Positions 1 to 54,996 of a stretch of 54,996 nucleotides of DNA are shown piece after piece. The position numbers and the translations under genes are program-made. The notes beneath the pieces are model-generated. The model was not told where the DNA came from. It ran no database searches and was given only the letters and a program-made list of their open reading frames with translations. How positions within the stretch are numbered: the first letter of the stretch is position 1; each line of letters starts with the position of its first letter. Origin of the DNA: a virus. Lineage: Duplodnaviria; Heunggongvirae; Uroviricota; Caudoviricetes. Where the stretch lies: positions 1 to 54,996 of IMG/VR virus record IMGVR_UViG_3300045988_171436; one strand, written 5' to 3'.

Positions 1-52
1 CAGCGCATTCGTAATGCGAAGGTCGTAGGTTCGACTCCTATTATCGGCACCA
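1..52 (+). tRNA. thrW: 3' portion of tRNA-Thr (anticodon CGU), truncated by the window start
   Basis: Sequence CAGCGCATTCGTAATGCGAAGGTCGTAGGTTCGACTCCTATTATCGGCACCA matches the anticodon arm, T-arm and CCA end of enterobacterial tRNA-Thr(CGU) as remembered; ends in CCA at 50-52. Confidence 0.7.
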
Positions 53-53
53 T
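7..53 (+). repeat. attL core: 47-bp direct repeat identical to 41870-41916
   Basis: Exact 47-bp match between the two copies; mismatches immediately outside (pos 6 vs 41869, 54 vs 41917). Confidence 0.8.
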
Positions 54-66
54 TTAAATCAATAAG

Positions 67-1230
67 TTACACATCATTAGTACCTTCCTTATTTTTTGAC
101 TGGGACAAATTTGGGACCGATGGGTTCAGGATCGAGTCTATTTGCCGTGCGTGTTCGGTAAGGTGATTAGGTGCAAGGTGAGCATATCGACGAACCATTT
201 CGATAGACTCCCAGCCTCCCATTTCCTGTAACACTGACAACGGGACTCCGGCTTGAACCAGCCAACTTGCCCAGGTGTGTCTCAAGTCGTGAAATCTGAA
301 ATCATCAATACCAGCCCGTCTCAGCGCCGCTTTCCAGGCTGTGTTTGCGTCATACCGCATCTTCCTGACTGTTGGCGCTTTCGTTCCGTCTGGTTTGGTA
401 CAGCTTTCCTTGTACACAAATACCCAACGGTGATGATTCCCGATTTGTTTTTTCAATACGCGACATGCAGTATCATTCAGCGCAACGCCAATTGCGCGGT
501 TTGATTTACTCTCTTCCGGGTTTATCCATGCCACCCGGCGCTGCATATCTATTTGTTGCCATTCAAGGTTGATGATGTTCGAGCGTCTTAGGCCTGTTGC
601 CAGTGCAAATTCAACAACAGACTTTAATGGCTCCGGACATTCATCAATCAGCCTTTGTGCTTCATGGGGCTCCAGCCAGCGGATCCGTTTATTCTTTGGT
701 TGGGGCACTTTAATAATTGGTGCCTTATCCAGCATTTTCCATTCACGCTCTGCGGCTCTTAGTAGGGCCTTTATAAATGAAAGATGCGTAGCCTTCGTTG
801 CAACGGACGCTGGTTTTGGCGTGTATTCTGGAACAGGTTTCCCTTTTTTTCTGCATGCTTCTGCCCTGAGTTTCCAGTTTTCCTCATGACGCCGGTTCGT
901 CATTTTCTGCATTGCTGAATAAATTTTTGATTCAGTAATGTCTCTTAGTTGCATTCCTGCGAAATGTTGAAGCCAGAATCCGATCCGGCTTTTGTCATCG
1001 TCCAGTGATTTTTTATGTGCTTTCTCTTCAAGCCACCTGACACACGCTTCCTCGAACGTTATATCAGGTATTTCACCAAGTTTGCTGACCCGCCATGCTT
1101 CAGCCTTTAGCTTGTCATGGAGTTCTGTCGCCTGCCTTTTGTCCTTTGTTCCAAGAGACTGTTTAAATCTTTTACCGTTCGGCAATGTGAAACTGGCGTA
1201 CCATATTTCACCTCTGCGGAAGAGTGACAT
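67..1230 (-). CDS. int: Tyrosine integrase, P22-like
   Basis: 387 aa; C-terminal HDLRHTWAS and RRYAHL motifs (R-H-R-Y catalytic signature); N-terminus [21 protein letters not shown] typical of P22-family integrases, which target thrW. Confidence 0.9.
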
Positions 1231-1457
1231 TTTCTTTCCTCTGTTATGTCATCACCCGCGCTCACCTGGACAGTATGCAGCGGAGACTGAAGAGCCGCAA
1301 TGCAGGCTTGTCGTGTTGTGAGGTAAGGAGATTTATTCTTAGTGGGATCTTTGCGTGTTGCCTGAAGACGCCCTGTGCGTATCCAGTTAATGGCAGTCTG
1401 TCTGGATATCTTGAGAAAATGACAGGCCTCATCGAGTGTGAGGCTGTATGGCTCCAT
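1107..1457 (-). CDS. xis: Excisionase (Xis), overlaps int start
   Basis: Internal Met of ORF 1107..1541 gives 117 aa starting [31 protein letters not shown] (HTH excisionase-like); position immediately upstream of int. Confidence 0.6.
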
Positions 1458-1762
1458 TATTTCACCTCTTGCTGTGACATTGTTGAAAAATGGATACCAG
1501 CTCGTTGCTGCCAGACGATCCAACCGAGAGTCATATCCCATGCCATGTATTCGTTATCGCCGTTTTTTGCTCTCCGACGATCTACTAAGTCACCGAAACG
1601 CTTTTCCATGAATAATTCATAAGCTTCGCGTTCATCTGGTTCTACTTCCAGAGATAGGAGTGCGATTTCATAAGCACGGCGCTCAATATCGTCTCGCACG
1701 TCAAGGCTGCTGATACGCTCTTTAATTTCTTTAATCAGTTCTTTGTCGGTAAAAGTGGTCAT
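1457..1762 (-). CDS. Hypothetical phage protein (101 aa)
   Basis: ORF in leftward early operon, stop overlaps xis start. Confidence 0.45.
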   Translation of the reverse strand: MTTFTDKELIKEIKERISSLDVRDDIERRAYEIALLSLEVEPDEREAYELFMEKRFGDLVDRRRAKNGDNEYMAWDMTLGWIVWQQRAGIHFSTMSQQEVK

Positions 1763-2124
1763 TATGCTCCAGCCTCCGGTGCTTTTGGCATTACTGCCCA
1801 GTGAGTGATATTGACGTTTTCAAGGTCCCCGACCTGAAATGTCCACTGCCATTCTCCGGTTTCTTTTTGTCCCCAGGTGTACCAGAGAGAACGCCAGCCA
1901 ATTAGCCAGCCTTCTCCGTTAGCATCGAATAACAAAACACTTTCATTTGCTGGTGGCAGTTCAGTTGACACTGGTATTACTTTGTTTTCCTGTGCTGCAC
2001 ATTTAGCTTCAAGCGCATCGAATTTACGCACTAGGTATTCAGCATCTGTTTCATTTACTTTCAGATCTCGCGGTACACATCTCCCACGAAGAAACCCTTC
2101 CATTTCGAAAACATTCATGCGCAT
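1762..2124 (-). CDS. DUF551-like phage protein
   Basis: 120 aa, Trp-rich C-terminus ending ...ITHWAVMPKAPE as in DUF551 family (recalled). Confidence 0.45.
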   Translation of the reverse strand: MRMNVFEMEGFLRGRCVPRDLKVNETDAEYLVRKFDALEAKCAAQENKVIPVSTELPPANESVLLFDANGEGWLIGWRSLWYTWGQKETGEWQWTFQVGDLENVNITHWAVMPKAPEAGA

Positions 2125-2678
2125 TTGCGTAACTCCGATAACTCGTTAAAGCGTTCCATAAACATCCCGTAGGCATGGCCCGGAGCCAGTGGAATCACGT
2201 TGAACATCTCTGTTGCCGGGATACCTTCCAGTACAGGCCAGAAAGAGCCATCATCAAGCCCGAGATCGCGGCGTTCGGTTGCCAGCATGATGAGATCGGC
2301 ATATTTCACGGGCGTACTCATAACTGGGGGTAACCCGTATTTCTCACGGATTACGGCGTCTATTTTTTCTTCCATTTGTTTATAGTCAGGAAGAAGGCGT
2401 TTCAGTGGTGCGGGAATGTCCTGGCAATACGCTTCTGTTGCATCATGCATTAACGCTTCAAAAGCAAATTCCTGCGGCACCAGCTGGCTGCAAAGAACCG
2501 CATGTTGGGCGACGCTGTAGAAGTGCGAAAGATGACCGGCAAAGCGACAGATATTTGAAAGGGAAACCGCGATATCGTTAATATCGATGTCGTCTTTATT
2601 TATCCTGTCATAATAAAAATGCTTCCCGGAAAAAGTTTTAATAAATGACATTTTGTTCTCCACGTATATGCGCTGCAC
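2115..2678 (-). CDS. HD-domain-like phosphohydrolase (putative)
   Basis: 187 aa with H...HD arrangement (SVAQHAV ... LMHDATEAY). Confidence 0.4.
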   Translation of the reverse strand: MQRIYVENKMSFIKTFSGKHFYYDRINKDDIDINDIAVSLSNICRFAGHLSHFYSVAQHAVLCSQLVPQEFAFEALMHDATEAYCQDIPAPLKRLLPDYKQMEEKIDAVIREKYGLPPVMSTPVKYADLIMLATERRDLGLDDGSFWPVLEGIPATEMFNVIPLAPGHAYGMFMERFNELSELRKCA

Positions 2679-2778
2679 CGCGCTGAATTCTGGTAAAAAG
2701 AATCCCTCACCATCCGGCGATTATTGAGTAAATTACGTTTCCATAAATGCCCCCGCAGGGGCATTTGCAGTAATGAAA

Positions 2779-3603
2779 TCAGGCGGTGAAAGTACCAATA
2801 AAGGTTTCTACTTTGCTGTCCTTGAATTTCTCAACAAGCAGATCACGAAATTCGTTAGCCATTTCTTCCTGCACCGCCTCCAGCTGAATAATGCGTAGAA
2901 CCAGTACAGGACGATCGCCAGTGATAATACTGAGGCGTAATTTAAACGGACGTTCTTTCAGACCTTCAAACGGAACGCATTTAAATTCAAATGCCACTGG
3001 CATAATGTCTTTGGTCTTCGCTTCGACAGACTCCATCAGGGAGCGTTTGCCGCTGAAGTCATTATCTTCAAAATCAGCGGTCTGGTTTGCTTCAATCGTG
3101 ATTTTACGGACAGCCGCAGCCGCTTTTGTTGCCTGAATAGCGTCACCATTAGCATCAAAGCCCACAAGATAGTCGGCCCAGTCTTCAATCCATTCTGCCA
3201 GTGACTTCTGGGAGTTACGCTCGCCGTTAACAGACAACAGAGCAGAGAACGGTGCTGTCTTTTTCAGTTTGAGTGTGGCGGTGTTATCTGCGTGACCTGG
3301 TTCATCAATAGTACCCAGGTTAAGCACACTGACGGCACGCATATTATCAGCATCGATAAAGCAGCGGGTGCCTTCATCTGCAAGATCTTTAGAATAACGG
3401 GTAAAGTCATCGATGCTGGCAGTGGAAAGCGCACCACGGAAACGGAAGCGATTTAAATTAAATTTTTCCAGATCATGAATGCGGAAATTCTCAGGCAATG
3501 CCACAGCATCGGCACCAATCTTACTGATAATTTCATTAACACCCTGAGCAGAAATAAGGGCATGGATTTGATTAATTGCGGTTGCGTCTAAGTTCTGAGA
3601 CAT
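2779..3603 (-). CDS. DUF2303 (YfdQ-like) phage protein
   Basis: 274 aa; resembles prophage YfdQ-type proteins as remembered. Confidence 0.45.
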
Positions 3604-3668
3604 AATAAGTCCTCACTATATAAAGATATTCAGTGATGAGATAAATAATCAGTTAATTAAAAACGATA

Positions 3669-4031
3669 TTAACGACCTGCTGCGCGGAGTTTTCCGTCAG
3701 GTTCACCGGCAAGAGTCAGTAACTGTCCCTGGTCTTCCTGCAGAATAGTCAGGCGACCACCGCGATTGACATACATCGGCGTTTCGGTGGTGTCTTCTTC
3801 GGAAATTTTCCCGCGGTTAGTCGGGCGAACATATGAGAGTTTGTGTTTGATTTTCACTCGGTTCTCATCAAACGGTTCGATTTCCAGGTTGAGCGAGACC
3901 TTACCTTTGGTTTTCGTGTTCATCACACCGGAAGCGACTTCACTGAGAACTGCGCCGATTTTGGTTTCAAATACGCCGCCGTCCAGCTCCCCGATAAATG
4001 CCTGCACATCAGTACTGCGTTCGCTAGCCAT
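3669..4031 (-). CDS. Hypothetical phage protein (121 aa from internal ATG)
   Basis: Protein-like sequence begins at MASERSTDVQAF...; the N-terminal extension of ORF 3669..4349 runs through a GC-rich structured region and looks non-coding. Confidence 0.4.
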   Translation of the reverse strand: MASERSTDVQAFIGELDGGVFETKIGAVLSEVASGVMNTKTKGKVSLNLEIEPFDENRVKIKHKLSYVRPTNRGKISEEDTTETPMYVNRGGRLTILQEDQGQLLTLAGEPDGKLRAAGR

Positions 4032-4499
4032 TTTGCTGCTCCTCATCATATCGACCCTGCAAGGTCGGTTAGTTTCTCCACAAAACAGAGAAGAACACCT
4101 GCGGTGACTGCCGCCCGGATGGATTGGGTTATGAGCCCGTCGTCCGGTGATGCTCTTCTCTGTTTTGTAAAAAGGACGGTACCAGCCGGAAGCAAGGGTA
4201 CAAGCTGGTACCGCCAAGACTACACACAGCATAAAGTTGTGGTGCCGGGTGCCTCCCGGTGCCTGGCGAAGGTTGCACACCAGGCGGGTGGGTATCCACA
4301 GAAGGTCGACTGTCAGCCTCAACCTTAACCCGCGTGCGCTGAGCCGCATTCACCACAACGCTAAGGATTCTCTCTGGTTGAAAATACTTAGCTGTTATGT
4401 GCCTGCTTTTAGCCACATCAGGCGAGGTGGACCTAGTTATTCCCCAACAACAAGGATTCGGTTAATCTGGTTATCCCCAACAACGCAAAAGGAAAAGAA

Positions 4500-4934
4500 A
4501 TGTCCGGTAATATCTATACGCTGTACAAATCCCACTGTGAAAATGTTGGAAAGTATCGGGGCATTGAAATCAGTGGGGTAGTGTCATCAGTCGAAATAAG
4601 CAAAGTTGAATCAAGGGCAACATTACTTACTCTTTTGGACCTTGTCTTACATGAGCACCGGAAGAAATTCGGCACTCCCTATAATCAGTTGAATGGGAAA
4701 AAGGCTCTGGTTCACCTTATTCTGATGAAGCATCACTGGATGCCAAAACAGATTAATGAGATGAAATTTGATGAACTTCTTCTTTCAATTCAGGATGAAC
4801 TCACACTTGATAAAATAAGCGTAACCGCCCAGAAATTTTTAGATTATCGAGACTGGAGATCACAAATTCATCACTTTGATGATTTTGACGAAAATGAATG
4901 GGATCCTAATTTGTCTGCACAATATCTAAAGTAA
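4500..4934 (+). CDS. Hypothetical protein (144 aa), antisense moron in early-left region
   Basis: AT-rich ORF opposite to surrounding leftward genes; own upstream direct repeats and downstream terminator. Confidence 0.5.
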   Translation: MSGNIYTLYKSHCENVGKYRGIEISGVVSSVEISKVESRATLLTLLDLVLHEHRKKFGTPYNQLNGKKALVHLILMKHHWMPKQINEMKFDELLLSIQDELTLDKISVTAQKFLDYRDWRSQIHHFDDFDENEWDPNLSAQYLK

Positions 4935-5127
4935 CATCCTGTGATAAAACCGTGATTTCCTGATCCAGTTTTTTTAAGGAGTCTATTGTTTCCTGTCGAT
5001 AAGACAGCACTTCACGAAGCTGGTTTATAGCTGCCAGCTTCTTTGTCATCCACTCATAAATTTCCTCATCTGTGTAGCCAGGCGCGACGATTTTGGGTTC
5101 TGTTTTGTGCATTTCACATCTCCTCAA
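4906..5127 (-). CDS. Hypothetical small protein (73 aa)
   Basis: First gene of leftward operon downstream of the putative pL/OL region. Confidence 0.35.
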   Translation of the reverse strand: MRRCEMHKTEPKIVAPGYTDEEIYEWMTKKLAAINQLREVLSYRQETIDSLKKLDQEITVLSQDVTLDIVQTN

Positions 5128-5171
5128 GTTATCAGTTACTTGTTGATGGGGACCAGATTGTTAAAGAGCTA

Positions 5172-5194
5172 AGCGTCCTGTAGGGCGCTTTTTT
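5172..5194 (+). terminator. Rho-independent terminator-like hairpin plus T-run
   Basis: AGCGTCC-TGTA-GGGCGCT followed by TTTTTT. Confidence 0.45.
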
Positions 5195-5360
5195 GTTGCT
5201 AACGAATCATCCTGGACTTCATATGCCCCAGGCGGCTACTTCGTGGGCGTCCTGCCTGTTCGTTTTTGACATTTACTGACTGCTTACGACACATGCACCG
5301 TGTTGCAACCAGATTTTGTTGTAATCCTGTAGTTGGTCTGGAACAAAAGATAAAATTAAA

Positions 5361-5397
5361 TTGCGAGATATGCAAGTGATGTTTGCGAAATATGCAA
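5361..5397. promoter_or_regulatory. OL-like operators: two direct TTGC-N7-GCAA sites
   Basis: TTGCGAGATATGCAA (5361-5375) and TTGCGAAATATGCAA (5383-5397); same half-site pattern as the OR site. Confidence 0.5.
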
Positions 5398-5410
5398 ATT
5401 TATAGGTAAT

Positions 5411-5431
5411 AAAAAGCCACCTTTCGGTGGC
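5411..5431 (-). terminator. Rho-independent terminator downstream of cI
   Basis: GCCACC-TTTC-GGTGGC hairpin with A5 on plus strand (T5 on minus) about 20 nt after the cI stop. Confidence 0.65.
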
Positions 5432-5451
5432 CGATGGATGGGATATTGAGG

Positions 5452-6144
5452 TTAATTATGTCTCTTAAGGGTTTGCGACTGACTGATTAAGACCTTTCCA
5501 AAGACCATGAATCGGTGTTCGTTTTCGCTAGTAATTCCCCATTCACGGTAAATCTGGTTATCAGAAATCACCAGCAGTTTGTCAGGAATCATTTGAAGTC
5601 TTTTAACGTATATTTTGTCATCAAAACCAAAGACATATATACCATCACCATCAAACTGATTGATGCTGACATCAACGAAGATGAGATCTCCTGGCTCAAT
5701 GGTTGGACACATACTGTCCCCACGAACGTTGATAACTTTGATGTGATTGGCTGGTCGTCCGCCGAACATTGATACAGCATTATCAGTTCTGTATTCGATG
5801 GCATGAATCACATCAATGACATCACCGCCCTGGATAAGGCCATTTCCCGCACTGGCACTGATATCCAGCATTTCAATACGGAACACATCCTTCACCTGCG
5901 CAACATCCTCATTATTACTGTTTTTATATACAGTATTACTTTTGTGGGCAGAGGTAAAGAGATCAGCAATATCAACACCTAAGCTCTTGGCAATATTACT
6001 CAGTGTTTGTTCGGTAAATTGTTTTTGCTTACCCGTTTCTAAGCGCGAGATGTTCGCCGCATCTACTCCTATTGCTTCAGCGAGATCGGCGATTTTCATG
6101 TTCTTCGCTTGGCGAAGTTGTCTGACTCGGTTTCCTATGTTCAT
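5452..6144 (-). CDS. cI: CI-like repressor (HTH-XRE plus S24 LexA-type peptidase domain)
   Basis: 230 aa; N-terminal HTH (IADLAEAIGVDAANISRLETGKQ); C-terminal GDSM serine motif and conserved Lys (VFGKVL) typical of autocleaving repressors; divergent from cro. Confidence 0.85.
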   Translation of the reverse strand: MNIGNRVRQLRQAKNMKIADLAEAIGVDAANISRLETGKQKQFTEQTLSNIAKSLGVDIADLFTSAHKSNTVYKNSNNEDVAQVKDVFRIEMLDISASAGNGLIQGGDVIDVIHAIEYRTDNAVSMFGGRPANHIKVINVRGDSMCPTIEPGDLIFVDVSINQFDGDGIYVFGFDDKIYVKRLQMIPDKLLVISDNQIYREWGITSENEHRFMVFGKVLISQSQTLKRHN

Positions 6145-6164
6145 GCGTTTATTACATTTCTTTA

Positions 6165-6213
6165 TTGCGTGATAAGCAAATCAACTTGCGCAAAATAATT
6201 GCGTGAAATAACA
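6165..6213. promoter_or_regulatory. OR-like operator region between cI and cro
   Basis: TTGCGTGATAAGCAA (6165-6179), palindrome TTGCGCAA (6186-6193) and degenerate TTGCGTGAAATAACA (6199-6213); GGAGG RBS at 6233-6237 before cro. Confidence 0.5.
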
Positions 6214-6241
6214 TGCATAACGCGCAATATTTGGAGGTCAT

Positions 6242-6502
6242 ATGCAATCACCATTACGAAATGTGCGTAAGGCGCATGGTTTCACTTTGCAGCATGTTGC
6301 TGCGGGTGTTCAAGTCAATCCAGCGACGTTGAGTCGTATTGAGAGGCTGGAGCAGATTCCATCTATCGAGCTTGCAGAACGTTTAGCCAATTTTTTTAAG
6401 GGTGAAGTCAGCGAAATGCAGATTCTTTATCCGGCACGTTTTCAATCTAGCCAAAACCAGAATGGGTTTAAACCACAGGAACAGGAGGTGAACCGTGGGT
6501 AA
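6242..6502 (+). CDS. cro: Cro-like HTH regulator
   Basis: 86 aa with HTH (FTLQHVAAGVQVNPATLSRIER), divergently transcribed from cI. Confidence 0.7.
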   Translation: MQSPLRNVRKAHGFTLQHVAAGVQVNPATLSRIERLEQIPSIELAERLANFFKGEVSEMQILYPARFQSSQNQNGFKPQEQEVNRG

Positions 6503-7046
6503 GCATCACTGGAAAGTAGAAAAACAGCCTGAGTGGTACGTGAAAGCTGTCAGAAAAACTATCGCAGCGTTGCCGGGGGGGTACGCTGAAGCTGCTGACT
6601 GGCTGGATGTAACAGAGAACGCATTATTTAACCGCCTTCGTGCCGATGGCGATCAGATTTTCCCGCTGGGATGGGCAATGATTTTGCAACGTGCTGGTGG
6701 AACTCACTTCATTGCTGACGCTGTGGCGCAGTCTGCAAATGGCGTCTTTGTGTCTCTTCCTGACGTCGAGGATGTGGACAACGCCGATATTAACCAGCGC
6801 CTGCTGGAAGTCATTGAACAGATCGGCAGTTATTCAAAACAGATTCGTTCAGCAATTGAAGACGGTGTAGTGGAACCGCATGAGAAGACAGCAATTAACG
6901 ACGAGCTGTACCTCTCAATTTCGAAGCTGCAGGAGCATGCAGCACTGGTCTACAAAATTTTTTGCATTTCAGAAAGTAATGACGCCCGCGAGTGTGCAGC
7001 TCCGGGCGCCGTGGCGTGTCGTGACTGTGGAGAAACTAACGCATGA
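6495..7046 (+). CDS. Early regulatory protein (CII/YdaT-like, tentative)
   Basis: 183 aa immediately after cro; family assignment from memory only. Confidence 0.35.
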
Positions 7047-7381
7047 ACAGTTTAACAACACACTACCGTCGCTCGCAACTGATTGCGCTTCCTGTACCGG
7101 GTGGAAAAGCGAAGGTGGAGTATTGCTATGCAGTAAATGTACCAGGTGACAGGGAAATTGTAACCCACAGCTTTGCAGAGTGGGCTGTGGGTGATTTCAA
7201 CCGGCAGAAGGAGACAGTCCTTTGCGACAAGTTAACCGCTGGTTCAAAGATCACTACGGAGTGCCCGTCAGAGTCATTCGTTGGGAGCCGGAAACACAAC
7301 GGGTTATCTACCTCCGCGAAGGCTATGAGCATGAGTGCTTCAGCCCGCTCGAACAGTTTCGTCGTAAATTCAGGGAAATAG
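7043..7381 (+). CDS. Hypothetical protein; 3' part may be out of frame (see findings)
   Basis: ATGA start/stop overlap with upstream gene; C-terminal third is low-complexity while an overlapping frame is protein-like. Confidence 0.3.
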
Positions 7382-7401
7382 AGGTCGGTCATGAGCACTA
7401 A
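7222..7401 (+). CDS. Candidate small TTG-initiated gene (59 aa) in alternative frame
   Basis: AAGGAG (7208-7213), 8-nt spacer, TTG at 7222; product ...[53 protein letters not shown]. Confidence 0.3.
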
Positions 7402-8332
7402 ATTAACCGGCTATGTATGGGATAGTTGCGCTGCATCAGGCATGAAATTATCCAGCGTGGCAATTATGGCCCGCCTGGCTGATTTCAGTAATGACGAAGG
7501 TGTGTGCTGGCCATCAATTGAAACCATTGCCCGCCAGATTGGCGCGGGGATGAGTACCGTCAGAACGGCTATCGCACGGCTGGAAGCAGAAGGCTGGTTA
7601 ACGCGTAAGGCGCGTCGCCAGGGTAACCGCAATGCGTCGAATGTTTATCAGCTTAACGTTGCGAAGCTTCAGGCAGCGGCATTTTCTCAACTGTCAGATT
7701 CTGACCCGTCAAAATCTGACGCATCAAAATCTGACCCGTCAAAATTTGATGCGTCGAAATCTGGCAAAAAAGCGGGTTTTCACCCGTCAGAATCTGGCGG
7801 GGATCCGTCAGTAAAATCAAAACATGATCCGTCAGATAAAAAAACTTCTCGTCCGGACGCTTCGCAACCGGACACGCAGACGGATGAACAGGATTTTTTA
7901 ACTCGCCATCCTGATGCGGTTGTATTCAGCCCTAAAAAGCGCCAGTGGGGAACGCAGGATGATTTGACCTGCGCACAGTGGCTCTGGAAAAAAATCATCG
8001 CCCTGTACGAGCAGGCCGCCGAATGTGACGGCGAGGTGGTTCGTCCCAAAGAACCGAACTGGACAGCCTGGGCAAACGAAATTCGCCTGATGTGTGTGCA
8101 GGATGGTCGTACTCACAAACAAATCTGCGAGATGTACAGCCGCGTCAGCCGCGATCCGTTCTGGTGCCGTAACGTGCTCAGCCCGTCGAAGCTGCGGGAA
8201 AAATGGGATGAGCTTTCCCTGCGCTTATCGCCGTCCGTAAGCACGTACACCGAAAAACGCGAAGACCCGTACTTCAAATCCAGTTACGACAACGTGGACT
8301 ACAGCCAGATCCCGGCAGGATTCAGGGGGTGA
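7391..8332 (+). CDS. Replication initiation protein (lambda O-like) containing origin iterons
   Basis: 313 aa; N-terminal winged-HTH; central SKSD repeats encoded by DNA iterons; position after cro/cII-like genes. Confidence 0.6.
   Translation: MSTKLTGYVWDSCAASGMKLSSVAIMARLADFSNDEGVCWPSIETIARQIGAGMSTVRTAIARLEAEGWLTRKARRQGNRNASNVYQLNVAKLQAAAFSQLSDSDPSKSDASKSDPSKFDASKSGKKAGFHPSESGGDPSVKSKHDPSDKKTSRPDASQPDTQTDEQDFLTRHPDAVVFSPKKRQWGTQDDLTCAQWLWKKIIALYEQAAECDGEVVRPKEPNWTAWANEIRLMCVQDGRTHKQICEMYSRVSRDPFWCRNVLSPSKLREKWDELSLRLSPSVSTYTEKREDPYFKSSYDNVDYSQIPAGFRG
7695..7850. repeat. Putative origin of replication: iteron array plus A-rich tract inside the O-like gene
   Basis: Repeated CCGTCAAAATCTGACG-type units from 7695 to about 7770, further CCGTCAG repeats, then GATAAAAAAACTT at 7835-7848. 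Confidence 0.5.
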
Positions 8333-8334
8333 TC

Positions 8335-8823
8335 ATGAGTCTGTTAAATGACGTTCAGAAATTCATTGAAGCCCATCCGGGGTGTACTTCCGGAGACATT
8401 GCGGATGCTTTTGCTGGTTACTCACGGCAGCGCGTTCTGCAGTCAGCAAGCAAGTTACGTCAGAGTGGGCGTGTGGCTCACCGTTATGAAGGGGATACAC
8501 GCAGACATTTCCCGCGCCTGACTGAGAGAGCGCAGGAGCCGGAACCACAACCAGTTCGTGAAACCAGACCTGCGCGCAATTTCTATGTCGGCACTAACGA
8601 TCCCCGGGTGATTTTGTGCCTGACCCGCCAGGCGGAAGAACTGGAGTCAAGGGGCTTATACCGTCGTGCTGCAACCGTGTGGATGGCGGCATTCCGTGAA
8701 AGCCACTCCCAGCCAGAACGAAACAATTTTCTGGCGCGTCGTGAGCGGTGCTTACGGAAAAGCAGCAAGCGCGCTGCATCGGGTGAAGAGTGGTATCTGT
8801 CAGGGAATTACGTGGGGGCTTAA
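8335..8823 (+). CDS. Hypothetical phage protein (about 162 aa)
   Basis: AGGGGG RBS 6 nt before ATG 8335; Arg-rich C-terminus. Confidence 0.4.
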   Translation: MSLLNDVQKFIEAHPGCTSGDIADAFAGYSRQRVLQSASKLRQSGRVAHRYEGDTRRHFPRLTERAQEPEPQPVRETRPARNFYVGTNDPRVILCLTRQAEELESRGLYRRAATVWMAAFRESHSQPERNNFLARRERCLRKSSKRAASGEEWYLSGNYVGA

Positions 8824-9476
8824 TGAGTAATAAATATTGCCAGGCGCTGGTGGAACTGCGGAATAAACCAGCCCATGAACTGAAGGAAGTGGGAGATCAG
8901 TGGCGCACGCCGGATAACATTTTCTGGGGAATTAACACCCTGTTTGGTCCGTTTGTTCTGGATCTGTTCACTGACGGTGATAACGCCAAATGTGCCGCGT
9001 ATTACACGGCGGAAGACAACGCGCTGGCGCATGACTGGTCAGAACGTCTTGCGGAGCTTAAAGGTGCTGCCTTTGGTAATCCCCCATACAGCCGCGCCAG
9101 TCAGCATGAGGGGCAATACATCACCGGCATGCGTTACATCATGAAGCATGCCAGTGCCATGCGTGATAAAGGCGGGCGCTATGTTTTCCTGATCAAAGCT
9201 GCCACCAGCGAAGTGTGGTGGCCGGAAGATGCAGACCATATTGCTTTTATTCGCGGGCGTATTGGTTTTGAACTGCCTGTCTGGTTTATCCCGAAAGACG
9301 AGAAGCAGGTGCCGACAGGAGCGTTCTTCGCTGGTGCTATTGCTGTTTTCGATAAGACCTGGAAGGGACCGGCAATCAGCTACATCGGGCGCGATGAACT
9401 TGAGACATGTGGTGAGGCGTTTCTGGCGCAGGTTCGCCAGCAGGCGGAAAAACTGGTCAGGGAGATGGCGGCATGA
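8823..9476 (+). CDS. Phage Dam-like N6-adenine DNA methyltransferase
   Basis: FGNPPYS motif (NPPY catalytic motif IV); TAATG stop/start overlap with upstream gene. Confidence 0.75.
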   Translation: MSNKYCQALVELRNKPAHELKEVGDQWRTPDNIFWGINTLFGPFVLDLFTDGDNAKCAAYYTAEDNALAHDWSERLAELKGAAFGNPPYSRASQHEGQYITGMRYIMKHASAMRDKGGRYVFLIKAATSEVWWPEDADHIAFIRGRIGFELPVWFIPKDEKQVPTGAFFAGAIAVFDKTWKGPAISYIGRDELETCGEAFLAQVRQQAEKLVREMAA

Positions 9477-9799
9477 CGACATTAACTCAATGCCAGCAGC
9501 AGGTGCTGGATATGCTGATTTCTTATCAGAAAGAACGTGGCTTCCCGCCAACCAATCAGGAGGTGGCTACCATGCTGGGATACCGTTCAGTGAATGCAGC
9601 GGTGGAGCATCTTCGCGCACTGGAGAAAAAAGGCGTCATCACGATAAAGCGTGGCGTGGCACGGGGGATAACGCTTCATACCGCGGTGAAGGACGACGAC
9701 AGCGAGGCGGTCGGGATTATCCGCTCACTGCTTGCCGGTGAGGAAAACGCCAGGCTGCGTGCAGCCCACTGGTTACATGAGAGGGGCCTGAAAGTATGA
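9473..9799 (+). CDS. LexA-N-terminal-like winged-HTH DNA-binding protein
   Basis: 108 aa, MTTLTQCQQQVLDMLISYQKERGFPPTNQEVATMLGYRSVNAAVEHLRALEKKGVI. Confidence 0.45.
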   Translation: MTTLTQCQQQVLDMLISYQKERGFPPTNQEVATMLGYRSVNAAVEHLRALEKKGVITIKRGVARGITLHTAVKDDDSEAVGIIRSLLAGEENARLRAAHWLHERGLKV

Positions 9800-10185
9800 A
9801 GCTGATCCTGCCTTTTCCGCCCAGCGTGAACACGTACTGGCGACACCCCAACAAAGGGGCGTTTGCTGGTAAGAGCCTGATAAGCGCGGCGGGGCGCAAA
9901 TTCCAGAGCGCGGCGTGTGCAGCAATAGTTGAGCAGTTACGTCGTCTGCCAAAACCAACGTCGGCACCTGCTTCAGTGGAGATCGTGTTGTTTCCTCCGG
10001 ATAACCGGATCCGCGATCTGGACAACTATAACAAGGCGCTGTTTGACGCCCTGACCCACGCGGGTGTGTGGGAAGACGACAGTCAGGTGAAAAGAATGCT
10101 GGTGGAGTGGGGACCGGTTATCCCGGAAGGGAAGGTCGAGATCACTATCAGTAAGTACGAGAAACCGGCGGGTGCAGCCGCCTGA
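9796..10185 (+). CDS. rusA: RusA-family Holliday junction resolvase
   Basis: 129 aa with RIRDLDNYNKALFDALTHAGVWEDDSQV acidic catalytic cluster typical of RusA. Confidence 0.75.
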   Translation: MKLILPFPPSVNTYWRHPNKGAFAGKSLISAAGRKFQSAACAAIVEQLRRLPKPTSAPASVEIVLFPPDNRIRDLDNYNKALFDALTHAGVWEDDSQVKRMLVEWGPVIPEGKVEITISKYEKPAGAAA

Positions 10186-10204
10186 TTAAGAGGAGAAACG
10201 AAGT

Positions 10205-11002
10205 ATGAATAATCTGATGGTTATTGATGGTATTGAAGTTCGTCGTGATGCTTATGGGCGTTACAGCCTGAACGATCTGCACAGGGCTGCCGGTTCTCTG
10301 GATAAACATAAGCCTGCATTCTGGCTCCGCAATGAGCAAACCGAACGTTTAATAAGCGAGTTGCAGATTTGCAACTCGGTCAATATAGCGCCAGTTAACG
10401 TTATTCGTGGCGGAAATAACCAAGGGACGTATGTCTGCAAAGAACTGGTGTATGCCTATGCAATGTGGATCAGCCCGTCATTCCATCTGAAGGTGATCCG
10501 TACTTTCGATATGGTAACCAGCACACCGGAAAAATTATCCGGGCAGGCTGCTGACAAGATGCAGGCTGGCGTGATCCTGCTGGACTTTATGCGCCGGGAG
10601 TTAAACCTGTCTAACTCTTCAGTGCTTGGTGCCTGTCAGAAACTCCAGGAGGCTGTTGGCTTACCGAATCTGGCACCGCGCTATGCCATTGATGCTCCTG
10701 CTGACGCGCCTGATGGCTCAAGCCGCCCCACGCTGTCACTGAGTGCACTGCTGAAGCAGTATGGTATCTGCCTGACAGCTAATCAGGCATATCACCAGAT
10801 GGCGAAGCTGGGGATCGTTGAACAACGCGAACGATACAGCCGTACCGCGATTAACAACATCAAAAAATTCTGGTCGCTGACGGCGAAAGGCTGCATGTTC
10901 GGCAAGAACATCACCAGTCCTGCAAATCCGCGCGAGACGCAGCCGCATTTCTTCGAATCCCGATTCCCTGAGCTGTTAAAGCTGCTCGATACCGTTCATT
11001 GA
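10205..11002 (+). CDS. KilA-N domain protein (antirepressor-like)
   Basis: N-terminus MNNLMVIDGIEVRRDAYGRYSLNDLHRAAG typical of KilA-N. Confidence 0.55.
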   Translation: MNNLMVIDGIEVRRDAYGRYSLNDLHRAAGSLDKHKPAFWLRNEQTERLISELQICNSVNIAPVNVIRGGNNQGTYVCKELVYAYAMWISPSFHLKVIRTFDMVTSTPEKLSGQAADKMQAGVILLDFMRRELNLSNSSVLGACQKLQEAVGLPNLAPRYAIDAPADAPDGSSRPTLSLSALLKQYGICLTANQAYHQMAKLGIVEQRERYSRTAINNIKKFWSLTAKGCMFGKNITSPANPRETQPHFFESRFPELLKLLDTVH

Positions 11003-11003
11003 G

Positions 11004-11999
11004 GTGACCGTGAGAGCACTACTGACCCCTGAAATTGCCCCGCGTATGGGGATCGTATTGTTCAGACCAGGTTCAGAGCTGATGCCCCTGTTTATGCAGG
11101 GGCGTGTCCTGCTGGAGCCTGAGCCGGAACGTTATTCATCTTTCGCCAGTGGTGCCGTTCCGGCGGCATCACAACCGCTGGCGGATGATCCTGCCGTTCA
11201 GGCCGTGTTCCGCAATGAGGCAGTGATCCGTCGTGCTGGTGGCGTGGAATGTCTTGAAAGCTGGTTACTTCGTGAAAAAGGCTGCCAGTGGCCTCATTCC
11301 GACTGGCACAGCGAGAACATGACCACAATGCGACACGCTCCGGGCGCAATCCGTCTGTGCTGGCACTGCGATAACCAGCTGCGCGATCAGTTCACGGAAC
11401 GGCTGGAATCAATGGCAACGGATAACTGTGCCCGCTGGGTGTTGTCTGTTGTGCGTCGGGATCTCGGTTTTGATGACAGTCACGTTGTGACAATGCCGGA
11501 ACTGTGCTGGTGGCTGATTCGTAATGATCTGGCGGATGCCTTACCGGAAAGTGCAGCCCGTAAGGCACTGAGATTACCGAAGCCTGTTGTGCCGTCTGTT
11601 ACCCGGGAAAGTGACCTTGTGCCTTCGGTTCCTGCCACCAGCATCATCCAGGATAAGGCGAAAAAGGTGCTGGCGCTGAAAGTGGAGCCGGAGTCGCCGG
11701 AGTCTTTTATGTTACGCCCCAAACGTCGCCGCTGGGTTAACGAAAAGTACACGCGCTGGGTTAAGACGCAGCCGTGTGCATGTTGTGGAAAGCCTGCTGA
11801 TGATCCCCACCACCTGATAGGCCACGGTCAGGGTGGAATAGGTACAAAAGCGCATGACCTCTTCGTGCTGCCTTTGTGCAGAAAGCATCACGACGAGCTG
11901 CATGCGGATACCGTGGCATTTGAAGAGAAGTATGGCTCCCAGTTGGAGCTGATATTTCGTTTTATCGATCGCGCGCTGGCAACTGGCGTGCTGGCCTGA
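11004..11999 (+). CDS. DUF968-like phage protein with Cys/His-rich C-terminus
   Basis: C-terminal CACCGKPADDPHHLIGHGQGG...CRKHHDELH motif. Confidence 0.45.
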   Translation: MTVRALLTPEIAPRMGIVLFRPGSELMPLFMQGRVLLEPEPERYSSFASGAVPAASQPLADDPAVQAVFRNEAVIRRAGGVECLESWLLREKGCQWPHSDWHSENMTTMRHAPGAIRLCWHCDNQLRDQFTERLESMATDNCARWVLSVVRRDLGFDDSHVVTMPELCWWLIRNDLADALPESAARKALRLPKPVVPSVTRESDLVPSVPATSIIQDKAKKVLALKVEPESPESFMLRPKRRRWVNEKYTRWVKTQPCACCGKPADDPHHLIGHGQGGIGTKAHDLFVLPLCRKHHDELHADTVAFEEKYGSQLELIFRFIDRALATGVLA

Positions 12000-12001
12000 T
12001 T

Positions 12002-12379
12002 TTGTGGAGAAAGTTGATGCGTGATATTCAGATGGTTCTGGATCGTTGGGGTGCATGGGCGGCGAGTGATAGTTCTGGGGTAGACTATTCGCCTATAGCT
12101 GCTGGGTTTAAAGGGCTTCTTCCCTTTACAAGCAAAACACGTCAGGCTTGTTCAGATAGTGATGCATTAATTATTGAAGGTTGTCTTGCTCGTCTAAAGC
12201 AAAAAAGACCTGAAGAACACTCGCTTCTTGTTGCCCATTACCTATACGGTATCTCTAAAAGAAAGCTCGCTAAAGCTCGCAAAAAGGATGAGAAAATAAT
12301 ACGCATTGAGATACAGATGGCTGAGGGATTTATAGAAGGTTGTCTAGCTATTCTAAATGTTAGCTTAGATATGGATTAA
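12002..12379 (+). CDS. Late antiterminator Q-like protein
   Basis: 125 aa; MRDIQMVLDRWGAWAA... N-terminus typical of small Q-like antiterminators of E. coli cryptic prophages (recalled); position before the lysis genes. Confidence 0.55.
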   Translation: MWRKLMRDIQMVLDRWGAWAASDSSGVDYSPIAAGFKGLLPFTSKTRQACSDSDALIIEGCLARLKQKRPEEHSLLVAHYLYGISKRKLAKARKKDEKIIRIEIQMAEGFIEGCLAILNVSLDMD

Positions 12380-12395
12380 TATCTTGGTTTGGATA

Positions 12396-12417
12396 AGCAG
12401 GTGTGCTTGCACCTGCT
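12396..12417. terminator. Stem-loop between convergent Q gene and moron operon
   Basis: AGCAGGTG-TGCTTG-CACCTGCT, perfect 8-bp stem. Confidence 0.5.
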
Positions 12418-12422
12418 TAATA

Positions 12423-12875
12423 TTATATGTGGGGTAATATCCAGTTTATTTTCCTCCAGGTACTTGCAAATGAAACTATTGATACGATCAGGGTCGAGAA
12501 ACCATATAAGGTTAGGGCGAAATCAAGTCTTACAGAGGTAATGGTGATTTTTTCATTTATAAACATAGCTATCAGCGGGAAAATACATGCTAATATTAAG
12601 GTAACTCCCGTAGATAACAGGTTATGAATAATTTTAGGTAAAATCTTGTTTTGTTTTAAAGCAAAAATAATTCCATCAGTACTTGAACTTGCAGAACTGA
12701 AGATGGAAATAGCGGCCAATACAAAACCAAACAAAATGCCTGCCACCGTAGATAACACTCCGGCTGTACTTAAGATATCAGAGTGAGCCATAGGCGCTAG
12801 GTATTTCCCAAGCACCCAAGCTAACAGCCCACTGATAACTATGTTAATTAAAACTTTAATAAGCATAATCATCAT
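12423..12875 (-). CDS. Small four-TM membrane protein (150 aa), second gene of antisense two-gene moron
   Basis: Four hydrophobic segments (about res 2-24, 38-60, 88-110, 120-140); AT-rich; 12 nt downstream of partner gene. Confidence 0.6.
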   Translation of the reverse strand: MMIMLIKVLINIVISGLLAWVLGKYLAPMAHSDILSTAGVLSTVAGILFGFVLAAISIFSSASSSTDGIIFALKQNKILPKIIHNLLSTGVTLILACIFPLIAMFINEKITITSVRLDFALTLYGFSTLIVSIVSFASTWRKINWILPHI

Positions 12876-12889
12876 CCTTAAAAATAAGA

Positions 12890-13822
12890 TCAGATTTCAT
12901 ATTGCTTTAAATACTGACCATGTTCAATTTTAGCACTGATCAAGGCAGTACGCACATCTGTTTCTTTTGCGTAGCCATCTTTTGTGTTAATGTTTTTTTC
13001 ACTGATCAGAACTTGATTGAGAAGACTCCTTGAATGAGTATTTTTAGGTTCAGTGACATTAGCTTTACGTAATAAGTGAGGAACTTTTTCTATTAATTCC
13101 TTTATTCCACTTTTTACTTCATCACTGAGATAACCACGGATTAATTTACGTTGCGATGCTCTACCTCTAAGTGATAGTTTTAAATGCGAACCGCCCATCC
13201 CAGCCATCATTTCAATCATACTTTTGGAAAATGAATTCGAAAGGTCATAATCCGTTGCGCTAAAATTACGTGGAGCGGCGAGTGTAATTTCACAGCTACG
13301 TAAAGTGCTTCCTGTTTCAAGTAGTTCTTTTACACTTTCTTTTTTCCAAATGGCCTCAAACGCTACAGGTTTGTTTTCTTCAGAAAAATTGAATAAAAGA
13401 AATGCTAAATCGGAAACTTTAGGTCCTAAATGATTTTGAGATAAAACAAGAATGTCTTTCTTATAGTAGTAAATAAAATAAGTGCGTTCGACTATATATT
13501 TTTTATCATCTAACGGAATATTGTGCTCATCCCAATTTTCATCACCAATATAAGGTAAGTGGAAACCATCACGAGAGCATGATAGATAACCAAAATAGAA
13601 CTCCGCCTGTGCGTCTTTTTCTAAGAATACAATCTTTAATTTTTTCTTATCAAACTCAGCGGTATAAGAATTTTGCGAAGGTGTAACAATGGTTGTATAC
13701 ATGTTGTCAAATGCAAGTTGTGCATTTGATGTAGTTGACTTCGTTCCTGAGGAGCTTTGGAAGAAACCGATACGCATTTTTTTTTGTTTAGTTAGTGGCG
13801 CGGAAGTGGCTGTAGTAGTCAT
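12890..13822 (-). CDS. Hypothetical soluble protein (310 aa), first gene of antisense two-gene moron
   Basis: AT-rich ORF, ATG at 13822, no motif recognised by eye. Confidence 0.6.
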   Translation of the reverse strand: MTTTATSAPLTKQKKMRIGFFQSSSGTKSTTSNAQLAFDNMYTTIVTPSQNSYTAEFDKKKLKIVFLEKDAQAEFYFGYLSCSRDGFHLPYIGDENWDEHNIPLDDKKYIVERTYFIYYYKKDILVLSQNHLGPKVSDLAFLLFNFSEENKPVAFEAIWKKESVKELLETGSTLRSCEITLAAPRNFSATDYDLSNSFSKSMIEMMAGMGGSHLKLSLRGRASQRKLIRGYLSDEVKSGIKELIEKVPHLLRKANVTEPKNTHSRSLLNQVLISEKNINTKDGYAKETDVRTALISAKIEHGQYLKQYEI

Positions 13823-14098
13823 TAAAATTACCCTTTATTATCCTTTTGAATCAATGGGTTGTGATTTGTTAATGATCCTAGGTTCGTTGCATATGCATAA
13901 TCTATCAAAAAAAACTTACGCGGTCCGCATATTCTCGTTTACTGTGTTAAGAGTGGTTACTTCGCCACACAGCTTAAACCCGCCGTCGAGCGGTTTTTTT
14001 GTACCTGTAAACCTGGTGCAGTACAGTAAACACGCTGGTGGTCGTGAATACTGACTTTTTATCTTGCTGGCTTTTTAGACAAGAGTTATTGGTATGTC

Positions 14099-14326
14099 AT
14101 GTTAACCAGAAGGGAAAAAGACATGCTAAAACAGCAAGATATGACAGAAACCGCCGCCGCAGTCCTTCATTTCTTACCTGCTGACAAGTGGGTAACGCCA
14201 CGCATGATGACGAGAACTACCGGAGTAAGCGAAGCCCGGTGCCAGTTAATACTGACTCAGTTAGTTCTGGCGGGTCTGGCGAAGGATAACGGCGGGTACG
14301 GGAATAAATTCAGACGCTGCCAGTAA
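14099..14326 (+). CDS. Small hypothetical protein (possible wHTH)
   Basis: 75-aa ORF upstream of the methylase. Confidence 0.3.
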   Translation: MLTRREKDMLKQQDMTETAAAVLHFLPADKWVTPRMMTRTTGVSEARCQLILTQLVLAGLAKDNGGYGNKFRRCQ

Positions 14327-14476
14327 TGGCGGTTTCCTGCTGTGAAAATGGGCGGCTGGTGGGTGTTGGTAGCACCTGCCAGCCATTCGCTCATGCTTAC
14401 TGGTCACAAGCGAACCACGGCCCACTGCTTTAGCGCAAAAGCAGAGTGAGCCTACCAGAGTTACGCTTACTGATCC

Positions 14477-15529
14477 ATGAAAAATACTGTAAAAATAAAC
14501 AGTGTTGATTTAATCAACGCTGATTGCCTGCATTTTATTCAGTCCCTGCCTGATGATTCCATTGACCTGATTGTTACCGATCCGCCGTACTTCAAGGTGA
14601 AACCCAACGGCTGGGACAATCAGTGGAAAGGGGACGAAGATTACCTTAAGTGGCTGGACCACTGTCTGGCCCAGTTCTGGCGGGTGTTAAAACCTGCCGG
14701 AAGCCTTTACCTGTTCTGTGGGCATCGCCTGGCATCTGATATTGAGATCATGATGCGTGAACGTTTCAACGTGCTTAACCATATCATCTGGGCGAAGCCG
14801 TCCGGACGTTGGAATGGGTGTAATAAAGAAAGTCTGCGCGCATATTTTCCTGCCACAGAGCGCGTTCTGTTTGCTGAACATTACCAGGGGCCATATCGCG
14901 GCAAAAGTGACGGCTATGCGGCAAAAGAAAGGGAACTCAAACAGCACATAATGGCACCGCTGATATCGTATTTCAGGGATGCTCGTGCCGAACTGGGTAT
15001 AACGGCAAAACAAATTGCCGAAGCCACAGGTAAGAAAAATATGGTTTCCCACTGGTTTGGTGCCAGTCAGTGGCAGTTGCCGAATGAGGCTGACTATCGG
15101 AAGTTACAGGCTCTGTTTTCCCGTATAGCGGCAGAGAAGTTTCAGGAACAACAACTGGAACAACCACACCACCAGCTGGTGGCATCTTATGATTCACTGA
15201 ATCGCAAATATTCTGAATTGCTGGATGAGTTTAAATCTCTCCGGCGCTATTTCTCCGTATCAGTCTCCGTGCCTTATACCGATGTCTGGACGCATAAGCC
15301 CGTTCAGTTCTACCCGGGTAAACATCCGTGCGAGAAACCGGCGGATATGCTCCGGCAAATAATCAATGCCAGTAGTCGACCTGGTGATCTGGTTGCTGAT
15401 TTCTTTATGGGATCCGGTTCCACAATAAAAGCAGCAATGGCGCTGGGGCGTCGGGCGTTAGGTGTTGAACTTGAGTCAGAGCGGTTTAATCAGACGGTGA
15501 AAGAGGTAAGTGAACTGGTGGGGAAATAA
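14477..15529 (+). CDS. DNA methyltransferase (N6-adenine/N4-cytosine, beta class)
   Basis: IVTDPPYF (motif IV) upstream of FFMGSGST (motif I FxGxG). Confidence 0.8.
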   Translation: MKNTVKINSVDLINADCLHFIQSLPDDSIDLIVTDPPYFKVKPNGWDNQWKGDEDYLKWLDHCLAQFWRVLKPAGSLYLFCGHRLASDIEIMMRERFNVLNHIIWAKPSGRWNGCNKESLRAYFPATERVLFAEHYQGPYRGKSDGYAAKERELKQHIMAPLISYFRDARAELGITAKQIAEATGKKNMVSHWFGASQWQLPNEADYRKLQALFSRIAAEKFQEQQLEQPHHQLVASYDSLNRKYSELLDEFKSLRRYFSVSVSVPYTDVWTHKPVQFYPGKHPCEKPADMLRQIINASSRPGDLVADFFMGSGSTIKAAMALGRRALGVELESERFNQTVKEVSELVGK

Positions 15530-15605
15530 TTCTGGTGGCCACGTTGCGTGGCCTTTTTATTTCCAACACAGCACCCGCAAATATCGCGAGGTGAGAGATG
15601 ACGAA

Positions 15606-15932
15606 ATGCCTCATAACCCAAATACCTGGCTGGACTTGGTCCAGAGCTGGTGGCGTGGAGACACACCGCTGGGTGCAGTGATTATGTCGATCGTTATGGC
15701 TGGTTTGCGCATCGCCTATTTTGGCGGTGGTGGTGGCTGGAAGCGAAAAACGCTCGAAATTCTACTCTGTGGCGCTCTGACGCTGACTTTTGCATCCGCT
15801 CTTGAGTATGTCGGATGGCCTAAATCACTTTCTGTTGCCATTGGTGGTGGGGTGGGGCTGATCGGTGTCGATGCTATTCGTGGGGCTGCAATGCGAGTAA
15901 TCGGTAACAAATTTGGTGGCTCTAAGGAGTAA
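15606..15932 (+). CDS. S: Holin (lambda S-like)
   Basis: Hydrophobic segments, AYFGGGGGWKRKT region resembling the lambda S loop, charged C-terminus; directly upstream of endolysin. Confidence 0.65.
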   Translation: MPHNPNTWLDLVQSWWRGDTPLGAVIMSIVMAGLRIAYFGGGGGWKRKTLEILLCGALTLTFASALEYVGWPKSLSVAIGGGVGLIGVDAIRGAAMRVIGNKFGGSKE

Positions 15933-15935
15933 TTT

Positions 15936-16412
15936 ATGCAGGTACTAAATTCCCAGCGTAAAGCTTTCCTTGATATGGTGGCTTGGTCAGAAGGAACGGA
16001 TAACGGACGACAACCGACACGTAACCACGGTTATGACGTTATTGTCGGTGGTGAACTCTTCACTGATTACTCCGATCACCCTCGCAAACTTGTCACGCTA
16101 AACCCGAAACTCAAGTCAACAGCCGCCGGACGTTACCAGCTTCTTTCACGCTGGTGGGATGCTTACCGTAAACAGCTTGGCCTGAAAGATTTTTCTCCAG
16201 AAAGCCAGGACGCTGTAGCTCTGCAGCAGATTAAAGAGCGTGACGCTTTACCGATGATTGACCGTGGCAATATTCGTCAGGCAATCGACCGTTGCAGCAA
16301 TATTTGGGCTTCATTGCCCGGTGCTGGCTACGGTCAGTATGAACACAAGATCGATAGTCTGATTGCCAAATTCAAAGAAGCTGGCGGGGTGGTTAATGAA
16401 ACTTCGCTATAA
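15936..16412 (+). CDS. R: Endolysin, lambda R-like lytic transglycosylase
   Basis: Near-identity over long stretches to lambda R as remembered (QRKAFLDM.AWSEGTDNGRQ.TRNHGYDVIVGGELFTDYSDHPRKLVTLNPKLKST.AGRYQLLSRWWDAYRKQLGLKDFSP). Confidence 0.9.
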   Translation: MQVLNSQRKAFLDMVAWSEGTDNGRQPTRNHGYDVIVGGELFTDYSDHPRKLVTLNPKLKSTAAGRYQLLSRWWDAYRKQLGLKDFSPESQDAVALQQIKERDALPMIDRGNIRQAIDRCSNIWASLPGAGYGQYEHKIDSLIAKFKEAGGVVNETSL

Positions 16413-16788
16413 GCTGGTTATTTCTGCTTTCCTCCTGACTTTATTCGGTTCTCTCGTCTGGTCAGCTAACCATTACCACAGCAAATACCAGCGCGAAAAG
16501 AAACGTGCTGATGAGGCTGTACAAAATGCCGAATCGGCAACCGCTATTACCAATAACGTCCTGCAATCACTGCAAATCGTCAATACAGTTCTGGAGGCTA
16601 ACCAGCATGCAAAACAGCAGATCGCACTGGAGTCACAGAGAACCCAGGCTGATATCAAAGTGGCTGTTGCGGATGATGATTGTGCTGTACGCCCTGTGCC
16701 TGCTGCCGCTGCTGACCGGTTGCGGAAGTACGCGAACAGTTTACGTGAGCATTCCGAAGACTCCACTACCAGTCAGCTTGACTTCTGA
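16396..16788 (+). CDS. Rz: i-spanin (Rz-like)
   Basis: N-terminal TM (LVISAFLLTLFGSLVW), coiled-coil-like remainder, overlaps endolysin stop. Confidence 0.65.
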   Translation: MKLRYKLVISAFLLTLFGSLVWSANHYHSKYQREKKRADEAVQNAESATAITNNVLQSLQIVNTVLEANQHAKQQIALESQRTQADIKVAVADDDCAVRPVPAAAADRLRKYANSLREHSEDSTTSQLDF

Positions 16789-16921
16789 TACACCTGTACC
16801 GTTTATACCCAACCCACTGACGTATGGTGCAAGTCTTGATTTGAATGTAAGTTTGTTATCCGCGTTGGCTCAATGTAATAGGGATAAGTCAGATATCAGA
16901 ATCATTGATAATCAAAATTGA
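16673..16921 (+). CDS. Rz1: o-spanin (Rz1-like lipoprotein), overlapped with and extending past Rz
   Basis: MMIVLYALCLLPLLTGC lipobox followed by Pro-rich segment, +1 frame inside the Rz 3' end. Confidence 0.5.
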   Translation: MMIVLYALCLLPLLTGCGSTRTVYVSIPKTPLPVSLTSDTPVPFIPNPLTYGASLDLNVSLLSALAQCNRDKSDIRIIDNQN

Positions 16922-17125
16922 TGTATATTTTTATCGTCATGTAGATAACGAACAAGGTATTCCTCTGATACGTATTCGTTGAATACAGGTCATGGGTAGG
17001 CATTGCAATATCGCTTCGAAATTATCTGTGATAATGCTCTTAATTTTGAATGTATGTATTTGGGAAAAGAGATAAAGTAATAGTCTAATTAATGGAGATA
17101 TCCACAAAACACAAAAGGGACTATT

Positions 17126-17632
17126 ATGAGACCAGATCAATTTTTCTATCCAGATACTTTTACCTTTAATTCATCCACCTATTATGGTCAACGTGACTCA
17201 TCTAAAGGCCGATTGTATATTCCTATTGAAAGTGACTTATGCCCATTTAATATCGGCGATATCATTGTACAAAAAATGGTCGACAGGGAAAGACTATTTG
17301 AAGTGCTTGATTACGAGGTGCAAATTAGTCTCGAGGTTGGTTGCCCTGGCTACTCACATTTGGCGGTATTGATAGTGAAGGCATTGGATGTAAAAGAGAA
17401 GCCGAAGCAGATTACGACCCATTTGACGTTTAACGGTGCTATTAATGCTGGTGGTGATTTTCAAGCCGGTAATGATAATTCGATCACAAAGAATATAACC
17501 ATTCAACAACTACATGATGCTATAGAGCATTGCAATGATCCAGAGGTTAAAAGCCTTTGGCAAAAGCTATTGGAAAATCCGACGTTTGCTTCAATTGCTT
17601 CAATATTGGCAAAAAGTGCTTTAGGACAGTAA
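17126..17632 (+). CDS. Hypothetical protein (168 aa), AT-rich moron between lysis and packaging modules
   Basis: ORF preceded by about 330 bp of AT-rich non-coding DNA and followed by a terminator. Confidence 0.5.
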   Translation: MRPDQFFYPDTFTFNSSTYYGQRDSSKGRLYIPIESDLCPFNIGDIIVQKMVDRERLFEVLDYEVQISLEVGCPGYSHLAVLIVKALDVKEKPKQITTHLTFNGAINAGGDFQAGNDNSITKNITIQQLHDAIEHCNDPEVKSLWQKLLENPTFASIASILAKSALGQ

Positions 17633-17640
17633 TTCATCAA

Positions 17641-17664
17641 GCCCCATTCAATATGGGGTTTTTA
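17641..17664 (+). terminator. Rho-independent terminator
   Basis: CCCCA-TTCAATA-TGGGG followed by TTTTTA. Confidence 0.6.
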
Positions 17665-17689
17665 TGCTTATTACAAAGAGTTTTCTTCA

Positions 17690-18040
17690 ATGCCACCACG
17701 AATCCCAAAATCCTGCCGCGTTCGCGGCTGCCGCCATACCACTACTGACCCGTCAGGCTACTGCGAAAGCCACAAAAACGAAGGCTGGAAGCAATACAAG
17801 CCAGGACAATCCCGTCATCAGCGCGGCTACGGTTCGAAATGGGATGCTATCCGTGAACGTGTACTGAAACGTGACAAAGGTTTATGTCAGTTATGTCTGC
17901 GTGCCGGTGTGGTGCGTGAAGCGAAAACCGTTGACCACATCATCCCTAAAGCGCATGGCGGCACTGATGCCGACTGTAATCTGCAGAGTCTGTGCTGGCC
18001 GTGTCATAAGGCGAAGACGGCCCGTGAACGGTTGAAGTGA
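17690..18040 (+). CDS. HNH endonuclease (packaging-associated)
   Basis: CQLCLRAG...VDHIIPKAHGGTDADCNLQSLCWPCHKAKT HNH motif; immediately upstream of terminase. Confidence 0.8.
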   Translation: MPPRIPKSCRVRGCRHTTTDPSGYCESHKNEGWKQYKPGQSRHQRGYGSKWDAIRERVLKRDKGLCQLCLRAGVVREAKTVDHIIPKAHGGTDADCNLQSLCWPCHKAKTARERLK

Positions 18041-18066
18041 TAATGATTCTCAACTTCCTGAGGGGA

Positions 18067-18126
18067 GGGGCGGGTCAAATCCCTGCGGCCTGACGTCTTC
18101 CGGACTGCCCGCCCCATCGTTTTTTT
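18067..18126 (+). promoter_or_regulatory. GC-rich stem (GGGGCGGG/CCCGCCCC) plus T-run between HNH and terS; candidate cos region or terminator
   Basis: 8-bp G/C arms at 18067-18074 and 18108-18115, T7 at 18120-18126. Confidence 0.35.
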
Positions 18127-18165
18127 ATACCCGCGAAAAATGAAATTTAACCAGGAGTGCCGCAT

Positions 18166-18660
18166 ATGGCTGGAACGGCGGGGCGTTCCGGGCGTCGCCC
18201 CAAGCCAACGGCGCGCAAGGCGCTGGCCGGAAACCCCGGCAAGCGAGCCCTGAATAAAGATGAACCTGTTTTTACGCCCATCAAAGGTGTTGAGCCACCG
18301 GAGTGGTTCGCTGAAGAAGATCTCCCTCTCGCCACGATCATGTGGCAACTGACAACCAAAGAACTCTGCGGTCAGGGCCTGCTGTGCGTGACTGACCTCG
18401 CGGTGCTTGAGCGGTGGTGTGTGGCCTATGAGTTCTGGCGACGTGCCGTGAAAAATATTGCCAGACAGGGCAACACCATCACCGGTGCAATGGGCGGTAT
18501 GGTCAAAAATCCTGAGCTGACCGCCAAAAAAGAACAGGAGTCCGAGATGAGCAGTACGGGGGCAATGCTCGGACTCGACCCCAGCAGCCGCCAGCGTCTG
18601 ATTGGCCTGGCGGGGCAGAAGAAAGCCACTAACCCGTTTCTGAAAATTATCGAATCATGA
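18166..18660 (+). CDS. Terminase small subunit
   Basis: AGGAG RBS at 18153-18157; Arg/Lys-rich N-terminus; precedes large terminase. Confidence 0.65.
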
Positions 18661-20390
18661 GCCGGAAATCTTACCCCAACGTAAATGCTGCCAATCAGTA
18701 TGCCCGGGATGTCGTTCGCGGAAAGATTGTGGCCTGCCAGTTTGTGATTCAGGCCTGCCAGCGCCATCTTGATGACCTGATGGCGGAAAAAAGTAAGTCG
18801 TTTCGTTACCGCTTCGACAAGGACCTGGCTGAACGGGCCGCCAAATTTATTCAGCTGTTGCCGCATACCAAGGGTGAGTGGGCATTCAAACGGATGCCCA
18901 TCACGCTGGAGCCGTGGCAGCTCTTTGTGATCTGCTGTGCGTTTGGCTGGGTCAATAAAGGTACCCGGCTGCGCCGCTTCCGGGAGGTGTATACCGAAAT
19001 CCCCCGTAAGAACGGCAAATCGGCAATCTCTGCCGGTGTCGCCCTGTATTGTTTTGCCTGTGATAACGAGTTTGGCGCGGAAGTGTATTCCGGTGCCACG
19101 ACAGAGAAACAGGCGTGGGAAGTCTTTCGCCCGGCGCGACTGATGTGTAAACGCACACCCATGCTGACGGAAGCGTTCGGGATTGAGGTTAACGCCTCAA
19201 ACATGAACCGTCCGGAGGATGGCGCGCGGTTTGAGCCGCTGATCGGTAACCCCGGTGATGGTTCATCACCCCACTGTGCGGTGGTGGATGAATATCACGA
19301 GCATGCCACCGATGCACTTTACACCACGATGCTTACCGGGATGGGGGCGCGACGTCAGCCACTGATGTGGGCCATCACCACCGCCGGGTACAACATTGAG
19401 GGGCCGTGCTACGACAAGCGGCGGGAAGTTCTCGAGATGCTCAACGGTTCGGTACCCAACGATGAACTGTTCGGGATCATCTATACCGTTGACGAAGGCG
19501 ATGACTGGACCGACCCGCAGGTGCTGGAAAAAGCCAATCCAAATATTGGCGTGTCGGTTTATCGCGAATTTTTGTTAAGTCAGCAGCAGCGTGCGAAAAA
19601 TAACGCCCGTCTGGCAAACGTCTTTAAAACAAAACACCTCAATATCTGGGTGTCGGCGCGTTCGGCGTATTTCAACCTGGTGAGCTGGCAGAGCTGCGAG
19701 GATAAATCACTGACCCTTGAGCAGTTCGAGGGGCAGCCGTGCATTCTGGCCTTTGACCTGGCGCGTAAGCTGGATATGAACAGCATGGCGCGACTTTATA
19801 CCCGCGAGATTGACGGTAAAACGCATTACTACAGTGTGGCCCCGCGTTTCTGGGTACCGTATGACACGGTGTACAGCGTCGAGAAAAATGAAGATCGACG
19901 GACAGCCGAACGCTTTCAGAAATGGGTGGAAATGGGCGTTCTGACCGTTACCGATGGTGCGGAAGTGGATTATCGCTACATCCTCGAGGAGGCCAAAGCG
20001 GCGAACAAAATCAGCCCGGTCAGTGAGTCACCCATCGACCCCTTCGGGGCGACCGGGTTGTCACATGACCTTGCTGATGAAGACCTGAATCCCGTCACTA
20101 TCGTCCAGAACTTCACCAATATGTCCGACCCGATGAAAGAGCTGGAAGCGGCGATTGAATCGGGACGTTTTCATCATGACGGCAATCCCATCATGACCTG
20201 GTGTATCGGCAACGTGGTCGGCAAAACCATTCCGGGTAACGATGATGTGGTGAAGCCCGTCAAAGAGCAGGCGGAAAACAAAATCGATGGTGCAGTTGCG
20301 CTGATTATGGCGGTTGGCAGAGCCATGCTGTACGAGAAAGAAGACACGCTGTCTGACCACATTGAGTCCTATGGGATCCGCTCGCTTTAA
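18657..20390 (+). CDS. Terminase large subunit
   Basis: 577 aa with Walker A-like PRKNGKSA and C-terminal nuclease-like region; canonical position. Confidence 0.85.
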
Positions 20391-20401
20391 CTGAGGTAAT
20401 T

Positions 20402-20584
20402 ATGATCATGCTGATTCTCGCGCCTCTGGTGGGCGTGCTGGGGGCGCTTTTGCTGGCGTATGGTGCCTGGCTGATTTATCCCCCGGCGGGGTTTGTTGTT
20501 GCCGGGGCGTTGTGCCTGTTCTGGTCGTGGCTGGTGGCGCGATATCTCGACCGTACACAGTCGTCTGCCGGCGGAGGTAAATAG
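20402..20584 (+). CDS. Small membrane protein (60 aa)
   Basis: Two hydrophobic segments; between terminase and portal. Confidence 0.4.
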
Positions 20585-21825
20585 TGTTCTTTTCGGGATT
20601 ATTTCAACGAAAAAGTGACGCACCGGTGACCACGCCAGCAGAGCTGGCGGATGCTATCGGGTTGTCCTACGACACCTATACCGGAAAGCAGATCAGCAGC
20701 CAGCGGGCCATGCGACTGACGGCGGTTTTTTCCTGTGTCAGGGTGCTGGCGGAGTCGGTCGGGATGTTGCCCTGCAACCTGTATCACCTGAACGGCAGCC
20801 TGAAGCAGAGAGCCACTGGCGAACGTCTGCATAAGCTGATCTCCACGCATCCCAATGGCTATATGACGCCGCAGGAGTTCTGGGAGCTGGTGGTCACCTG
20901 TCTGTGCCTGCGGGGAAACTTTTACGCCTACAAAGTGAAAGCATTTGGCGAAGTGGCTGAACTGCTGCCCGTCGATCCCGGCTGTGTGGTACCGAAGCTT
21001 AACAGTAGCTGGGAGCCGGTCTATCAGGTCACATTCCCGGATGGCTCCACGGATGTACTGAGCCAGGAGGATATCTGGCATGTGCGCACGCTGACGCTGG
21101 ACGGACTGGTGGGGCTGAATCCCATCGCCTATGCCCGCGAGGCAATATCGCTGGCGGCAGCGACCGAAGAGCACGGGGCCAGACTGTTCAGCAATGGCGC
21201 GGTGACGTCGGGTGTGTTGCGTACAGAGCAGACGCTGTCAGATCAGGCTTATGAGCGCCTGAAGAAAGATTTTGAGGAGCGTCACACCGGGCTTGGCAAT
21301 GCTCACCGCCCGATGATCCTTGAGATGGGGCTGGACTGGAAGTCGATGGCGCTGAACGCCGAGGACAGCCAGTTCCTGGAAACCCGCAGGTTTCAGCTTG
21401 AAGAAATCTGTCGTCTGTTCCGGGTGCCGTTGCACATGGTGCAGAACACCGATCGCGCCACCTTCAACAATATCGAAGAGCTGGGGCTGGGATTTATCAA
21501 CTATTCACTGGTGCCGTATCTGACCCGCATCGAACAGCGGATCAACACCGGACTGGTACGAAAAAGTAAGCAGGGCGTTTATTACGCCAAATTTAACGCC
21601 GGGGCGTTACTGCGCGGGGATATGAAGTCCCGTTTTGAAGCCTACGCCACCGGGATCAACTGGGGAATTTACTCTCCCAATGACTGCCGCGACCTGGAAG
21701 ATATGAATCCGCGTCCCGGTGGTGATGTCTATCTCACACCGATGAACATGACCACGAAACCCTCCGATGGCAGTAAAGCCGGTAAGCAGAAGGATAACGC
21801 CAATGCAGACGAAACAACGTCTTGA
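20584..21825 (+). CDS. Portal protein (HK97-like)
   Basis: 413 aa following terL, preceding prohead protease. Confidence 0.8.
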   Translation: MFFSGLFQRKSDAPVTTPAELADAIGLSYDTYTGKQISSQRAMRLTAVFSCVRVLAESVGMLPCNLYHLNGSLKQRATGERLHKLISTHPNGYMTPQEFWELVVTCLCLRGNFYAYKVKAFGEVAELLPVDPGCVVPKLNSSWEPVYQVTFPDGSTDVLSQEDIWHVRTLTLDGLVGLNPIAYAREAISLAAATEEHGARLFSNGAVTSGVLRTEQTLSDQAYERLKKDFEERHTGLGNAHRPMILEMGLDWKSMALNAEDSQFLETRRFQLEEICRLFRVPLHMVQNTDRATFNNIEELGLGFINYSLVPYLTRIEQRINTGLVRKSKQGVYYAKFNAGALLRGDMKSRFEAYATGINWGIYSPNDCRDLEDMNPRPGGDVYLTPMNMTTKPSDGSKAGKQKDNANADETTS

Positions 21826-22453
21826 TGTACCGCTGAGTCTGAAATCTGTCAGTGACTCCGGTGAGTTTGAAGGGTATGGCTCTGTCTTTGGTGTAAAGGA
21901 CAGCCACGATGATGTGGTGGTGTCCGGGGCATTTGCTGCTTCCCTGCGGGCGTGGAGTGACAGAAAAGCGTTACCTGCACTGCTCTGGCAGCACCGTATG
22001 GATGAGCCCATCGGTGTTTACACCGAAATGAAGGAAGACGATGTCGGGCTTTACGTCAGGGGGCGGTTGCTCATTGATGATGATCCCCTGGCAAAACGCG
22101 CACATGCACACATGAAGGCCGGTTCGCTAACCGGCCTTTCTATTGGGTACGTCCTGAAGGACTGGGAATACGACCGGACGAAAGAAGCCTTTCTGCTGAA
22201 AGAAATCGACCTCTGGGAAGTCAGTCTGGTGACGTTTCCGTCTAACGACGAGGCGCGGATCAGCGACGTCAAGAACGCGCTGGCCCGCGGGGAAATCCCC
22301 GAACAGAAAAAAATCGAAAGAGTCCTGCGTGATGTCGGACTCTCCCGTACCCAGGCCAAAGCATTCATGGCCGGGGGCTATGGCGCACTGTCCCTGCGCG
22401 ACGCTGAGGATGTGGGCTCTGCACTGAATGCACTGAAAAATCTGAACTTCTAA
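21803..22453 (+). CDS. Prohead protease (HK97 family)
   Basis: FEGYGSVFGVKDSHDDVVVSGAF motif region; between portal and capsid. Confidence 0.75.
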   Translation: MQTKQRLDVPLSLKSVSDSGEFEGYGSVFGVKDSHDDVVVSGAFAASLRAWSDRKALPALLWQHRMDEPIGVYTEMKEDDVGLYVRGRLLIDDDPLAKRAHAHMKAGSLTGLSIGYVLKDWEYDRTKEAFLLKEIDLWEVSLVTFPSNDEARISDVKNALARGEIPEQKKIERVLRDVGLSRTQAKAFMAGGYGALSLRDAEDVGSALNALKNLNF

Positions 22454-22467
22454 TCAGGAGAAATACG

Positions 22468-23673
22468 ATGGCGGTTGATATTAAAGATGTCGAACAGGTC
22501 GCGCAGGAGCTGCAGCAGAAGTTTGACGACTTCAAAGCAAAGAACGACAAGCGCGTGGATGCGATTGAGCAGGAAAAAGGCAAGCTTGCCGGGCAGGTGG
22601 AAACCCTGAACGGGAAACTCAGCGAGCTGGAAAATCTCAAAAGCGACCTTGAAAAAGAGCTGCTTGAGCTGAAACGTCCGGCAGGTGGTGCGCAAAATAA
22701 ACTGGCCACCGAGCATAAAGAAGCGTTTGTGGGCTTCCTGCGTAAAGGCCGTGAAGACGGTCTGCGCGATCTGGAGCGTAAGGCATTGCAGGTGGGCACC
22801 GATGAAGACGGTGGCTACGCCGTGCCGGAAGCGCTGGATCGCAACATTCTCAACCTGCTGAAAGATGAAGTGGTGATGCGTCAGGAAGCCACGGTGATCA
22901 CCGTTGGCGGTTCCGACTACAAAAAACTGGTGAATCTGGGCGGCACGGCTTCCGGATGGGTGGGGGAAACGGATACGCGATCCCAGACTGCCACCTCCAG
23001 ACTGGAGCTGATTGAACCTCTCATGGGGGAAATCTACGGCAACCCGCAGGCTACCCAGAAAATGCTGGACGATGCCTTCTTCAACGTGGAAGCATGGATC
23101 AACAGCGAGCTGGCAACCGAATTTGCCGAACAGGAAGAAATTGCCTTTACCACCGGCGATGGTACCAAGAAGCCGAAAGGGTTCCTGGCGTATGAATCCA
23201 CGGATGAAACCGATAAGGTCCGGGCGTTCGGCAAACTTCAGCATATTGTATCCGGCGACGCGACTGCGGTGACCGCTGATGCCATTATCAAACTGATTTA
23301 CACGCTGCGAAAGGCACACCGCACCGGCGCGAAGTTCATGATGAACAACAACAGCCTGTTTGCCATCCGTTTGCTGAAAGACACCGAGGGTAACTATCTG
23401 TGGCGTCCGGGGCTGGAACTGGGGCAGCCGTCCTCTCTGGCGGGTTACGGTATCGCTGAAAACGAACAGATGCCGGATATCGCCGCTGATGCGAAAGCCA
23501 TTGCATTTGGTAACTTCAAACGGGGTTACACCATCGTTGACCGTATCGGCACCCGCATTCTGCGTGACCCGTACACCAATAAACCGTTTGTCGGTTTTTA
23601 TACCACCAAGCGCACCGGCGGGATGCTGGTCGATTCGCAGGCCATCAAACTGCTGAAGATTGCAGCGGCGTAA
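22468..23673 (+). CDS. Major capsid protein (HK97 fold)
   Basis: 401 aa with N-terminal coiled-coil scaffold-like delta domain, after protease. Confidence 0.8.
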   Translation: MAVDIKDVEQVAQELQQKFDDFKAKNDKRVDAIEQEKGKLAGQVETLNGKLSELENLKSDLEKELLELKRPAGGAQNKLATEHKEAFVGFLRKGREDGLRDLERKALQVGTDEDGGYAVPEALDRNILNLLKDEVVMRQEATVITVGGSDYKKLVNLGGTASGWVGETDTRSQTATSRLELIEPLMGEIYGNPQATQKMLDDAFFNVEAWINSELATEFAEQEEIAFTTGDGTKKPKGFLAYESTDETDKVRAFGKLQHIVSGDATAVTADAIIKLIYTLRKAHRTGAKFMMNNNSLFAIRLLKDTEGNYLWRPGLELGQPSSLAGYGIAENEQMPDIAADAKAIAFGNFKRGYTIVDRIGTRILRDPYTNKPFVGFYTTKRTGGMLVDSQAIKLLKIAAA

Positions 23674-23680
23674 TCATTCA

Positions 23681-23701
23681 GGGGCGCGGAACCGCGCCCC
23701 C
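23681..23701 (+). terminator. Stem-loop downstream of capsid gene
   Basis: GGGGCGCGG-AACC-GCGCCCC, weak T-run. Confidence 0.4.
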
Positions 23702-23722
23702 TGTTCTGACGGGTGAAGAATC

Positions 23723-23923
23723 ATGATCCTGAAACAAGATCTGAAATGGTCACCGGACGGTATGCGTGTTGAGGTCATTCGGGCCGGTGAGTATGACGAC
23801 GGGGCGCTGCCTGCCCGGGTGCAGGAGATTTCACTTCAGGCCGGGTTAGCAGAGCGCGGAACCAGTGCAAAAAGCAGTAAAGCGGCAAAAGAGAAAAAAG
23901 CCACGACCAGTAAAGAGGGCTGA
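23723..23923 (+). CDS. Small hypothetical head-associated protein
   Basis: 66-aa ORF with Lys/Ala-rich C-terminus. Confidence 0.35.
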   Translation: MILKQDLKWSPDGMRVEVIRAGEYDDGALPARVQEISLQAGLAERGTSAKSSKAAKEKKATTSKEG

Positions 23924-23925
23924 GT

Positions 23926-24249
23926 ATGCTTCTGACAATAGAAGAGATTAAAGCCCAACTCCGGCTGGATGAGGATTTCGATACTGATGACCGTCATCTG
24001 CAACTGCTGGCCTGTGCGGCGCAAAAGCGGACGGAAACGTATCTGAACCGGAAGCTCTATGCACCGGATGAAACCATTCCGGACAGCGATCCGGACGGAC
24101 TACACCTGCCGGATGATATTCGTCTGGGGATGCTGATGCTTATCAGCCATTTTTACGAAAACCGCTCGTCGGTTACGGAAGTGGAGAAACTCGACATGCC
24201 GCAGAGTTTTGGCTGGCTTGTCAGCCCGTACAGGTACTTTCCGCAATGA
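23926..24249 (+). CDS. Head-tail connector (gp6-like)
   Basis: 107 aa; MLLTIEEIKAQLRLDEDFDTDD start typical of this family. Confidence 0.55.
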   Translation: MLLTIEEIKAQLRLDEDFDTDDRHLQLLACAAQKRTETYLNRKLYAPDETIPDSDPDGLHLPDDIRLGMLMLISHFYENRSSVTEVEKLDMPQSFGWLVSPYRYFPQ

Positions 24250-24656
24250 AAATTCGTCAGGCGCAGACCAGCGCAACCTACATCCTGCCGGACCCCGGCG
24301 AACTGAATAAACGCGTCCTGATCCGCCAGCGGGTGGATATGCCCGCGGATAACTTTGGCGTGGAGCCTCAATACCCGGTTGCGTTCCGGGCATGGGCGAA
24401 GGTTATCCAGACCAGTGCCACCACCTGGCAGGAAACCGCGCAGACCGGAGACGCCATCACCCATTACATCACCATTCGCTACCGCCGGGGGATCACTGCT
24501 GATTATGAGGTGGTCTGTGGTGACAGTGTGTACCGCGTGAAACGTCAGCGTGATCTGAACGGAGCGCGGCGCTTTCTGCTGCTGGAGTGTACGGAGCTGG
24601 GCGAATTTACGCAGAGTCACGGAGGCAACAATGGCGACTTCCTTTTTGCACGTTGA
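24246..24656 (+). CDS. Head closure / head-tail adaptor
   Basis: Position and size (136 aa). Confidence 0.45.
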   Translation: MKIRQAQTSATYILPDPGELNKRVLIRQRVDMPADNFGVEPQYPVAFRAWAKVIQTSATTWQETAQTGDAITHYITIRYRRGITADYEVVCGDSVYRVKRQRDLNGARRFLLLECTELGEFTQSHGGNNGDFLFAR

Positions 24657-25137
24657 TTTTCAGCAGCCCGCGGAGATGCGCTTTAACCGCGCCCGTGTCC
24701 GGCGGGCGTTTGTCACGATTGGTCAGCGTCATATGCGTGATGCCCGTCGGCTGGTGATGCGCCGTGTGCGGTCGGCACCGGGTGAAAACCCCGGTTATCA
24801 GACCGGACGCCTGGCTCGTTCGATTGGTTACATGGTACCCAGAGCCAGTAAACATCGCCCTGGTTTTATGGCACGTATAGCCCCTAACCAGCGTAATGGA
24901 GAGGGAAACCGCCGTATCACCGGTGATTTTTATCCGGCTTTTTTGTTCTATGGCGTGAGGCGAGGGGCAAAGCGTCGTCGCAGCCATCATCGTGGTGCAT
25001 CCGGTGGCAGCGGCTGGCGACTGGCTCCACGTAATAACTTCATGGTGGAAACGCTTGAAAAGAACCGCAGTTGGACACGCTATTTTCTGGCGCGGGAATT
25101 GCGTAAATCACTGAAGCCGGAGCGACGACACAGATGA
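24631..25137 (+). CDS. Neck/tail-completion protein (HK97 gp10-like, tentative)
   Basis: Position, basic composition. Confidence 0.4.
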   Translation: MATSFLHVDFQQPAEMRFNRARVRRAFVTIGQRHMRDARRLVMRRVRSAPGENPGYQTGRLARSIGYMVPRASKHRPGFMARIAPNQRNGEGNRRITGDFYPAFLFYGVRRGAKRRRSHHRGASGGSGWRLAPRNNFMVETLEKNRSWTRYFLARELRKSLKPERRHR

Positions 25138-25694
25138 AACTGACGCCTGTTATTGCTGCACTGCGTGCCCGCTGTCCGTATTTTGAAAACCGGGTTGCAG
25201 GCGCGGCCCAGTTCAAAAATCTGCCGGAGGTCGGAAAGCTGAAACTCCCGGCGGCATATGTTGTACCGGGTGATGATTCTCCGGGAGAAAACAAAAGCCA
25301 GACCGACTACTGGCAGGAGCTGAAAGAGGGTTTCTCCGTGGTTGTCATACTGAGTAACGGGCGTGATGAGCGCGGTCAGTTTGCCTCGTATGATGTGGTG
25401 GACGATGTCCGGCAGATGCTCTTTAAGGCTCTGCTGGGCTGGAACCCGGAGGCGTGCGGTAACCCGATTACCTATGACGGCGGCACGCTGCTGGATCTGA
25501 ATCGTCATGAGCTGATTTATCAGTTCGATTTTTCGGTCATCAGCGAGCTGACTGAAGACGATACCCGCCAGCAGGATGATCTGAACAGTCTGGATGAACT
25601 GCAAACGCTGGCGATTGATGTTGATTATCTTGATCCCGGTAACGGGCCTGACGGCGATATCGAACATCACACCGAAATAACCCTTCCTTCCTGA
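25134..25694 (+). CDS. Tail terminator/completion protein (tentative)
   Basis: Position upstream of sheath. Confidence 0.4.
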   Translation: MKLTPVIAALRARCPYFENRVAGAAQFKNLPEVGKLKLPAAYVVPGDDSPGENKSQTDYWQELKEGFSVVVILSNGRDERGQFASYDVVDDVRQMLFKALLGWNPEACGNPITYDGGTLLDLNRHELIYQFDFSVISELTEDDTRQQDDLNSLDELQTLAIDVDYLDPGNGPDGDIEHHTEITLPS

Positions 25695-25702
25695 GAATCT
25701 TC

Positions 25703-25873
25703 ATGTTTGTGAAACCTGTTAAAGGGCGGTCAGTGCCTGACCCTGCCCGCGGTGACCTTTTGCCCACCGAAGGGCGAAATGTTGACGAGAACAACTACTG
25801 GCTGCGCCGTGAAGCAGCGGGTGATATCCGGCGCGTGAATAAAAAGGTGAACACCGATGACGATAAGCTTTAA
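25703..25873 (+). CDS. Small protein upstream of sheath (56 aa; DUF2635-like, tentative)
   Basis: Hand translation MFVKPVKGRSVPDPARGDLLPTEGRNVDENNYWLRREAAGDIRRVNKKVNTDDDKL; below the 60-aa cutoff of the track. Confidence 0.3.
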   Translation: MFVKPVKGRSVPDPARGDLLPTEGRNVDENNYWLRREAAGDIRRVNKKVNTDDDKL

Positions 25874-27353
25874 CACCATTCCGTCGAATACGCTGGTTCC
25901 GCTGTTTTATGCGGAAATGGATAACTCGGCGGCAAATACTGTACAGGACAGCGGGGCATCGTTGCTGATTGGTCACGCCAATAACGGTGCAGAGATTGTT
26001 GCCAACAGTCTGGTGCTGATGCCGTCGGCAGACTATGCACGCCAGATTTGTGGTGCGGGAAGTCAGCTGGCGCGTATGGTCGAGGCTTATCGCCAGACCG
26101 ACCCGTTTGGCGAGCTGTATGTGATTGCCGTTCCGGAAGCCACAGGCGCAGCGGCAACGGTTACGCTGACGGTGACCGGGGCGGCAACCGAGACCGGCAC
26201 GGTGAATGTTTATGTGGGACGTACCCGCGTGCAGACACCGGTGACCAACGGCGATAACGTCACGACGATTGCCAGCAGTATCAAAGATGCCATCAATGCC
26301 GTTCCGGCCCTGCCGTTTACGGCCTCATCTTCGGCAGGCGTGGTCACGCTGACCGCGCGTTATAAGGGGCTTTGCGGGAATGAAATTCCTGTCAGCCTCA
26401 ATTACTACGGCTTTGGTGGGGGCGAAGTGCTGCCAGCGGGCGTACAGATTGCCGTGGCGACGGGGACCGCCGGAACGGGCGCTCCGGTTCTCACCGGCGC
26501 GGTGGCTGCAATGGCGGATGAGCCGTTTGATTATATCGGCCTGCCGTTCAACGACACGGCCTCCGTTAACACGCTGGTGACCGAAATGAACGATACCAGC
26601 GGTCGCTGGAGCTATGCGCGTCAGCTGTATGGTCATGTGTATACGGCAAAGACCGGCACGCTGTCAGAACTGGTGACCGCAGGTGACCAGTTTAACCAGC
26701 AGCACATTACCCTGGCGGGGTACGAAAAAGACACCCAGACGCCTGCCGACGAGCTGGCGGCAAGCCGTACCGCCCGCGCAGCGGTGTTTATCCGCAACGA
26801 TCCGGCACGTCCCACGCAGACCGGTGAGCTGGTGGGAATGCTGCCTGCGCCGAAGGGGAAACGGTTCACGATGACCGAACAACAGACCCTGCTGTCTCAT
26901 GGCGTGGCAACGGCGTATGTCGAAAGCGGGGTGCTGCGCATTCAGCGTGATGTCACCACGTACAGGAAAAACGCTTACGGGGTTGCGGATAACAGCTACC
27001 TCGACAGCGAGACGCTGCACACCAGTGCGTATGTACTGCGCAAACTGAAATCCGTCATTACCAGTAAGTACGGGCGTCACAAGCTTGCCAGTGACGGTAC
27101 CCGCTTTGGTCCCGGTCAGGCGATTGTCACCCCGGCGGTGATTAAAGGGGAACTGCTGGCAACCTACCGTCAGCTCGAGCGTGCGGGGATCGTGGAAAAC
27201 TACGAACTGTTCAAGCAGTACCTGGTTGTGGAGCGTGATGCCAGCGATCCGAACCGCCTGAACACGCTGTTCCCGCCTGACTATGTTAACCAGTTGCGTG
27301 TCTTTGCCGTGGTTAACCAGTTCCGTCTTCAGTATTCAGAGGAGTCTGCATAA
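25857..27353 (+). CDS. Contractile tail sheath protein
   Basis: 498 aa, followed by tube, chaperone pair and tape measure. Confidence 0.75.
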   Translation: MTISFNTIPSNTLVPLFYAEMDNSAANTVQDSGASLLIGHANNGAEIVANSLVLMPSADYARQICGAGSQLARMVEAYRQTDPFGELYVIAVPEATGAAATVTLTVTGAATETGTVNVYVGRTRVQTPVTNGDNVTTIASSIKDAINAVPALPFTASSSAGVVTLTARYKGLCGNEIPVSLNYYGFGGGEVLPAGVQIAVATGTAGTGAPVLTGAVAAMADEPFDYIGLPFNDTASVNTLVTEMNDTSGRWSYARQLYGHVYTAKTGTLSELVTAGDQFNQQHITLAGYEKDTQTPADELAASRTARAAVFIRNDPARPTQTGELVGMLPAPKGKRFTMTEQQTLLSHGVATAYVESGVLRIQRDVTTYRKNAYGVADNSYLDSETLHTSAYVLRKLKSVITSKYGRHKLASDGTRFGPGQAIVTPAVIKGELLATYRQLERAGIVENYELFKQYLVVERDASDPNRLNTLFPPDYVNQLRVFAVVNQFRLQYSEESA

Positions 27354-27709
27354 TGGCCCGTATCGGGGGAACCTGTTATTTCAAAATTGACGGTCAGCAG
27401 CTATCGCTGACCGGCGGCATTGAGGTGCCCATGAACAGGACGGTCAATGATGACATCATCGGCCTGGACGGTTCAGTGGACCGCAAGGAAACTCACCGTG
27501 CGCCTTATGTCAAAGGGACCTTCAAGGTGCCGAAGAATTTTCCGGTGAGCAAAATCACCTCGTCTGATGAGATGACCATCACTGCCGAGCTGGCGAACGG
27601 TCAGGTCTATGTACTGTCGTCTGCCTGGCTGCACGGCGAAGCGAACCATAATGCCGAAGAAGGCACGGTCGATCTTGAGTTCCACGGTGAAGAAGGGGAT
27701 TACCAGTAA
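27353..27709 (+). CDS. Tail tube protein
   Basis: 118 aa, ATGA start/stop coupling with sheath. Confidence 0.65.
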   Translation: MARIGGTCYFKIDGQQLSLTGGIEVPMNRTVNDDIIGLDGSVDRKETHRAPYVKGTFKVPKNFPVSKITSSDEMTITAELANGQVYVLSSAWLHGEANHNAEEGTVDLEFHGEEGDYQ

Positions 27710-27978
27710 TGAAAGAGCTTGAGTTAAAGAAACCGATTACCGCTCATGGCGAGACACTCTCCGTACTGGAGTTTGATGAGCCCACCGGGAAAGATGTCCG
27801 CGAGCTGGGGTATCCCTACCAGATGAATCAGGATGAGTCCGTCAGACTTCTGGCGCATGTGGTATCGAAATACATTGTGCGGCTGGCGAAAGTGCCGCAA
27901 AGCTCTGTCGACCAGATGTCTCCGGCAGACCTGAATGCAGCGGCGTGGCTTGTGGCTGGTTTTTTCCTCCAGGCCTGA
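27709..27978 (+). CDS. Tail assembly chaperone (zero-frame product)
   Basis: Between tube and tape measure; T_TTT_TTC slippery heptamer at 27960-27966. Confidence 0.55.
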   Translation: MKELELKKPITAHGETLSVLEFDEPTGKDVRELGYPYQMNQDESVRLLAHVVSKYIVRLAKVPQSSVDQMSPADLNAAAWLVAGFFLQA

Positions 27979-28127
27979 CGGCTGAATACCTCACTGATCG
28001 CTTCTTTGACTGCGCCAGCTACTGGCGCATTAATCCCTTCGAATTGCTGAATATGCCGATCAGTGAAATTCCCTTGCTGGTCAGTCAGGCAAACAGGATA
28101 GAGCAGGAGAAACGCACACATGGCTGA
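27945..28127 (+). CDS. Tail assembly chaperone -1 frameshift extension
   Basis: -1 frame ORF overlapping the 3' end of the chaperone gene. Confidence 0.5.
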   Translation: MACGWFFPPGLTAEYLTDRFFDCASYWRINPFELLNMPISEIPLLVSQANRIEQEKRTHG

Positions 28128-29952
28128 ATTTGAGCTTAAGGCGTTGATCACCGGTGTCGACAGGCTTTCTCCCGCGCTGTCGAAAATGCAAAAGAAAATC
28201 CGGGGATTTAAACGCCAGGCGGAAGAAGCGTCACAGGGTGGGCTGGCGCTTGGTGGCGGACTGGCAGCGGGTCTGACGCTTTCCCTGAAATCTTATGCCG
28301 ATCAGGAAAACGCCGCCACCGGGCTGAAAGTCGCCATGATGGATGCGAACGGCGAGGTCGGAAAGAGCTTTCAGGACATCAATAAACTGGCTATTGGCCT
28401 GGGTAACCAGCTACCCGGTACAACGGCTGATTTTCAGAACATGATGCAGATGCTGGTGCGTCAGGGGATCCCGGCAGAAAACATTCTTGGCGGTGTGGGT
28501 AAAGCGACGGCTTATCTTGCGGTACAACTGAAAAAAACACCGGAAGCGGCTGCTGAGTTTGCCGCAAAGATGCAGGATGCTACCGGAACGGCGTCAGAAG
28601 ACATGATGGGGCTGTTCGACACTATCCAGAAAGCGTTTTATCTGGGCGTTGACGATACCAACATGTTGTCCTTCTTCACTAAAACCAGTTCTGTTCTGAA
28701 GATGGTGAATAAGGACGGTCTTCAGGCTGCACAGAGCCTTGCCCCTATCAGCGTCATGATGGATCAGATGGGGATGAACGGGGAGTCGGCAGGTAATGCC
28801 CTGCGAAAAGTTATCCAGTCCGGATTAAGCGTTAAGAAAATCAGGGACGTCAATAAAGTCATGGCCCGCCAGAAACTCGGAGTGCAGCTCGATTTTACTG
28901 ACGGCAAAGGGAGTTTTGGCGGTCTTGATAACATGTTTAAGCAACTGGCAAAGCTGCGAAAACTGACCGACGTTAAGCGAACCGGTGTACTTAAGGCAAT
29001 ATTTGGTGATGATGCTGAAACCCTTCAGGTGGTCAATGCTCTGATCGATAAAGGAAAGGATGGTTACGATCAGATCCAGCAGAAGATGAATAAACAGGCC
29101 AGCCTGAATAAACGTGTTCAGGCACAGCTTGGTACGCTGTCCAACCTGTGGGAGGCAATGACGGGGACCGCAACTAACGGTCTTGCAGCTATTGGCGGCG
29201 CATTTTCTGGTGACGCCAAAAATATCACGCAATGGCTGGGGGAGTTAGGGGAAAAATTCACGAAGTTTGCGGATGAAAATCCCAGGGTTATTCGCGGCGT
29301 CGTCGGGCTTGCTGCCGGTCTTGCGATTCTGAAACTGGGATTGATGGGCGTTGGCGGTGCCATCAGTATTGTCAGCAGGATTATGTCGATGACGCCGATT
29401 GGCATGATTGCGACGGCGATAGCCCTGGCTGCGGGATTAATTATCACTAACTGGGATGTTGTCGGACCTTATTTTAAGAAACTCTGGGAAACCATTGGTC
29501 CTTATTTTGAGGCTGGCTGGGAACTTCTTAAGAAGGTTTTTGCCTGGTCGCCGCTGGGGATAGTGATCAATAACTGGGGACCGGTTGTTAAGTGGTTTCA
29601 GGATATGTGGGACAAGCTGAAGCCAATTATTGAGTGGTTTACCGACAGTTCCGGTGACACGGTCGATGCCATTAACTCTGCGCAGTGGGGCGCGGGTGCT
29701 TATGATGCTTATGGGACGGGAATACCGGCGCGGGGATACACACCTTATCCGGCGGTAGATCCGGCTCAGTCAAACAACGCCTCCGATGCCACAGGCCCGA
29801 ATCCCTTCATGATTAACAAAGCTATCGCGCCAAAAGTTGATGGCGAGATCAAGGTTTCATTTATGAATATGCCACCAGGTATGCGGGTTACGGAAACACG
29901 TTCCAGTGGCATTGATATTAATCACGATGTTGGGTACACCAGATTTAGGTAA
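28120..29952 (+). CDS. Tail tape measure protein
   Basis: 610 aa, Ala/Gly-rich, hydrophobic central segment. Confidence 0.8.
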   Translation: MAEFELKALITGVDRLSPALSKMQKKIRGFKRQAEEASQGGLALGGGLAAGLTLSLKSYADQENAATGLKVAMMDANGEVGKSFQDINKLAIGLGNQLPGTTADFQNMMQMLVRQGIPAENILGGVGKATAYLAVQLKKTPEAAAEFAAKMQDATGTASEDMMGLFDTIQKAFYLGVDDTNMLSFFTKTSSVLKMVNKDGLQAAQSLAPISVMMDQMGMNGESAGNALRKVIQSGLSVKKIRDVNKVMARQKLGVQLDFTDGKGSFGGLDNMFKQLAKLRKLTDVKRTGVLKAIFGDDAETLQVVNALIDKGKDGYDQIQQKMNKQASLNKRVQAQLGTLSNLWEAMTGTATNGLAAIGGAFSGDAKNITQWLGELGEKFTKFADENPRVIRGVVGLAAGLAILKLGLMGVGGAISIVSRIMSMTPIGMIATAIALAAGLIITNWDVVGPYFKKLWETIGPYFEAGWELLKKVFAWSPLGIVINNWGPVVKWFQDMWDKLKPIIEWFTDSSGDTVDAINSAQWGAGAYDAYGTGIPARGYTPYPAVDPAQSNNASDATGPNPFMINKAIAPKVDGEIKVSFMNMPPGMRVTETRSSGIDINHDVGYTRFR

Positions 29953-29984
29953 AGACGAACAGGGAGGGCCGCCCCTCCCTGAAC

Positions 29985-30431
29985 TTACTGTGCGAACACG
30001 CAATTTCGGCCTGATGGGGAGCCGACAATTCTGGACATTTTTTCGCAAATAACAGTTACTTGTTCTCCTTTTTTAAGAGCAGCAGCTGTTGATTTTTCAG
30101 AGTCTTGCATTTCCATTCTTGCTGGCATGAATTCATTTTCAGTTCTGAATTTAATAATTATAGAGTCAGTAAAGTCCTTATCAATGGATTGTACGATACC
30201 TCTAACGGCGATTAATTTACCTTTTAACTGTTCATCGGTAGCGACTTCATTTTCTTCATACTGTTTAAACAGCTGTCGAGCAGTAGTGTTGTAGATTTCT
30301 TTTTGCGGTGCCGCAGCTTCCGTATCGGATGAGTATGAAGAATTAGAGCCTTTATCGTTATTGCCTGCAAAATATCCAATAATCACCAACCCGATGAAAA
30401 TATATAAAATCCATTTTAATAATTTCTTCAT
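29985..30431 (-). CDS. Membrane-anchored OB-fold (tRNA_anti-like) protein, antisense moron in tail cluster
   Basis: N-terminal MKKLLKWILYIFIGLVIIGYFAG anchor; ...YEENEVATDEQLKGKLIAVRGIVQSIDKD... pattern of tRNA_anti-like OB-fold proteins (recalled); AT-rich. Confidence 0.55.
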   Translation of the reverse strand: MKKLLKWILYIFIGLVIIGYFAGNNDKGSNSSYSSDTEAAAPQKEIYNTTARQLFKQYEENEVATDEQLKGKLIAVRGIVQSIDKDFTDSIIIKFRTENEFMPARMEMQDSEKSTAAALKKGEQVTVICEKMSRIVGSPSGRNCVFAQ

Positions 30432-30541
30432 GTTATCACCTTAATGCTAATGATTTATATAGTTACAAATGGTAATGGCTACCACTACAAATTATGGCAT
30501 TACCAGTAAATATTACTACTGATAATAAATATGGGACTTAT

Positions 30542-31870
30542 ATGACGTGGAAAGACAGGCTTCAGGATGCGTCATTTCGCAGCGTGCCGTTTAAGGTTGA
30601 AGAAGAAAGTGCGGGAACCGGTCGTCGTGTGGAAACACATGAATACCCGAACCGCGACAAACCCTATACCGAAGACCTGGGGAAAATCACTTTCCGCCCG
30701 TCCATCACGGCTTATGTGGTGGGAGATGACTGCTTTGACCAGCGTGATCGCCTGATTGAAGCGCTGAATAAACCCGGTCCCGGCACGCTTGTCCATCCGA
30801 CATACGGTGAGTTGAAAGTCTGTGTTGACGGGGAAGTTCGGGTCAGCACATCGAAGAGTGAAGGGCGTATTGTCCGCTTTGACCTGAAGTTTGTCGAAGC
30901 GGGAGAACTCTCTTACCCCACATCAGGCGTGGCGACGGCGCAGACGCTGATGTCATCCTGTTCTGCACTGGATGACTGCATCAGTGACAGCTTCAGCGGT
31001 TTCAGTATCGATGGCGTGGCGGATTTTGTGCAGAACGACGTTATCGGTAATGCCAGCACAATGCTTGGGTATGTTTCTGATGCGATGAAAGTGGTGGATT
31101 CTGCTGTATCGGATGCCGCCAGGCTGTTGCAGGGGGATATCTCGGTACTTATGCCGCCGCCATCGTCAGGAAAAAATTTCGTTGAGCAGGTGCAGAAAAT
31201 GTGGCGTACCGGAAAACGCCTTTATGGTAACGCCAGCGACTTGGTCACCATGATCAAAACGCTTTCTGGTGTCAGCCTCGGCAGCGATTTGCAACCGCGC
31301 GGCGTCTGGAAAACGGACAGTAAAACCACCGCCACAGCGACGCAGCAGCGTAACATGGTTGCCAGCACCCTTCGTACGACTGCAATCAGCGAAGCGGCGT
31401 ATGCCGTTACCCGATTGCCTGCGCCAACAACTTCTGCGGTGATGCAGAATGCCGCAGTGGGGCAGTCAACAACACCCGCGCAGAGCTCCGGCTGGCCTGC
31501 CGTCACGCATCCGGTGCTGAACAATGCACCGGCGGTGAAAAACACGGTTGACCTGCCAACGTGGGAAGAACTGACCGACATTCGCGACACACTGAATACG
31601 GCAATTGATAAGGAGTTGTCCCGTACAACCAGTGATGCGCTGTTTCTGGCGCTGCGCCGGGTGAAAGCAGATCTGAATGCGGATATCAACACGCGCCTTG
31701 AACAGTCTGCTCGGATCATTCAGCGCACGCCGGATGAGGTTTTACCCGCGCTGGTGCTGGCGGCGACCTGGTTTGATAACGCGGCGCGTGACGCGGACAT
31801 TATCCGGCGTAATGCCATTACGCATCCCGGTTTTGTGCCGGTGATCCCTCTGAAGGTGCCAGTGCAATGA
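30542..31870 (+). CDS. DNA circulation protein (Mu N-like)
   Basis: MTWKDRLQDASFRSVPFKV N-terminus; position after tape measure. Confidence 0.65.
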   Translation: MTWKDRLQDASFRSVPFKVEEESAGTGRRVETHEYPNRDKPYTEDLGKITFRPSITAYVVGDDCFDQRDRLIEALNKPGPGTLVHPTYGELKVCVDGEVRVSTSKSEGRIVRFDLKFVEAGELSYPTSGVATAQTLMSSCSALDDCISDSFSGFSIDGVADFVQNDVIGNASTMLGYVSDAMKVVDSAVSDAARLLQGDISVLMPPPSSGKNFVEQVQKMWRTGKRLYGNASDLVTMIKTLSGVSLGSDLQPRGVWKTDSKTTATATQQRNMVASTLRTTAISEAAYAVTRLPAPTTSAVMQNAAVGQSTTPAQSSGWPAVTHPVLNNAPAVKNTVDLPTWEELTDIRDTLNTAIDKELSRTTSDALFLALRRVKADLNADINTRLEQSARIIQRTPDEVLPALVLAATWFDNAARDADIIRRNAITHPGFVPVIPLKVPVQ

Positions 31871-32946
31871 ACGACAATGTCACGCTACGGGTAAATGGCC
31901 GGGAGTGGAATGGCTGGACATCGGTGCGCATCGGTGCCGGTATTGAACGGCTGGCACGGGATTTCAGTGTGGAGATCACCCGCCAGTGGCCGGGAGATGA
32001 GGGTATCACCACGCTTCAACCGCGTATTAAAAACGGTTCAAAAGTGGAAGTTCTGATTAGTGATGAACTGGTGATCACCGGCTGGGTGGAGGCGACGCCC
32101 GTTCGTTACGATGCCCGTTCGGTCAGCACTGGTATTGCCGGACGCAGTCTGACCGCTGACCTGATTGACTGTGCAGCCGAACCGACACAGTTTAACGGAC
32201 GATCGCTGGTACAGATTGCGCAGGCGCTTGCTGCGCCTTTCGGCATTGAGGTGGTGAACAACGGTGCGCCGTCGGGCGTTATTCCTGATGTCCAGCCTGA
32301 TCACGGCGAAACGGTGATTGAGGTGATCAACAAAATACTCGGTCAGCAGCAGGCACTGGCTTACGACGACCCGCACGGCAGGCTGGTGATTGGCGGTATT
32401 GGCTCAACGCGGGCACATACCGCGCTTGTACTCGGGGAAAACATCCTTTCCTGCGATACGGAGAAGAGTATCCGGGAGCGGTTTTCTGTTTACCAGGTGG
32501 CGGGGCAGCGTGCCGGAAACGACGATGATTTCGGTGAGGCCACCACCACCGCGCTGCGGGCCCGCACAGAGGACGCATTTATTTCCCGTTACCGTCCGAT
32601 GTATATCAGGCAGACAGGGCAGGCCACGGGGGCAGGCTGTATTGCCCGTGCTGACTTTGAAGCCCGACAACGGGCGGCGCGGACGGATGAAACCACCTAT
32701 GTGGTGCAGGGCTGGCGACAGGGTAACGGTACGCTGTGGCAGCCCAACCAGCGGGTGATTGTCTTCGATCCGGTCTGTGGTTTCGACAATACCGAACTGC
32801 TTGTCTCGGAAGTCACGTTTACTCTGGACCAGAACGGCACCCTGACGGAAATCCGTGTCGGCCCACCTGATGCTTATCTGCCTGAACCCGAAGCCCCCGG
32901 CGCGCGGAAAAAGAAAAAAGCCAGAGTACAGGAGGACCCGTTCTGA
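31867..32946 (+). CDS. Baseplate/tail protein (Mu P-like)
   Basis: 359 aa, synteny. Confidence 0.6.
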   Translation: MNDNVTLRVNGREWNGWTSVRIGAGIERLARDFSVEITRQWPGDEGITTLQPRIKNGSKVEVLISDELVITGWVEATPVRYDARSVSTGIAGRSLTADLIDCAAEPTQFNGRSLVQIAQALAAPFGIEVVNNGAPSGVIPDVQPDHGETVIEVINKILGQQQALAYDDPHGRLVIGGIGSTRAHTALVLGENILSCDTEKSIRERFSVYQVAGQRAGNDDDFGEATTTALRARTEDAFISRYRPMYIRQTGQATGAGCIARADFEARQRAARTDETTYVVQGWRQGNGTLWQPNQRVIVFDPVCGFDNTELLVSEVTFTLDQNGTLTEIRVGPPDAYLPEPEAPGARKKKKARVQEDPF

Positions 32947-33494
32947 TGAGTACGATTGAAGCCATGCAGCGACAACTCCTCGGCCTGATTGGGCGGGCCG
33001 TGGTGAAAAGCATCAGTGCCGCCACGAAATGTCAGACCGTGGATGTGTCCCTGATTGCCGGTGAACCCAAAGCCGGGGTTGAACATCTTGAACCCTACGG
33101 TTTTACCGCAAGGGCAAACAGCGGTGCGGAAGCGGTGGTGTTGTTTCCGGATGGCGACCGTTCTCATGCGGTGGTTGTTACGGTGTCGGACCGGCGCTAC
33201 CGCCTGAAAGGGCTGCAGACGGGTGAGGTGGCTGTCTATGACGATCAGGGGCAGTCCGTGACACTGACCCGGGAGGGGATCGTGGTGGACGGTGCAGGTA
33301 AAACGATCACGTTTTGCAATTCACCTAAAGCACGTTTTGAAATGGACCTTGAAGTGACCGGACAGGTGAAAGACCTGTGCGACTCCGGCGGCACCACCAT
33401 GTCAGCGATGCGGCTTGCCTATAACGGGCATCGTCACAGAGAGAACGGTCAGGGCAGTAACACCGACAAACCTGATAAAGCGATGGAGGCATGA
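32946..33494 (+). CDS. Baseplate assembly protein V (spike)
   Basis: 182 aa, synteny. Confidence 0.6.
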   Translation: MSTIEAMQRQLLGLIGRAVVKSISAATKCQTVDVSLIAGEPKAGVEHLEPYGFTARANSGAEAVVLFPDGDRSHAVVVTVSDRRYRLKGLQTGEVAVYDDQGQSVTLTREGIVVDGAGKTITFCNSPKARFEMDLEVTGQVKDLCDSGGTTMSAMRLAYNGHRHRENGQGSNTDKPDKAMEA

Positions 33495-33919
33495 TGGAAC
33501 TGTGGCTGACGGTGAACGGTAAACGCACCTGCGCCAGCGCACCGCTGGATCCGCTGACCCGCGCCGTGGTGATTTCCATGTTTACCTGGCGGCGGGCGGA
33601 GCCTGATGACAATGCCGACGTCCCGATGGGATGGTGGGGGGATACCTGGCCTGCGGTACAGAATGACCGTTACGGCTCCCGACTGTGGCTGCTTCAGCGC
33701 AGCAAACTGACCAATCAACTGGTGCAGACGGTAAGGGGGTATATCCGCGAATGCCTGCAATGGATGATTGATGACGGCGTGGTGTCCCGTATTGATCTGG
33801 ATATCCGCCGCACCGGGATTAATGAACTGGGTAACAGTATCACTCTCTGGCGTCGTGACGGACCGGTAATGATTTCTTTTGATGATCTGTGGAGTGCGAT
33901 AACGCATGGCGGACAGTGA
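33491..33919 (+). CDS. GP46-like baseplate protein
   Basis: 142 aa, synteny. Confidence 0.55.
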   Translation: MMELWLTVNGKRTCASAPLDPLTRAVVISMFTWRRAEPDDNADVPMGWWGDTWPAVQNDRYGSRLWLLQRSKLTNQLVQTVRGYIRECLQWMIDDGVVSRIDLDIRRTGINELGNSITLWRRDGPVMISFDDLWSAITHGGQ

Positions 33920-34964
33920 ATTTCAGCGCCCGACGCTGGCAGAAAATATCAGTATGCTCCGTAACGATTTATTCGCCAGGCTGGACGTCAGCGACACGCT
34001 CCGGCGCATGGATGAAGACGTGCGGGCAAAGGTGTATGCGGCGGCGCTGCATACGGTTTACGGGTACATCGATTATCTGGCAATGAACATGCTGCCTGAC
34101 CTGTGCGATGAGTCCTGGCTGGCGCGACATGCTGCGATGAAACGGTGTCCGCGCAAGGGGGCCACGGCTGCCAGCGGGTATATGCGCTGGGAAGGTGTCA
34201 GCGATGGCCTGAAGGTGACCGCCGGAAGTGTTATTCAGCGCGATGACCTGGTTCAGTACACGGCAACTGCCGATGCAACCAGCACCGGTGGTGTCCTGCG
34301 CGTGCCGATCGCCTGCTCAAGTGCAGGCGCGGTCGGTAACGCTGACGACGGTACGTCATTAATTTTGGTCACGCCGGTTAATGGTCTGCCGTCTTCCGGC
34401 GAGGCAGATACCCTGACAGGTGGATTTGATACTGAAGAGCTGGAAACGTGGCGCGCCCGCGTCATTGAGCGGTATTACTGGACGCCTCAGGGCGGGGCTG
34501 ACGGGGACTATGTCGTCTGGGCTAAAGAAGTGCCCGGCATTACCCGCGCATGGACATACCGACACTGGATGGGAACGGGGACTGTCGGTGTGATGATTGC
34601 CAGCAGTGACCTGATTAACCCCATTCCGGAAGAATCAACGGAAACAGCGGCAAGACAACATATCGAGCCACTGGCCCCGGTGGCAGGCTCTGATTTGTAT
34701 GTATTCAGGCCGGTGGCACATACGGTGGATTTTCATATCCGCGTGACGCCGGACACACCAGAAATACGAGCCGCCATCACCGCGGAGTTGCGTTCGTTTC
34801 TTCTGCGTGATGGTTATCCGCAGGGAGAACTGAAGGTATCGCGTATCAGTGAGGCGATTTCCGGTGCGAACGGGGAATACAGCCATCAGTTGCTTGCACC
34901 GGCAGACAATATCTCCATTGCGAAAAATGAACTGGCGGTTCTGGGGACGATTTCATGGACGTGA
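33906..34964 (+). CDS. Baseplate J-like protein
   Basis: 352 aa, synteny. Confidence 0.7.
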
Positions 34965-35539
34965 CAAACGATGATTACATCCGTCTGTTGTCGGCACTGT
35001 TGCCCCCTGGTCCGGCGTGGTCAGCCAGCGATCCGGCGATTGCCGGTGCGGCACCGTCATTAACCCGTGCTCATCAGCGTGCGGATGCCCTGATGCGGGA
35101 GCTGGATCCGCGCACCACCACCGAACTGATAAACCGCTGGGAGCGTCTGTGCGGCCTGCCGGATGAATGTATTCCGGCAGGGACGCAGACCCTTCGCCAG
35201 CGTCAGCAACGGCTGGATGCGAAGGTTAACCTGGCGGGCGGCATCAACGAGGATTTTTATCTTGCACAGCTTGCTGCCCTGGGCAGGCCAGATGCCACCA
35301 TCACGCGATACGACAAAAGCACCTTCACCTGCTCATCGGCCTGTACTGACGCGGTGAATGCGCCGGAATGGCGGTATTACTGGCAGATCAACATGCCAGC
35401 CGCCACCAACACCACCTGGATGACATGTGGCGATCCCTGTGATTCCGCGCTGCGTATCTGGGGCGACACCGTTGTCGAATGTGTGCTTAACAAACTCTGC
35501 CCGTCGCATACCTACGTAATTTTTAAATATCCGGAGTAA
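34955..35539 (+). CDS. DUF2313 (YmfQ/Mu gp48-like) tail protein
   Basis: 194 aa, synteny. Confidence 0.6.
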
Positions 35540-35542
35540 TCC

Positions 35543-36469
35543 ATGCATCGTATAGACACGAAAACCGCGCAGAAGGATAAGTTCGGCGCGGGTAAGAACG
35601 GTTTTACCCGTGGTAACCCCCAGACCGGCACACCTGCCACCGATCTGGATGATGACTACTTTGACATGTTGCAGGAAGAACTCTGCAGCGTGGTGGAGGC
35701 ATCCGGTGCCAGTCTGGAGAAGGGGAGGCACGACCAGCTGCTTACCGCGCTTCGTGCGCTGCTGTTAAGCCGCAAAAATCCGTTTAGCGATATCAAATCG
35801 GACGGCACGGTGAAAACGGCTCTCGAAAACCTTGGTTTGGGAGATACAAGCGGATACGTGGGACGCTGGGTGAATACCCGGGTTTTCACGTCATCAGGTA
35901 CGTACACCCCGACGCCAGGAACAAAACGGATCAGGGTCACAATAACGGGCGGCGGTGGCGGAGGGGGCGGCTGCAAGGCTATATCCAATAATGAAACGTT
36001 TTTCGGTGCTGGCGGCGGGGCAGGTGGGACAGTAATCACCACGCTGATCCTGACGAAGGATAGTTATCCTGTCACTATCGGTGCAGGTGGGGCCGGCGGC
36101 GTTAGTGCGACGAACGGCCTCAAGGGCGGTGATAGCTCGTTCGGATCGGTAATAGCCCCTGGTGGTGAAGGTGGTGGAAAATCAGGAGTCACAAACACGA
36201 ACGGTGGTAACGGCGGCGTGCCAAGTACTGGCGGTATCAACATCATTGGTGGAAATGGAGGCGACGGTCAGTCCGGAAATATCGGCGTCAGCGGTGAAGG
36301 CGGAACATCGTACTGGGGGGGCGGTGGACGCGCAGGCGCTGGCGGTGGTGTTAGTGGTAAGGCATATGGTTCAGGTGGCGGTGGCGCATACGATGCCGGT
36401 TATAGCGGAACCAGTATGACAGGCGGGAAAGGTGCTGCTGGGATTTGTATTATCGAGGAGTTTGCATAA
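35543..36469 (+). CDS. Tail fibre protein with Gly-rich repeat domain
   Basis: 308 aa with long GGxGG repeats. Confidence 0.65.
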
Positions 36470-36885
36470 TGAATGCGTCATATGCAGTTATTGAAAATGG
36501 GATGGTTGTGAATGTCATTGTCTGGGATGGCGAGGCTGAATTCACAGTGCCGGATAATCAGCAGCTCATTGATATTTCTGATATAAGTGAGCATCCCGGA
36601 ATCGGCTGGGTGTATTCAGACGGGGTATTTACTGCGCCGCTCCCTCCGGAACGTTCTCATGATGAACTGGTAGCTGACGCTGAACAGAAAAAACAGTCGT
36701 TGATAGACGCAGCAATGGTCAATATCAGCGTGATTCAGTTAAAGCTGCAGGCCGGGCGCAAACTGACGCAAGAAGAAACTACCCGACTTAACGTTGTGCT
36801 GGATTATATCGAGGCTGTGACGGCAACAGATACCAGCATTGCACCGGATATTGAGTGGCCGGATGAACCGTGCTTCGCTGAGTAA
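36469..36885 (+). CDS. Tail fibre assembly chaperone
   Basis: ATAATG stop/start overlap; [25 protein letters not shown] typical Tfa start. Confidence 0.6.
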   Translation: MNASYAVIENGMVVNVIVWDGEAEFTVPDNQQLIDISDISEHPGIGWVYSDGVFTAPLPPERSHDELVADAEQKKQSLIDAAMVNISVIQLKLQAGRKLTQEETTRLNVVLDYIEAVTATDTSIAPDIEWPDEPCFAE

Positions 36886-36931
36886 AGTCTGTTGAGGATA
36901 AGCGGTTTAATTGTAACTCAATTCTTTTTGT

Positions 36932-36990
36932 GTAATAAAAGTAGGACAAAACTGTGACACATAAAGCCTCGCAATGGTTTGCAAGGCTTT
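36932..36990. repeat. 59-bp imperfect direct repeat, copy 1 (partner 41734-41793), with internal stem-loop
   Basis: About 86 percent identity between copies; internal dyad AAAGCCT-CGCAATGGTTTGCA-AGGCTTT. Confidence 0.7.
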
Positions 36991-37092
36991 GAACGCTTCT
37001 GTATTGATGATGTGACGCGGTTTCGTTTATTTCCATTCTATATATTGATGTCGATTTTTATGAATATAGAGCATACGGATAAACTGCAGTGT

Positions 37093-37127
37093 GATTAGAG
37101 TCAAAGTAATAGTTGTTGACTCTAATC
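37093..37127. terminator. Perfect 12-bp stem-loop downstream of acyltransferase gene
   Basis: GATTAGAGTCAA ... TTGACTCTAATC. Confidence 0.5.
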
Positions 37128-37145
37128 ATTGCAAAGTGACTTTAC

Positions 37146-38213
37146 TTAATGAAATTTATCTCGGATGAATTGTTGCGATGGTTTTTCAATGAATATATAT
37201 GACATATAGCTAATTGCCATTAATGTAAGCATGAATAAAATGAATACCTTGGGGCTGTAAAAAAGATCGCGTCCATAGCCAATCTTGTCAGCTAAATAAA
37301 CAACAATGATTTGTAAAGGAAAATGTAAAAGATAAGATGAATAACTGATATCGCCCAACCATTCAATTTTTTTCCCAAAATCGTTTCGTATTGCGCTAAT
37401 TGATACAAGGAAAAAGATTATGGAGGTAAATCCGAATAAGATAATTGAGAATATATCTGCTACTTGCAGGGTAAAGATAACTCCCCATGAGATCAATAGA
37501 AAAACACAAGCAAAAATAAAAAATAACTTTGCGCTAATATTTTTTATGGCCGCAATCGTAATTTTATAAGTCAGACCACCAATAAAGAAAGAGAATGCGC
37601 CGATCATTATGGGATTGTTAATTTTGAAAAAGTAGTACGACAATGCAACTATTAAAATTGATATGAATGTTGTTTTTGATGTGAACTTGCATAATATAAA
37701 AAATATCATGTACATAAGTACTTCAATCGACACGGACCATGTCGGGGCGTTGAAGGACCAACCTCGCTCAAATCCCCATGATTGAATCATCAATAAATTC
37801 AGAATGGCATGGTAAATGTCATTCATAGGATAAACAAAAAAATAATTATGACTTTTAAAGAAAATAATTTGTAATATTGCCACGGCAGCAAATGTAAATA
37901 TATAAAGTGGATATAATCTACTGACACGGTTAACTATAAAAGTTTTTGCTGAGGTTTTATTGCTGTGTATATTGTCAGCGTATAGATAAAAAAATATGAA
38001 TCCAGAAATCATAAAAAACAATTCGACAGCATATAAACCGTAATGATAAAAGACGGAAAAAAATTCATAAAAAGGTTGGCGGTTTATGATTATGTCAGAT
38101 GCAGCATTCTTTTTCATAAAAAAATGTTGCCAATGCCATAACACAACGGAAAGTGCGGCAAATCCTCTCAGAACATCCAGGGTATATATTCTCTTCCCAA
38201 AAACATTCGTCAC
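37146..38213 (-). CDS. Integral-membrane acyltransferase (acyltransferase-3 family; O-antigen acetylase-like)
   Basis: 355 aa, about 10 TM segments, N-terminal LDVLRGFAALSVVLWH motif; very AT-rich. Confidence 0.8.
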   Translation of the reverse strand: MTNVFGKRIYTLDVLRGFAALSVVLWHWQHFFMKKNAASDIIINRQPFYEFFSVFYHYGLYAVELFFMISGFIFFYLYADNIHSNKTSAKTFIVNRVSRLYPLYIFTFAAVAILQIIFFKSHNYFFVYPMNDIYHAILNLLMIQSWGFERGWSFNAPTWSVSIEVLMYMIFFILCKFTSKTTFISILIVALSYYFFKINNPIMIGAFSFFIGGLTYKITIAAIKNISAKLFFIFACVFLLISWGVIFTLQVADIFSIILFGFTSIIFFLVSISAIRNDFGKKIEWLGDISYSSYLLHFPLQIIVVYLADKIGYGRDLFYSPKVFILFMLTLMAISYMSYIFIEKPSQQFIRDKFH

Positions 38214-38704
38214 AACGAACCTCTTTTAATAAAGTCAAGTGATAATGAAAGATAAATATTGTAAACGAAAAAGCACTGGACTGGAACATATATCTCTGCC
38301 TATAATTTAACTAGGAAAATTTTACTAACGCAGTCATAATTCGTTCATGTATACCAGATGAAAGTACATGTTCTATGAAATAGGGTTTTGCCTGGAGTTT
38401 GAAGGTTTTTAACGATTATACCTGTTTAATCGACTCCCCATGTTTTTTGACATTATCCACCGCACACGATACTGGATGCCAGGTAAACTGATTTGCTGGC
38501 ATAAAGTCACTGAGAATTTTTTACCAACAATATCTTGCCACATCTTTTCCCGCACAGTTTCGGCAATAGAATCAGCGGGCAGCGGTCATCAATATTCACC
38601 AGACATTGATCTGCCGCACTATCTGACCGGTGTCCTGCTGAGAATACTAATTTCTTTTTTTGCAAGTGCTGTCCAATCATGATTGGGGGGGGGCCGGCGG
38701 AGTT

Positions 38705-38744
38705 GAAACCGCAGGTACGTTGTATGCAATAACGTGCTGCGGTT
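38705..38744. repeat. Conserved hairpin element, copy A (partner 39725-39765)
   Basis: GAAACC + stem + core ACGTTGTATGCAATAACGTGCT; stem AAACCGCAG/CTGCGGTTT. Confidence 0.6.
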
Positions 38745-38764
38745 TAATCTTATCAATTGAATAC

Positions 38765-39634
<870 letters not shown>

Positions 39635-39724
39635 CTAACCCTTTGAATTTACATAGCGCAAAAAGATACCTTTCCTCATAATGTGAGCTAATTTTATGTT
39701 TCGTTTGATGATCGGATCGGTCTC

Positions 39725-39765
39725 GAAACCCGTAGCCACGTCGTATGCAAGAACGTGCTACGACT
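39725..39765. repeat. Conserved hairpin element, copy B
   Basis: GAAACC + stem + core ACGTCGTATGCAAGAACGTGCT; stem GTAGCC/GCTAC differs from copy A but pairing is preserved. Confidence 0.6.
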
Positions 39766-40101
39766 GGCTGGTGAACTTCCGATAGTGCGAGTATTGAATG
39801 ATTTCCAACTGTTATCGATTTTGCGTATTTTTTGCATGAGAGGATTTTTACCTCCTCCCACCGATCCTCCATGGCTTTACGCCAGTGTCTCTGGTCTGCT
39901 ATGTGCCAGAAGCGGACGTTGCGGGACGTCAGATATCTAAAAAAACTAATGGTCCGCTTGGATAGATACTTACACAGGATGCAATAAAGAGTTTCTATTT
40001 CTTTGTGGTAGCAAACTTTGATTTCTGAAGGATAATACCTCCAATAAGTTGAAATCACATATATCGCTAAAGACTCTATACAACAACCAAGAGAGACCGC
40101 A

Positions 40102-41487
40102 ATGGATAGTGTCAGTAGTGTTGAGCGTTTAAGAACAAAAGCTTTTTATCAGTTGCTTGTGGATAGGCTTGGAACTGAGGCCTGGGCTGCTCGCAAAGCT
40201 GCATATTTCAAGCGCATAAGAGAGAAGGAGGCTAAGTTTAACATCAATCTGCCGATAGAGCCCCAGCTCTTCATACCAGCAGAAGATGACATCGACTGGT
40301 ACATTCTGGCGTCGTATCTGTCTCATGATTTTCCATATAGTGATGCTACTTACAGCAGCAGACGTATCTACCCCTATGCTATGGCCATCGGAGCTGTTGC
40401 AGACCAGCTTCGCAAAGTCCCATACGTCGATGATGTTCTGGACAAAATGCTAGCAAATAACAATAAACCAGAAACTCAAATTTTTGAGCTGCTGACGGCA
40501 TCGTTCTACCTAAAGAACGGCTATGAGGTTGCCTTCATCCCAGAAAGCAGCATTGTTTGGCCCGATGGAAAGACCAAAAAATCACCGGATATGCTTGTCA
40601 AGTTAGGTGATCTGGAGTTCTACGTCGAGTGCAAAAGGTCGGATAAGCAAACCAAGTACTCAAAGACAGAAGAGCAAGCCTGGGCCAACATCTGGCATCA
40701 ATTGAGCCAACATATGCTCAAAGTCGCACCATGGAACATTGTCGATATAATTTTCCATGAGCAGGTCGCCAGTGTGACTCCGGCAGACGTTATTAAAGCG
40801 GTGAATCTAGCCATTAAAGGGGGGACGGGAAAAGCTAATGAAGGTTCAATCAGTGTGGGAATACGAGCCATCGACAAATTAGGTCTCAGACGTCACTACA
40901 GAAAATTTTCAGTCAGAGCCAATAGCCCACAGCATGAATTGCTGGTATTTGGGGATCTAGATAGCAATGAGAAACGAAGTATCTCGACTATCGCTCAGAG
41001 AGTTATTCGTCCTGGCACCAATAACGATATTCTCAACATTTTTGTAGAGGATGTTGCAAAGTGCGTTGGAGCTCAGTGGCGCTGCGATCATGAGATTTCT
41101 CTTGGCCTCAGATCCAAGCATTTCAAGAGCTTGCTCAATGATGGAGTCATGCAGATTCCCCCTGATCGTGCTGGCGTGGTGCATATTTGGTATGAGACTT
41201 GCGAAGGCATAGATATTGAAGAACTACGTAGGGATAAAAACATGGAGCATATCTCGGCCTACGATGCCTCTAAAACAACTGTGTTGGGTGCTTTCCTGCA
41301 TGCCGTTAATTATTACCCATTAGAGGACAACTATGAGTGGGCTGAGACTGTTCAAGACTTTGCCCGTGTCCCGGATTTGATGGGGCTCTTCCTTAGACAG
41401 CCATTGATGCTTACATCTGACTCGACGCGTGGGGTCGAAGGTGTCACACATTGGGAGCAAGATAAGGCCGCAAAAAGCATGCGTTGA
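40102..41487 (+). CDS. PD-(D/E)xK nuclease-like protein with large unknown C-terminal region (461 aa)
   Basis: ELLTASFYLKNGYEV ... SPDMLVKLGDLEFYVECKRSDK gives the E / PD / ExK triad spacing. Confidence 0.5.
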   Translation: MDSVSSVERLRTKAFYQLLVDRLGTEAWAARKAAYFKRIREKEAKFNINLPIEPQLFIPAEDDIDWYILASYLSHDFPYSDATYSSRRIYPYAMAIGAVADQLRKVPYVDDVLDKMLANNNKPETQIFELLTASFYLKNGYEVAFIPESSIVWPDGKTKKSPDMLVKLGDLEFYVECKRSDKQTKYSKTEEQAWANIWHQLSQHMLKVAPWNIVDIIFHEQVASVTPADVIKAVNLAIKGGTGKANEGSISVGIRAIDKLGLRRHYRKFSVRANSPQHELLVFGDLDSNEKRSISTIAQRVIRPGTNNDILNIFVEDVAKCVGAQWRCDHEISLGLRSKHFKSLLNDGVMQIPPDRAGVVHIWYETCEGIDIEELRRDKNMEHISAYDASKTTVLGAFLHAVNYYPLEDNYEWAETVQDFARVPDLMGLFLRQPLMLTSDSTRGVEGVTHWEQDKAAKSMR

Positions 41488-41733
41488 AAGTGGCTGGAAT
41501 ATGGCGATACTGGGAACATAACTATTCACCGCGTTTCATAACCCACTCTCGGCTGATTAACACACGTTATCGTTGGAGGAAAGGACCAATTCCCTACGTC
41601 CGCTCCTCGCTCATAACAGACATAAACTTCAGTTATGGCATAAAGGTATGCATGCTGGGTGGGGAAAGTATGAAGGAAAAGAAGACTGCTGCGCCGTTTG
41701 TCGTCACGTTTATCTTCATTGGCTATGCAAGTC

Positions 41734-41793
41734 GTAATACAAGGTGGGACAAAACTGAGACACATAAGGCCTCGCAATGGCTTGCAAGGCTTT
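41734..41793. repeat. 59-bp imperfect direct repeat, copy 2
   Basis: Aligned to 36932-36990. Confidence 0.7.
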
Positions 41794-41869
41794 ACATGTT
41801 TTGATGTGGTGGGACGTGTGAGCGCAGTATTGATGGGGTAATGCTTTGAATTAGAAGCGGATTCTTATA

Positions 41870-41916
41870 ATTCGTAATGCGAAGGTCGTAGGTTCGACTC
41901 CTATTATCGGCACCAT
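41870..41916 (+). repeat. attR core: duplicated 3' end of tRNA-Thr
   Basis: Exact 47-bp copy of 7-53. Confidence 0.8.
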
Positions 41917-42264
41917 CTTTTCTCGTAAAATCATCAGGTTACTATTGCAGAGTTTTGCTTTGTTTAACACTAATGTGCAATTTTGCGCGTTGTAGGTGTG
42001 GCAAAATTGTGGCAAGTCCAGTGAGATTGTTTGTGGCTCAATGCAAGGGTATGCTAACAGCACGTGTTACCTTTTAGCTCCCGCCTATCTTGCCTTTTGA
42101 GCAATATTTCTACTTCTTGTTACGGACGTTGTCAGGCCTGCACGGTTAGGTTGAAAGGATGTTACTACAACAACATACACAGGCATTCAAACGCGGTTAG
42201 TCGTCCATTTGGGAATTTGCATTGACTTGGCTACCTGACCTGCCCCCACGATTAGATACAACAC

Positions 42265-43098
42265 TCAGTTAGTAACGTCGGAATCTTCATTCTCAGAATG
42301 ACCCTTTCTCCAGCCCGCTGCAAATTCAGACGGTGTCTGATAATTCAGCGTGGAGTGCGGGCGGCATTCGTTATAATCCTGCCGCCAGTCATTAATAATT
42401 TTCCTGGCATGAACGATATCGCTGAACCAGTGCTCATTCAAACATTCATCGCGAAATCGTCCGTTAAAGCTCTCAATAAATCCGTTCTGCGTTGGCTTGC
42501 CCGGCTGGATTAAGCGCAACTCAACACCATGCTCAAAGGCCCATTGATCCAGTGCACGGCAAGTGAACTCCGGCCCCTGGTCAGTTCTTATCGTCGCCGG
42601 ATAGCCTCGAAACAGTGCAATGCTGTCCAGAATACGCGTGACCTGAACGCCTGAAATCCCAAAGGCAACAGTGACCGTCAGGCATTCCTTTGTGAAATCA
42701 TCGACGCAGGTAAGACACTTGATCCTGCGACCGGTGGAAAGTGCGTCCATGACGAAATCCATCGACCAGGTTAGATTGGGCGCCGCCGGACGGAGCAGCG
42801 GCAGACGTTCTGTTGCCAGCCCTTTACGACGTCTTCTGCGTTTTACGCCCAGACCACTGAGGTGATAAAGCCGGTACACGCGCTTATGATTAACATGAAG
42901 CCCTTCACGGCGCAGCAACTGCCAAATACGACGGTAGCCAAAACGCCTGCGCTCCAGTGCCAGCTCAGTGATGCGCCCTGATAAATGCGCATCAGCAGCC
43001 GGACGGTGAGCCTCATAGCGGCAGGTCGACAGGGATAAACCTGTAAGCCTGCAGGCACGACGTTGCGACAGACCGGTCGCATCACACATCAACATCAC
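42265..43098 (-). CDS. IS3-family transposase OrfB (DDE integrase domain)
   Basis: DDE-type catalytic region (WSMDFVMD ... TDQGPEF ... [16 protein letters not shown]). Confidence 0.85.
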
Positions 43099-43121
43099 GG
43101 CTTCCCGCTTCTGGTCTGTCG

Positions 43122-43385
43122 TCAGTACTTTCGCCCAAGAGCCACCTGAAGCGCCTCTTTATCCAGCATGGCTTCGGCAAGCAGCTTCTTGAGTCTGGTG
43201 TTCTCTTCCTCAAGCGACTTCAGGCGCTTAACTTCAGGCACCTCCATACCGCCATACTTCTTACGCCAGGTGTAAAACGTGGCATCGGAAATGGCATGCT
43301 TGCGGCAGAGTTCACCGGCGGGTACCCCAGCTTCGGCTTCGCGGAGAATACTGATGATCTGTTCGTCGGAAAAACGCTTCTTCAT
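43122..43385 (-). CDS. IS3-family transposase OrfA (HTH)
   Basis: 87 aa, HTH plus leucine-zipper-like C-terminus, directly upstream of orfB. Confidence 0.85.
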
Positions 43386-43831
43386 GGGGATGTCCTCATG
43401 TGGCTTATGAAGACATTACTAACATCGGGGTGTACTAATCAACGGGGAGCAGGTCATACCCATTCGCATTTTACTTGGACATCTCTAACAAAAATGCAAC
43501 CAATACCCAGTTAAACTGGAAGATAGCTTTGAGCGAACAGCGGAAGTTCATAGTTGTTCAAATTTCTGATGAAAGCTTTACCAGCCTCGCTATGCCACTC
43601 CTTCCCACACTATGGATATTTTCCTTAATAGTCATACCGAACGAACTTGAGTGGCTTATGCGCAAATGTTCTAATCTTCTTGTCTCAGCCATCATTGCTC
43701 TGGTACTGGATTGTATTTCTTGGTATAGGATAGCCCCCTTTACAGGGGGGCAAATGTAAAGCAATCTTTTTTGCATTGAGTTTCTACTTCCAGTGAATGC
43801 GTATTTAATTATTAAATATTACTTATGTTGA

Positions 43832-45190
43832 TTAAACTTTGAAATTGCCATCTAAATGTTGTTCAAATCGCCCTGTTAATATCAATAACTGGATTAAAAG
43901 GGAGGATACTCTATTTCTGTTGGAGTCGATACCTAACATATATAAGTCACCGGCAACTGTATTTATATTGCCATGCTCAATGCAATTTGGTAGCATTTTT
44001 AAATCTTGAGTTTTTAGTATTTTTTTGTATTTTCGTCCGATTAATTCAACAACCTTTTTCGTCCCAATCTCAGATATAATCTTATATGGACAATTGAAAA
44101 GCTCAAAAAAAATCTCATATTCTTCTTGAGACTTTTCTAGCAATTCATTTAGTTCTAAAAAAAAGTCTTTCCCATTAATATATTCTTTCCATATGTCCAT
44201 ACGTACAACATTTTTTTTATCATAGTATGGTTCTAAACTTGAAATCGGTTTTCCAATGACAATATCATTATTTGTTGATTTATAGTTGAACTTAACATAG
44301 CCCTTTAGTAAATTGTTATTACCCTCTTCTGTATTTTGGTGGTTTTTATTTATTGCTGTCATAATCATGGTTTTTGATTTTTGATTCCACGAATTGTCAT
44401 TATCTATCAAATTTGAATCTACAAGTATGTTATTTATAGTGCTATTATTGCAACTTAATATTTTTATTTTACCTTCTTCAATATACGGAGCATCAGAATC
44501 GAGAGATAGTTTATACCAACGTGATTTATCCCCATCTTTTTTTATTGCCAACCCAAAAGGCTCATTGGTTCCTACACCAACATATAATGGCAAATAAATT
44601 TTTTTGCCATTTACTTGGTTGCATTTTATTATTTTTAGATGAATTTTTTCTTTTTCTACATGTAGAAAATTATCTTTAAAATAGTCACGCAACTCTGTGT
44701 GATTTATTTCATTAAAGTCAATTTGGCTTATTTTTCTTGAAACATCAAATTGCTTATCCCATTGAGGAAACTCGAAAAATTCTAAATCAATGACTACACC
44801 ATCCTTAAGGCCTAGTTGTCTTAAATCGTTTAAGATACTATCATTTTGTATTACCGATTCTTTCCTGGAAACCTCAATGCGATAATCTAAACCCATAAGG
44901 TGATAATTGAAGTTATGATATAATGATGTCCTGAAATCCCATCGTCCAAATAAGTCCTTTTCGATACCACGATCCTCTTTGATGAATTTAAAAAGTTCAA
45001 TCCCAAAAAAAGAATTTTCCACATCATTAATTAAAGAAAAATTGAATTTTTCGTTTGAATATATGAAGCTCTTTAAAATATAAGGTAGGTTTTTGTCCGG
45101 GCCTAATATTTCATCTGTCATTATTACATCTGACTTAATTAAATCATTTGTTTTTTTAATTCTTTCATTTATTGATTCAATAAATCTCAT
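43832..45190 (-). CDS. Hypothetical protein (452 aa), very AT-rich
   Basis: Long ORF, Asn/Lys/Ile-rich; no recognised motif. Confidence 0.5.
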   Translation of the reverse strand: MRFIESINERIKKTNDLIKSDVIMTDEILGPDKNLPYILKSFIYSNEKFNFSLINDVENSFFGIELFKFIKEDRGIEKDLFGRWDFRTSLYHNFNYHLMGLDYRIEVSRKESVIQNDSILNDLRQLGLKDGVVIDLEFFEFPQWDKQFDVSRKISQIDFNEINHTELRDYFKDNFLHVEKEKIHLKIIKCNQVNGKKIYLPLYVGVGTNEPFGLAIKKDGDKSRWYKLSLDSDAPYIEEGKIKILSCNNSTINNILVDSNLIDNDNSWNQKSKTMIMTAINKNHQNTEEGNNNLLKGYVKFNYKSTNNDIVIGKPISSLEPYYDKKNVVRMDIWKEYINGKDFFLELNELLEKSQEEYEIFFELFNCPYKIISEIGTKKVVELIGRKYKKILKTQDLKMLPNCIEHGNINTVAGDLYMLGIDSNRNRVSSLLIQLLILTGRFEQHLDGNFKV

Positions 45191-45808
45191 ACATCCCTCA
45201 CTTGTTTTTATTGAAATGATTTTGATATTTTAAGGTAAATACATGAAAAATAAAATGAGAAAAAGTATATAAAACGATACACTTTGTATAAGAATAGTGC
45301 CACATACCTAAACCTCTACTTATTATTTTTTCTTTACGATTTAATATCATAGATTTATCCTCATTTATCCAAACGTATAAGTCTGTATGAAACATTATAT
45401 CTCACGAATTTAGCCTGTCTCAGAAAAGACTGAACATAATTACGGTTTAGCCCAGTTAGGAAAAGTGAAGCTGATGGGCTTCTTTATTTCAGGGAGCTTT
45501 AGGCTCCAACCAAGCGGTAACGTCACCGGCACCGTTGATAAAGTCAAAAAGGATGAACGACTGTTCCAGTCTCATGCAAGAATTAATTACTTGATATCCA
45601 GCATGAAAAATAAAACTCACCGGCATTACCATTTGCCACTACATCTATATATCTCATGCGTATACTTGTATTCATTATTATTCCCCATGGTCAAATACTA
45701 TCACTCCTTTGTATATTACAATGGTTTAATGCAATAAACTGCTAAAGCACTGCATTTAAACTTTTATCCAACGAGTGAAGGCCATTGTAATTAACTTAAA
45801 AGCATGAG

Positions 45809-46807
45809 CTAACTTTGCTTATCATTCAATTTGTCAAGTAGTATTTTTAACGTAAGCAAAAGTCGCTTTTGAAATTGGTTGGTGATTTCTGGGAGTCGAT
45901 GATTTATTTTAGTATCACCACTATAAAATAAATTTCGACTTTTATACGACTCAAAACGTCCTTCTGATGTTTGGTCAGGGAAAAGCAAATATTTTTCAAT
46001 GCATGCATTGTTCAGGATAACTCTATATGCTTTTGGCATATCGTCTAAAAGACCATCATGTATGATATGGTTTCGAACACATTCTATTTCATTAATAAAT
46101 GGACATTGCTCAAATAAAGATCCTTCATAATTATTTAAGCTCACTTTCTTTTTGTCGCCATATTGAGAGTTTTTGGCTGTCAATTTAACATAAGTAGAGA
46201 ACTGTGTTTTTAAATTTTCAATTTCTATAGCTAGTTTTGTTATGTAGTCAAGCAAACTGTGCATACGGATATAAATAAAACTAAGTAATGCAAAGAGCTT
46301 GGTCACGACTGGTGATGTCACATATCTTATACCGTCCTCCTCTTTAATGTTAGGGTAAAACAAGGGTTCAAAATTTAACGTGTAATAAAACTCCCCTTGA
46401 AGTTGCATCACTTCCTTGCTGCACTCCTGTATGCTACTTACAATTTTACGGCAATCAAAAAGGTAAAGGGCTTTGTTTACGTCAGTATTTCCTTTAAATT
46501 TATCAATAAATAAAATAAATGTTTCTTTTGAAACTACGGATTCTGAATTCAGACCTGCTGTTGATAAAAACTCAGGGGCCATATAAAGGAACTTGTGGTA
46601 GTTTTCTAACCCATCAAAAATGCTATTAGCTATAGCATCATGGATATTAACGCATAATGCATCGATCGCATAAAGATGATTCTCTCTGTTTGGGTACCAT
46701 CCTCCTTGAGGATCATGTATAAAGTAAATATCTTCACCTCCAATAGATTCAGTTGGTATCCCTTTTAAAGTCAAATACATGTTTTCATGTGAAGGTATCA
46801 TATCCAT
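45809..46807 (-). CDS. Hypothetical protein (332 aa) with HEPN-like Rx4H motif
   Basis: AT-rich; C-terminal ECVRNHIIHDG matches the R-x4-H signature; surrounding helices predicted. Confidence 0.5.
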   Translation of the reverse strand: MDMIPSHENMYLTLKGIPTESIGGEDIYFIHDPQGGWYPNRENHLYAIDALCVNIHDAIANSIFDGLENYHKFLYMAPEFLSTAGLNSESVVSKETFILFIDKFKGNTDVNKALYLFDCRKIVSSIQECSKEVMQLQGEFYYTLNFEPLFYPNIKEEDGIRYVTSPVVTKLFALLSFIYIRMHSLLDYITKLAIEIENLKTQFSTYVKLTAKNSQYGDKKKVSLNNYEGSLFEQCPFINEIECVRNHIIHDGLLDDMPKAYRVILNNACIEKYLLFPDQTSEGRFESYKSRNLFYSGDTKINHRLPEITNQFQKRLLLTLKILLDKLNDKQS

Positions 46808-47157
46808 AATTTTTCTGGAATTCCTCTTATGAAGCGAAAAACTGAGATGTGTACATAGGTTAATTTAAACAAGATAATCAAAATTTGAAAGCAATAATTT
46901 TTCATCTCAGGGGTTATCAAAAGACGCAGGGGGTTATATGGGTTTTTCTTTACTCAACCTAACGTCCGCTCCTGGCACAGAGCGGAAAAGCTCACTGGGC
47001 CAAAGGTCTGCTGTGAGCGAGGAGAGGAAGTTCCAGTGTTCTGCAACAGACGAAGGCCCTAATCAATGGATAGCTGGTAATGGTTAATATGCCATTGCTC
47101 TAAGTTAAAAGAATCTGTGTGCTCCTGGCTCTGGTAGTCTCAATGAAGATAATATTA

Positions 47158-50100
47158 TCAAGGTGAAGTGATCGTTTTAAATACATCAAAAAAATAAGAT
47201 GGGAAGCCTTGTAGCATTACTTCAAATCTCTCTGGGTTTTGTCGAATCATGTGTCGGGCGTCAAAACTAACTTGAATAGCACCTTGAGTCGTTCCTTCTG
47301 CAAGACACTGGGCAATTACGCGTTCAGCAAATCCCGCTTCAAAAAAGGCAATGCAACTCTGATTCGGAAGTCCATATTTCAATCGCTTCTGAAGAAGATC
47401 AACATATTCTCTAAAAACCTCACCCGCCTGTTCTGAAGAGAACGCGAGAAAGGATTCCTTTACCGCTGCGAGCAACAGCGCAAACTCAAAGCCAAATGTT
47501 TGTTCACACAGGTCTACAACCACATCAAGATCAAATTTTCTTTGGTTCGCACCATAGGGATAGGATGCACCCAATTTGTCAAGCCGTTGAACGAGAGCTG
47601 CAAACGAATCTCCAGCCAGCCACCCCAATGCTAATTTCTTAAGTGCCCCATTAGGAACTATGTCGCTCAACCGTTTTTCATTAGATAAGAGTACTAAAAG
47701 CGGCCATAGCATATCAAACAGGTGATCGGCAGAGGTTGCTCCCTCGAGTGCGTTTGCATTTGTAGTGACCCATGATTCGATTGCCAACGCTTGATCAATA
47801 CCTAACAAAGTCCGCCCGAAACGCTTCTGGATCGCTGTATCTGGAACAAAAAGTTCGATCCTTCGCGCCACAGACTCGAAGATATCTGTCAGGAGTATTT
47901 TTTGCTCTTCAGTGGCAAGCGAGTAGGCAAGTGTTTCAGTAACCAATTCTCGAGAGTTGTCCACAAAAGTTTCGGGCTGAACATCACTACGATATGTCAT
48001 TAAGAAGCTTTCAACAGCTTCAATTATCTTTTTCTTGGATTTAAGTTGTTCGATTAGTGAAGCGACCGAAAAGTTCTGTTTAGGAATATTGATAGGAACG
48101 CTCTCTACCCACTTTAAAAGAGCTTCCCAGTCATTGACAATGTAAGTGGCTACTTCAGCAGAGCTTGGAGAGCTTAGAATAACTGTTCCGAGGTCATTTC
48201 GCAGAGGATCGAAAAGAGAAAGCAATGTACTTCCAGTTGGCTCAGCACTATCAGGATTGATTAGATTGATCGTTTCTTGCCAACGGTACGTCTTTGCGAA
48301 ACGCTCGTCATAGAGACGGGGGTCAGTGAAAATAACAGTACCCTCACCGTACATTCCGGCACGTCCAGCGCGTCCCATGAGATTATGGAAGTCGCGTACT
48401 TTGATCGATTCACGCCCCTGCATTGCGCTTGTTACAAGTAGGTATCGAATCGGAAGGTTAACACCCTGTGCAAGCGTCGAGGTGCAGATGATCAATCGAA
48501 TAAGGCTTTGCCTCATAGCATACTCAATAGCCAGACGAACACCTTGGGGAGTGTTGCCGTGATGAGCAAAAATGCCTAAAGCAGCTGCTTGTGTCAAATA
48601 TGCATTAGCACCAAAATTACGTTCGAAGAGATAAACAAAGCGACGAATCTCATTAGGGTCACTATGGGCAGAAGGTGGCTCAAGTGAAATTCCACGACGA
48701 AAAATATCTTCGGCGGCCTCACGAACAATTTTTGCAGCAGAAGACTTTCTTCCTGTGAAAATAGCAACCCCACCATTTTTCAGCAGACGTAAACTAAGAT
48801 ATAACGCTATGGAGCCACTCTCCTGAGTAGGGAAAAAACGATCCTTTCTTTCCTTAGGTAATCGAGGCATTTTTTCTGAAACAATAACTCGCGGGACAAA
48901 GAATTTCTGATCGCTATCAGAGGCCACATTGAACTGAAGTTGACCATCTTTACCTTTCGGAAGGCTGGCAAAGGCAATGAGTCTACTAGCCTGTAAGGCT
49001 CTACTGGAGACAACCTTTGAACCGTCATTTAATAGCCATGCAGCAACAGAAGCAGCATTCTGAATTACTGCTGAAATCAACACGCTCTGGGCATTTTCGT
49101 GTAGCATTCGCTTAATGGATGTTAACAGCAGTTCATAAGTTACACCCCGGCTGCCTGTGTCAAACTGATGCCCTTCGTCATAAACTACCAATCCAGCTTT
49201 CTGAACAATGTCTGGCTCTTGTCGAAGTATGTAAAGAAGCTTTTCCGGGGTAAGAATAATGACTTGTGGCTTCGATTCGACCTCTGAGTCAAATATTCCA
49301 GATTCCAAATCGAGAAAATCTGATAAGTTAGAAAAATCGAACTCGACATCTGGTTGCAACGCGTCACTGGGTTGATTGACGTCATAGCCATCATCCTTGA
49401 ATGCCTTTTCAAGATCGTTTGCTATCTCTTGGCATAGTGCGCGGAAGGGGGCAATAACTAAAGCCAATTTCGTACGAGCAGAAAGAAATGCCGACCGAAT
49501 AATAAGCTCGGTAGCTCTAGATTTCCCGGCGCTCGTCGGCATCTGAACAACACCTGATGTCCCTTTATACAATCCAGCCTCTCCTAGCAAGCGCTGAGAT
49601 GGCCACATTTCCTTAATTGACATAGAACGCGATAAATATGTATCCCACTTTTCTTGCGGGAGGTTGCTATAGCGTGGAAGTAATGTCCAAGCAGAATTAG
49701 CGATGCGAGTGGCACTAATCGCTCCGAGCAAATCGGCCATAAGTAGGTCATGTGCAGACGCATGGCTATAGGCCCATTCGCGCAATGATTTAATAGCATC
49801 ATTGGCTTTCTGTCGGCCATTCAGGCCATTTCTGAAGTGTTGGCTCAAAACATCCAAAATATCTTTTGCACGTGAAGACTCTAGTGTCTCGTTGGTATGC
49901 TCCCAAGGCCGATCCATCGCAGTTTTAACTGCAATAGCTAAAGTATCGTGCTTAGGAAAATCTAGTTGGCTCAGTTTAGATAATTGGACTGCAGCATTTC
50001 CGGGTACATCACCAAGATAGAAACCAGCAGCGGCAAGTATGCGAAGATTGAAGGAGAGTTCTTTGTTAAGCAGGGAATCCTCAAAAGCTTGAAGGACTTG

Positions 50101-50373
50101 AGCCGAAAAAATAACCTCATCCAGTGGGGTTTGGGATTGTGCTTCAATCGAATTGCCGATGGTCTTAGCCACCACTTCGGACGCAAAGTCACCGACAGTA
50201 CCAACAGCTAATGGAAACTGCATCTCCAAATTGAGATCATCAGGAAGCTCTATATGGTCTCCTTCAGGAACTCCATACTCAAACATTTTTCCTTTTGATA
50301 GCGTAACTGCCGCCGCATATCGAGCACGTTTTTTAGGCTTCATTTTCTGCCCTCCAATAGAGAGCGTGAACAA
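47158..50373 (-). CDS. hamB: SF2 DExH helicase (Hachiman HamB-like)
   Basis: Walker A QMPTSAGKSRA, motif II VYDEGHQF, motif VI HNLMGRAGRAG; 41-nt overlap with upstream gene. Confidence 0.6.
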   Translation of the reverse strand: MFTLSIGGQKMKPKKRARYAAAVTLSKGKMFEYGVPEGDHIELPDDLNLEMQFPLAVGTVGDFASEVVAKTIGNSIEAQSQTPLDEVIFSAQVLQAFEDSLLNKELSFNLRILAAAGFYLGDVPGNAAVQLSKLSQLDFPKHDTLAIAVKTAMDRPWEHTNETLESSRAKDILDVLSQHFRNGLNGRQKANDAIKSLREWAYSHASAHDLLMADLLGAISATRIANSAWTLLPRYSNLPQEKWDTYLSRSMSIKEMWPSQRLLGEAGLYKGTSGVVQMPTSAGKSRATELIIRSAFLSARTKLALVIAPFRALCQEIANDLEKAFKDDGYDVNQPSDALQPDVEFDFSNLSDFLDLESGIFDSEVESKPQVIILTPEKLLYILRQEPDIVQKAGLVVYDEGHQFDTGSRGVTYELLLTSIKRMLHENAQSVLISAVIQNAASVAAWLLNDGSKVVSSRALQASRLIAFASLPKGKDGQLQFNVASDSDQKFFVPRVIVSEKMPRLPKERKDRFFPTQESGSIALYLSLRLLKNGGVAIFTGRKSSAAKIVREAAEDIFRRGISLEPPSAHSDPNEIRRFVYLFERNFGANAYLTQAAALGIFAHHGNTPQGVRLAIEYAMRQSLIRLIICTSTLAQGVNLPIRYLLVTSAMQGRESIKVRDFHNLMGRAGRAGMYGEGTVIFTDPRLYDERFAKTYRWQETINLINPDSAEPTGSTLLSLFDPLRNDLGTVILSSPSSAEVATYIVNDWEALLKWVESVPINIPKQNFSVASLIEQLKSKKKIIEAVESFLMTYRSDVQPETFVDNSRELVTETLAYSLATEEQKILLTDIFESVARRIELFVPDTAIQKRFGRTLLGIDQALAIESWVTTNANALEGATSADHLFDMLWPLLVLLSNEKRLSDIVPNGALKKLALGWLAGDSFAALVQRLDKLGASYPYGANQRKFDLDVVVDLCEQTFGFEFALLLAAVKESFLAFSSEQAGEVFREYVDLLQKRLKYGLPNQSCIAFFEAGFAERVIAQCLAEGTTQGAIQVSFDARHMIRQNPERFEVMLQGFPSYFFDVFKTITSP

Positions 50374-51172
50374 ATTTCATAAGCGATTTAGCATGTATCA
50401 CAACCAACATAAGGTTTTTAATATTTTCATGCGAAGTGCAGTCTGTAGTTTTAGATATATGAACCGGATCATAAAGACTTGAACAAAAAACAGCCGCCGC
50501 CCCTGTCATTCGTACATAAGGGACATCCAACCCTTCTTGAAAGCGTTCCACGCGATCTGCACCTTCTTCATCTTGATGATCAATTAAACGGCGCTTCATC
50601 GCATTAAGGGATTCTGAAATTCTATACACATCCTTTATCGAGTCGATAACGGCGTCTTGCAATCTAGGCTTTGCTTTCTTACCACTGAGTTGTGCTTTCG
50701 ACTCAAAAGAAATCAAGATATCTTTTGTAGATGGCCGTGATGGGCCTATGCCATCAAACTTAAACGCTAAGACATCTGTTCCCTTTGGGGACTCGTTGCG
50801 AACCATTTTGTTGTCATATCGGGTACGTGGAACCCAAAAACCAAAATGGCTTTCAAGTAGATCCGCGATAAGGATTTCAGCAAAATCACCGGAGCGCGTT
50901 GCTGGGCCAAAATCTTCAGACTCATCAGGAAACACCAAGTCTCTCAAATACTCGGCTCGCGATTTGTTAGTCCCTCTGCGCAGGCGATCAATTTGGCTAT
51001 CAAGACAGTAATGCTCACGGAAATGTTTGGCCCATGCGGATAGTACAAGCCCTGCTTCAAGATCGATTTCGAGCTCGTATACCTCTACCTCATTGCCGTC
51101 AGAAGTGGTTATGCTATGTTCAGCTTTTTTGAGCCAAGCTGAGTACGGTTGTCCAGCATTCATTGTAACCAT
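50333..51172 (-). CDS. hamA: HamA-like (DUF1837-type) protein, putative PD-(D/E)xK-like
   Basis: 279 aa immediately upstream of and overlapping the helicase; GTDVLAF ... ISFESKAQL acidic/Lys pattern. Confidence 0.45.
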   Translation of the reverse strand: MVTMNAGQPYSAWLKKAEHSITTSDGNEVEVYELEIDLEAGLVLSAWAKHFREHYCLDSQIDRLRRGTNKSRAEYLRDLVFPDESEDFGPATRSGDFAEILIADLLESHFGFWVPRTRYDNKMVRNESPKGTDVLAFKFDGIGPSRPSTKDILISFESKAQLSGKKAKPRLQDAVIDSIKDVYRISESLNAMKRRLIDHQDEEGADRVERFQEGLDVPYVRMTGAAAVFCSSLYDPVHISKTTDCTSHENIKNLMLVVIHAKSLMKFVHALYWRAENEA

Positions 51173-51472
51173 TTTTGCTCTTTCTTAAGCACTCCGTGGC
51201 TTAACACTTTGAGATGCGACGGCGAAATCGACAGTTTGCGGGCATAGTACTCCCTTTGATTTTACTGCTATGAGCTCCGCAGGGTGAATATATTGATGCC
51301 TAAGACGGTAAGCCAGGTAATACGAGAAAACAGGCCCTAAATTGTCCATATAAGATGGCATGAAACTGCCGACTTTGGTAGCCGATCTTACTCGAATGTG
51401 ATGATGACATCATTGGCATAGCGGTATATTAGTCAACAGAGAACAGGTGTGTAGCAAAGTAAGGGGAAATCA

Positions 51473-52837
51473 ATGGATATCTTAGCGTTAAAAGAATTAC
51501 TCCGCCCTGTGGTGGGAAACTTGAAAGATCACTGCACTAACGAAAAAATCCCTGATCTCTGTCGTCACTTGGGTCTACCTGTGCCCAAAGAAGAAGGATC
51601 CAAGCGCGAGCGCTTGCATGGAGCCTTTGATTTACTCGATGACGCAGATATGCCGGAGTTTGCAAGAGCGCTTTTGGCGCAGAAGGTTTTCAATCCCAGC
51701 ATACGCAACAATATCCAGGACCTCCTATGGGCGGACGAGCCCATCATCGATATACCCAAGCGTCATCGTCGTGAACTGGCAGAAGCTCTGCAACCATTTG
51801 AATTATTTGGCCACTGGGAAAATTTCAAGCGTTTATTAAATGATCTGTTTGTTTTTCCGTTGGATTTAAGTGAAATGTTTTCGATTCATGAGACAGGGAT
51901 TCTTGGCGAAATTCACCGACATTTTGTACGAAATCCTGAAGACGGTGACGTGGCATGGTTATTTGAAAAACTACAGGTTGTCGAACTATCAGCTCCACGT
52001 TTCCGTAGGTGGCTCGAAGGTTTAGTCTCTGCGGACGTGCAGATCAGTATCGAAAGGCAGTTAGCAAAAGTTGAGGCCGTTAATAAAGTTTTAAGAACCT
52101 GTGGAGCTGAGCTTATCCATAGCTCTGATGCTGAAGGCTATCCGGTTTTCAGCCTGATATCGTTGCGGACATTTCGGGGGCGCCCTAAGAACATTATTTT
52201 TGCCTCTCTCACCAAACCCGATATTCGCTTGAGTGACTCTCTTAATAACGAAATTGAAATTCTTTCAAACCCCAATCAGGTTTTGATCTATGATCGTCCA
52301 TTAAGTACCGAGGGATTGAGTTGGCGTGAACTGCAGGCATGGTGGGCAGATTTTATTTGCGAAGAGAATAGCGAAGAGGCAAAAATTTCGCTTTATCGAC
52401 GATTGCAGCAAAGTTTGCCTAATTCGTCTCCGCCCCAGAAAAAATTTTTCAAGGAATTCTTTCGACAATATAGGTCAGCAATTTATGACTTACCTGCATT
52501 GCTACCAGAAGTTTGGCTGCACTGGGATCCCAAAACCGTATCTGAGAGAGGCGCTGGAGCATTACTCAATCATCGGATGGATTTTCTTTTGCTAATGCCT
52601 GATGGCAGTAGGGTTGTGATCGAAATCGATGGCATTCAACATTACTCAGATGAAAAAGGTAGGGCAAGTAAGAGTAAGTATGCAGATTTGGTTGCAGCTG
52701 ATCGTAGCTTAAAATTGGCAGGTTATGATATTTATCGTTTTGCAGGTGTCGAACTTCATCACGACGATGCTTCATACAAAATAAAGTACTTTTTTGATAC
52801 TTTATTTAAATATCATGGGATAAAAATAAAATTTTAG
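51473..52837 (+). CDS. Protein with C-terminal DUF559-like endonuclease domain (454 aa)
   Basis: C-terminal RVVIEIDGIQHYSD ... RSLKLAGYDIYRFAG resembles the DUF559/Vsr-like core; N-terminal 330 aa unknown. Confidence 0.5.
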   Translation: MDILALKELLRPVVGNLKDHCTNEKIPDLCRHLGLPVPKEEGSKRERLHGAFDLLDDADMPEFARALLAQKVFNPSIRNNIQDLLWADEPIIDIPKRHRRELAEALQPFELFGHWENFKRLLNDLFVFPLDLSEMFSIHETGILGEIHRHFVRNPEDGDVAWLFEKLQVVELSAPRFRRWLEGLVSADVQISIERQLAKVEAVNKVLRTCGAELIHSSDAEGYPVFSLISLRTFRGRPKNIIFASLTKPDIRLSDSLNNEIEILSNPNQVLIYDRPLSTEGLSWRELQAWWADFICEENSEEAKISLYRRLQQSLPNSSPPQKKFFKEFFRQYRSAIYDLPALLPEVWLHWDPKTVSERGAGALLNHRMDFLLLMPDGSRVVIEIDGIQHYSDEKGRASKSKYADLVAADRSLKLAGYDIYRFAGVELHHDDASYKIKYFFDTLFKYHGIKIKF

Positions 52838-53427
52838 CTAAATTTTTTCTAAAAAAAAGCACTATATAAGCTTAGAGTAATGGTTTGGGGCCGCCTTCAG
52901 GGATGTGTCACTTTATTTTATTTGACTCGCTACTCTTAGTAGTGATACAGATAGATGTTAGCAATATCCAGTATTTGCATATAGCAGTCATTCAGATTTG
53001 AGACCTGTAGCCTAACACTCCCGAATCTTAGTGGTCCAATTTTATTGGCGTTGCTCGACTAATCTGCAAACGGTGAAAAGATAAAATGTAAATGGATAGT
53101 CAAATCAAATGCAACTACGCATCCATTAGTATTTTCGAATAATTAGATGTAAGATGCTAATGTCTAATGTAGGATGTTCCATTCAGGCCAGAGTGCCAAA
53201 AAAAAGGCCCGATCTTACCAGTCGGGCTTCTTTATATCGGCTTTCAATGCTGCCTGTACCACCGCTAAAATGATTTACCTGGTCAGGGCAGGTCCCCATC
53301 ATCAAGGACCGGATTTTTTAATCCTCAGTTGTCCGAGTGTATTATCGCTTTAATAAGTTGTTAGTAATGCATGAGTATTATTCAAAGCATATTATGTATT
53401 AGGACTAAGCAATCTAATTGAATACTA

Positions 53428-53685
53428 TTACTTTTTTTTATTAAACCATGCCTCATGTAGCTCTTGCAGTTTCACCCAAAAATATGCATCTGTATTGAAA
53501 ATTATCGCGAGTTGAAAAGCTTCCTCAAGAGTTATATTTCGCTCATTTTTTATTATTTCCAAAATTTTTTCATATGATGTATCCATCAGTTCAGCAAGTC
53601 TTGCGGGAGGCATATCCAATGGTTTCAAGAATTCTTCGTATAAAATCTCTCCGACAGTTGAAGGTGCAGCATTTATCGTCCTCAT
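53428..53685 (-). CDS. HigA-like HTH antitoxin/regulator (orphan)
   Basis: 85 aa, GEILYEEFLKPLDMPPARLAELMDTSYEKILEIIKNERNITLEEAFQLAIIFNTDAYFWVKLQ matches the HigA-family pattern; AGGAGG RBS. Confidence 0.55.
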   Translation of the reverse strand: MRTINAAPSTVGEILYEEFLKPLDMPPARLAELMDTSYEKILEIIKNERNITLEEAFQLAIIFNTDAYFWVKLQELHEAWFNKKK

Positions 53686-54017
53686 CCCCCCTCCTTTTTT
53701 TAAACGTCATCGGATTCATTATAGTAATTTGTTTAGTTAAACAAATCATAGAGTAAGGTTGGTTTAAGTGTTTTTCTTACTCAAATTCGATATATCCGCT
53801 GTCAGGAATGAATCATTTGCAAACAGTAGTTCTTATAAAGGTTAGCTAACCAAATTAATAAGTCATCTACAACCCTCTGTTATTTACATTTTGTTTCATT
53901 TTATTTATTGCTATTTAGTTTAGCTAAACAATCTATTTCATCATGTATAATCTGTGTATTTACCCATAGATTCTGTTGATAATATTGTGCATAACTTGTT
54001 TGTTTATTTTTTATCAT

Positions 54018-54083
54018 ATGACATATGAGGTACGCTTTTATGACATATGAGGTACGCTTTCATGACATTTGAGGTACAGATAT
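54018..54083. repeat. Three tandem 22-bp direct repeats
   Basis: ATGACATATGAGGTACGCTTTT / ATGACATATGAGGTACGCTTTC / ATGACATTTGAGGTACAGATAT. Confidence 0.8.
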
Positions 54084-54378
54084 AATTTAAAATTCTCATA
54101 ATAAACAAATAAATATATCACTTTTCCACCTCCCTCTAACCTGATCTTTAACCTTATATATAACCAAAAAGATTAAAGGAATTATTAAAACCTTAGTGTC
54201 ATTCAGAAATTGGTCAATAAAACCAATTTCATATGAAGTAAGAACCCGATGAATAAAAACCCTGTTGACATTATTCTTTTTGGCAGTAAGTTTTAATTAT
54301 TCTCAATTCATAACGTTGGTTAGCAAACTTTAGCGCCTAAAATTTTAGCCGCTAAAATCCTCAAATTTCTACTGAGAG

Positions 54379-54672
54379 ATGGGTTCTTCGATGAAATCAG
54401 TTATGCCAGAACTTATAACCGTTGAAGAGTTGGCTTTTGCATTAAAGAAAACTGTAAAAAGTATCCGCAGTGATGCAACGCGAAATCCAAAATGTCTTCC
54501 ACCAAGATGCCGTCTTCCCGGTAATAAACGTCTTCTCTGGCGTAGAGAGGATGTTAAGGACTGGATAGATAAATCTGTAGAGTCAAAGACAGAAAATGAC
54601 GATATAGCGAAAGAGATAAATAGGGTTCAAAGGAAACGTGGCAGGCCGCTAAAACCCAAGCCGCGAGAATAA
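54379..54672 (+). CDS. AlpA-like HTH regulator
   Basis: ...LITVEELAFALKKTVKSIRSD ... KRLLWRREDVKDWIDKS resembles AlpA/excisionase-type HTH; start codon uncertain (54379, 54391 or 54403). Confidence 0.5.
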   Translation: MGSSMKSVMPELITVEELAFALKKTVKSIRSDATRNPKCLPPRCRLPGNKRLLWRREDVKDWIDKSVESKTENDDIAKEINRVQRKRGRPLKPKPRE

Positions 54673-54996
54673 AAATATTCCTTGGGGTATTCAGATAAGT
54701 TTCCTTTCAATAAACACATATGCTGCACACTTTTACACGACTAATACTGCACAAATGCTTTACGAAAACACACTGAGTACACAGGAATACACAATACGTA
54801 CACAGATTCACAACGGCAAATGTAGGGCAGGACATGTAAAGTAGGCCCACCGTAAACGGTGCTTCTACTTTACCTTCCCTTATTCGCAGCTGAGCTGCTC
54901 AACGGAGTCCTGCTCTGCGAGGCTGATCGGCTACCGCCTGTATGAACCGCCCCGGGTTTCCTGGAGAGTGTTTTATCTGTGAACTCAGGCTGCCAG

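What the first reader, a model, noticed from the sequence alone, without database searches (positions are those of the whole stretch)
29985..30505. Antisense OB-fold membrane-anchored protein inserted between tape measure and baseplate genes, with a palindromic site in its promoter region
A 148-aa AT-rich gene on the opposite strand interrupts the otherwise co-directional tail operon. It has an N-terminal membrane anchor and a soluble domain resembling tRNA_anti-like OB-fold proteins. A 9-bp inverted repeat (TGGTAATGG ... GCATTACCA, 30470-30505) lies between its start and the next tail gene, and a GC-rich stem-loop (29961-29980) separates it from the tape measure gene. A lysogen-expressed envelope protein at this position is a candidate superinfection-exclusion factor.
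Basis: partly seen in the sequence, partly recalled or inferred. Interest (0 to 1): 0.6.

Follow-up and report, generated by a model that had tools for sequence, protein, structure and literature searches.

The report
Sie2009-like exclusion gene in prophage tail
An E. coli prophage carries an optional, backwards-facing gene between two tail genes; it encodes a membrane-tethered periplasmic protein related to Sie2009, a dairy-bacterium phage protein known to stop other phages injecting their DNA, so it is probably an anti-phage gene of a known kind that has never been tested in E. coli.

Summary
The gene is real: window 29985-30431, minus strand, 148 aa, AT-rich, between the tape measure gene and the DNA-circularization gene of an SfV-type E. 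coli prophage. It has its own minus-strand terminator, a strong ribosome-binding site and a conserved extended -10-like element. The protein has an N-terminal membrane helix, a variable Ser/Thr linker and an OB-fold (Pfam PF12869, 68.6 bits) with two invariant cysteines. The gene is optional. About 1,100 of 5,426 E. coli genomes carry this tail module and only 79 carry the gene. Phages SfI, SfII and SfV have an empty site, so it is not a tail part. Elsewhere, homologues usually sit just downstream of the prophage repressor, which implies expression in lysogens. The "9-bp palindrome" is 8 bp, is expected by chance about 8% of the time, and is not conserved. Function remains untested. Verdict: a new Gram-negative member of a known kind, of moderate interest.

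The parts
28120..29952 (+). Tail tape measure gene (610 aa), left flank of the insertion site
   Evidence: ORF; RefSeq annotation of a 99.9% identical locus; PF10145 PhageMin_Tail on the identical protein in L021
29953..30541 (-). Moron cassette: terminator, gene, ribosome-binding site and promoter region. It replaces the ~61-nt spacer found at the empty site of SfI/SfII/SfV-type phages
   Evidence: Alignment with the empty site and with three diverged alleles; present in 79 versus ~1,100 E. coli genomes with the tail module; low GC
29960..29981 (-). Intrinsic terminator hairpin of the inserted gene (CAGGGAGGG-GCGG-CCCTCCCTG, then TTCGTCTTTA down to ~29950)
   Evidence: The GGGAGGG/CCCTCCC stem is kept with different loops in allele 2 and in Buttiauxella. 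There is no T-run on the + strand
29985..30431 (-). CDS, 148 aa, Sie2009-family membrane-anchored OB-fold protein (stop codon 29985-29987)
30363..30431 (-). Residues 1-23: MKKLLK plus a hydrophobic helix. Predicted N-in membrane anchor; no lipobox cysteine
   Evidence: Read from the sequence; AF2 helix 2-22; homologues carry a cytoplasmic zinc ribbon N-terminal to this helix
30300..30362 (-). Residues 24-44: Ser/Thr/Asn-rich, length-variable, disordered linker
   Evidence: pLDDT below 50 for residues 26-37; hypervariable in alignment A1; pN 0.25-0.50 against 0.09-0.22 in the OB domain
29988..30299 (-). Residues 45-148: OB-fold domain with the YxxNEVAxD motif and invariant C129/C144
   Evidence: PF12869; AF2 pLDDT 95-98; Foldseek top hit 3F1Z; invariant columns
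30436..30442 (-). Shine-Dalgarno sequence AAGGTGA, 4 nt before the ATG
   Evidence: Read from the sequence; kept as AGGTGA in allele 2 and L042
30491..30499 (-). Candidate extended -10 promoter element TGCCATAAT, ~59 nt upstream of the ATG
   Evidence: TGC-nATAA(T/A) is the one block conserved in the upstream regions of four alleles whose synonymous sites are saturated. The consensus scan did not call it because the -35 is weak
30470..30505 (.). 8-bp inverted repeat TGGTAATG-N20-CATTACCA, straddling the candidate -10 and the predicted transcript start. Probably fortuitous
   Evidence: shuffle P about 0.084; not conserved
30542..31870 (+). DNA-circularization (Mu gpN-like) tail gene, right flank; start revised to 30542
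   Evidence: RefSeq start; alignment; PF07157 DNA_circ_N

Best explanation
This is a moron: a self-contained accessory cassette dropped antisense into the spacer between the tape measure and DNA-circularization genes of an SfV-type E. coli prophage with a Mu-like contractile tail. It encodes a bitopic inner-membrane protein. The short N-terminus is cytoplasmic, one helix crosses the membrane, and a flexible ~20-residue linker tethers an OB-fold domain in the periplasm. That domain is probably stabilised by a C129-C144 disulfide. The protein belongs to the same family as Sie2009 of Lactococcus phage Tuc2009.

The most likely function is the same as Sie2009's. The protein would be made constitutively from its own promoter while the tail operon is silent in the lysogen. 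It would sit at the outer face of the cytoplasmic membrane and stop superinfecting phages after adsorption, at the genome-entry step. It could do this by binding a distal tail or ejection component such as a tape measure protein, or by masking the membrane trigger for DNA entry.

Shown here: the gene, its selection, its cassette structure, its optional presence, family membership and fold. Inferred: topology, disulfide, expression in the lysogen. Hypothesised: the exclusion phenotype and its target.
For: Family and fold. PF12869 matches at 68.6 bits. PHROG 8545 'superinfection exclusion Sie-like' matches at E 1.3e-49. The AF2 model has pLDDT 86.8 and shows a TM helix, a disordered linker and an OB barrel. 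The top PDB match is 3F1Z, an exported Klebsiella lipoprotein.

Link to a characterised exclusion protein. Tuc2009 orf2 lies between int and cI and encodes Sie2009. It hits PF12869 at 43.3 bits against a cutoff of 23.5. It aligns to the family profile over anchor, linker and OB core at 97.8% probability, E 1e-12. [quoted passage not shown]

Moron anatomy. GC dips to 0.33-0.40. There is a minus-strand terminator, a Shine-Dalgarno sequence and a conserved extended -10-like element.

Optional presence. SfI, SfII and SfV share the tail module at ~96% identity with an empty site. The gene is in 79 E. coli genomes against ~1,100 with the module.

Expression in lysogens, by context. In 186-like prophages the homologue starts 17 nt after cI on the same strand. 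It lies downstream of the repressor in Burkholderia phage Carl1 and in Bordetella phages. Across 43 distinct viral contexts, the upstream ORFs are dominated by CI, HTH, Cro-like and CII regulators.

Topology. Lysines precede the helix, and some homologues have a Cys4 zinc ribbon before it. A cysteine pair is invariant in the proteobacterial homologues.

Selection. pN is 0.09-0.22 in the OB domain while pS is saturated. In Pantoea the gene is intact inside a decayed prophage whose cI is fragmented.

Precedent. The HK97 gp15 moron lies next to the tape measure gene and encodes an inner-membrane exclusion protein (PMC3594210).
Against: No experiment exists for any proteobacterial member. Homology to Sie2009 is remote (26% identity over the aligned region), and PF12869 is a very large family: 7,665 representatives at E <= 1e-3. 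The family cannot all have one function; it includes chromosomal lipoproteins and is related to TcdC. PADLOC has no model for it. The consensus scan called no sigma-70 promoter upstream of the gene. About a quarter of E. coli carriers have a 143-bp deletion that removes the promoter, ribosome-binding site and anchor, so loss is tolerated. Sie2009 acts against siphoviruses of a Gram-positive host. Whether the same fold can act across a periplasm, or against contractile-tailed phages, is unknown. Cleavage of the N-terminal helix as a signal peptide could not be excluded with these tools.
Confidence: 0.55

Rival explanations
1. It is a lysogenic-conversion or host-fitness envelope protein unrelated to phage exclusion. 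Examples would be a periplasmic oligosaccharide- or ligand-binding protein that affects envelope stress, serum or colicin resistance or colonisation, or a TcdC-like membrane regulator.
For: PF12869 is huge and mostly uncharacterised. Its founding structure, 3F1Z, is a chromosomal Klebsiella lipoprotein. C. difficile TcdC relates to the same family and is not an exclusion protein (PMC3575817). The other cargoes at the same junction are also envelope-targeted and of unknown function. The prophage also carries an O-antigen-type acyltransferase.
Against: The closest characterised relative with the same full architecture is an exclusion protein. The gene travels almost exclusively with temperate-phage immunity or tail modules. 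TcdC homologues in Lactobacillus phages occupy the cI-int slot typical of sie genes.
Confidence: 0.2
2. It is an abortive-infection protein of the AbiP/PdpSau type. A membrane-anchored OB-fold would sense phage nucleic acid or protein and collapse the membrane potential, killing the infected cell.
For: Membrane-anchored OB-fold proteins from prophages or plasmids that cause abortive infection are described: PdpSau in S. aureus and AbiP in Lactococcus (PMC10127798). OB-folds classically bind nucleic acids.
Against: Predicted topology puts the OB domain outside the cytoplasm. The lysines lie on the N-terminal side, some homologues have a cytoplasmic zinc ribbon before the helix, there is an invariant cysteine pair, and the family founder is an exported lipoprotein. 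The protein is only 148 aa and has no effector domain. Relatedness to AbiP or PdpSau was not tested.
Confidence: 0.12
3. It is a decaying or neutral hitch-hiker with no current function in this prophage.
For: It is present in only ~7% of loci with this tail module. About a quarter of those copies carry a promoter and anchor deletion, and one is truncated by IS1.
Against: There is strong purifying selection on the OB domain over saturated synonymous divergence. Two alleles only 71% identical are kept intact at the same site in near-identical backbones. The gene stays intact in Pantoea after the neighbouring cI has decayed. The terminator, Shine-Dalgarno sequence and -10 element are conserved.
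Confidence: 0.08
4. It is a virion, tail-assembly or late-function component of this phage.
For: Only its position inside the tail gene cluster.
Against: It is on the opposite strand with its own terminator. It is absent from the plaque-forming relatives SfI, SfII and SfV and from about half of the sampled E. coli loci. The same slot holds unrelated genes in other loci. In other phages the homologues lie in the immunity region.
Confidence: 0.02

Closest known systems
Sie2009 (orf2 of Lactococcus phage Tuc2009) and related lactococcal prophage Sie proteins
   Same: Same Pfam family PF12869. Profile alignment gives 97.8% probability, E 1e-12. The architecture is the same: a basic N-terminus, one membrane helix, a Ser/Thr-rich linker and an OB domain with the Y-x-x-N-x-x-A-x-D-x-x-x-KGK signature. 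Both are small and prophage-borne. Many homologues of the window protein occupy the equivalent slot next to the repressor.
   Different: The host is Gram-negative, so the OB domain is periplasmic rather than surface-exposed. The proteobacterial clade has an invariant cysteine pair that Sie2009 lacks. In this window the gene is antisense in the tail operon of a contractile-tailed phage, not between cI and int. No phenotype is known.
HK97 gp15 moron (E. coli)
   Same: A moron in a tail operon, directly beside the tape measure gene. It is expressed from the prophage, inserts in the inner membrane and blocks genome entry without touching the receptor (PMC3594210).
   Different: It is unrelated in sequence (YebO family per the paper) and much smaller, with no OB domain. 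It lies on the other side of the tape measure gene. This is functional analogy only.
Ltp of Streptococcus thermophilus phage TP-J34
   Same: An extracytoplasmic, membrane-tethered prophage protein that blocks DNA injection. Escape mutations map to the tape measure protein (PMC10883804). One predicted phage protein in BFVD is named for the Ltp-type lipoprotein and structurally matches this OB domain (name only, not verified).
   Different: Ltp is a lipoprotein with helix-turn-helix-like repeat domains. The window protein has no lipobox cysteine, and its only other Pfam match at E <= 1 is a sub-threshold KOW hit, so there is no Ltp-domain match.
PDB 3F1Z, Klebsiella pneumoniae 'putative nucleic acid-binding lipoprotein' (founder of PF12869)
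   Same: Best structural match to the predicted OB domain: Foldseek E 4e-5, TM-score 0.65 on the target. It is also exported.
   Different: It is a lipoprotein rather than helix-anchored, shares only 17-20% identity, is chromosomal and has no known function.
Clostridioides difficile TcdC
   Same: It has an N-terminal membrane anchor and a C-terminal OB-fold that hits PF12869 by profile comparison. Its homologues in Lactobacillus and Leuconostoc phages lie between cI and int (PMC3575817).
   Different: It has a dimerisation region and is discussed as a regulator of toxin expression. It was not compared directly here.
P22 SieA and T4 Imm
   Same: Inner-membrane proteins of Gram-negative phages that block DNA entry (PMC10883804).
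   Different: They are polytopic or unrelated proteins. Apart from a weak match to phrog_4980 (E 0.013), only weak N-terminal (anchor-region) matches to other 'superinfection exclusion' PHROGs were seen.

Membership tests
Pfam PF12869 tRNA_anti-like OB-fold family | Score above the curated gathering threshold | tested here: met
   68.6 bits against a cutoff of 23.5, E 5.7e-19, residues 2-130
Pfam PF12869 tRNA_anti-like OB-fold family | OB-fold barrel resembling the founding structure 3F1Z | tested here: met
   AF2 pLDDT is 95-98 over residues 45-148; 3F1Z chains are the five best PDB matches, E 4e-5 to 1e-4
Sie2009-type superinfection exclusion proteins | Detectable homology to Sie2009 | tested here: met
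   hhalign of A1 against Tuc2009 orf2 gives 97.8% probability, E 9.9e-13 over 136 columns; both are in PF12869
Sie2009-type superinfection exclusion proteins | Small protein with a hydrophobic N-terminus (membrane association) | tested here: met
   148 aa; MKKLLKW plus 17 hydrophobic residues; AF2 helix 2-22. Physical membrane association cannot be tested here
Sie2009-type superinfection exclusion proteins | Gene located in the lysogeny module beside the repressor | tested here: not met
   In the window the gene lies in the tail operon, ~24 kb from cI at 5452-6144. The feature is met by many homologues: Carl1, Bordetella phages, 186-like prophages
Sie2009-type superinfection exclusion proteins | Expressed from the repressed prophage | not testable with these tools
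   Only indirect evidence: own terminator, Shine-Dalgarno sequence, conserved -10-like element, antisense orientation
Sie2009-type superinfection exclusion proteins | Blocks DNA injection while adsorption is unaffected | not testable with these tools
   Needs plating, adsorption and DNA-entry assays
Moron (Juhala et al. 2000; Cumby et al. 2012) | Extra DNA absent from otherwise collinear relatives | tested here: met
   SfI, SfII and SfV, and about half of the sampled E. coli loci, have a 61-nt spacer instead
Moron (Juhala et al. 2000; Cumby et al. 2012) | Base composition different from the neighbours | tested here: met
   GC 0.33-0.40 against 0.47-0.58
Moron (Juhala et al. 2000; Cumby et al. 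2012) | Own terminator | tested here: met
   Minus-strand hairpin 29981-29960 plus a T-rich tail, -20.4 kcal/mol; the stem is conserved in other alleles
Moron (Juhala et al. 2000; Cumby et al. 2012) | Own promoter | tested here: inconclusive
   The consensus scan found none upstream. TGC-nATAA(T/A), an extended -10-like element, is conserved ~59 nt upstream in four diverged alleles. The transcript start is not mapped
Ltp-type exclusion lipoproteins (TP-J34) | Lipobox with an acylated cysteine, and Ltp repeat domains | tested here: not met
   There is no cysteine before residue 129. The only other Pfam match at E <= 1 is a sub-threshold KOW hit
AbiP/PdpSau membrane-anchored OB-fold abortive-infection proteins | OB domain faces the cytoplasm and binds nucleic acid | tested here: inconclusive
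   Sequence-based topology points outward: N-terminal lysines, homologues with a zinc ribbon before the helix, an invariant cysteine pair. There is no experimental topology and no direct sequence comparison with AbiP or PdpSau
Catalogued anti-phage defence systems (PADLOC-DB 2.0) | Match to any model | tested here: not met
   No families at E <= 1

The most novel reading that the evidence does not exclude
Membrane-tethered extracytoplasmic OB-fold proteins of the Sie2009/PF12869 type may form one ancient exclusion family that temperate phages use in both Gram-positive and Gram-negative bacteria. In this reading the OB domain directly captures a component that every tailed phage must pass through the envelope, either the tape measure or ejection proteins or the leading DNA end. 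The tape measure/DNA-circularization junction of SfV-type prophages would then be a swap site for envelope-acting anti-phage cargo. That cargo would include three further uncharacterised proteins found there: a 176-aa anchored protein, a 225-aa lipoprotein and a bPH_1 protein.
Probability: 0.25. Interest if true: 0.65.

Novelty: new member of a known kind. Interest (0 to 1): 0.42.

Why it matters
Sie2009-type exclusion has been known since 2002, but its mechanism is still described as unknown (PMC10883804, PMC7693887). One reason is that lactococcal hosts and phages are hard to manipulate. A clear homologue in E. coli prophages offers a tractable system for finding the target and the step that is blocked. 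It comes with natural controls: an empty site, two diverged alleles and a natural anchor-less deletion. It would also show whether this exclusion works across a periplasm and against contractile-tailed phages. In practice, RefSeq names the gene only "OB-fold protein" and defence-system catalogues miss it, so prophage-mediated resistance relevant to phage therapy and phage typing in E. coli, Klebsiella, Serratia, Pantoea and Burkholderia may be under-annotated.

Tried and rejected
1. Palindrome as an operator. It is 8 bp, not 9. The shuffle probability is 0.084. It is not conserved in allele 2, Buttiauxella or L042. There is no paired copy elsewhere in the window, including the cI-cro region. 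I rejected it as evidence of regulation. The 8-mer itself occurs 7 times against 1.7 expected, which remains unexplained.

2. Lipoprotein. RefSeq names some homologues "OB-fold putative lipoprotein", but this protein has no lipobox cysteine.

3. Known defence system. PADLOC returned nothing.

4. Solved structures by sequence. Neither the single sequence nor the profile found anything. Only the fold search found 3F1Z.

5. Other cargoes at the same junction as diverged OB proteins. hhalign probabilities were 0.05-0.25%, so this was rejected.

6. Structural tail protein. Rejected because SfI, SfII and SfV have empty sites.

7. Pantoea copies as evidence for a purely chromosomal, non-phage gene. 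Rejected: the locus is 89% identical to a 186-like prophage segment and retains a fragmented cI.

8. Literature searches for PF12869, tRNA_anti-like, "OB-fold" with superinfection exclusion, and SfV morons found no study of a proteobacterial member.

9. The consensus sigma-70 scan found no promoter upstream. The only promoter-like site on the minus strand lies inside the gene and was ignored.

Full report
**What is in the sequence.** Window 29985-30431 holds a 148-aa ORF on the minus strand. It lies between the tape measure gene (28120-29952, +) and the DNA-circularization gene, a Mu gpN-like tail gene. All neighbouring head and tail genes are on the plus strand. GC falls to 0.33-0.40 over the gene and its upstream spacer, against 0.47-0.58 in the flanks.

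The 32 nt between the two convergent stop codons are filled by a hairpin at 29960-29981 (9-bp stem, 7 G-C pairs). Its T-rich tail lies on the minus strand. It folds at -20.4 kcal/mol, z -3.1. On the plus strand no T-run follows it, so it should terminate the inserted gene and not the late operon.

A strong Shine-Dalgarno sequence (AAGGTGA, 30436-30442) precedes the ATG. The next tail gene most likely starts at 30542. This is the RefSeq start in a 99.9% identical locus and the point from which all related loci align. The upstream spacer is therefore 110 bp at 28% GC.

**The palindrome.** The repeat is 8 bp perfect (TGGTAATG at 30470-30477 and CATTACCA at 30498-30505), not 9. An inverted repeat of that quality appears in 8.4% of shuffles of the spacer. 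It is not conserved in three diverged alleles at the same site. I do not treat it as a regulatory site.

What is conserved among those alleles is TGC-nATAA(T/A), about 59 nt upstream of the ATG (window 30491-30499, minus strand TGCCATAAT). This is an extended -10-like element. The synonymous sites of these alleles are saturated, so its conservation is meaningful. However, the transcript start is unmapped, and the consensus scan, which requires a -35, did not call it.

**The protein.** Pfam PF12869 (tRNA_anti-like) matches at 68.6 bits against a cutoff of 23.5. PHROG 8545, labelled "superinfection exclusion Sie-like", matches end to end at E 1.3e-49. PADLOC has nothing.

An alignment of 26 homologues shows four parts:
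- a basic N-terminus (MKK..KW);
- a hydrophobic helix;
- a length-variable Ser/Thr/Ala-rich linker;
- a conserved domain with the motif YxxNEVAxD and two invariant cysteines (C129, C144).

Some homologues, including a Klebsiella phage protein, carry a Cys4 zinc ribbon N-terminal to the helix. That fixes the N-terminus in the cytoplasm and, by inference, the OB domain outside it. There is no lipobox cysteine.

AlphaFold2 (mean pLDDT 86.8) gives a helix at 2-22, a disordered segment at 26-37 and an OB barrel at 46-146 with pLDDT 95-98. The best solved-structure match is 3F1Z, the exported Klebsiella lipoprotein on which the Pfam family is based. The best viral matches are phage "tRNA_anti-like" proteins.

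In the OB domain pN is 0.09-0.22 while pS is 0.74-0.87. The linker is much freer, with pN 0.25-0.50. This is a real, constrained protein.

**Link to a characterised function.** I fetched Lactococcus phage Tuc2009. Its orf2 lies between int and cI. This is sie2009, the first lactococcal superinfection-exclusion gene. [quoted passage not shown]

Sie2009 hits the same Pfam family at 43.3 bits, E 3.5e-11. It aligns to the profile of the window protein's family over anchor, linker and OB core with 97.8% probability, E 1e-12. The homology is remote (26% identity) and the family is very large: 7,665 representatives at E <= 1e-3. Shared function is therefore likely but not assured.

**It is an optional cassette, not a tail part.** The window is an SfV-type prophage. 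It has an integrase at 67-1230, an S24-type repressor at 5452-6144, HK97-like head genes and a Mu-like contractile tail.

Its tail module occurs in about 1,100 of 5,426 complete E. coli genomes. The inserted gene occurs in 79. Phages SfI, SfII and SfV share the flanks at about 96% identity and have an empty site. That site is a 61-nt spacer with a plus-strand hairpin and T-run, annotated as a terminator in SfII.

I examined an evenly spaced sample of 60 of the 1,104 matching records.

| State of the junction | Records | Notes |
|---|---|---|
| Empty | 29 | 61-nt spacer |
| 176-aa membrane-anchored protein | 13 | Unrelated; three loci verified, the rest inferred from identical span |
| OB-fold gene | 5 | The gene studied here |
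| bPH_1 protein | 1 | Unrelated |
| 225-aa lipoprotein | 1 | Unrelated |
| Only the right-hand flank matched | 11 | State of the junction not determined |

So the junction is a cargo swap site, and three of its four cargo types are envelope-targeted.

A second OB allele, 71% identical in protein and 74% in DNA, sits at exactly the same site and orientation in backbones whose flanks are 95-97% identical. A 73%-identical copy occupies the same site in Buttiauxella.

Roughly a quarter of E. coli carriers, including strain 042, have a 143-bp deletion that removes the -10 element, the ribosome-binding site and the anchor. One copy is truncated by IS1.

**Where homologues live.** A scan of IMG/VR gave 80 loci in 43 distinct contexts. 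I scanned the two ORFs upstream of the homologue in each context. They are dominated by immunity-region regulators: HTH_3 in 14, YdaS/Cro-like in 10, Phage_CI_repr in 8, Phage_CI_C in 7, CII in 6 and Ogr/Delta in 4. These counts are of proteins and they overlap. Downstream ORFs are often P2 gpD and gpU.

Specific contexts:
- In 186-like prophages the gene starts 17 nt after cI on the same strand.
- In Burkholderia phage Carl1 and in Bordetella phages it lies downstream of the repressor.
- In one context a LexA-like CI precedes it.
- In Klebsiella phage ST405-OXA48phi1.2 it is antisense among baseplate genes.
- In one IMG/VR contig it is antisense beside a tape-measure-like gene; that Pfam hit is below the curated threshold.
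- In Serratia it is at a prophage end.
- The apparently chromosomal Pantoea copies near yebY are 89% identical to a 186-like prophage segment. They retain a cI broken into small ORFs while the OB gene is intact.

Co-transcription with the repressor in many phages is the best available evidence that the family is expressed in lysogens.

**Most likely mechanism.** By analogy with Sie2009, the protein would be made from its own promoter while the tail operon is silent. The same analogy holds with the functionally similar HK97 gp15 moron, which also sits beside a tape measure gene, inserts in the inner membrane and blocks genome entry (PMC3594210).

The protein would be anchored in the inner membrane with the OB domain on a flexible tether in the periplasm. 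It would interfere with the channel-forming or DNA-entry step of superinfecting phages. It could do so by binding a distal tail or ejection protein, or by masking the membrane trigger. I put this at about 0.55.

The cassette anatomy, optional presence, fold, family and selection are shown. The topology, disulfide and expression are inferred. The phenotype is hypothetical.

**Rivals.**
- A phage-unrelated envelope or regulatory function, as for TcdC or the Klebsiella lipoprotein: 0.2.
- An AbiP/PdpSau-like abortive-infection protein (PMC10127798): 0.12. This is disfavoured by the outward topology and the lack of any effector domain.
- A neutral passenger: 0.08. This is disfavoured by purifying selection.
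- A tail component: 0.02, effectively refuted.

**Novelty and score.** The kind is known: Sie2009-type exclusion, and morons in tail operons. PHROGs already labels the family "Sie-like". I found no study of any proteobacterial member. RefSeq calls it only "OB-fold protein", and PADLOC lacks it. It is therefore a new member of a known kind.

The value is practical. It provides an E. coli system, with natural null and variant alleles, for a mechanism that is still unsolved in lactococci. Interest is 0.42.

Noticed in passing
window 29953-30541 and loci L004, L005, L007, L009: The tape measure/DNA-circularization junction of SfV-type prophages is a cargo swap site. In a 60-record sample it was empty in about half. 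Other records held a 176-aa membrane-anchored protein (phrog_5485, ~22%), a bPH_1 protein (125 aa) or a 225-aa lipoprotein (phrog_1353). All three are on the + strand, unrelated to the OB protein and absent from PADLOC.
   Followed up: partly
window 38765-39589 (-): A GIY-YIG protein matches the known defence gene PD-T4-3 (PADLOC E 3.8e-140). It lies at the far end of the prophage, after the tail-fibre genes.
   Followed up: partly
window 12423-12875 (-) and 12890-13822 (-): An antisense gene pair sits directly after the antiterminator Q gene (12002-12379). It consists of a 150-aa protein with no match and a DUF6731 protein, and is followed by a DNA methyltransferase (14477-15529, +). The whole arrangement occurs in only 17 of 5,426 E. 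coli genomes. A close relative (NZ_CP159529) has a KwaB-like protein in that slot, so this looks like a second cargo hotspot and a possible uncharacterised defence pair.
   Followed up: partly
window 37146-38213 (-): An Acyl_transf_3 family acyltransferase, the O-antigen-modifying type typical of serotype-converting Shigella phages, lies antisense after the tail-fibre genes.
   Followed up: no
window 40102-41487 (+): A 461-aa ORF near the prophage end has no Pfam or PADLOC match.
   Followed up: no
window 42265-43098 (-): An IS3-family transposase (rve, rve_3, HTH_21) lies beyond the prophage cargo region.
   Followed up: no
L019 (E. coli 042) 601-1046; window equivalent ~30358-30499: A natural 143-bp deletion with TTA microhomology at its ends removes the -10 element, the ribosome-binding site and the membrane anchor. 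About a quarter of E. coli carriers have it. RefSeq still annotates a 128-aa 'OB-fold protein' there.
   Followed up: yes
L010 7000-8480 (Pantoea chromosome near yebY) versus L049: A decayed 186-like prophage remnant has its cI gene broken into small ORFs, while the downstream OB-fold gene is intact and is shared by several Pantoea species. This suggests retention after prophage decay.
   Followed up: partly
L009 1255-1316 (empty site); SfII record: The empty junction carries a plus-strand hairpin plus T-run between the tape measure and DNA-circularization genes, annotated as a terminator in SfII. It is lost in the window and retained in Buttiauxella beside the insert.
   Followed up: no
window 14879, 16471, 27056, 45624, 47075 and the two repeat arms: The 8-mer TGGTAATG occurs 7 times in the window against 1.7 expected; no shuffle out of 100 reached 7. 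The five copies outside the repeat are single, and most fall within ORFs. This is unexplained.
   Followed up: no
L018, L015 and L042, upstream of the OB gene: At least two of the diverged alleles (L018, L015) carry their own short inverted repeat (7 bp), different in sequence, just downstream of the conserved -10-like element. This may be chance in AT-rich DNA or may reflect allele-specific 5' leader structure.
   Followed up: no
BFVD entry A0A8S5U313: A 352-aa predicted phage protein named 'Host cell surface-exposed lipoprotein' (the Ltp-type name) structurally matches the OB domain. This hints at a fusion of two exclusion-associated modules. The sequence could not be retrieved.
   Followed up: no

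What the first reader, a model, noticed from the sequence alone, without database searches (positions are those of the whole stretch)
37146..38213. Phage-borne acyltransferase-3 family membrane protein: likely O-antigen acetylation (serotype conversion)
The protein is a roughly 10-TM acyltransferase with the N-terminal LDxLRG...H motif typical of O-acetyltransferases such as Oac. It is very AT-rich, has its own terminator (37093-37127) and lies in the cargo module. Receptor modification would also act as superinfection exclusion against O-antigen-dependent phages.
Basis: partly seen in the sequence, partly recalled or inferred. Interest (0 to 1): 0.4.

Follow-up and report, generated by a model that had tools for sequence, protein, structure and literature searches.

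The report
Phage-borne surface-sugar acyltransferase tied to O8/O9
A temperate E. coli phage carries, right next to its tail-fibre genes, a membrane enzyme that most likely adds acetyl groups to the host's O-antigen; it is an ordinary kind of phage 'disguise' gene, but it is found almost only in strains with the mannose-polymer O8/O9 antigens, which gives a precise testable target.

Summary
Window 37146-38213 (-) is an intact 355-aa ORF and a full-length AT3 acyltransferase (Pfam PF01757). It has ten TM helices (AlphaFold pLDDT 91) and the R16-X10-H27, FFxISG and RxxR motifs. Its GC is 32%, against 52-58% in the tail genes. The claimed terminator is a real 13-bp hairpin but has no U-tract. The gene lies in the cargo end of a complete temperate myovirus, next to the defence gene PD-T4-3.

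The O-antigen reading gains new circumstantial support:
- Homologs at 42-44% identity in Pseudomonas and Xanthomonas sit inside ABC-transporter-type O-polysaccharide clusters.
- Enterobacterial homologs always abut phage receptor-binding genes.
- In E. coli the gene occurs in 49 of 5,426 complete genomes and is contiguous with one glycine-rich fibre tip plus Tfa in 48 of them. That block recurs on different phage backbones and at about four or five integration sites.
- 44 of 48 carrier chromosomes are O8, O9 or O9-derived, against a background of about 9.5%.

Sequence cannot fix the substrate. Sf6 Oac and WecH are only remote relatives, and no good promoter was found.

Verdict: a new, uncharacterised member of the known class of phage AT3 O-antigen modifiers, probably acting on polymannan. 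Interest is moderate.

The parts
37146..38213 (-). AT3-only membrane acyltransferase CDS (355 aa, GTG start), identical to RefSeq WP_032170751.1
38220..38225 (-). Shine-Dalgarno sequence AAGAGG, 6 nt before the GTG start
   Evidence: read directly from the sequence
37093..37127 (-). Perfect 13-bp hairpin starting 19 nt after the stop codon. It has no U-tract, so it is not a canonical intrinsic terminator. It could be a weak terminator or an RNA 3'-end stabiliser.
38214..38737 (-). Upstream region of about 520 bp that always moves with the gene. It holds only weak promoter candidates (38347-38319 and 38287-38258) and one GATC site.
35543..36469 (+). Tail fibre (308 aa): StfP-like N-terminal anchor plus a glycine-rich receptor-binding tip (Pfam Gly_rich_2). 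The tip, from about 35831, is part of the mobile block.
36469..36885 (+). Tail fibre assembly protein (Caudo_TAP), convergent with the acyltransferase
36938..36990 (+). Left copy of a 53-nt direct repeat. It contains a GC-rich hairpin followed by TTT and is the probable late-operon terminator.
41741..41793 (+). Right copy of the 53-nt direct repeat (91% identical), near the prophage end. The two copies bracket the cargo region.
38765..39538 (-). Neighbouring cargo gene: a GIY-YIG nuclease matching the PD-T4-3 anti-phage defence protein

Best explanation
The gene is a lysogenic-conversion gene of a temperate, Mu-like-tailed E. coli phage. It encodes an inner-membrane, AT3-only O-acyltransferase.

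Proposed mechanism (inferred):
1. The ten-helix protein takes an acyl group, most likely acetyl from cytoplasmic acetyl-CoA, at the conserved R16...H27 pair of TM1.
2. It passes the group through the membrane.
3. It esterifies a hydroxyl of the host O-polysaccharide at the periplasmic face. This would happen while the polymer is still undecaprenyl-linked, after Wzm/Wzt export and before WaaL ligation.

The most likely acceptor is the polymannose O8/O9 antigen. The expected consequences are an altered O-epitope and reduced adsorption of phages that use the same receptor. That would include the phage itself, whose glycine-rich fibre tip is inherited together with the gene.

Shown here: family, fold, motifs, intactness, selection, phage carriage, linkage to the fibre tip, and the host O-type association.
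Inferred: donor, acceptor, expression in the lysogen, and the exclusion phenotype.
For: Family and fold:
- PF01757 matches over the full length.
- The R-X10-H, FFxISG and RxxR motifs are those that PMC7448272 shows to be conserved, and partly essential, in characterised AT3 carbohydrate acetyltransferases. All are invariant in the subfamily.
- The AF2 model is confident, at pLDDT 91.

Functional state:
- All five copies compared are intact, with dN/dS 0.04-0.39.

Phage carriage:
- The gene is inside a complete 43.7-kb circular phage record.
- It lies beside the defence gene PD-T4-3.

Context of homologs:
- In Pseudomonas and Xanthomonas they sit in Wzm/Wzt-type O-polysaccharide clusters, next to Gtr-like periplasmic modification genes.
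- In Serratia, Klebsiella, Citrobacter and one metagenome contig they sit next to tail fibres or a beta-helix tailspike.

Linkage:
- Tfa and the acyltransferase are contiguous in 48 of the 49 genomes that hold the gene.
- The block of fibre tip, Tfa, acyltransferase and upstream region is shared at 94% identity with a different phage backbone.
- The block is found at about four or five integration sites: thrW, dusA, proL and yfhH were seen directly, and one further context was not identified.

Host type:
- Of 48 carrier chromosomes, 35 are O8, 7 are O9 and 2 are IS1-degraded O9.
- The background is 5.5% O8 and 3.9% O9. Fisher p = 1.6e-34 for O8.
- The fibre tip itself is in O8/O9 genomes 75% of the time, against 5.7% elsewhere.

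Precedent:
- Sf6 Oac, SfII OacD, PhiV10 and BTP1 OafB are phage AT3 enzymes that modify the phage's own O-antigen receptor (PMC9558356).
- Polymannose O-antigen is a known phage receptor (PMC10743462).
Against: - No experimentally characterised enzyme is close. Sf6 Oac gives BLASTP E 0.011. Profile matches to Oac and WecH are partial. NCBIfam has no model for it.
- No convincing sigma-70 promoter lies upstream, and AT-rich DNA may be H-NS-silenced.
- I found no report of O-acetylated O8/O9 polymannan in the searched literature.
- At least one carrier (CFSAN064035) has a Wzx/Wzy-type O-antigen.
- EJN001 keeps an intact gene although its O9 export genes are deleted.
- Most of the O8/O9 association is already explained by the fibre tip. 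Tip-only genomes are 72% O8/O9 against 87.5% for carriers (p 0.03). The association may therefore reflect host range rather than enzyme substrate.
- Genomes are not phylogenetically independent, so the p-values overstate the evidence.
Confidence: 0.6

Rival explanations
1. The enzyme acylates a different envelope glycan of these strains, not the O8/O9 polymannan. Candidates are a group 1 or group 4 capsule or K-LPS, enterobacterial common antigen, colanic acid, or the LPS core.
For: - From my own knowledge (not tested here), O8/O9 strains are the classical carriers of group 1 K antigens, so the host association fits this reading as well.
- EJN001 has lost the O9 export genes but keeps an intact acyltransferase and has a Klebsiella-like capsule locus.
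- CFSAN064035 has a non-polymannan O-antigen.
- The Klebsiella aerogenes homolog abuts a pectate-lyase-type tailspike, which could be a capsule depolymerase.
- WecH shows that AT3-only enzymes can act on ECA, and it matches the N-terminus at 90% probability.
Against: - Group 1 K antigens are structurally diverse, whereas the enzyme is at least 95% identical across carriers.
- The O9 carrier a15 has a complete colanic-acid locus, so it is not a group 1 capsule strain.
- The non-phage homologs sit in O-polysaccharide clusters, not capsule clusters.
- E. coli already has WecH for ECA.
Confidence: 0.2
2. The gene is active but is merely a passenger of the fibre-tip module. Its benefit is to the host, for example antigenic variation, or resistance to serum, immunity or protozoan grazing. 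It does not affect adsorption of its own phage.
For: - The O8/O9 association is largely a property of the fibre tip.
- 245 tip-bearing genomes lack the gene, so the tip does not need it.
- The review lists immune and virulence roles for O-acetylation.
Against: - Adjacency to receptor-binding genes is conserved in five genera and on unrelated tail modules. That is hard to explain without a functional link to adsorption.
- The neighbouring cargo is anti-phage (PD-T4-3).
Confidence: 0.12
3. The gene is transcriptionally silent or a functionless remnant of horizontally acquired AT-rich DNA.
For: - There is no good promoter.
- GC is 32%.
Against: - The five copies translated are intact, and RefSeq annotates an acyltransferase under the match in every carrier record listed.
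- dN/dS is well below 1, and all catalytic residues are invariant across homologs at 40-86% identity.
- A good Shine-Dalgarno sequence is present.
Confidence: 0.05
4. The enzyme O-acetylates peptidoglycan, or supplies acetyl to another periplasmic transferase. That would change sensitivity to lysozyme or endolysin rather than the phage receptor.
For: AT3 proteins include OatA. WecH can replace PatA when PatB is present.
Against: - There is no SGNH domain and no SGNH or PatB-like partner gene in the locus.
- None of the homolog contexts involves cell-wall genes.
Confidence: 0.03

Closest known systems
Oac (OacA) of Shigella phage Sf6, with its relatives OacB, OacC and OacD
   Same: - AT3-only protein of about 330-355 aa with the same R-X10-H, FFxISG and RxxR motifs.
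- Carried by a temperate phage just after the receptor-binding gene, on the opposite strand, near the prophage end.
- Presumed role: modify the phage's own O-antigen receptor.
   Different: - Only remote sequence similarity (BLASTP E 0.011; hhalign probability 81% over 159 columns).
- Different phage type: a contractile Mu-like tail with a fibre, rather than a P22-like podovirus with an endorhamnosidase tailspike.
- The probable acceptor is an ABC-transporter-made homopolymer (mannan), not a Wzy-polymerised rhamnose-containing repeat unit.
O-acetyltransferase of E. coli O157 phage PhiV10 (the TL-2011b homolog was the one compared)
   Same: An E. coli temperate-phage AT3 protein reported to modify the O-antigen and act as an immunity protein (PMC9558356).
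   Different: Only 26.5% identity (E 3e-8). It belongs to an epsilon15-like podovirus and targets O157, a Wzy-dependent antigen.
Lag-1 of Legionella pneumophila and chromosomal AT3 genes inside ABC-transporter O-polysaccharide clusters
   Same: - AT3-only enzymes.
- From my own knowledge, Lag-1 acts on a homopolymeric O-polysaccharide exported by Wzm/Wzt.
- The Pseudomonas and Xanthomonas homologs of the window protein (42-44% identity) sit in exactly such clusters.
- Lag-1 O-acetylates the legionaminic-acid O-antigen.
   Different: - These genes are chromosomal, not phage-borne.
- The Pseudomonas and Xanthomonas proteins are themselves uncharacterised.
- Lag-1 was not compared by sequence here.
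OafB (BTP1 GtrC family II) and OafA of Salmonella
   Same: Prophage-borne O-antigen acetylation (OafB) that protects against the phage's own tailspike. The AT3 catalytic motifs are shared.
   Different: - Those are AT3-SGNH fusions with an 11th helix and a periplasmic transferase domain. The window protein has neither.
- oafB is phase-variable through Dam/OxyR. Only one GATC lies upstream here.
Human HGSNAT and fungal GWT1 (the only solved structures of this fold)
   Different: About 12-13% sequence identity, eukaryotic, with different acceptors. They inform the mechanism only.

Membership tests
Acyltransferase-3 (AT3, Pfam PF01757) | Profile match above the curated threshold over the whole domain | tested here: met
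   86.6 bits against a cutoff of 31; residues 10-334 match profile positions 2-320 of 326
Acyltransferase-3 (AT3, Pfam PF01757) | Ten transmembrane helices with the AT3/HGSNAT fold | tested here: met
Acyltransferase-3 (AT3, Pfam PF01757) | R/K-X10-H motif in TM helix 1 (essential in OafA; PMC7448272) | tested here: met
   R16 and H27 are invariant in 40 homologs
Bacterial AT3 carbohydrate O-acetyltransferases | FFxISG motif and RxxR motif | tested here: met
   F66-F67-M-I-S70-G71 and R96-V-S-R99. F66, F67, S70, G71, R96 and R99 are invariant.
AT3-only architecture (as opposed to AT3-SGNH fusions) | No 11th helix and no C-terminal SGNH domain | tested here: met
   The protein is 355 aa, the AT3 domain fills it, and Pfam finds no second domain
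Oac/OacA orthologous group (Sf6-type O-antigen acetylases) | Close sequence relationship to Sf6 Oac | tested here: not met
   BLASTP E 0.011 over 86 residues. hhalign probability 81%, 159 columns. Not filed as an Oac ortholog.
WecH (ECA O-acetyltransferase) | Close sequence relationship to E. coli K-12 WecH | tested here: not met
   hhalign probability 90% but only 77 N-terminal columns. No NCBIfam equivalog hit.
Phage lysogenic-conversion (serotype-converting) module | Carried inside a complete temperate phage genome, outside the structural operons | tested here: met
   The 43.7-kb circular phage record contains it between the Tfa and integrase/attP cargo. The window prophage has an integrase, lysis genes and head and tail genes.
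Phage lysogenic-conversion (serotype-converting) module | Restricted to hosts that have the cognate O-antigen | tested here: met
   44 of 48 carrier chromosomes are O8, O9 or O9-derived, against about 9.5% background. At least one exception was verified.
Phage lysogenic-conversion (serotype-converting) module | Expressed in the lysogen | tested here: inconclusive
   The gene is on the strand opposite the late operon and has a good Shine-Dalgarno sequence, but only weak promoter matches
Phage lysogenic-conversion (serotype-converting) module | Changes O-antigen chemistry or serotype and blocks adsorption | not testable with these tools
   Needs LPS chemistry, serology and adsorption assays

The most novel reading that the evidence does not exclude
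This would be the first phage-encoded modification system for the ABC-transporter-made polymannose O-antigens (O8/O9, identical to Klebsiella O5/O3). An AT3-only enzyme would acetylate the finished mannan in the periplasm. It would be co-mobilised as a single cassette with the receptor-binding fibre tip and its chaperone, so that 'key' and 'lock-changer' move together between unrelated phage backbones. It would imply unrecognised O-acetylated subtypes of O8/O9.
Probability: 0.4. Interest if true: 0.55.

Novelty: new member of a known kind. Interest (0 to 1): 0.4.

Why it matters
Phage-borne AT3 O-antigen acetylases are textbook serotype-conversion genes, so the kind is known. This particular subfamily is uncharacterised and has no close characterised relative. 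Here it is tied to a specific and unusual target class, the O8/O9 polymannans made by the ABC-transporter pathway.

If confirmed, it would matter in three ways:
- It would reveal hidden chemical heterogeneity in two very common E. coli (and Klebsiella) O-serogroups that are relevant to serotyping and glycoconjugate vaccines.
- It would affect host-range prediction for phages that dock on polymannose, including T5-like phages.
- It would give a clean example of a receptor-binding tip and a receptor modifier travelling as one cassette.

It also offers a small AT3-only enzyme with a simple homopolymer acceptor for mechanistic work.

Tried and rejected
- Megablast of the locus against deposited phage genomes found nothing. 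tblastn found only relatives at 38% identity or less.
- NCBIfam and PADLOC have no model for the protein.
- Rfam found no RNA in 36400-42200.
- The tRNA scan found no att-site tRNA in the window, so attL and attR were not defined. The right end was placed at about 41916 by comparison with other genomes.
- The promoter and terminator scans did not support a canonical promoter or terminator for the gene.
- A gtr-like Dam/OxyR phase-variation switch was considered and rejected, because only one GATC lies upstream.
- Orthology to Oac or WecH was considered and rejected.
- The Kluyvera homolog (59% identity) is an orphan chromosomal gene and gave no functional hint.
- Literature searches found no description of this gene or of O-acetylated O8/O9.
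- I did not type PC-NDM34, 22AR0322 or PD7. The window's own host O-type cannot be read from the window.

Full report
**1. The observation**

An AAGAGG ribosome-binding site lies 6 nt upstream.

Pfam Acyl_transf_3 matches residues 10-334 (86.6 bits against a cutoff of 31). PHROG 3333 'O-acetyltransferase' matches at E 2e-40. NCBIfam has no model for it.

GC is 32% (GC3 33%), against 57-58% in the adjacent fibre and baseplate genes.

The sequence at 37093-37127 forms a perfect 13-bp hairpin (MFE of the 81-nt stretch -20.5 kcal/mol, z -4.0). No U-run follows it, and the terminator scan does not call it. 'Own terminator' is therefore only partly right.

**2. The protein**

An alignment of 40 homologs at 38-86% identity shows several invariant blocks:
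- D13, R16 and H27, which form the R-X10-H motif of TM helix 1.
- F66, F67, S70 and G71, the FFxISG motif.
- R96-x-S98-R99, the RxxR motif.
- Two subfamily-specific polar blocks, WGFExGWSFNAPxWSVSIE and GDISYSSYLLHFP.

Pearson et al. (PMC7448272) found the first three motifs conserved across 30 characterised AT3 carbohydrate acetyltransferases. The R, H and RxxR residues were essential in OafA.

The protein is therefore an AT3-only transmembrane acyltransferase with an intact catalytic signature.

It is not an ortholog of any characterised enzyme:
- Sf6 Oac gives BLASTP E 0.011 and hhalign probability 81%.
- K-12 WecH aligns only over 77 N-terminal columns.
- The PhiV10-like phage enzyme is 26.5% identical.
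- The PDB sequence search is empty.

**3. Genomic setting**

The window is E. coli. The gene is identical to WP_032170751.1.

It lies at the end of a complete prophage. That prophage has an integrase at 67-1230, lysis genes, an HK97-type head, and a Mu-like contractile tail and baseplate.

The local gene order is:
- YmfQ
- a 308-aa fibre with an StfP-like anchor and a Gly_rich_2 tip
- the tail-fibre assembly protein
- the acyltransferase, convergent with the Tfa
- a GIY-YIG gene
- a variable slot (39918-41595)
- the prophage end at about 41916

Other points about the setting:
- The GIY-YIG gene is a full-length match to the defence protein PD-T4-3 (E 4e-140).
- A 53-nt direct repeat containing a terminator-like hairpin (36938-36990 and 41741-41793) brackets the whole cargo region.
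- A 43.68-kb circular record from strain AH02 is a complete relative of this phage and contains the gene. Its order is an integrase beside a dusA fragment, then DinI, a type II R-M system, PD-T4-3, the acyltransferase and Tfa. The gene is therefore truly phage-borne, and the phage is probably active.
- In the commoner e14/O157-type relatives, the same slot holds the pin invertase and alternative fibre tips.

**4. Distribution and linkage**

| Feature | Complete E. coli genomes (of 5,426) |
|---|---|
| Acyltransferase | 49 |
| Tfa and acyltransferase contiguous | 48 |
| Fibre tip plus Tfa (any match) | 293 (262 at ≥80% coverage) |
| PD-T4-3 | 853 |

The fibre tip with its Tfa also occurs on P2-like prophages and on phage-plasmids of about 90 kb.

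The block of fibre tip, Tfa, acyltransferase and the 520-bp upstream region (window 35831-38737) recurs at 94% identity on a different phage backbone with a DUF2612-type baseplate. This is seen in the O8:H8 strain 16F5M1D1 and in IAI1.

The block is found at about four or five integration sites. thrW, dusA, proL and yfhH were seen directly, and one further context (CFSAN064035) was not identified.

All five copies compared are intact, with dN/dS 0.04-0.39.

**5. What homologs elsewhere say**

- Pseudomonas savastanoi, another Pseudomonas and Xanthomonas albilineans (42-44% identity): the homolog lies inside O-polysaccharide clusters of the ABC-transporter type. These clusters contain Wzm, Wzt with Wzt_C, a WbdD-like methyltransferase, a double-GT4 polymerase and rml/gmd genes. 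The homolog sits next to Gtr-like periplasmic glycosylation genes.
- Serratia marcescens (49%): it lies between a Gp53-like fibre anchor and a 703-aa protein.
- Klebsiella aerogenes (46%): it lies between a Gp53-like fibre anchor and a pectate-lyase/beta-helix tailspike.
- Citrobacter (86%) and a metagenome contig (79%): it follows fibre and chaperone genes at a prophage end.
- Kluyvera (59%): an orphan chromosomal gene.

The subfamily is therefore consistently associated either with O-polysaccharide synthesis or with phage receptor-binding genes.

**6. Host O-type**

Two carriers known or suspected to be O8 prompted this test, so I built chimeric BLAST queries. Each joined the acyltransferase segment to a serotype-specific wzt/wbdD segment. 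Carriers rank first, and 'places_in_record' shows whether the marker is also present.

The O8 marker came from IAI1, whose genes RefSeq names 'O8 family'. The O9 marker came from carrier a15, named 'O9 family'. The two markers share no similarity.

| Carrier group | Chromosomes (of 48) | Evidence |
|---|---|---|
| O8 | 35 | |
| O9 | 7 | |
| O9-derived: wbdC, wbdB and wbdA kept, wbdD/wzt/wzm removed by IS1 (EJN001; sister strain EBJ001 not examined directly) | 2 | |
| Same sequence group as CFSAN064035, which has a Wzx/Wzy-type cluster (the other two not checked) | 3 | |
| Acyltransferase region interrupted by IS1, O-type not checked (PD7) | 1 | |

Background frequencies are about 301 genomes (5.5%) for O8 and 212 (3.9%) for O9. 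Fisher's exact test for O8 gives an odds ratio of 52 and p = 1.6e-34. Requiring only four independent acquisitions, all in O8 hosts, gives about 1e-5.

Inclusion-exclusion with tip-plus-marker queries shows that the fibre tip is itself tied to these hosts:
- 120 O8 and 99 O9 among 293 tip-bearing genomes, which is 75%.
- 5.7% among genomes without the tip.
- Tip-bearing genomes that lack the acyltransferase are still 72% O8/O9.
- Among tip carriers, the acyltransferase is skewed to O8 (35:7 against 85:92, p 3e-5).

All these p-values ignore clonal relatedness.

**7. Interpretation**

The simplest reading is as follows. The glycine-rich tip adapts these phages to O8/O9 polymannan strains, and polymannose O-antigen is a documented phage receptor (PMC10743462). 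The adjacent AT3 enzyme modifies that same surface polymer in the lysogen. This is the logic established for Sf6 Oac, SfII OacD, PhiV10 and BTP1 OafB (PMC9558356).

Because O8 and O9 are assembled in the cytoplasm and exported by Wzm/Wzt, acylation would occur on the undecaprenyl-linked polymer in the periplasm. This matches the placement of the Pseudomonas and Xanthomonas homologs beside Gtr-like periplasmic modifiers.

Several things remain inferred: the acyl donor, the acceptor, expression and the exclusion phenotype.

Points against:
- There is no good promoter.
- I found no literature record of O-acetylated O8/O9.
- There are a few non-polymannan carriers.
- The association could be host range alone.

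The main rival is another glycan typical of these strains, such as a capsule or K-LPS.

**8. Novelty and score**

This is a new, uncharacterised member of a well-known kind, phage-borne AT3 O-antigen modifiers. It is not a new mechanism.

Three things here are new:
- the specific link to O8/O9,
- the precedent-poor target class, an ABC-transporter homopolymer,
- the co-mobilised cassette of fibre tip and modifier.

Interest is 0.4.

Noticed in passing
window 38765-39538 (-): The GIY-YIG gene next to the acyltransferase is a full-length match to the anti-phage defence protein PD-T4-3 (E 3.8e-140). It occurs in 853 E. coli genomes, usually beside the pinE invertase of e14-like prophages.
   Followed up: partly
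window 39918-41595: This is a variable cargo slot. Here it holds a 461-aa ORF (40102-41487) and an overlapping 106-aa ORF (41484-41804), neither with a Pfam or PADLOC hit. Related prophages carry DUF6650, a 'lysogenic conversion protein', SIR2, a lipase or a type II R-M system at the same place. It may hold an uncharacterised defence gene pair.
   Followed up: partly
window 36938-36990 and 41741-41793: A 53-nt direct repeat (91% identical) containing a GC-rich hairpin plus TTT brackets the whole cargo region. The left copy probably terminates the late tail operon. The duplication may mark how cargo was inserted.
   Followed up: partly
window 35840-36890: The glycine-rich fibre tip with its Tfa is found in 293 E. 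coli genomes, on Mu-like and P2-like prophages and on phage-plasmids of about 90 kb. 75% of those genomes are O8 or O9, against 5.7% of the rest. This suggests the tip is specific for polymannan-serogroup hosts.
   Followed up: yes
window 42265-52837: Beyond the prophage end lie an IS3-family transposase (42265-43098), two unknown ORFs in DNA of 29-35% GC (43832-45190 and 45809-46807), a Hachiman defence system (HamB 47158-50373, HamA 50333-51172) and a 454-aa ORF with no PADLOC hit (it was not scanned against Pfam). Together they look like a second defence island stacked at the same locus.
   Followed up: partly
window 29985-30431 (-): An OB-fold (tRNA_anti-like) gene on the opposite strand sits between the tape-measure and DNA-circularisation genes. 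It is another moron inside the tail operon.
   Followed up: no
L004 (NZ_CP081704.1) and NZ_CP081794.1: Circular 'plasmid' records of 43.7 kb in strains AH02 and CT01 duplicate a chromosomal prophage. They probably represent the excised, replicating phage genome, which would make it an inducible source of this phage for experiments.
   Followed up: partly
window 35543-36469 (+): RefSeq (PGAP) splits this continuous 308-aa fibre ORF into a 'StfP pseudogene' and a separate 'glycine-rich domain protein'. In the window it reads through as a single ORF.
   Followed up: partly
window 12000-14000: A low-GC island (36-38% GC) inside the early and regulatory region holds minus-strand ORFs at 12423-12875 and 12890-13822. 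It is likely to be another moron or cargo insertion.
   Followed up: no
L025 (EJN001, NZ_CP086338.1 2714696-2720473): The O9 cluster is truncated by IS1, which has removed wbdD, wzt, wzm and the man genes. A Klebsiella-like capsule and rml locus lies next to gnd. This is an O9-lineage strain that has probably become O-antigen-negative and encapsulated.
   Followed up: partly

What the first reader, a model, noticed from the sequence alone, without database searches (positions are those of the whole stretch)
38685..38693. G9 homopolymeric tract between the GIY-YIG gene and the acyltransferase promoter region
A run of nine G (CAATCATGATTGGGGGGGGGCCGGCGG) lies in the intergenic region upstream of the acyltransferase gene. 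Such tracts are hotspots for slipped-strand mispairing and could give phase-variable expression, or could be an assembly artefact.
Basis: seen in the sequence. Interest (0 to 1): 0.25.

Follow-up and report, generated by a model that had tools for sequence, protein, structure and literature searches.

The report
Variable G-run in tmRNA-derived prophage relic
The run of nine G is real and its length differs between E. coli strains, but it sits in a decayed, non-coding leftover of a phage attachment site copied from the tmRNA gene, and nothing in the sequence suggests that it switches the nearby acyltransferase gene on and off.

Summary
The G9 run is at 38685-38693 as described. It is the only G/C run of 8 or more in the window, and none occurs elsewhere in 320 kb of related loci. 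The window is an SfV/e14-like E. coli prophage; a near-identical copy lies at thrW/proA. The run lies 71 nt after the GIY-YIG stop and 471 nt before the Acyl_transf_3 start (both genes on the minus strand). Read on the minus strand, the run falls in a decayed copy of the tmRNA (ssrA) 3' end: GCGGTTTCAACT-CCGCCGGCCCCCCCCCAA against ssrA GCGGGTTCAACTCCCGCCAGCTCCACCAA. Next to it is sequence homologous to the attP arm of the ssrA-type phage LLS. Related copies form a graded series: CTCCACC, then CCCCCACC, C6, and C7-C11. Among 24 close copies there are nine alleles (G7-G11 followed by C, CC or CT), and the allele differs between loci with 0-1 SNP in about 2.1 kb of flanks. Three of the four A7/T7 control runs show one deviant each. 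The run is therefore a genuine slippage hotspot and not an assembly artefact. No credible promoter spans it (best match 7/12), better promoter candidates lie 45-106 nt from the gene, and the small ORFs beside it are broken in 9 of 24 copies. Best reading: a neutral, hypermutable relic. Phase-variable control is unlikely (about 10%).

The parts
38685..38693 (.). G9 homopolymer (C9 on the minus strand). It is length-polymorphic, G6-G11, among related prophage copies.
38694..38695 (.). CC directly after the run. This is C, CC or CT in other copies; CT is the ancestral state (compare ssrA ...AGCTCC...).
38683..38712 (-). Decayed tmRNA (ssrA) 3'-end fragment covering the T-arm, the 3' acceptor strand and CCA. 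The window reads GCGGTTTCAACT-CCGCCGGCCCCCCCCCAA; ssrA reads GCGGGTTCAACTCCCGCCAGCTCCACCAA. The C-run replaces CTCCACC.
   Evidence: phage LLS annotation and Rfam tmRNA hit on LLS; no tmRNA/tRNA call in the window itself
38673..38684 (.). Perfect 12-bp palindrome CAATCATGATTG abutting the run. It is conserved in the LLS attP arm and in the related prophage elements. Function unknown.
38614..38682 (.). Relic of the attP arm. It is homologous (about 72-78%) to the arm next to the tmRNA fragment in phage LLS and to the unannotated elements of other E. coli prophages, and it lacks 12 nt that they have.
38706..38745 (+). Long imperfect hairpin (AAACCGCAG...CTGCGGTTT). The same hairpin separates pinE and GIY-YIG in sister prophages and occurs in HK97, HK106 and 2H10. 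It is probably a plus-strand or bidirectional terminator and a module junction.
38655..38661 (.). T7 run. It is T7 in 14, T8 in 9 and TTTCTTT in 1 of 24 copies, and the T8 allele frameshifts both small ORFs beside the G-run.
37146..38213 (-). Acyl_transf_3 family acyltransferase (355 aa). It is AT-rich cargo and is probably a surface-polysaccharide O-acetyltransferase by family; the substrate was not tested.
38765..39538 (-). LEM-3-like GIY-YIG domain protein (257 aa from the RefSeq start).

Best explanation
The G9 run (C9 on the minus strand) is a hypermutable but functionally neutral homopolymer inside a non-coding relic. The relic is a degraded copy of the last ~30 nt of the tmRNA gene ssrA plus the adjoining phage arm, which is the core of an attP site of an ssrA-integrating lambdoid phage. 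It has been carried along as passenger DNA beside prophage cargo genes. Inferred: point substitutions in the already C-rich acceptor/CCA end (CTCCACC) removed the interrupting T and A and produced a pure C-run. Once the run passed about 6-7 bases, replication slippage began to change its length faster than the flanks accumulate substitutions. Shown: the homology, the graded series and the length polymorphism. Inferred: neutrality and slippage as the cause. Also inferred: the present arrangement (acyltransferase, arm, tmRNA fragment, hairpin, GIY-YIG) arose by recombination at the shared hairpin between a lambdoid-type cargo region and the pinE-hairpin-GIY-YIG module of SfV/e14-like prophages.
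For: (1) Homology. Window 38614-38712 matches the attP region of phage LLS, where the depositor annotates a 'tmRNA pseudogene' and the attP core and where Rfam tmRNA scores E=2e-8. Pairwise and multiple alignment with K-12 ssrA places the run on the 3' acceptor strand/CCA. (2) Graded series at the same position: LLS CTCCACC; L007 C-CCACC; L008 CCCCCGCC; L034 CCCCCACC; IAI1 C6; then C7-C11. (3) Hypermutability. There are nine alleles in 24 close copies, and the allele differs in 5 of 9 pairs that have 0-1 SNP in 1.3-2.1 kb of compared flanks. Of the four A7/T7 control runs in the same alignment, three have one deviant and one has three. (4) Non-coding. There are no Pfam hits for the adjacent ORFs, and the T7/T8 polymorphism breaks them in 9 of 24 copies. 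Length changes of +/-1 and +/-2 are tolerated. (5) No promoter spans the run on either strand. Candidates nearer the gene are better. (6) The intact acyltransferase coexists with G6 (IAI1) and with a T-interrupted site (L034), and in L035 with an IS3 inserted between the run and the gene. (7) In E. coli, mononucleotide runs are indel hotspots and 8-bp G:C runs are outliers (PMC8510543).
Against: Neutrality is inferred from the absence of signals, not shown. The total spacer length clusters at 10 bases (G8CC plus G9C = 13 of 24). A weak -35/-10-like pair flanks the run, and its spacing would be the optimal 17 nt in exactly those alleles. The cargo gene belongs to a class (surface-modifying acyltransferases) that is often phase-variable in other bacteria. 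No read-level or expression data were available. Some allele differences could be homopolymer sequencing errors.
Confidence: 0.72

Rival explanations
1. The tract is the spacer of a phase-variable promoter. On the minus strand, a -35-like TTTCAA (38708-38703, the former T-loop) and a -10-like AATCAT (38684-38679, half of the palindrome) flank CTCCGCCGG plus the C-run. Slippage would change the spacer from 15 to 19 nt and so tune or switch transcription towards the acyltransferase.
For: The spacer is 18 nt in the window, 15-19 nt across alleles, and the commonest alleles (G8CC and G9C, 13 of 24) give 17 nt. The tract and the acyltransferase are co-oriented, and the cassette and the spacer occur in the same number of genomes, 49 of 5,426. 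A prophage-borne phase-variable O-acetyltransferase is known in E. coli (NeuO of CUS-3, PMC3046976). Poly-C promoter tracts modulate fim genes in Bordetella (PMC1891110).
Against: The hexamers match only 3/6 and 4/6 (7/12), which is below the scanner's threshold and common by chance. Both hexamers are inherited parts of the tmRNA T-loop and a conserved palindrome rather than new features. The leader would be about 455 nt long. Candidates of 8/12 lie 45 and 106 nt from the start codon. The intact gene coexists with G6 (spacer 15) and with a T-interrupted site, and in L035 with an IS3 between the tract and the gene.
Confidence: 0.1
2. The length differences, and the G9 count in this window, are sequencing or assembly errors at a homopolymer, and the true tract is invariant.
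For: Homopolymers of 8 or more are error-prone on all platforms (general knowledge). The window's allele G9CC is unique among 29 copies. In strain CT01 the chromosomal copy and the 43.7-kb circular copy differ at the T7/T8 run, and the circular copy has a shortened acyltransferase annotation, which shows that some assemblies carry homopolymer errors.
Against: Independent assemblies with identical flanks agree on the allele (L018/L024 G9C; L020/L029 G8CC; L002/L003 G8C). Alleles also differ in base content (C, CC or CT), not only in length. Three of the four A7/T7 control runs in the same assemblies have one deviant of 24 and the fourth has three. A G7 run in the tail-fibre gene is invariant in 10 loci. 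The graded evolutionary series cannot be produced by error.
Confidence: 0.08
3. The tract is part of a plus-strand small RNA (related to Rfam CssrB) that ends at the 38706-38745 hairpin, and tract length modulates that RNA.
For: There is a sub-threshold CssrB match at 38626-38741 on the plus strand (17.8 bits) whose 3' hairpin aligns well. The plus-strand fold is more stable than shuffles (z=-2.8). A 10/12 promoter-like site lies on the plus strand at 38277-38306.
Against: The score is far below the gathering score of 76. Only the hairpin is shared, and that hairpin is simply the end of pinE in sister prophages (L010 scores 32.4 bits across the pinE stop). The central 88 model positions are absent. 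No conserved promoter is nearby. No paper on CssrB was found in the library.
Confidence: 0.04

Closest known systems
tmRNA (ssrA) 3'-end duplications in attP sites of ssrA-integrating phages and islands (for example phage LLS attP; CP4-57 at K-12 ssrA)
   Same: The sequence is homologous to the T-arm, acceptor strand and CCA end of ssrA, and to the phage arm that follows it in LLS.
   Different: Here the fragment is degraded (no Rfam or ARAGORN call). It is not next to an integrase. It is not at the prophage boundary. The near-identical prophage copy (L005) is integrated at thrW, not at ssrA. The CCA/acceptor part has turned into a homopolymer.
Promoter homopolymeric-tract phase variation (Bordetella fim poly-C; Neisseria porA/opc poly-G/C)
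   Same: It is a G/C homopolymer of 7-11 bases, length-polymorphic between isolates and upstream of a surface-modification gene. Bordetella shows many such polymorphic tracts (PMC1891110).
   Different: In those systems the tract lies within or immediately upstream of a mapped promoter. Here no promoter of acceptable quality spans it, and it is 471 nt from the gene.
NeuO of prophage CUS-3 (E. coli K1)
   Same: It is a prophage-borne O-acetyltransferase in E. coli whose expression is phase-variable through a simple repeat (PMC3046976, PMC13001214).
   Different: NeuO uses heptanucleotide repeats at its 5' end (PMC3046976) and, from my own knowledge, belongs to the hexapeptide-repeat acyltransferase family. 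Here the gene is an Acyl_transf_3 membrane protein with no repeat in its coding sequence, and the tract is far upstream.
Rfam RF02799 CssrB (Shigella chromosome-encoded sRNA B)
   Same: They share the terminal hairpin.
   Different: The score is 17.8 bits against a gathering score of 76, and the body of the model is missing. The shared part is the pinE/late-operon terminator hairpin that is also present in HK97-like phages.

Membership tests
Simple-sequence contingency locus (phase-variable tract) | A repeat tract long enough to slip, with length polymorphism among closely related strains | tested here: met
   G6-G11 across 29 copies. There are nine alleles in 24 close copies, and alleles differ on flanks with 0-1 SNP.
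Simple-sequence contingency locus (phase-variable tract) | The tract lies inside a reading frame, or within or directly upstream of the promoter of the controlled gene | tested here: not met
   It is non-coding. It is 471 nt from the start codon. The best hexamer pair spanning it scores 7/12 and the scanner finds none. Better candidates lie 45-106 nt from the gene. No start-site mapping exists, so a weak promoter cannot be excluded.
Simple-sequence contingency locus (phase-variable tract) | Reversible length change within a culture that switches expression or phenotype | not testable with these tools
   This needs reads, reporter fusions or phenotyping.
tmRNA gene (Rfam RF00023) | A covariance-model or ARAGORN match with a tRNA-like domain and a tag reading frame | tested here: not met
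   ARAGORN finds 0 genes in the window. There is no tmRNA hit at E<=10 in 38100-39000. Only about 30 nt of 3'-end similarity remain. It is a fragment, not a gene.
Active attP/att core of an ssrA-integrating phage | A core identical to the 3' end of the target gene, next to an integrase, at the element boundary in the prophage state | tested here: not met
   The core has diverged (23 of 29 aligned positions including the run). In the near-identical prophage copy the integrase lies about 36 kb away beside tRNA-Thr/proA. The relic is internal, with GIY-YIG and further cargo to its right.
Rfam RF02799 CssrB | A score at or above the gathering threshold (76 bits) | tested here: not met
   17.8 bits in the window and 32.4 bits in L010.
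Intrinsic terminator | A G+C-rich hairpin followed by a U-run | tested here: inconclusive
   A strong hairpin lies at 38706-38745, followed on the plus strand by TTTAATCTTATC. The scanner reports no terminator (the loop exceeds its limit). The same hairpin directly follows the pinE stop in L010.

The most novel reading that the evidence does not exclude
A decayed tmRNA/attP fragment has been recruited as a phase-variable promoter. The former T-loop would supply a -35-like hexamer and the conserved palindrome a -10-like hexamer. The homopolymer that grew out of the acceptor/CCA end would act as a slippage-tuned spacer (15-19 nt), giving on/off or graded expression of a prophage-borne Acyl_transf_3 O-acetyltransferase in E. 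coli. From my own knowledge, slipped-strand promoter switches are rare in this species.
Probability: 0.08. Interest if true: 0.6.

Novelty: new member of a known kind. Interest (0 to 1): 0.2.

Why it matters
As it stands, this is a tidy example of how a slippery homopolymer can arise by decay of a C-rich tRNA-like 3' end inside a defunct attachment site, and of how fast such a run then changes (G6 to G11 within one prophage lineage). In practice the site is an indel-prone marker. It will generate spurious variants in E. coli genome comparisons, and it could serve as a fast molecular clock for this prophage. It would matter more if tract length were shown to affect expression of the acyltransferase, because slipped-strand control of a prophage surface-modifying enzyme in E. 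coli would bear on phage resistance and serotype variability. The sequence evidence does not favour this.

Tried and rejected
1. tRNA/tmRNA gene: ARAGORN on the whole window found nothing, and Rfam at E<=10 on 38100-39000 gave only sub-threshold hits (CssrB, sR3, DicF, sR58).

2. Coding frameshift switch: the ORFs touching or abutting the run (38619-38768 minus, 38507-38680 minus, 38440-38682 plus) were considered. The latter two have no Pfam match and are frameshifted by the T7/T8 polymorphism in 9 of 24 copies. The first spans the hairpin.

3. Promoter spanning the tract: the tool scan and my own relaxed scan found nothing better than 7/12.

4. Origin from tRNA-Leu, whose genes carry 8-bp G:C runs (PMC8510543): rejected, because the relatives trace base by base to ssrA.

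5. Genome-contig scan with the anchored pattern: 0 hits, so no data from other species.

6. Literature search for CssrB: only unrelated papers.

7. Close phage relatives of the acyltransferase, to borrow a known regulatory layout: none (best 38% identity).

8. My early reading that about 1,250 genomes carry the relic was corrected. About 450 records match the relic part at 60-80% identity. About 800 match only the hairpin plus the GIY-YIG 3' end.

Full report
OBSERVATION

The window reads CAATCATGATT-GGGGGGGGG-CCGGCGG, with the nine G at 38685-38693. This is the only G/C run of 8 or more in the 54,996-base window. One such run is not very improbable: the iid expectation is 0.23, and 18 of 100 dinucleotide-preserving shuffles contain a G9/C9.

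Both neighbouring genes are on the minus strand:
- An Acyl_transf_3 protein at 37146-38213 (PF01757, E=2e-24).
- A LEM-3-like GIY-YIG protein at 38765-39538 (PF22945, E=2e-14).

RefSeq annotates both the same way in near-identical E. coli loci and leaves the 551-nt spacer unannotated. The run is 71 nt past the GIY-YIG stop and 471 nt before the acyltransferase start.

CONTEXT

A near-identical region in E. coli ZYS9073 shows the setting. It is a prophage of about 40 kb integrated beside tRNA-Thr and proA, with an HK97-type head, a Mu-like contractile tail, and e14-like ymfQ and stfP genes. The acyltransferase and GIY-YIG genes lie in the cargo region between the tail-fibre genes and the right end. 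In sister prophages the invertase gene pinE occupies the place of the acyltransferase and ends directly at a long hairpin that precedes GIY-YIG (L010). The cargo to the right of GIY-YIG differs from strain to strain: cytosine methyltransferase, retron Ec67, SIR2, lipase, 'lysogenic conversion protein'.

WHAT THE SEQUENCE AROUND THE RUN IS

A sensitive BLAST of 38600-38790 against 5,426 complete E. coli genomes gave three classes of match:
- About 50 near-identical records.
- About 450 records matching 38614-38744 at 60-80% identity, at unannotated places.
- About 800 records matching only the hairpin and the GIY-YIG 3' end.

The single informative phage hit was phage LLS. There the matching stretch ends in a feature the depositor calls 'tmRNA pseudogene' together with the attP core, and Rfam's tmRNA model scores E=2e-8 on it.

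Alignment with K-12 ssrA shows that, on the minus strand, the window reads GCGGTTTCAACT-CCGCCGGCCCCCCCCCAA where ssrA reads GCGGGTTCAACTCCCGCCAGCTCCACCAA. This is the T-arm, the 3' acceptor strand and the CCA end. The sequence that follows (ATCATGATTGGACAG...) is homologous to the phage arm of LLS attP.

The window itself gives no ARAGORN or Rfam tmRNA call, so it is a decayed fragment and not a gene. It is also not an active att site. In the near-identical copy the integrase sits at the other end of the prophage, next to tRNA-Thr.

The moderately similar elements lie inside other prophages, next to DinI-like genes and to cargo such as ipaHd (L007-L009).

HOW THE RUN AROSE

Aligning the same position in progressively closer relatives gives a graded series:

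| Source | Sequence at the site (minus strand) |
|---|---|
| ssrA and LLS | CAGCTCCACCAA |
| L007 | CAGC-CCACCAA |
| L008 | CCGCCCCCGCCAA |
| L034 (O8:H8) | GCCCCCACCAA |
| IAI1 and L036 | CGGCCCCCCAA (six C) |
| SfV/e14-like family, including the window | seven to eleven C |

One family member (L030) keeps the ancestral T, reading G9CT on the plus strand. The homopolymer therefore grew out of an already C-rich tRNA-like end by loss of the interrupting T and A, followed by expansion. This step is an inference from the series.

IS IT UNSTABLE?

I collected 24 close copies: the window, 14 RefSeq loci, 5 IMG/VR contigs and 4 metagenome contigs.

Tract alleles:

| Allele | Copies |
|---|---|
| G7C | 2 |
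| G7CC | 1 |
| G8C | 2 |
| G8CC | 7 |
| G9C | 6 |
| G9CC | 1 (this window) |
| G9CT | 1 |
| G10C | 3 |
| G11C | 1 |

Among nine pairs with 0-1 SNP in the 1.3-2.1 kb of flanks that could be compared (about 2.1 kb in most pairs), five differ at the tract. For example, ZYS9073 has G10C and EC01307 has G9C with 0 SNPs in 2,104 positions.

Controls in the same alignment:
- A7 at 37836, A7 at 38118 and T7 at 38804 each have a single deviant sequence; A7 at 38057 has three.
- T7 at 38655 splits 14 (T7), 9 (T8) and 1 (TTTCTTT).
- A G7 in the tail-fibre gene is invariant in 10 loci, although that run is coding.

Independent assemblies of identical haplotypes agree on the allele (L018/L024, L020/L029, L002/L003). 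This argues against random sequencing error as the main source. Mutation-accumulation work in E. coli describes mononucleotide runs as indel hotspots and 8-bp G:C runs as outliers (PMC8510543). I conclude that the run is a real slippage hotspot. The exact count in this window cannot be confirmed without reads.

DOES IT CONTROL ANYTHING?

Evidence against control:
- The run is not in a gene. The two small ORFs that abut it have no Pfam match, and the T7/T8 polymorphism truncates or alters them in 9 of 24 copies.
- The promoter scanner finds no sigma-70-type site near the run on either strand.
- A relaxed scan finds nothing on the plus strand.
- On the minus strand the scan finds only a 7/12 pair: TTTCAA, the old T-loop, and AATCAT, half of the conserved palindrome.
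- Pairs of 8/12 lie 45 and 106 nt upstream of the acyltransferase start, inside its AT-rich cassette.
- The same intact acyltransferase occurs with G6 (IAI1) and with a T-interrupted site (L034). In L035 an IS3 is inserted between the run and the gene.

Points in favour of control:
- With the 7/12 pair, the run would form a spacer of 15-19 nt, and the commonest alleles give 17 nt.
- Surface-modifying acyltransferases are often phase-variable elsewhere. NeuO of prophage CUS-3 is an E. coli precedent, though it works through heptanucleotide repeats at its 5' end (PMC3046976). Bordetella fim promoters use poly-C tracts (PMC1891110).

I put this reading at about 10%.

THE HAIRPIN

The 38706-38745 stem-loop dominates the plus-strand fold (MFE -39.4 kcal/mol, z=-2.8). 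It is the element that follows pinE in sister prophages. It is the only part responsible for the weak Rfam CssrB matches (17.8 and 32.4 bits against a gathering score of 76). It also occurs in HK97, HK106 and 2H10.

It appears in three settings:
- pinE, hairpin, GIY-YIG.
- Arm, tmRNA fragment, hairpin, DinI side.
- The window, which combines the left side of the second setting with the right side of the first.

This suggests recombination at the hairpin.

VERDICT

The artefact alternative is rejected for the run as such. The phase-variable expression idea is not supported by the anatomy.

The feature is best described as a hypermutable, probably neutral homopolymer that evolved inside a decayed tmRNA-3'-end/attP relic at a prophage module junction. 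It is a new instance of known kinds (a polymorphic homopolymeric tract and an att-site remnant) and of low to moderate interest.

Noticed in passing
window 38614-38745; L007 3001-3141, L008 3001-3132, L009 3001-3129: An unannotated element of about 130-190 nt (attP-arm relic, tmRNA 3' fragment and hairpin) recurs at 60-80% identity in about 450 complete E. coli records, with up to 5 matching places per genome in that search. It lies inside prophages that are not at ssrA, always beside cargo genes (ipaHd, DUF4760, a hypothetical gene, or here the acyltransferase) and often next to a DinI-like gene. It may mark a recombination junction for cargo exchange.
   Followed up: partly
L002 (NZ_CP081794.1, 43,671 bp) and H12 (NZ_CP081704.1, 43,680 bp): Strains CT01 and AH02 each carry the prophage both in the chromosome and as a circular 'plasmid' record of about 43.7 kb. 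This suggests an excised, possibly replicating phage genome in the sequenced culture. The two CT01 copies differ at the T7/T8 run, and the circular copy has a shortened acyltransferase annotation.
   Followed up: partly
window 39600-41487 and the equivalent positions in L001-L004, L010, L025, L028, L030: The slot to the right of GIY-YIG is a variable cargo hotspot. In different strains it holds a DNA cytosine methyltransferase, a retron Ec67 RT/endonuclease, a SIR2 protein, a lipase, a 'lysogenic conversion protein' or DUF6650. In the window it holds a 461-aa ORF (40102-41487) with only a weak AHJR-like restriction-endonuclease match (E=0.0065).
   Followed up: no
window 38277-38306 (+): A promoter-like site (TGGACT-18-TATAAT, 10/12) points away from the acyltransferase into the spacer, towards the hairpin. 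It could give a non-coding plus-strand transcript of about 430 nt, or it could be a chance match in AT-rich DNA.
   Followed up: no
window 38582-38617: An imperfect hairpin GCGGTCATCAAT...ATTGATCTGCCGC gives a weak Rfam DicF match (14.5 bits, E=3.5), which is probably chance.
   Followed up: no
window 38655-38661: The T7 run is T7 in 14, T8 in 9 and TTTCTTT in 1 of 24 related copies. IAI1 has T9. This is a second, less variable homopolymer polymorphism 24 nt from the G-run.
   Followed up: partly
L035 3383-4515; L037 3648-4345; H138 (NZ_CP074047.1): Insertion sequences have hit this cargo region repeatedly: an IS3 between the acyltransferase and the relic, an IS1 replacing GIY-YIG, and an IS1 inside the acyltransferase gene.
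   Followed up: no
L033 (E. coli IAI1, NC_011741.1 2722827-2728121), L034, L036: The same acyltransferase and relic cassette sits in a different prophage next to yfhH, with different baseplate and tail-fibre genes and a 648-nt hypothetical gene in place of GIY-YIG. The cassette therefore moves between phage backbones.
   Followed up: partly
L005 13678-15089: The near-identical prophage in ZYS9073 carries a Kiwa KwaB-like anti-phage gene and a neighbouring hypothetical gene between the Q antiterminator and the lysis genes.
   Followed up: no

Follow-up and report, generated by a model that had tools for sequence, protein, structure and literature searches.

What does the last gene of a prophage do, and how did it come to lie there? 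The 54,996-nucleotide stretch of DNA analysed here (hereafter the window) includes a contractile-tailed prophage that runs from an integrase gene (67..1230) through tail genes that end with a tail-fibre assembly gene (36445..36885). Its last gene encodes a 461-residue protein that PHROGs assigns to phrog_37220, function unknown. The initial annotation saw in it the signature of a PD-(D/E)xK nuclease and a candidate for single-gene defence. On balance, we lean towards the same reading, in a fuller form: a stand-alone, metal-dependent PD-(D/E)xK endonuclease, most likely a single-gene defence, carried as mobile-element cargo on an exchanged cassette bounded by palindromes. The protein divides into three parts:

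40102–41487, plus strand: 461-residue open reading frame, ATG start, predicted PD-(D/E)xK nuclease, PHROG 37220
40102–40461, plus strand: N-terminal helical region, residues 1–120, with conserved W28, R31, D62, Y67, R88, P91 and G97 (from model secondary structure and conservation)
40462–40821, plus strand: PD-(D/E)xK nuclease core, residues ~121–240, with putative catalytic E129, D163, E176 and K178; E190 is also invariant
40822–41484, plus strand: C-terminal α/β region, residues 241–461, with conserved W326, R337, G348, Q351, H361, E365, E373, R376, H400 and E415

The E...PD...ExK signature is present, conserved and correctly placed on a predicted fold. It comprises E129 (in FELLTASFYL), P162-D163 (in SPDML) and E176-C177-K178 (in FYVECK), and the predicted catalytic codons lie at 40486–40488 (E129), 40588–40590 (D163), 40627–40629 (E176) and 40633–40635 (K178). 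An AlphaFold model built from the family alignment (mean pLDDT 87, pTM 0.87) has the core α-β-β-β-α-β fold of the PD-(D/E)xK superfamily, with E129 in helix 123–138, D163 right before strand 164–168 and E176-x-K178 in strand 171–179, which is the canonical arrangement. As modelled, the protein has a restriction-endonuclease fold, predicted with confidence, that bears an intact E-D-ExK active site. Foldseek comparison of the whole protein with the PDB and with BFVD viral models gave no match at E<0.01, and family profiles compared with PDB sequences found no meaningful relative of solved structure.

Conservation extends over the entire protein. A word-indexed search returned 132 homologues, mainly from Pseudomonas and enterics, all of ~460 residues and all annotated "hypothetical protein"; in an alignment of 39 of them (53–92% identity) the five motif residues are invariant, as are many residues of the C-terminal half. 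When 1.84 billion representative proteins were searched exhaustively with a profile, the family grew to 513 clusters at E<=1e-3, 101 of them at E<=1e-30, and nearly all of the 513 cluster representatives are 430–470 residues long and match end to end. The distant subfamily spans Bacteroidota, Vibrio, Salmonella and Desulfuromonadales, with an occasional automated "Restriction endonuclease" label and otherwise no name. Among 46 family members at 19–54% identity, E129, D163, E190, Q351, H361 and E365 are invariant, and at least 95% of the members retain E176, C177, K178, Y186, R88, P91 and E415. Together, the end-to-end matches, nearly constant length and conservation indicate that the whole three-part protein is the conserved unit. 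We rejected the extensions of longer homologues (510–590 residues) as extra domains, since they have no Pfam match and resemble miscalled starts.

The same depth of conservation bears on whether the protein cleaves at all. PD-(D/E)xK folds are sometimes catalytically dead, and the fold could in principle have been kept in a protein that mainly binds DNA or regulates. The four catalytic residues are, however, invariant or nearly so down to 19% identity, which argues for a maintained active site and makes a non-cleaving protein the least probable of the readings that we weighed.

Pfam and fold searches bear out the earlier impression that the C-terminal half has no recognisable motif: they found no known domain there, and specifically no DNA-modification reader and no winged-helix DNA-binding domain. 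Profile–profile comparison of the protein's parts detected no internal duplication, so the C-terminal region is no detectable second nuclease domain. Modelled alone, the C-terminal 221 residues reach a pLDDT of only 57 (this model was left out of the fold searches); set beside the high pTM of the full model, this suggests that the region is packed against the rest of the protein and is not a separable module. Six of its conserved residues (Q351, H361, E365, E373, H400 and E415) fall on successive strands and one helix of the model, where they could form a metal or ligand site.

Family libraries likewise leave the protein unplaced. NCBIfam models gave no match, and neither did PADLOC v2 models, including those for PD-T7-5, Shedu and Hachiman, at E<=0.1. 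The nearest Pfam result is a sub-threshold AHJR-like match at residues 133–204 (E 0.0065; 16.5 bits against a cut-off of 26.1). Across the 46 distant members, weak Pfam matches were limited to Mrr_cat, Hjc and AHJR-like, and PADLOC returned single matches only (E 7e-4 to 9e-3).

The gene sits at the extreme right end of the prophage, in a cargo module whose landmarks are:

37146–38213, minus strand: Acyl_transf_3 (O-antigen) acyltransferase, cargo module
38765–39538, minus strand: PD-T4-3 / CMoRE, a GIY-YIG type IV restriction enzyme and divergent neighbour of the nuclease gene (PADLOC E 3.8e-140)
41870–41916, plus strand: tRNA-Thr 3' fragment that forms the prophage's right attachment site

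ARAGORN found no complete tRNA in the window. Beyond the tRNA-Thr fragment lie an IS3-family element and two low-GC genes of unknown function, and further on Hachiman (HamB 47158..50373, HamA 50333..51172) and an AbiJ-type gene (51473..52837). The divergent arrangement with a GIY-YIG gene in one cargo module, pointed out in the initial annotation, is as described. Known also as CMoRE, PD-T4-3 is a characterised type IV enzyme with a single component (PMC12923530), which makes it a neighbour of the nuclease gene and not its partner. A functional pairing of the two was rejected on this ground and because PD-T4-3 lies outside the DNA block that travels with the nuclease gene.

Elsewhere the gene is rare and moves with mobile elements. 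Among 5,426 complete E. coli genomes, 42 carry it, in every case at >=99% identity. Two phage records (Escherichia phage 899 and Yersinia phage GMG73) contain it as well, as do plasmids, including conjugative ones, of Klebsiella, Enterobacter, Serratia and Aeromonas. Its contexts include the G/FI (Z/fun) cargo slot of P2-like prophages, where it adjoins a DUF3800 gene; an ICE, between IS elements and an antitoxin gene; a Klebsiella IncFIB plasmid; the Aeromonas plasmid pAsa4, adjoining Gabija; an integrase island of P. aeruginosa, flanked by Lamassu LmuB and AbiTii; a Stenotrophomonas chromosome; and edge positions in a 186-like prophage of Salmonella and in integrase islets of Vibrio and Aeromonas. 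The gene thus recurs at defence hotspots, with CMoRE, Hachiman, AbiJ, Gabija, Lamassu and AbiTii among its neighbours and the P2 Z/fun slot among its sites. Z/fun is one of two classical P2 hotspots (bioRxiv 10.1101/2024.10.15.618418); Rousset et al. 2022 analysed only the other, old/tin (PMC9122126).

These contexts also allow a search for partners. Were the protein one component of a multi-gene system, for example the nuclease of a restriction–modification pair whose partner lies elsewhere or varies, a methyltransferase might be expected to accompany it, and one does lie within a few kilobases in 2 of 12 contexts (the Stenotrophomonas chromosome, where it belongs to a restriction–modification system, and the Klebsiella plasmid). 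Yet across the 12 contexts no gene of any kind, methyltransferase included, is conserved alongside, and no methyltransferase lies near the gene in the window or in P2-like phages, in keeping with the original observation that none was adjacent. The mobile block, moreover, holds the nuclease gene alone. We regard dependence on a partner as very unlikely.

That mobile block has sharp edges. The window has in common with P2-like prophages, the ICE and the Klebsiella plasmid a block of 1.72 kb (window 39894–41621), 98.6–99.7% identical, which contains the nuclease gene with 208 bp upstream and 134 bp downstream. Each edge is a palindrome:

39894–39917, plus strand: L-type palindrome at the left joint, GTCTGCT-ATGTGCCAGA-AGCGGAC, with one mismatch in the left arm, located by homology breakpoints
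39918–40101, plus strand: 184-bp upstream untranslated region inside the shared block, travelling with the gene
41598–41621, plus strand: R-type palindrome at the right joint, GTCCGCT-CCTCGCTCAT-AACAGAC, with a right arm that is degenerate in the window, located by homology breakpoints
46964–46987, minus strand: third L-type palindrome, ~157 bp upstream of a minus-strand cargo gene (45809..46807)

The consensus is GTCCGCT-N10-AGCGGAC. L and R types have identical arms and differ in their loops (yTGTGCCArr in L, CCTCGCTCnn in R), and the motif occurs far more often than expected by chance, with three copies in the window. Folded as single-stranded DNA, intact L and R hairpins are modestly stable (-9.3 and -6.5 kcal/mol), and the window's R copy no longer folds into a hairpin. 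The 184-bp upstream region presumably supplies the gene's own promoter and ribosome-binding site; a strict scan of 39918..40101 found no sigma-70 consensus promoter. A 106-residue open reading frame that overlaps the stop codon (41484..41804) was rejected as a gene, having a TTG start and no family match and crossing the cassette joint. It extends past that joint into DNA absent from the other carriers.

A natural swap locates both joints at base resolution. Homology between the window and other carriers of the nuclease gene begins at the L palindrome and ends at 41612–41621. Conversely, the same end of the prophage in E. coli ZYS9073 matches the window at 99.9% identity as far as 39916 and again, at 99.7%, from 41595 on, with an unrelated 350-residue gene between the same two palindromes. 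For carriers of the same cargo, homology therefore reaches the outer edges of the palindromes, and for the sibling with other cargo it reaches their inner edges, identifying the palindromes as the joints. Arm variants that depend on context (GTCTGCT, GCCCGCT, AGCAGAC, AACAGAC) further place the crossovers inside the 24 bp. As judged from these alignments, in E. coli and Klebsiella the two palindromes are the joints at which cargo is exchanged between unrelated mobile elements.

The bracket is not peculiar to the nuclease gene. Scanning viral contigs for the L motif yielded at least 120 loci, and the bracket counts that follow are among the matches listed. There, at least 65 L-to-R brackets occur in 62 loci, with all copies on one strand save two isolated exceptions. 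Brackets measure 565–5,803 bp (median 1,466) and usually hold one open reading frame. Where they form arrays the order is L-R-L-R, and in eight of nine close cases the next L starts 42 bp after the start of the preceding R. The largest reading frame of a bracket lies on the plus strand in 40 cases and on the minus strand in 25, again among the matches listed; since cargo takes either orientation, the palindromes are not simply a cargo promoter and terminator, a reading that these counts weaken.

What the brackets carry is diverse and rich in defence genes. The 88 cargo reading frames of >=100 residues among the matches listed fall into 52 clusters. PADLOC searches of 33 cargo representatives identified PD-T7-1, PDC-S33, PD-T7-5, DarG, DarT, a pAgo-associated nuclease, NsnA, PD-T4-2_A, LmuA, TIR/ThsB and SAVED-HNH, among others, and Pfam added RelA/SpoT, HEPN, GmrSD_N and RES as well as HAD and NUDIX hydrolases. 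One bracket (locus L025) encodes a member of the nuclease family 29% identical to the 461-residue protein over 458 residues (E 5e-57). No palindromes were found flanking family members outside E. coli and Klebsiella, so the bracket belongs to a cassette platform and not to the gene family.

This generality argues against a selfish nuclease, one that cuts at or near the palindromes in the manner of homing or kills cells that lose its gene. In favour of such an enzyme, the cassette is near-identical in four unrelated replicons, PD-(D/E)xK homing endonucleases exist, and one of them, I-Ssp6803I, is among the weak fold matches. At least 52 unrelated cargo families share the same bracket, however, which means that mobility is not encoded by the cargo. 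The cassette also holds no antitoxin-like reading frame, and family members in Aeromonas, Pseudomonas, Stenotrophomonas, Salmonella, Vibrio and Olivibacter do without palindromes. The flanks, finally, differ wholly between contexts, unlike those of homing genes, and with so many unrelated cargos in one kind of bracket we rejected homing as an account of the cassette. Mobility or addiction is, in our view, a highly improbable role for the protein.

Nor does the nuclease probably serve its mobile element in some other way, through recombination or repair, processing of element DNA, degradation of host DNA or countering of host defences. The gene is found only on mobile elements, and the weak sequence and fold resemblances of the protein include Holliday-junction resolvases, as such a role might lead one to expect. 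Against this, the gene lies in dispensable, hypervariable cargo slots and not in replication or recombination modules, and unrelated genes replace it between identical flanks. Its carriers (a contractile-tail prophage, P2-like phages, an ICE, and IncFIB and IncA/C-type plasmids) share no life-cycle need. At 461 residues with extra regions, the protein is also far from resolvases of ~120–140 residues, and its Hjc and AHJR scores fall below threshold. We judge a role in the element's own life cycle unlikely.

The reading that we prefer remains that of a lone defence nuclease, and the candidate role proposed at the outset gains support from the lack of a partner and from the gene's place as mobile cargo among defence genes. 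Such a nuclease would cleave phage or other invading DNA in a metal-dependent manner. Because no methyltransferase or immunity gene travels along, self-DNA would have to be spared by the protein itself. Most plausibly, gating or targeting of the nuclease would fall to the C-terminal region, which is closely packed and has a conserved Gln/His/Glu cluster; the region would keep the nuclease silent until a phage cue arrives or confine it to a DNA feature absent from the host. Either of two modes could apply: direct, type IV-like restriction of a DNA feature, or a triggered nuclease of the abortive-infection type. Some observations count against this reading. PADLOC has no model for the family; the upstream scan detected no promoter; the same slots hold non-defence cargo (an O-antigen acyltransferase, a HAD hydrolase and a NUDIX protein); and the gene that takes the nuclease's place in ZYS9073 is annotated as a lysogenic conversion protein and has no defence match. 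If the protein is a defence nuclease, current model libraries miss a widespread family of at least 513 representative clusters, found in Gammaproteobacteria, Bacteroidota and Desulfuromonadales, and the conserved C-terminal region may hold a novel means of protecting a host from its own lone nuclease.

How are the cassettes exchanged? One tentative and rather doubtful model takes L and R as heterospecific sites, at which a recombinase or hairpin-binding enzyme would swap entire defence genes among phages, ICEs and plasmids by paired L×L and R×R crossovers without excision, the nuclease being one of the circulating families. Short-homology recombination at conserved REP-like hairpins remains the alternative route. 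Other Enterobacterales likewise contain the exact L motif, and it is abundant in soil Alphaproteobacteria MAGs, where hairpins with the same stem stand in clusters of two or three with a 45–46 bp period, fall into three loop classes and reach 17 copies per 8 kb, nearly all on one strand. The genes between these clusters are ordinary chromosomal genes; we accordingly rejected a dedicated defence-cassette platform in Alphaproteobacteria, where the element behaves like a REP/BIME-type repeat. These data favour a general hairpin repeat, while specific recognition is favoured by the fixed order and by the presence of two conserved loop classes. The palindromes have no Rfam family, and no recombinase or REP-associated transposase has so far been linked to them. 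The literature searched contained no mention of the palindrome sequence, the protein accession or the PHROG id. The title of a 2004 article by Nilsson and colleagues (Mol Biol Evol 21:1) suggests that it dealt with site-specific recombination at P2 cargo loci, and the joints may be noted there.

The anatomy of the cassette may matter more than the nuclease itself. A 2026 NAR study of P2/P4 defence hotspots left the transfer of defence genes between those phages and unrelated elements unexplained, having found neither transposons nor flanking homology (PMC13586616), and joints that can be read to the base in a natural swap bear directly on that question. Heterospecific sites, if that model holds, would be the missing mechanism by which P2-like phages and unrelated elements exchange defence genes. 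With brackets around dozens of known defence genes, the exchange question is directly testable, and the palindromes offer a search handle for new ones.

Three known arrangements resemble the cassette in part. Like integron cassettes, it usually has one gene per unit and imperfect palindromes of fixed orientation between units. By inspection, however, the GTTRRRY core is absent (the arms are GTCCGCT and AGCGGAC, and the GTTGCGG that follows does not fit), and annotated or Pfam-marked carrier contexts contain no integron integrase beside the arrays; on these two grounds an integron was rejected. Cargo lying in either orientation is a further difference from integron units. The two site classes share arms and differ in their central 10 nt, as in heterospecific lox or FRT exchange; loxP and lox2272 likewise share arms and differ in their centres. 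With REP/BIME elements the likeness is that same-stem hairpins form clustered intergenic repeats in Alphaproteobacteria, whereas enteric copies are few and stand at cargo boundaries.

The protein, in turn, resembles several nucleases without belonging to their families. Archaeal Holliday-junction resolvases (Hjc, AHJR-like) share with it only Pfam-level hints and local fold matches to the catalytic core, and Hjc is matched by one of the 46 family members (E 5.4e-4). Resolvases are housekeeping dimers, whereas this is a rare mobile cargo protein, and the AHJR-like match stays below its cut-off. Similarity to Shedu (SduA), Hachiman HamA and NucC is limited to the nuclease core; PADLOC and Pfam gave no match to DUF4263, HamA or NucC. 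The 461-residue protein also stands alone, unlike HamA and NucC, which depend on partner proteins or a cyclic nucleotide. Mrr-type enzymes and AF1548 (PDB 1y88) differ in the order of their regions and in the reader or winged-helix domain, which is not recognisable here. Mrr_cat (PF04471) is not matched by the protein itself and is matched weakly by 2 of the 46 family members (best E 0.0025). CMoRE, which shares the prophage cargo module, is likewise a defence nuclease encoded by a single gene (PMC12923530), but it has a GIY-YIG fold, is unrelated in sequence and lies outside the palindrome bracket.

Similar in plan is PD-T7-5, a DUF4365-type protein of E. coli prophage hotspots on which the literature search found no mechanistic paper. 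It too is a single gene that joins a PD-(D/E)xK nuclease in the N-terminal half to an uncharacterised C-terminal part, and P2-like phages carry it in cassettes bracketed by these very palindromes: two bracket-cargo representatives match PD-T7-5 at E 1.5e-40, and two match DUF4365. The families are nevertheless distinct. A single distant relative of the 461-residue protein touches PD-T7-5 (E 0.0033), and the protein has an extra helical N-terminus of 120 residues and a different C-terminal region. As it proved a member of none of the named families, we assign it to a new one, with a conserved C-terminal region that none of them explains. By analogy with PD-T7-5, Mrr-type enzymes and Shedu, which are lone or effector defence nucleases of the PD-(D/E)xK kind, we infer that it works in a similar way.

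A natural exchange of cargo has its exact joints at palindromes of the form GTCCGCT-N10-AGCGGAC. Their arms are identical, and their loops fall into two conserved classes, across the window, L001–L004 outside it, the 120 viral-contig loci listed with the left-joint (L) motif (L011–L130) and E. coli ZYS9073 (L131). The window itself carries three copies:

39894-39917, palindrome
41598-41621, palindrome
46964-46987, palindrome

These palindromes enclose single cargo genes, both in the hotspots of P2-like phages and in other mobile elements. Among the 120 viral loci listed, 62 contain at least 65 intervals running from a left to a right (R) joint, and these L–R brackets hold at least 52 families of cargo; known defence genes account for many of these families.

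The slot of the 461-aa PD-(D/E)xK-family gene (40102..41487) has an alternative occupant. In E. coli ZYS9073 (NZ_CP159529) it holds a 350-aa protein (L131, 4692-5741) annotated as "lysogenic conversion protein", which matched nothing in Pfam or PADLOC; its gene, too, is uncharacterised cargo within this bracket. A different L–R bracket, on the viral contig IMGVR_UViG_2585427727_000010 (L025, 6740-9229), contains a second lineage of the nuclease family, a 484-aa protein 29% identical to the 461-aa protein, and the family has therefore entered the cassette pool at least twice. Separately, a group of ~145-kb plasmids from Klebsiella, Citrobacter, E. coli and Raoultella (matches H88–H92) matches only residues 1-274 of the 461-aa protein, at 81% identity, in DNA that lacks an annotated gene, and some of these records match at a second place as well. 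The pattern of these matches suggests a disrupted or split copy.

The cargo module as a whole (acyltransferase, PD-T4-3 and the nuclease-family gene) is enclosed by a direct repeat of ~60 bp, ~90% identical between its copies, one shortly after the tail-fibre assembly gene (36932-36991) and the other shortly before the attachment site (41734-41793). Within the repeat lies the hairpin GCCTCGCAATGGyTTGCAAGGC, which is rich in G+C and resembles a terminator. Intergenic positions 39725-39878, which lie between PD-T4-3 and the L palindrome, match DNA without annotation in numerous E. coli genomes at 80–90% identity, and therefore represent some repeated prophage-associated element.

Past the attachment site, the window continues as follows:

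42265-43385, IS3-family insertion sequence, a few hundred bases past the prophage attachment site
43832-45190 (-), low-GC gene, 452 aa
45809-46807 (-), low-GC gene, 332 aa, phrog_31026, function unknown
47158..50373, Hachiman HamB helicase
50333..51172, Hachiman HamA
51473..52837, AbiJ-N-terminal-domain protein

The insertion sequence contains an IS1222-type programmed frameshift element (43038-43155; Rfam RF00383, E 2.6e-33), and positions 47158-52837 form a defence island outside the prophage. Between the IS3 element and Hachiman, the two low-GC genes (29–35% GC) gave no informative family match and are candidates for uncharacterised defence or cargo functions; an L-type palindrome lies ~157 bp upstream of the second.

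Soil Alphaproteobacteria (L137–L216 and further loci, from Pseudolabrys, Xanthobacteraceae and Hyphomicrobiales MAGs) are rich in hairpins with the same stem, among them ones with the exact L-type loop, whose 21 specified bases recur in the enteric phage hotspots. In these bacteria the hairpins separate ordinary chromosomal genes in clusters of two to three with a period of 45-46 bp, a clustered intergenic arrangement that resembles REP/BIME repeats.

What the first reader, a model, noticed from the sequence alone, without database searches (positions are those of the whole stretch)
43832..46807. Two very AT-rich unknown genes next to the IS element, one with a HEPN-like RNHIIH motif
The 332-aa and 452-aa ORFs are on the same strand, far more AT-rich than the prophage backbone, and lie between an IS3-family element and a Hachiman-like pair, a typical defence-island context. 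The 332-aa protein carries ECVRNHIIHDG, matching the R-x4-H HEPN signature found in Abi-type RNases. The 452-aa protein has no recognisable motif. The 618-bp gap between them suggests separate promoters, but a functional pairing cannot be excluded.
Basis: partly seen in the sequence, partly recalled or inferred. Interest (0 to 1): 0.7.

Follow-up and report, generated by a model that had tools for sequence, protein, structure and literature searches.

The report
Two unrelated solo defence-island genes
The two AT-rich genes are real but are not a pair: a recombination scar joins two independent single-gene modules, one a probable HEPN-type RNase from a widespread unannotated family and the other a very rare orphan protein with no known relatives, and both are plausible but untested anti-phage genes.

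Summary
ORFs of 452 aa (43832-45190, -) and 332 aa (45809-46807, -) have 29-33% GC. They lie between an IS3 element and a genuine Hachiman pair.

- **Location.** The genes are outside the prophage. The SfI/SfII-like prophage ends at a tRNA-Thr half-site near 41870. The genes belong to a separate thrW island.
- **Not a pair.** The 618-bp gap is a recombination scar. It holds a 30-codon remnant of a DUF4365 nuclease gene (45675-45583), fused at 45585 to foreign sequence that carries the 452-aa gene. The two genes occur apart almost everywhere. Only 2 of 5426 complete E. coli genomes hold both. Each also exists as a one-gene integron cassette in Vibrio.
- **332-aa protein.** Its family is widespread and has no Pfam or PADLOC model. 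D187-x3-K191 and R245-[N/D]-x3-H250 are invariant and sit where HEPN RNases carry their catalytic motifs. Neighbours in unrelated taxa are known defence systems. Kinship to Pfam's Cthe_2314-like HEPN is suggestive only.
- **452-aa protein.** It is a true orphan, with 24 representatives among 1.84 billion proteins and no sequence or fold relatives. Its function is inferred only from context.

Neither protein has been tested.

The parts
45809..46807 (-). 332-aa gene: stand-alone HEPN-superfamily candidate RNase. It has an N-terminal ~105-aa domain followed by a four-helix HEPN-like core.
   Evidence: ORF. Family of 262 clusters. AF2 model with pLDDT 92.9. Invariant residues. dN/dS 0.154.
46058..46075 (-). 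Codons R245-N-H-I-I-H250: the Rx4H motif at the C-terminal end of model helix 236-251.
   Evidence: R245 and H250 are invariant in 43/43 and 27/27 sequences; position 246 is N or D. Position in the model. HEPN criterion from PMC3710099.
46235..46249 (-). Codons D187-Y-I-T-K191: an invariant Dx3K in model helix 166-197, corresponding to the HEPN helix-2 acidic Ex3[KR] motif.
46808..46986 (-). Upstream flank that travels with the 332-aa gene. It is shared at 90% identity with the O26:H11 locus.
   Evidence: blastn boundary window 45585-46986 versus L002.
45676..45808 (-). Intergenic spacer between the 332-aa gene and the former DUF4365 gene (O26-type sequence).
   Evidence: Alignment A1.
45583..45675 (-). 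Remnant of a DUF4365 (PD-(D/E)xK-type nuclease) gene: 30 codons (MNTSIRMRYIDVVANGNAGEFYFSCWISSN) followed by TAA.
   Evidence: The intact O26 gene (284 aa) matches PF14280 DUF4365 at 3e-13.
45585..45585 (.). Recombination junction. O26-type sequence lies to the right and EC01307-type sequence to the left.
   Evidence: The two blastn alignments abut at 45585. Alignment A1.
45191..45584 (-). Upstream flank of the 452-aa module, with a sigma-70-like site (45423-45394) and a Shine-Dalgarno GAGGGA. Only the proximal ~105 bp is shared with the TA054 copy.
43832..45190 (-). 452-aa gene: orphan family. The model has an N-terminal helical region, a beta-rich core (~66-328) and a C-terminal helical domain (~330-447).
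   Evidence: ORF. 21 clusters in 5.8 billion and 24 representatives in 1.84 billion. AF2 model with pLDDT 88.4. dN/dS 0.169.
44519..44788 (-). Codons for the invariant polar cluster D135, E137, (E140), E181, K182, H184, G207, N209, R224: the putative catalytic centre.
   Evidence: These are invariant in the 31-sequence superfamily alignment A6. They lie on strands 129-142, 181-191 and 197-206 and the following loop.
43526..43831 (-). Downstream flank of the 452-aa module with a G+C-rich hairpin (GCCCCCC-TGTAAA-GGGGGC, about 43733-43752). The flank ends at the IS3 element.
42265..43385 (-). IS3-family (ISSen4-like) transposase ORFs forming the left boundary of the mosaic. This is context, not part of the modules.
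41870..41916 (+). 3' half of tRNA-Thr (thrW), which is the prophage attR. From here rightwards the window is identical to the thrW island of strain CUVM53.
47158..51172 (-). Hachiman hamA/hamB (context).
   Evidence: PADLOC HamB E=0 and HamA 3e-105.

Best explanation
The region is a recombination mosaic inside a thrW-linked defence island that lies next to, not inside, an SfI/SfII-like prophage. It contains two unrelated, independently mobile, monocistronic modules.

Module A (45585-46986) encodes a 332-aa protein of a widespread, unannotated family with a HEPN-type core. I infer that it is a metal-independent endoribonuclease. It probably acts as a homodimer that brings two R245-x4-H250 motifs together, with D187/K191 in support. 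I infer that it stays silent until infection, perhaps through its N-terminal ~105-aa domain, and then cleaves host or phage RNA in an abortive-infection-like response. In most E. coli this gene is followed by a DUF4365 nuclease gene. Here that gene was cut off after codon 30.

Module B (43526-45585) encodes a 452-aa orphan protein. It also functions alone. I infer a single-polypeptide conflict or defence protein whose beta-rich core carries a hydrolase-like centre (D135, E137, E181, K182, H184, N209, R224). The most likely activity is a metal-dependent nuclease or phosphodiesterase, with the C-terminal helical domain serving regulation or oligomerisation.

Shown: gene integrity, mosaic structure, independence of the two genes, conservation patterns, genomic contexts and the absence of known relatives. 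Inferred: RNase activity, anti-phage role, dimerisation, and any catalytic role of the 452-aa protein.
For: Mosaic structure and independence:
- The two halves match different genomes with a shared breakpoint at 45585.
- A 30-codon DUF4365 remnant lies in the gap.
- The 332-aa gene is in 84/5426 complete E. coli genomes and the 452-aa gene in 3/5426; both together are in 2.
- No neighbour is conserved across 31 diverse loci of the 332 family.
- The 332-family gene stands alone in a Pectobacterium ICE, in two small plasmids, and with an FRG gene elsewhere.
- It is a one-gene integron cassette in V. diabolicus.
- The 452-family gene is a one-gene integron cassette in V. parahaemolyticus and V. 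campbellii, with attC repeats and an integron-type integrase nearby.
- It follows Gabija in E. coli TA054 and is solitary in another gammaproteobacterium and in an archaeon.
- The E. coli copies of the 452-aa gene share only -105 to +142 bp around the CDS.

HEPN assignment of the 332-aa protein:
- D187, K191, R245 and H250 are invariant across two clades.
- The AF2 model (pLDDT 92.9) has helices 108-146, 166-197, 236-251 and 301-331. The Rx4H lies at the end of the third helix and there is an insert between the second and third.
- This matches the published HEPN definition (PMC3710099).
- PF18730 is the only recurrent Pfam hit.
- Three motifs are collinear with a genuine PF18730 protein.

Defence role:
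- Neighbours of the 332 family include full-length PtuA, AriAB, QatC/QatD, PDC-S15 and PDC-M01B (Pfam view).
- In the window the genes lie among PD-T4-3, Hachiman and an AbiJ-like gene.
- About 18% of unknown-function V. cholerae integron cassettes tested were anti-phage. These include a HEPN-only protein (Esos) and a DUF4365 nuclease (Divona) (bioRxiv 10.1101/2024.07.02.601686).
- Both genes are under purifying selection.
Against: - No experiment bears on either protein.
- HEPN kinship lacks a significant profile or structure match. PF18730 scores are at most 17.4 bits against a 27.1-bit threshold.
- hhalign against a true PF18730 protein gives probability below 1%, and 20/200 shuffles reach its score.
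- Foldseek against PDB is not significant; the best HEPN hit is 7bxo_F at E=10.
- I could not inspect 3D coordinates, so the proximity of D187 to R245/H250 is unverified.
- For the 452-aa protein nothing links the conserved residues to a known catalytic fold. Foldseek against PDB and BFVD gives TM scores of 0.15 or less among the top-ranked matches, and PDB and Pfam profile searches find nothing.
- Integron cassettes and genomic islands also carry many non-defence genes.
- The 332 family is absent from GenBank phage genomes.
- No convincing sigma-70 consensus was found in the 179 bp that travel with the 332-aa gene.
Confidence: 0.62

Rival explanations
1. The two genes form a genuine two-component system, with a HEPN effector plus a 452-aa sensor or partner, assembled by module swapping in which the 452-aa gene replaced the DUF4365 partner.
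For: The genes share a strand and are adjacent. The arrangement is preserved at 100% identity in two complete E. coli genomes and one metagenome contig. In O26-type strains the 332-aa gene is also followed by a gene on the same strand.
Against: The junction lies inside the DUF4365 coding sequence and leaves a 30-codon stump, which is not a clean module exchange. The 452-aa gene brings about 395 bp of its own upstream sequence. Both genes occur alone in many taxa and as separate one-gene integron cassettes. No co-occurrence is seen among 31 loci of the 332 family.
Confidence: 0.05
2. The 332-aa HEPN protein is not an anti-phage effector. It is instead a toxin-like or addiction/competition module that stabilises mobile elements or acts against rival elements, or it is a non-catalytic RNA-binding HEPN.
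For: It is carried on ICEs, small plasmids and integron arrays, and sits next to CcdAB in Pectobacterium. HEPN domains are common in toxin-antitoxin systems (PMC3710099).
Against: No conserved small antitoxin-like partner or MNT gene lies next to it. The catalytic motif is strictly conserved, which argues against a non-catalytic role. The neighbours are predominantly anti-phage systems.
Confidence: 0.15
3. The 452-aa protein has a function unrelated to defence, for example a niche-adaptive enzyme, an anti-defence or counter-defence factor, or a selfish-element gene. Its presence in defence islands would then be hitch-hiking.
For: It has no defence-associated domain. Most integron cassettes of unknown function tested were not anti-phage: about 82% in V. 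cholerae. In one genome it sits beside sulfate-assimilation genes and in an archaeon among housekeeping genes. The family is extremely rare.
Against: In three independent E. coli contexts it lies in variable island regions: next to Hachiman, next to Gabija, and in a CP4-like island. It has the patchy, HGT-type distribution and low GC typical of defence cargo. Its invariant D/E/K/H/N/R cluster suggests an enzyme.
Confidence: 0.3
4. One or both genes are decaying remnants silenced in this AT-rich stretch and are no longer functional in this strain.
For: The neighbouring DUF4365 gene is truncated and an IS3 element abuts the region. The AT-rich DNA is a likely target of xenogeneic silencing (inference).
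Against: Both ORFs are full length with every family-invariant residue present. dN/dS is 0.15-0.17. The sequence is identical in independent strains.
Confidence: 0.08

Closest known systems
Cthe_2314-like HEPN family (Pfam PF18730; Anantharaman et al. 2013, PMC3710099)
   Same: It is the only recurrent Pfam hit for the 332-aa family, covering residues ~177-251 (helix 2 to the Rx4H). Three motifs are collinear with a genuine member from V. diabolicus: LY.FDC.K..SSI, IR..S..D and VRN..IH, with similar spacing. Like Cthe_2314, the family has no fixed partner ('None detected' in the paper's table).
   Different: All scores fall below the gathering threshold (17.4 bits or less against 27.1). hhalign probability is below 1% and not better than shuffles. 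The 332-aa protein has an extra N-terminal ~105-aa domain, and a beta-hairpin with an invariant PD...GR motif between helices 3 and 4.
[quoted passage not shown]
   Same: These are one polypeptide with one HEPN domain and a conserved Rx4-6H. They are carried on mobile elements and in integron cassettes and cause growth arrest or death on infection (PMC3710099; bioRxiv 10.1101/2024.07.02.601686). The 332-aa family shares the architecture, the mobility and the cassette form.
   Different: The 332-aa family matches no Pfam or PADLOC model of these families. The Esos sequence could not be retrieved, so identity with it is untested. No phenotype is known.
Integron-cassette single-gene defence systems (Darracq et al. 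2024 preprint)
   Same: Both families occur in Vibrio as one-gene cassettes bracketed by attC repeats. Elsewhere they occur in mobile islands, which is the distribution pattern described for validated cassette systems.
   Different: Neither family is among the 16 V. cholerae systems as far as could be checked. The 452-aa protein is larger than the 'streamlined' cassette proteins. The E. coli copies have no attC remnant and carry their own flanks.
DUF4365 nucleases (PF14280): Divona, and the REase domain of short-pAgo partners
   Same: The truncated gene in the gap is the 5' end of a DUF4365 protein. The intact O26 version matches PF14280 (3e-13) and the PADLOC model Aga_REase-PNTD1-PNTD2 (5e-12). 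Divona is a DUF4365 cassette protein with homologues in E. coli mobile elements.
   Different: Only 30 codons remain here, so no function is expected. The O26 protein showed no crr6 domain. Its relation to Divona was not tested by sequence.
PD-(D/E)xK-type and other metal-dependent nucleases, as a working analogy for the 452-aa protein
   Same: Invariant acidic residues sit on one beta-strand (D135-x-E137). A basic/His pair sits on another strand (K182-x-H184), with additional invariant N and R residues.
   Different: There is no canonical (D/E)xK spacing and no Pfam, PADLOC, PDB or Foldseek match. The resemblance is by eye only.

Membership tests
HEPN superfamily (332-aa protein) | Conserved Rx4-6H motif | tested here: met
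   R245 and H250 are invariant in 43/43 (A2) and 27/27 (A8, two clades at ~21% identity).
HEPN superfamily (332-aa protein) | Polar residue (N/D/H) immediately after the conserved R | tested here: met
   Position 246 is N in 42/43 and H in 1 (A2). In the joint alignment it is N or D. Criterion from PMC3710099.
HEPN superfamily (332-aa protein) | [quoted passage not shown] | tested here: met
   The AF2 model (pLDDT 92.9) has helices 108-146, 166-197, 236-251 and 301-331, with the motif at 245-250 and an insert at 198-235. This was tested at secondary-structure level only; 3D packing was not inspected.
HEPN superfamily (332-aa protein) | Second conserved acidic residue in helix-2, typically Ex3[KR] | tested here: met
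   D187-x3-K191 is invariant in both alignments and lies inside helix 166-197. It is D rather than E.
HEPN superfamily (332-aa protein) | Significant profile or structural similarity to an established HEPN family | tested here: inconclusive
HEPN superfamily (332-aa protein) | Metal-independent endoribonuclease activity | not testable with these tools
   Requires biochemistry.
Pfam PF18730 HEPN_Cthe2314 | Score at or above the gathering threshold (27.1 bits) | tested here: not met
   The window protein gives no hit at E<=1. The best family member scores 17.4 bits. 6/43 members reach E<0.1.
Named Abi HEPN families (AbiD/F, AbiJ, AbiU2, AbiV) and any PADLOC v2.0.0 system | Match to the family's Pfam or PADLOC model | tested here: not met
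   No hit for either protein in Pfam, PADLOC or NCBIfam. DefenseFinder was not available.
Two-gene defence operon (332 + 452) | Conserved co-occurrence and synteny of the two genes across lineages | tested here: not met
   Both genes occur together in 2/5426 E. coli genomes, against 84 and 3 separately. The 452-aa gene is in 0/31 diverse loci of the 332 family apart from one near-identical contig. A scar lies in the gap.
HEPN + DUF4365 pair | Conserved adjacency beyond one lineage | tested here: not met
   The pair is seen only in O26-type E. coli. It is absent from the 31 loci and from relatives at 80-81% identity.
Integron gene cassette (Vibrio homologues of both genes) | A single ORF bracketed by attC recombination sites in a same-strand array near an integron integrase | tested here: met
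   452 family: L037 gene 7001-8362, with attC-type repeats at 6855-6982 and 8364-8491 and an integrase in L040. 332 family: L056 gene 5001-5984, with repeats at 4834-4966 and 5981-6102. This does not apply to the window copies, which have no attC remnant.
PD-(D/E)xK nuclease (452-aa protein) | alpha-beta-beta-beta-alpha-beta core with D...(D/E)xK on adjacent strands, or a match to a clan member | tested here: inconclusive
   Invariant D135/E137 and K182/H184 lie on predicted strands. There is no canonical spacing and no model or fold match.
Prophage cargo (moron) | Location between the attachment sites of the prophage | tested here: not met
   Prophage homology ends near 41916 at the tRNA-Thr half-site. 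The same island lies next to an intact tRNA-Thr without the prophage in CUVM53.

The most novel reading that the evidence does not exclude
The 452-aa protein founds a new family of single-protein immune or conflict effectors. Its fold has no detectable relative in PDB or among predicted viral structures. The family is spread thinly by horizontal transfer from Vibrio integron cassettes and E. coli defence islands to archaea, and it uses a previously undescribed catalytic centre (D-x-E ... E-K-x-H ... G-T-N ... R). Separately, the 332-aa family would be a new, widespread clade of stand-alone HEPN RNase defence genes missed by current defence-finder models.
Probability: 0.35. Interest if true: 0.7.

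Novelty: new member of a known kind. Interest (0 to 1): 0.45.

Why it matters
If the 332-aa family is an active anti-phage HEPN RNase, it adds a sizeable family (at least 262 clusters at 90% identity plus a sister clade, from Proteobacteria to Planctomycetes and Chloroflexi). This family is invisible to Pfam and PADLOC, so current defence censuses under-count it.

If the 452-aa protein is a defence effector, it would be a new fold and a new catalytic constellation. It already comes packaged as a minimal 1.5-kb cassette, which makes it easy to test.

The analysis also carries a methodological lesson. Adjacency of two AT-rich genes in a defence island is not evidence of a system. Here the intergenic gap itself records the recombination event that brought them together.

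Tried and rejected

**Sequence profiles against PDB.** No relatives were found for either family.

**DUF4365 as conserved partner of the HEPN gene.** Tested by phmmer, clustering and Pfam batches on 31 loci, and rejected.

**Bridge to PF18730.**
- The short Gluconobacter relative is a clear homologue (hhalign 98.3%) but has no PF18730 hit itself.
- Its own homologue search found only an unannotated sister clade.
- Relatives of a genuine PF18730 protein could not be collected from metagenomes or plasmids.
- The single-sequence hhalign was not significant.

**Motif readings of the 452-aa protein, by eye on alignment A6.**
- PLD HKD motif: rejected because K186 is not conserved.
- SGNH hydrolase blocks: rejected because the order is wrong.
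- Pol-beta nucleotidyltransferase G[SG]...DxD/E: rejected because there is no conserved glycine.
- GIY-YIG: rejected because of wrong spacing and order.
- The weak Pfam hits (TRM5 methyltransferase, Neprosin) are not recurrent in the family.

**Other.**
- The small ORF 45198-45395 upstream of the 452-aa gene is rejected as a gene, because its ATG is ACG in EC01307.
- Literature search by protein accession found nothing.
- The held supplement of Darracq et al. contains none of the identifiers.
- The V. parahaemolyticus integron-defence paper (Getz et al.) is not in the library.
- tblastn of the 332-aa protein against GenBank phages found no match despite a PHROG hit.
Full report
**1. Observation**

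The window contains two intact ORFs on the minus strand at 43832-45190 (452 aa) and 45809-46807 (332 aa), 618 bp apart. Their GC content is 28.9% and 33.2%. The whole window is 47.7% GC, Hachiman is about 44% and the prophage structural region is 51-60%.

To the left lies an IS3-family element (ORFs 42265-43385), annotated ISSen4-like in a strain with the same island. To the right lie HamB and HamA, which match PADLOC with E=0 and 3e-105. Further defence genes are nearby:
- PD-T4-3 at 38765-39589 (3.8e-140).
- A protein with an AbiJ N-terminal domain at 51473-52837.

The 332-aa protein carries ECVRNHIIHDG, spanning R245 to H250. The description is therefore accurate.

An Rx4H on its own is weak evidence. 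It appears in 24% of shuffles of this protein, and R[NDH]x3H appears in 4%. The 452-aa protein has a non-conserved Rx4H at R87.

**2. Where the genes sit**

Window positions 1 to about 41.9 kb are an SfI/SfII-like prophage. They are 97% identical over 87% of a 23-kb query to phage vB_EcoM-689R6, and match SfII and SfI at similar identity.

The prophage homology stops near 41916. From about 41870, which is the 3' half of tRNA-Thr, the window is base-for-base identical to the thrW island of E. coli CUVM53. In that strain an intact tRNA-Thr is followed by the same series: IS3, 452-aa gene, 332-aa gene, hamB, hamA and the AbiJ-like gene. There is no prophage at that site there. ARAGORN finds no intact tRNA in the window.

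The two genes are therefore cargo of a separate thrW island, not of the prophage.

**3. The gap is a scar and the genes are not a pair**

A megablast of the region against 5426 complete E. coli genomes splits it into two halves with one shared breakpoint.
- Window 45585-46986 matches O26:H11-type genomes at 90% identity.
- Window 43526-45585 matches strain EC01307 at 90.4% identity.

In O26:H11 the 332-aa orthologue is followed, 136 bp downstream, by a 284-aa DUF4365 protein. That protein matches PF14280 at 3e-13 and the PADLOC model Aga_REase at 5e-12.

The window keeps that intergenic spacer and the first 30 codons of the DUF4365 gene (45675-45583, MNTSIRMRYIDVVANGNAGEFYFSCWISSN, then TAA). 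It then switches at 45585 to the sequence that lies upstream of the 452-aa gene in EC01307.

Prevalence in complete E. coli genomes:
- The 332-aa gene is in 84 of 5426; 82 of these are the O26 type.
- The 452-aa gene is in 3.
- Both together are in 2.

One 'Clostridiales' MAG contig carries the same arrangement at 98-100% identity.

**4. The 332-aa protein**

*Family and conservation.* It has no Pfam, PADLOC or NCBIfam match and one PHROG of unknown function. A database search finds 262 clusters at 48-91% identity. They come from Gamma-, Beta- and Alphaproteobacteria, Planctomycetes, Chloroflexi and Nitrospirae. A sister clade of ~356-aa proteins is linked through a Gluconobacter plasmid protein (hhalign 98.3%).

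In a joint alignment at about 21% identity the invariant residues are G85, L144, R161, S184, L186, D187, K191, R245, H250, L275, P277, D278, G283, R291, F294, N302, L305 and P306. Position 246 is N or D.

*Structure.* The AlphaFold2 model is confident (pLDDT 92.9, pTM 0.91). Its elements are:
- a small N-terminal domain;
- long helices at 108-146 and 166-197;
- an insert at 198-235;
- helix 236-251;
- a beta-hairpin at 260-276;
- helix 301-331.

*Comparison with the HEPN definition.* The reference analysis of the HEPN superfamily gives these features (PMC3710099):
- The residue after R is usually N, D or H.
- A second acidic residue sits in helix-2, typically as Ex3[KR].

All four features are met here, with D187-x3-K191 as the helix-2 motif.

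*What is not met is a significant match to any established HEPN family.*
- PF18730 (Cthe_2314-like HEPN) is the only recurrent Pfam hit, but always below threshold. Six of 43 members reach E<0.1 (best 0.0014), the O26 orthologue scores 0.0047 and a Roseivivax relative 0.1.
- Foldseek against PDB is not significant. A HEPN toxin (7bxo_F) appears only at rank 17.
- A genuine PF18730 protein lies in the cassette next to a 332-family member in V. diabolicus. It aligns collinearly on three motifs: LY.FDC.K..SSI, IR..S..D and VRN..IH. However, 20 of 200 shuffles reach the same score.

I therefore place the protein in the HEPN superfamily on motif and topology (probability about 0.75). I do not file it as a PF18730 member.

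**5. Context of the 332-aa family**

No neighbour is conserved across 31 loci from different genera. The nearest neighbours are a mixture of established defence proteins:
- Septu PtuA (6e-203);
- fused PARIS AriAB (1e-210);
- QatC/QatD (7e-195 and 1e-120);
- PDC-S15 and PDC-M01B;
- type I restriction R subunit, KAP NTPase, ABC-3C and others.

Individual contexts:
- In Pectobacterium (80% identity) the gene stands alone in an ICE beside CcdAB and ArdC.
- Another lineage (81%) is a two-gene insertion with an FRG-domain gene between core genes.
- On Roseivivax and Gluconobacter plasmids it is monocistronic.
- In V. diabolicus it is a one-gene integron cassette. The gene is at L056 5001-5984 and attC-type repeats lie at 4834-4966 and 5981-6102.

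It is absent from GenBank phage genomes. dN/dS against the O26 orthologue is 0.154.

**6. The 452-aa protein**

*Rarity.* It has no family match in any library. Only 21 clusters were found in 5.8 billion proteins, from E. coli, V. parahaemolyticus, V. campbellii and metagenomes. An exhaustive profile search of 1.84 billion representatives returned 24 proteins.

*Conservation and structure.* In a 31-sequence superfamily alignment the invariant residues are D135, E137, K182, H184, G207, N209 and R224. E140, E181, P201, Y203, G205, P368 and D415 are nearly invariant.

The AF2 model is confident (pLDDT 88.4, pTM 0.89). It shows an N-terminal helical region, a beta-rich core and a C-terminal helical domain. 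The invariant residues lie on strands 129-142, 181-191 and 197-206 and on the following loop.

*No detectable relatives.*
- Foldseek against PDB and against BFVD gives only noise, with TM of 0.15 or less among the top-ranked matches.
- PDB sequence profiles give nothing.
- Member-wise Pfam scans show no recurrent hit.

*Context.*
- In V. parahaemolyticus and V. campbellii it is a one-gene cassette of the chromosomal integron. The gene is at L037 7001-8362, with attC-type repeats at 6855-6982 and 8364-8491 spaced 1509 bp apart. An integron-type integrase lies in L040.
- In E. coli TA054 it follows Gabija GajA/GajB.
- In EC01307 it lies in the variable part of a CP4-like island.
- In another gammaproteobacterium it is a solitary insertion beside cys genes.
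- A distant member is encoded in an archaeal contig.

The E. coli and Vibrio copies are similar only within the CDS. The E. coli copies share just -105 to +142 bp around it, including a downstream hairpin. dN/dS against EC01307 is 0.169.

**7. How it most likely works**

*Shown:*
- Two intact, selected, independently mobile monocistronic modules are joined by an illegitimate recombination event that destroyed a DUF4365 gene.

*Inferred for the 332-aa protein:*
- It is a metal-independent RNase of the HEPN type, probably active as a dimer.
- It is kept inactive until infection and then arrests growth by RNA cleavage, as in the single-gene Abi HEPN proteins.
- A precedent exists: a HEPN-only integron cassette (Esos) and a DUF4365 cassette (Divona) of V. 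cholerae were shown to protect against phages. About 18% of unknown-function cassettes tested were anti-phage (bioRxiv 10.1101/2024.07.02.601686).

*Inferred for the 452-aa protein (weakly):*
- It is a stand-alone conflict or defence enzyme.
- Its invariant D/E/E-K-H/N/R cluster forms a hydrolytic, probably nucleolytic, centre.

My estimates:
- Independence of the two genes: about 0.9.
- HEPN RNase for the 332-aa protein: about 0.7.
- Anti-phage role of the 332-aa family: about 0.6.
- Anti-phage role of the 452-aa family: about 0.4.
- Nuclease or hydrolase chemistry for the 452-aa protein: about 0.3.

**8. Novelty and verdict**

The 332-aa protein is a new, unmodelled family within a well-known kind, the stand-alone HEPN effectors. 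The 452-aa protein is an orphan whose kind is unknown, and it carries most of the upside.

The finding as framed is ordinary for a defence island. The proposed pairing is wrong and the prophage attribution is wrong. The HEPN call survives testing at the level possible here. Interest is moderate.

Noticed in passing
window 51473-52837 (+): A 454-aa protein has an AbiJ N-terminal domain 3 (PF18860, 1.7e-22). Its C-terminus gives only a weak DUF559/endonuclease-like hit instead of the usual AbiJ HEPN domain, and it has no PADLOC match. It may be an AbiJ-type sensor fused to a different nuclease effector.
   Followed up: no
window 36500-41900 (prophage right arm: 37146-38213, 38765-39589, 40102-41487): The region after the tail-fibre assembly gene is a variable cargo slot. 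Here it holds an acyltransferase, PD-T4-3 (a LEM-3-like GIY-YIG protein) and a 461-aa protein (phrog_37220, weak AHJR-like REase hit). Related prophages carry SIR2, protein kinase or DUF6650 genes at the same place.
   Followed up: partly
window 41870-42264 and 42265-43385: The thrW island starts with an IS3 (ISSen4-like) element about 350 bp after the tRNA half-site and has no integrase. The IS may have replaced the island's integrase end. Further along in CUVM53 the island carries TraJ/TrbJ/TrbL conjugation genes.
   Followed up: no
L004 (URVP01000023.1, 'uncultured Clostridiales bacterium' MAG contig): The contig carries the 332-aa and 452-aa genes at 98-100% identity to E. coli in the same arrangement. 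It is probably an E. coli contig mis-binned into a Clostridiales MAG.
   Followed up: no
L056 4125-4847 and 5001-5984 (V. diabolicus integron): Two adjacent integron cassettes each encode a different HEPN-type protein: a genuine PF18730 member and a 332-family member.
   Followed up: partly
L051/L052 6001-7401: A distant homologue of the 452-aa protein (about 20% identity, E=3.7e-20 to the family profile) lies in an archaeal genome among thermosome, Rpb7, Spt4 and ribosomal S24e/S27e genes. The orphan superfamily therefore crosses domains.
   Followed up: partly
L044-L047 4855-5745 + 6001-6984: An FRG-domain protein (PF08867) plus a 332-family HEPN gene form a two-gene insertion between conserved core genes in several metagenome contigs. 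An FRG neighbour also appeared once among the 31 genome loci. This is a possible lineage-specific pairing.
   Followed up: no
L017 and L020 961-7020; L009 491-7011: The 332-family gene overlaps by a few bases the last gene of complete QatABCD operons (L017 and L020). In L009 it overlaps the last gene of a restriction-R/PtuA/PtuB-like operon. This suggests co-transcription with other systems in some genomes.
   Followed up: partly
window 53428-53685 (-): A HigA-family antitoxin gene is annotated in CUVM53 without an obvious HigB toxin partner next to it.
   Followed up: no
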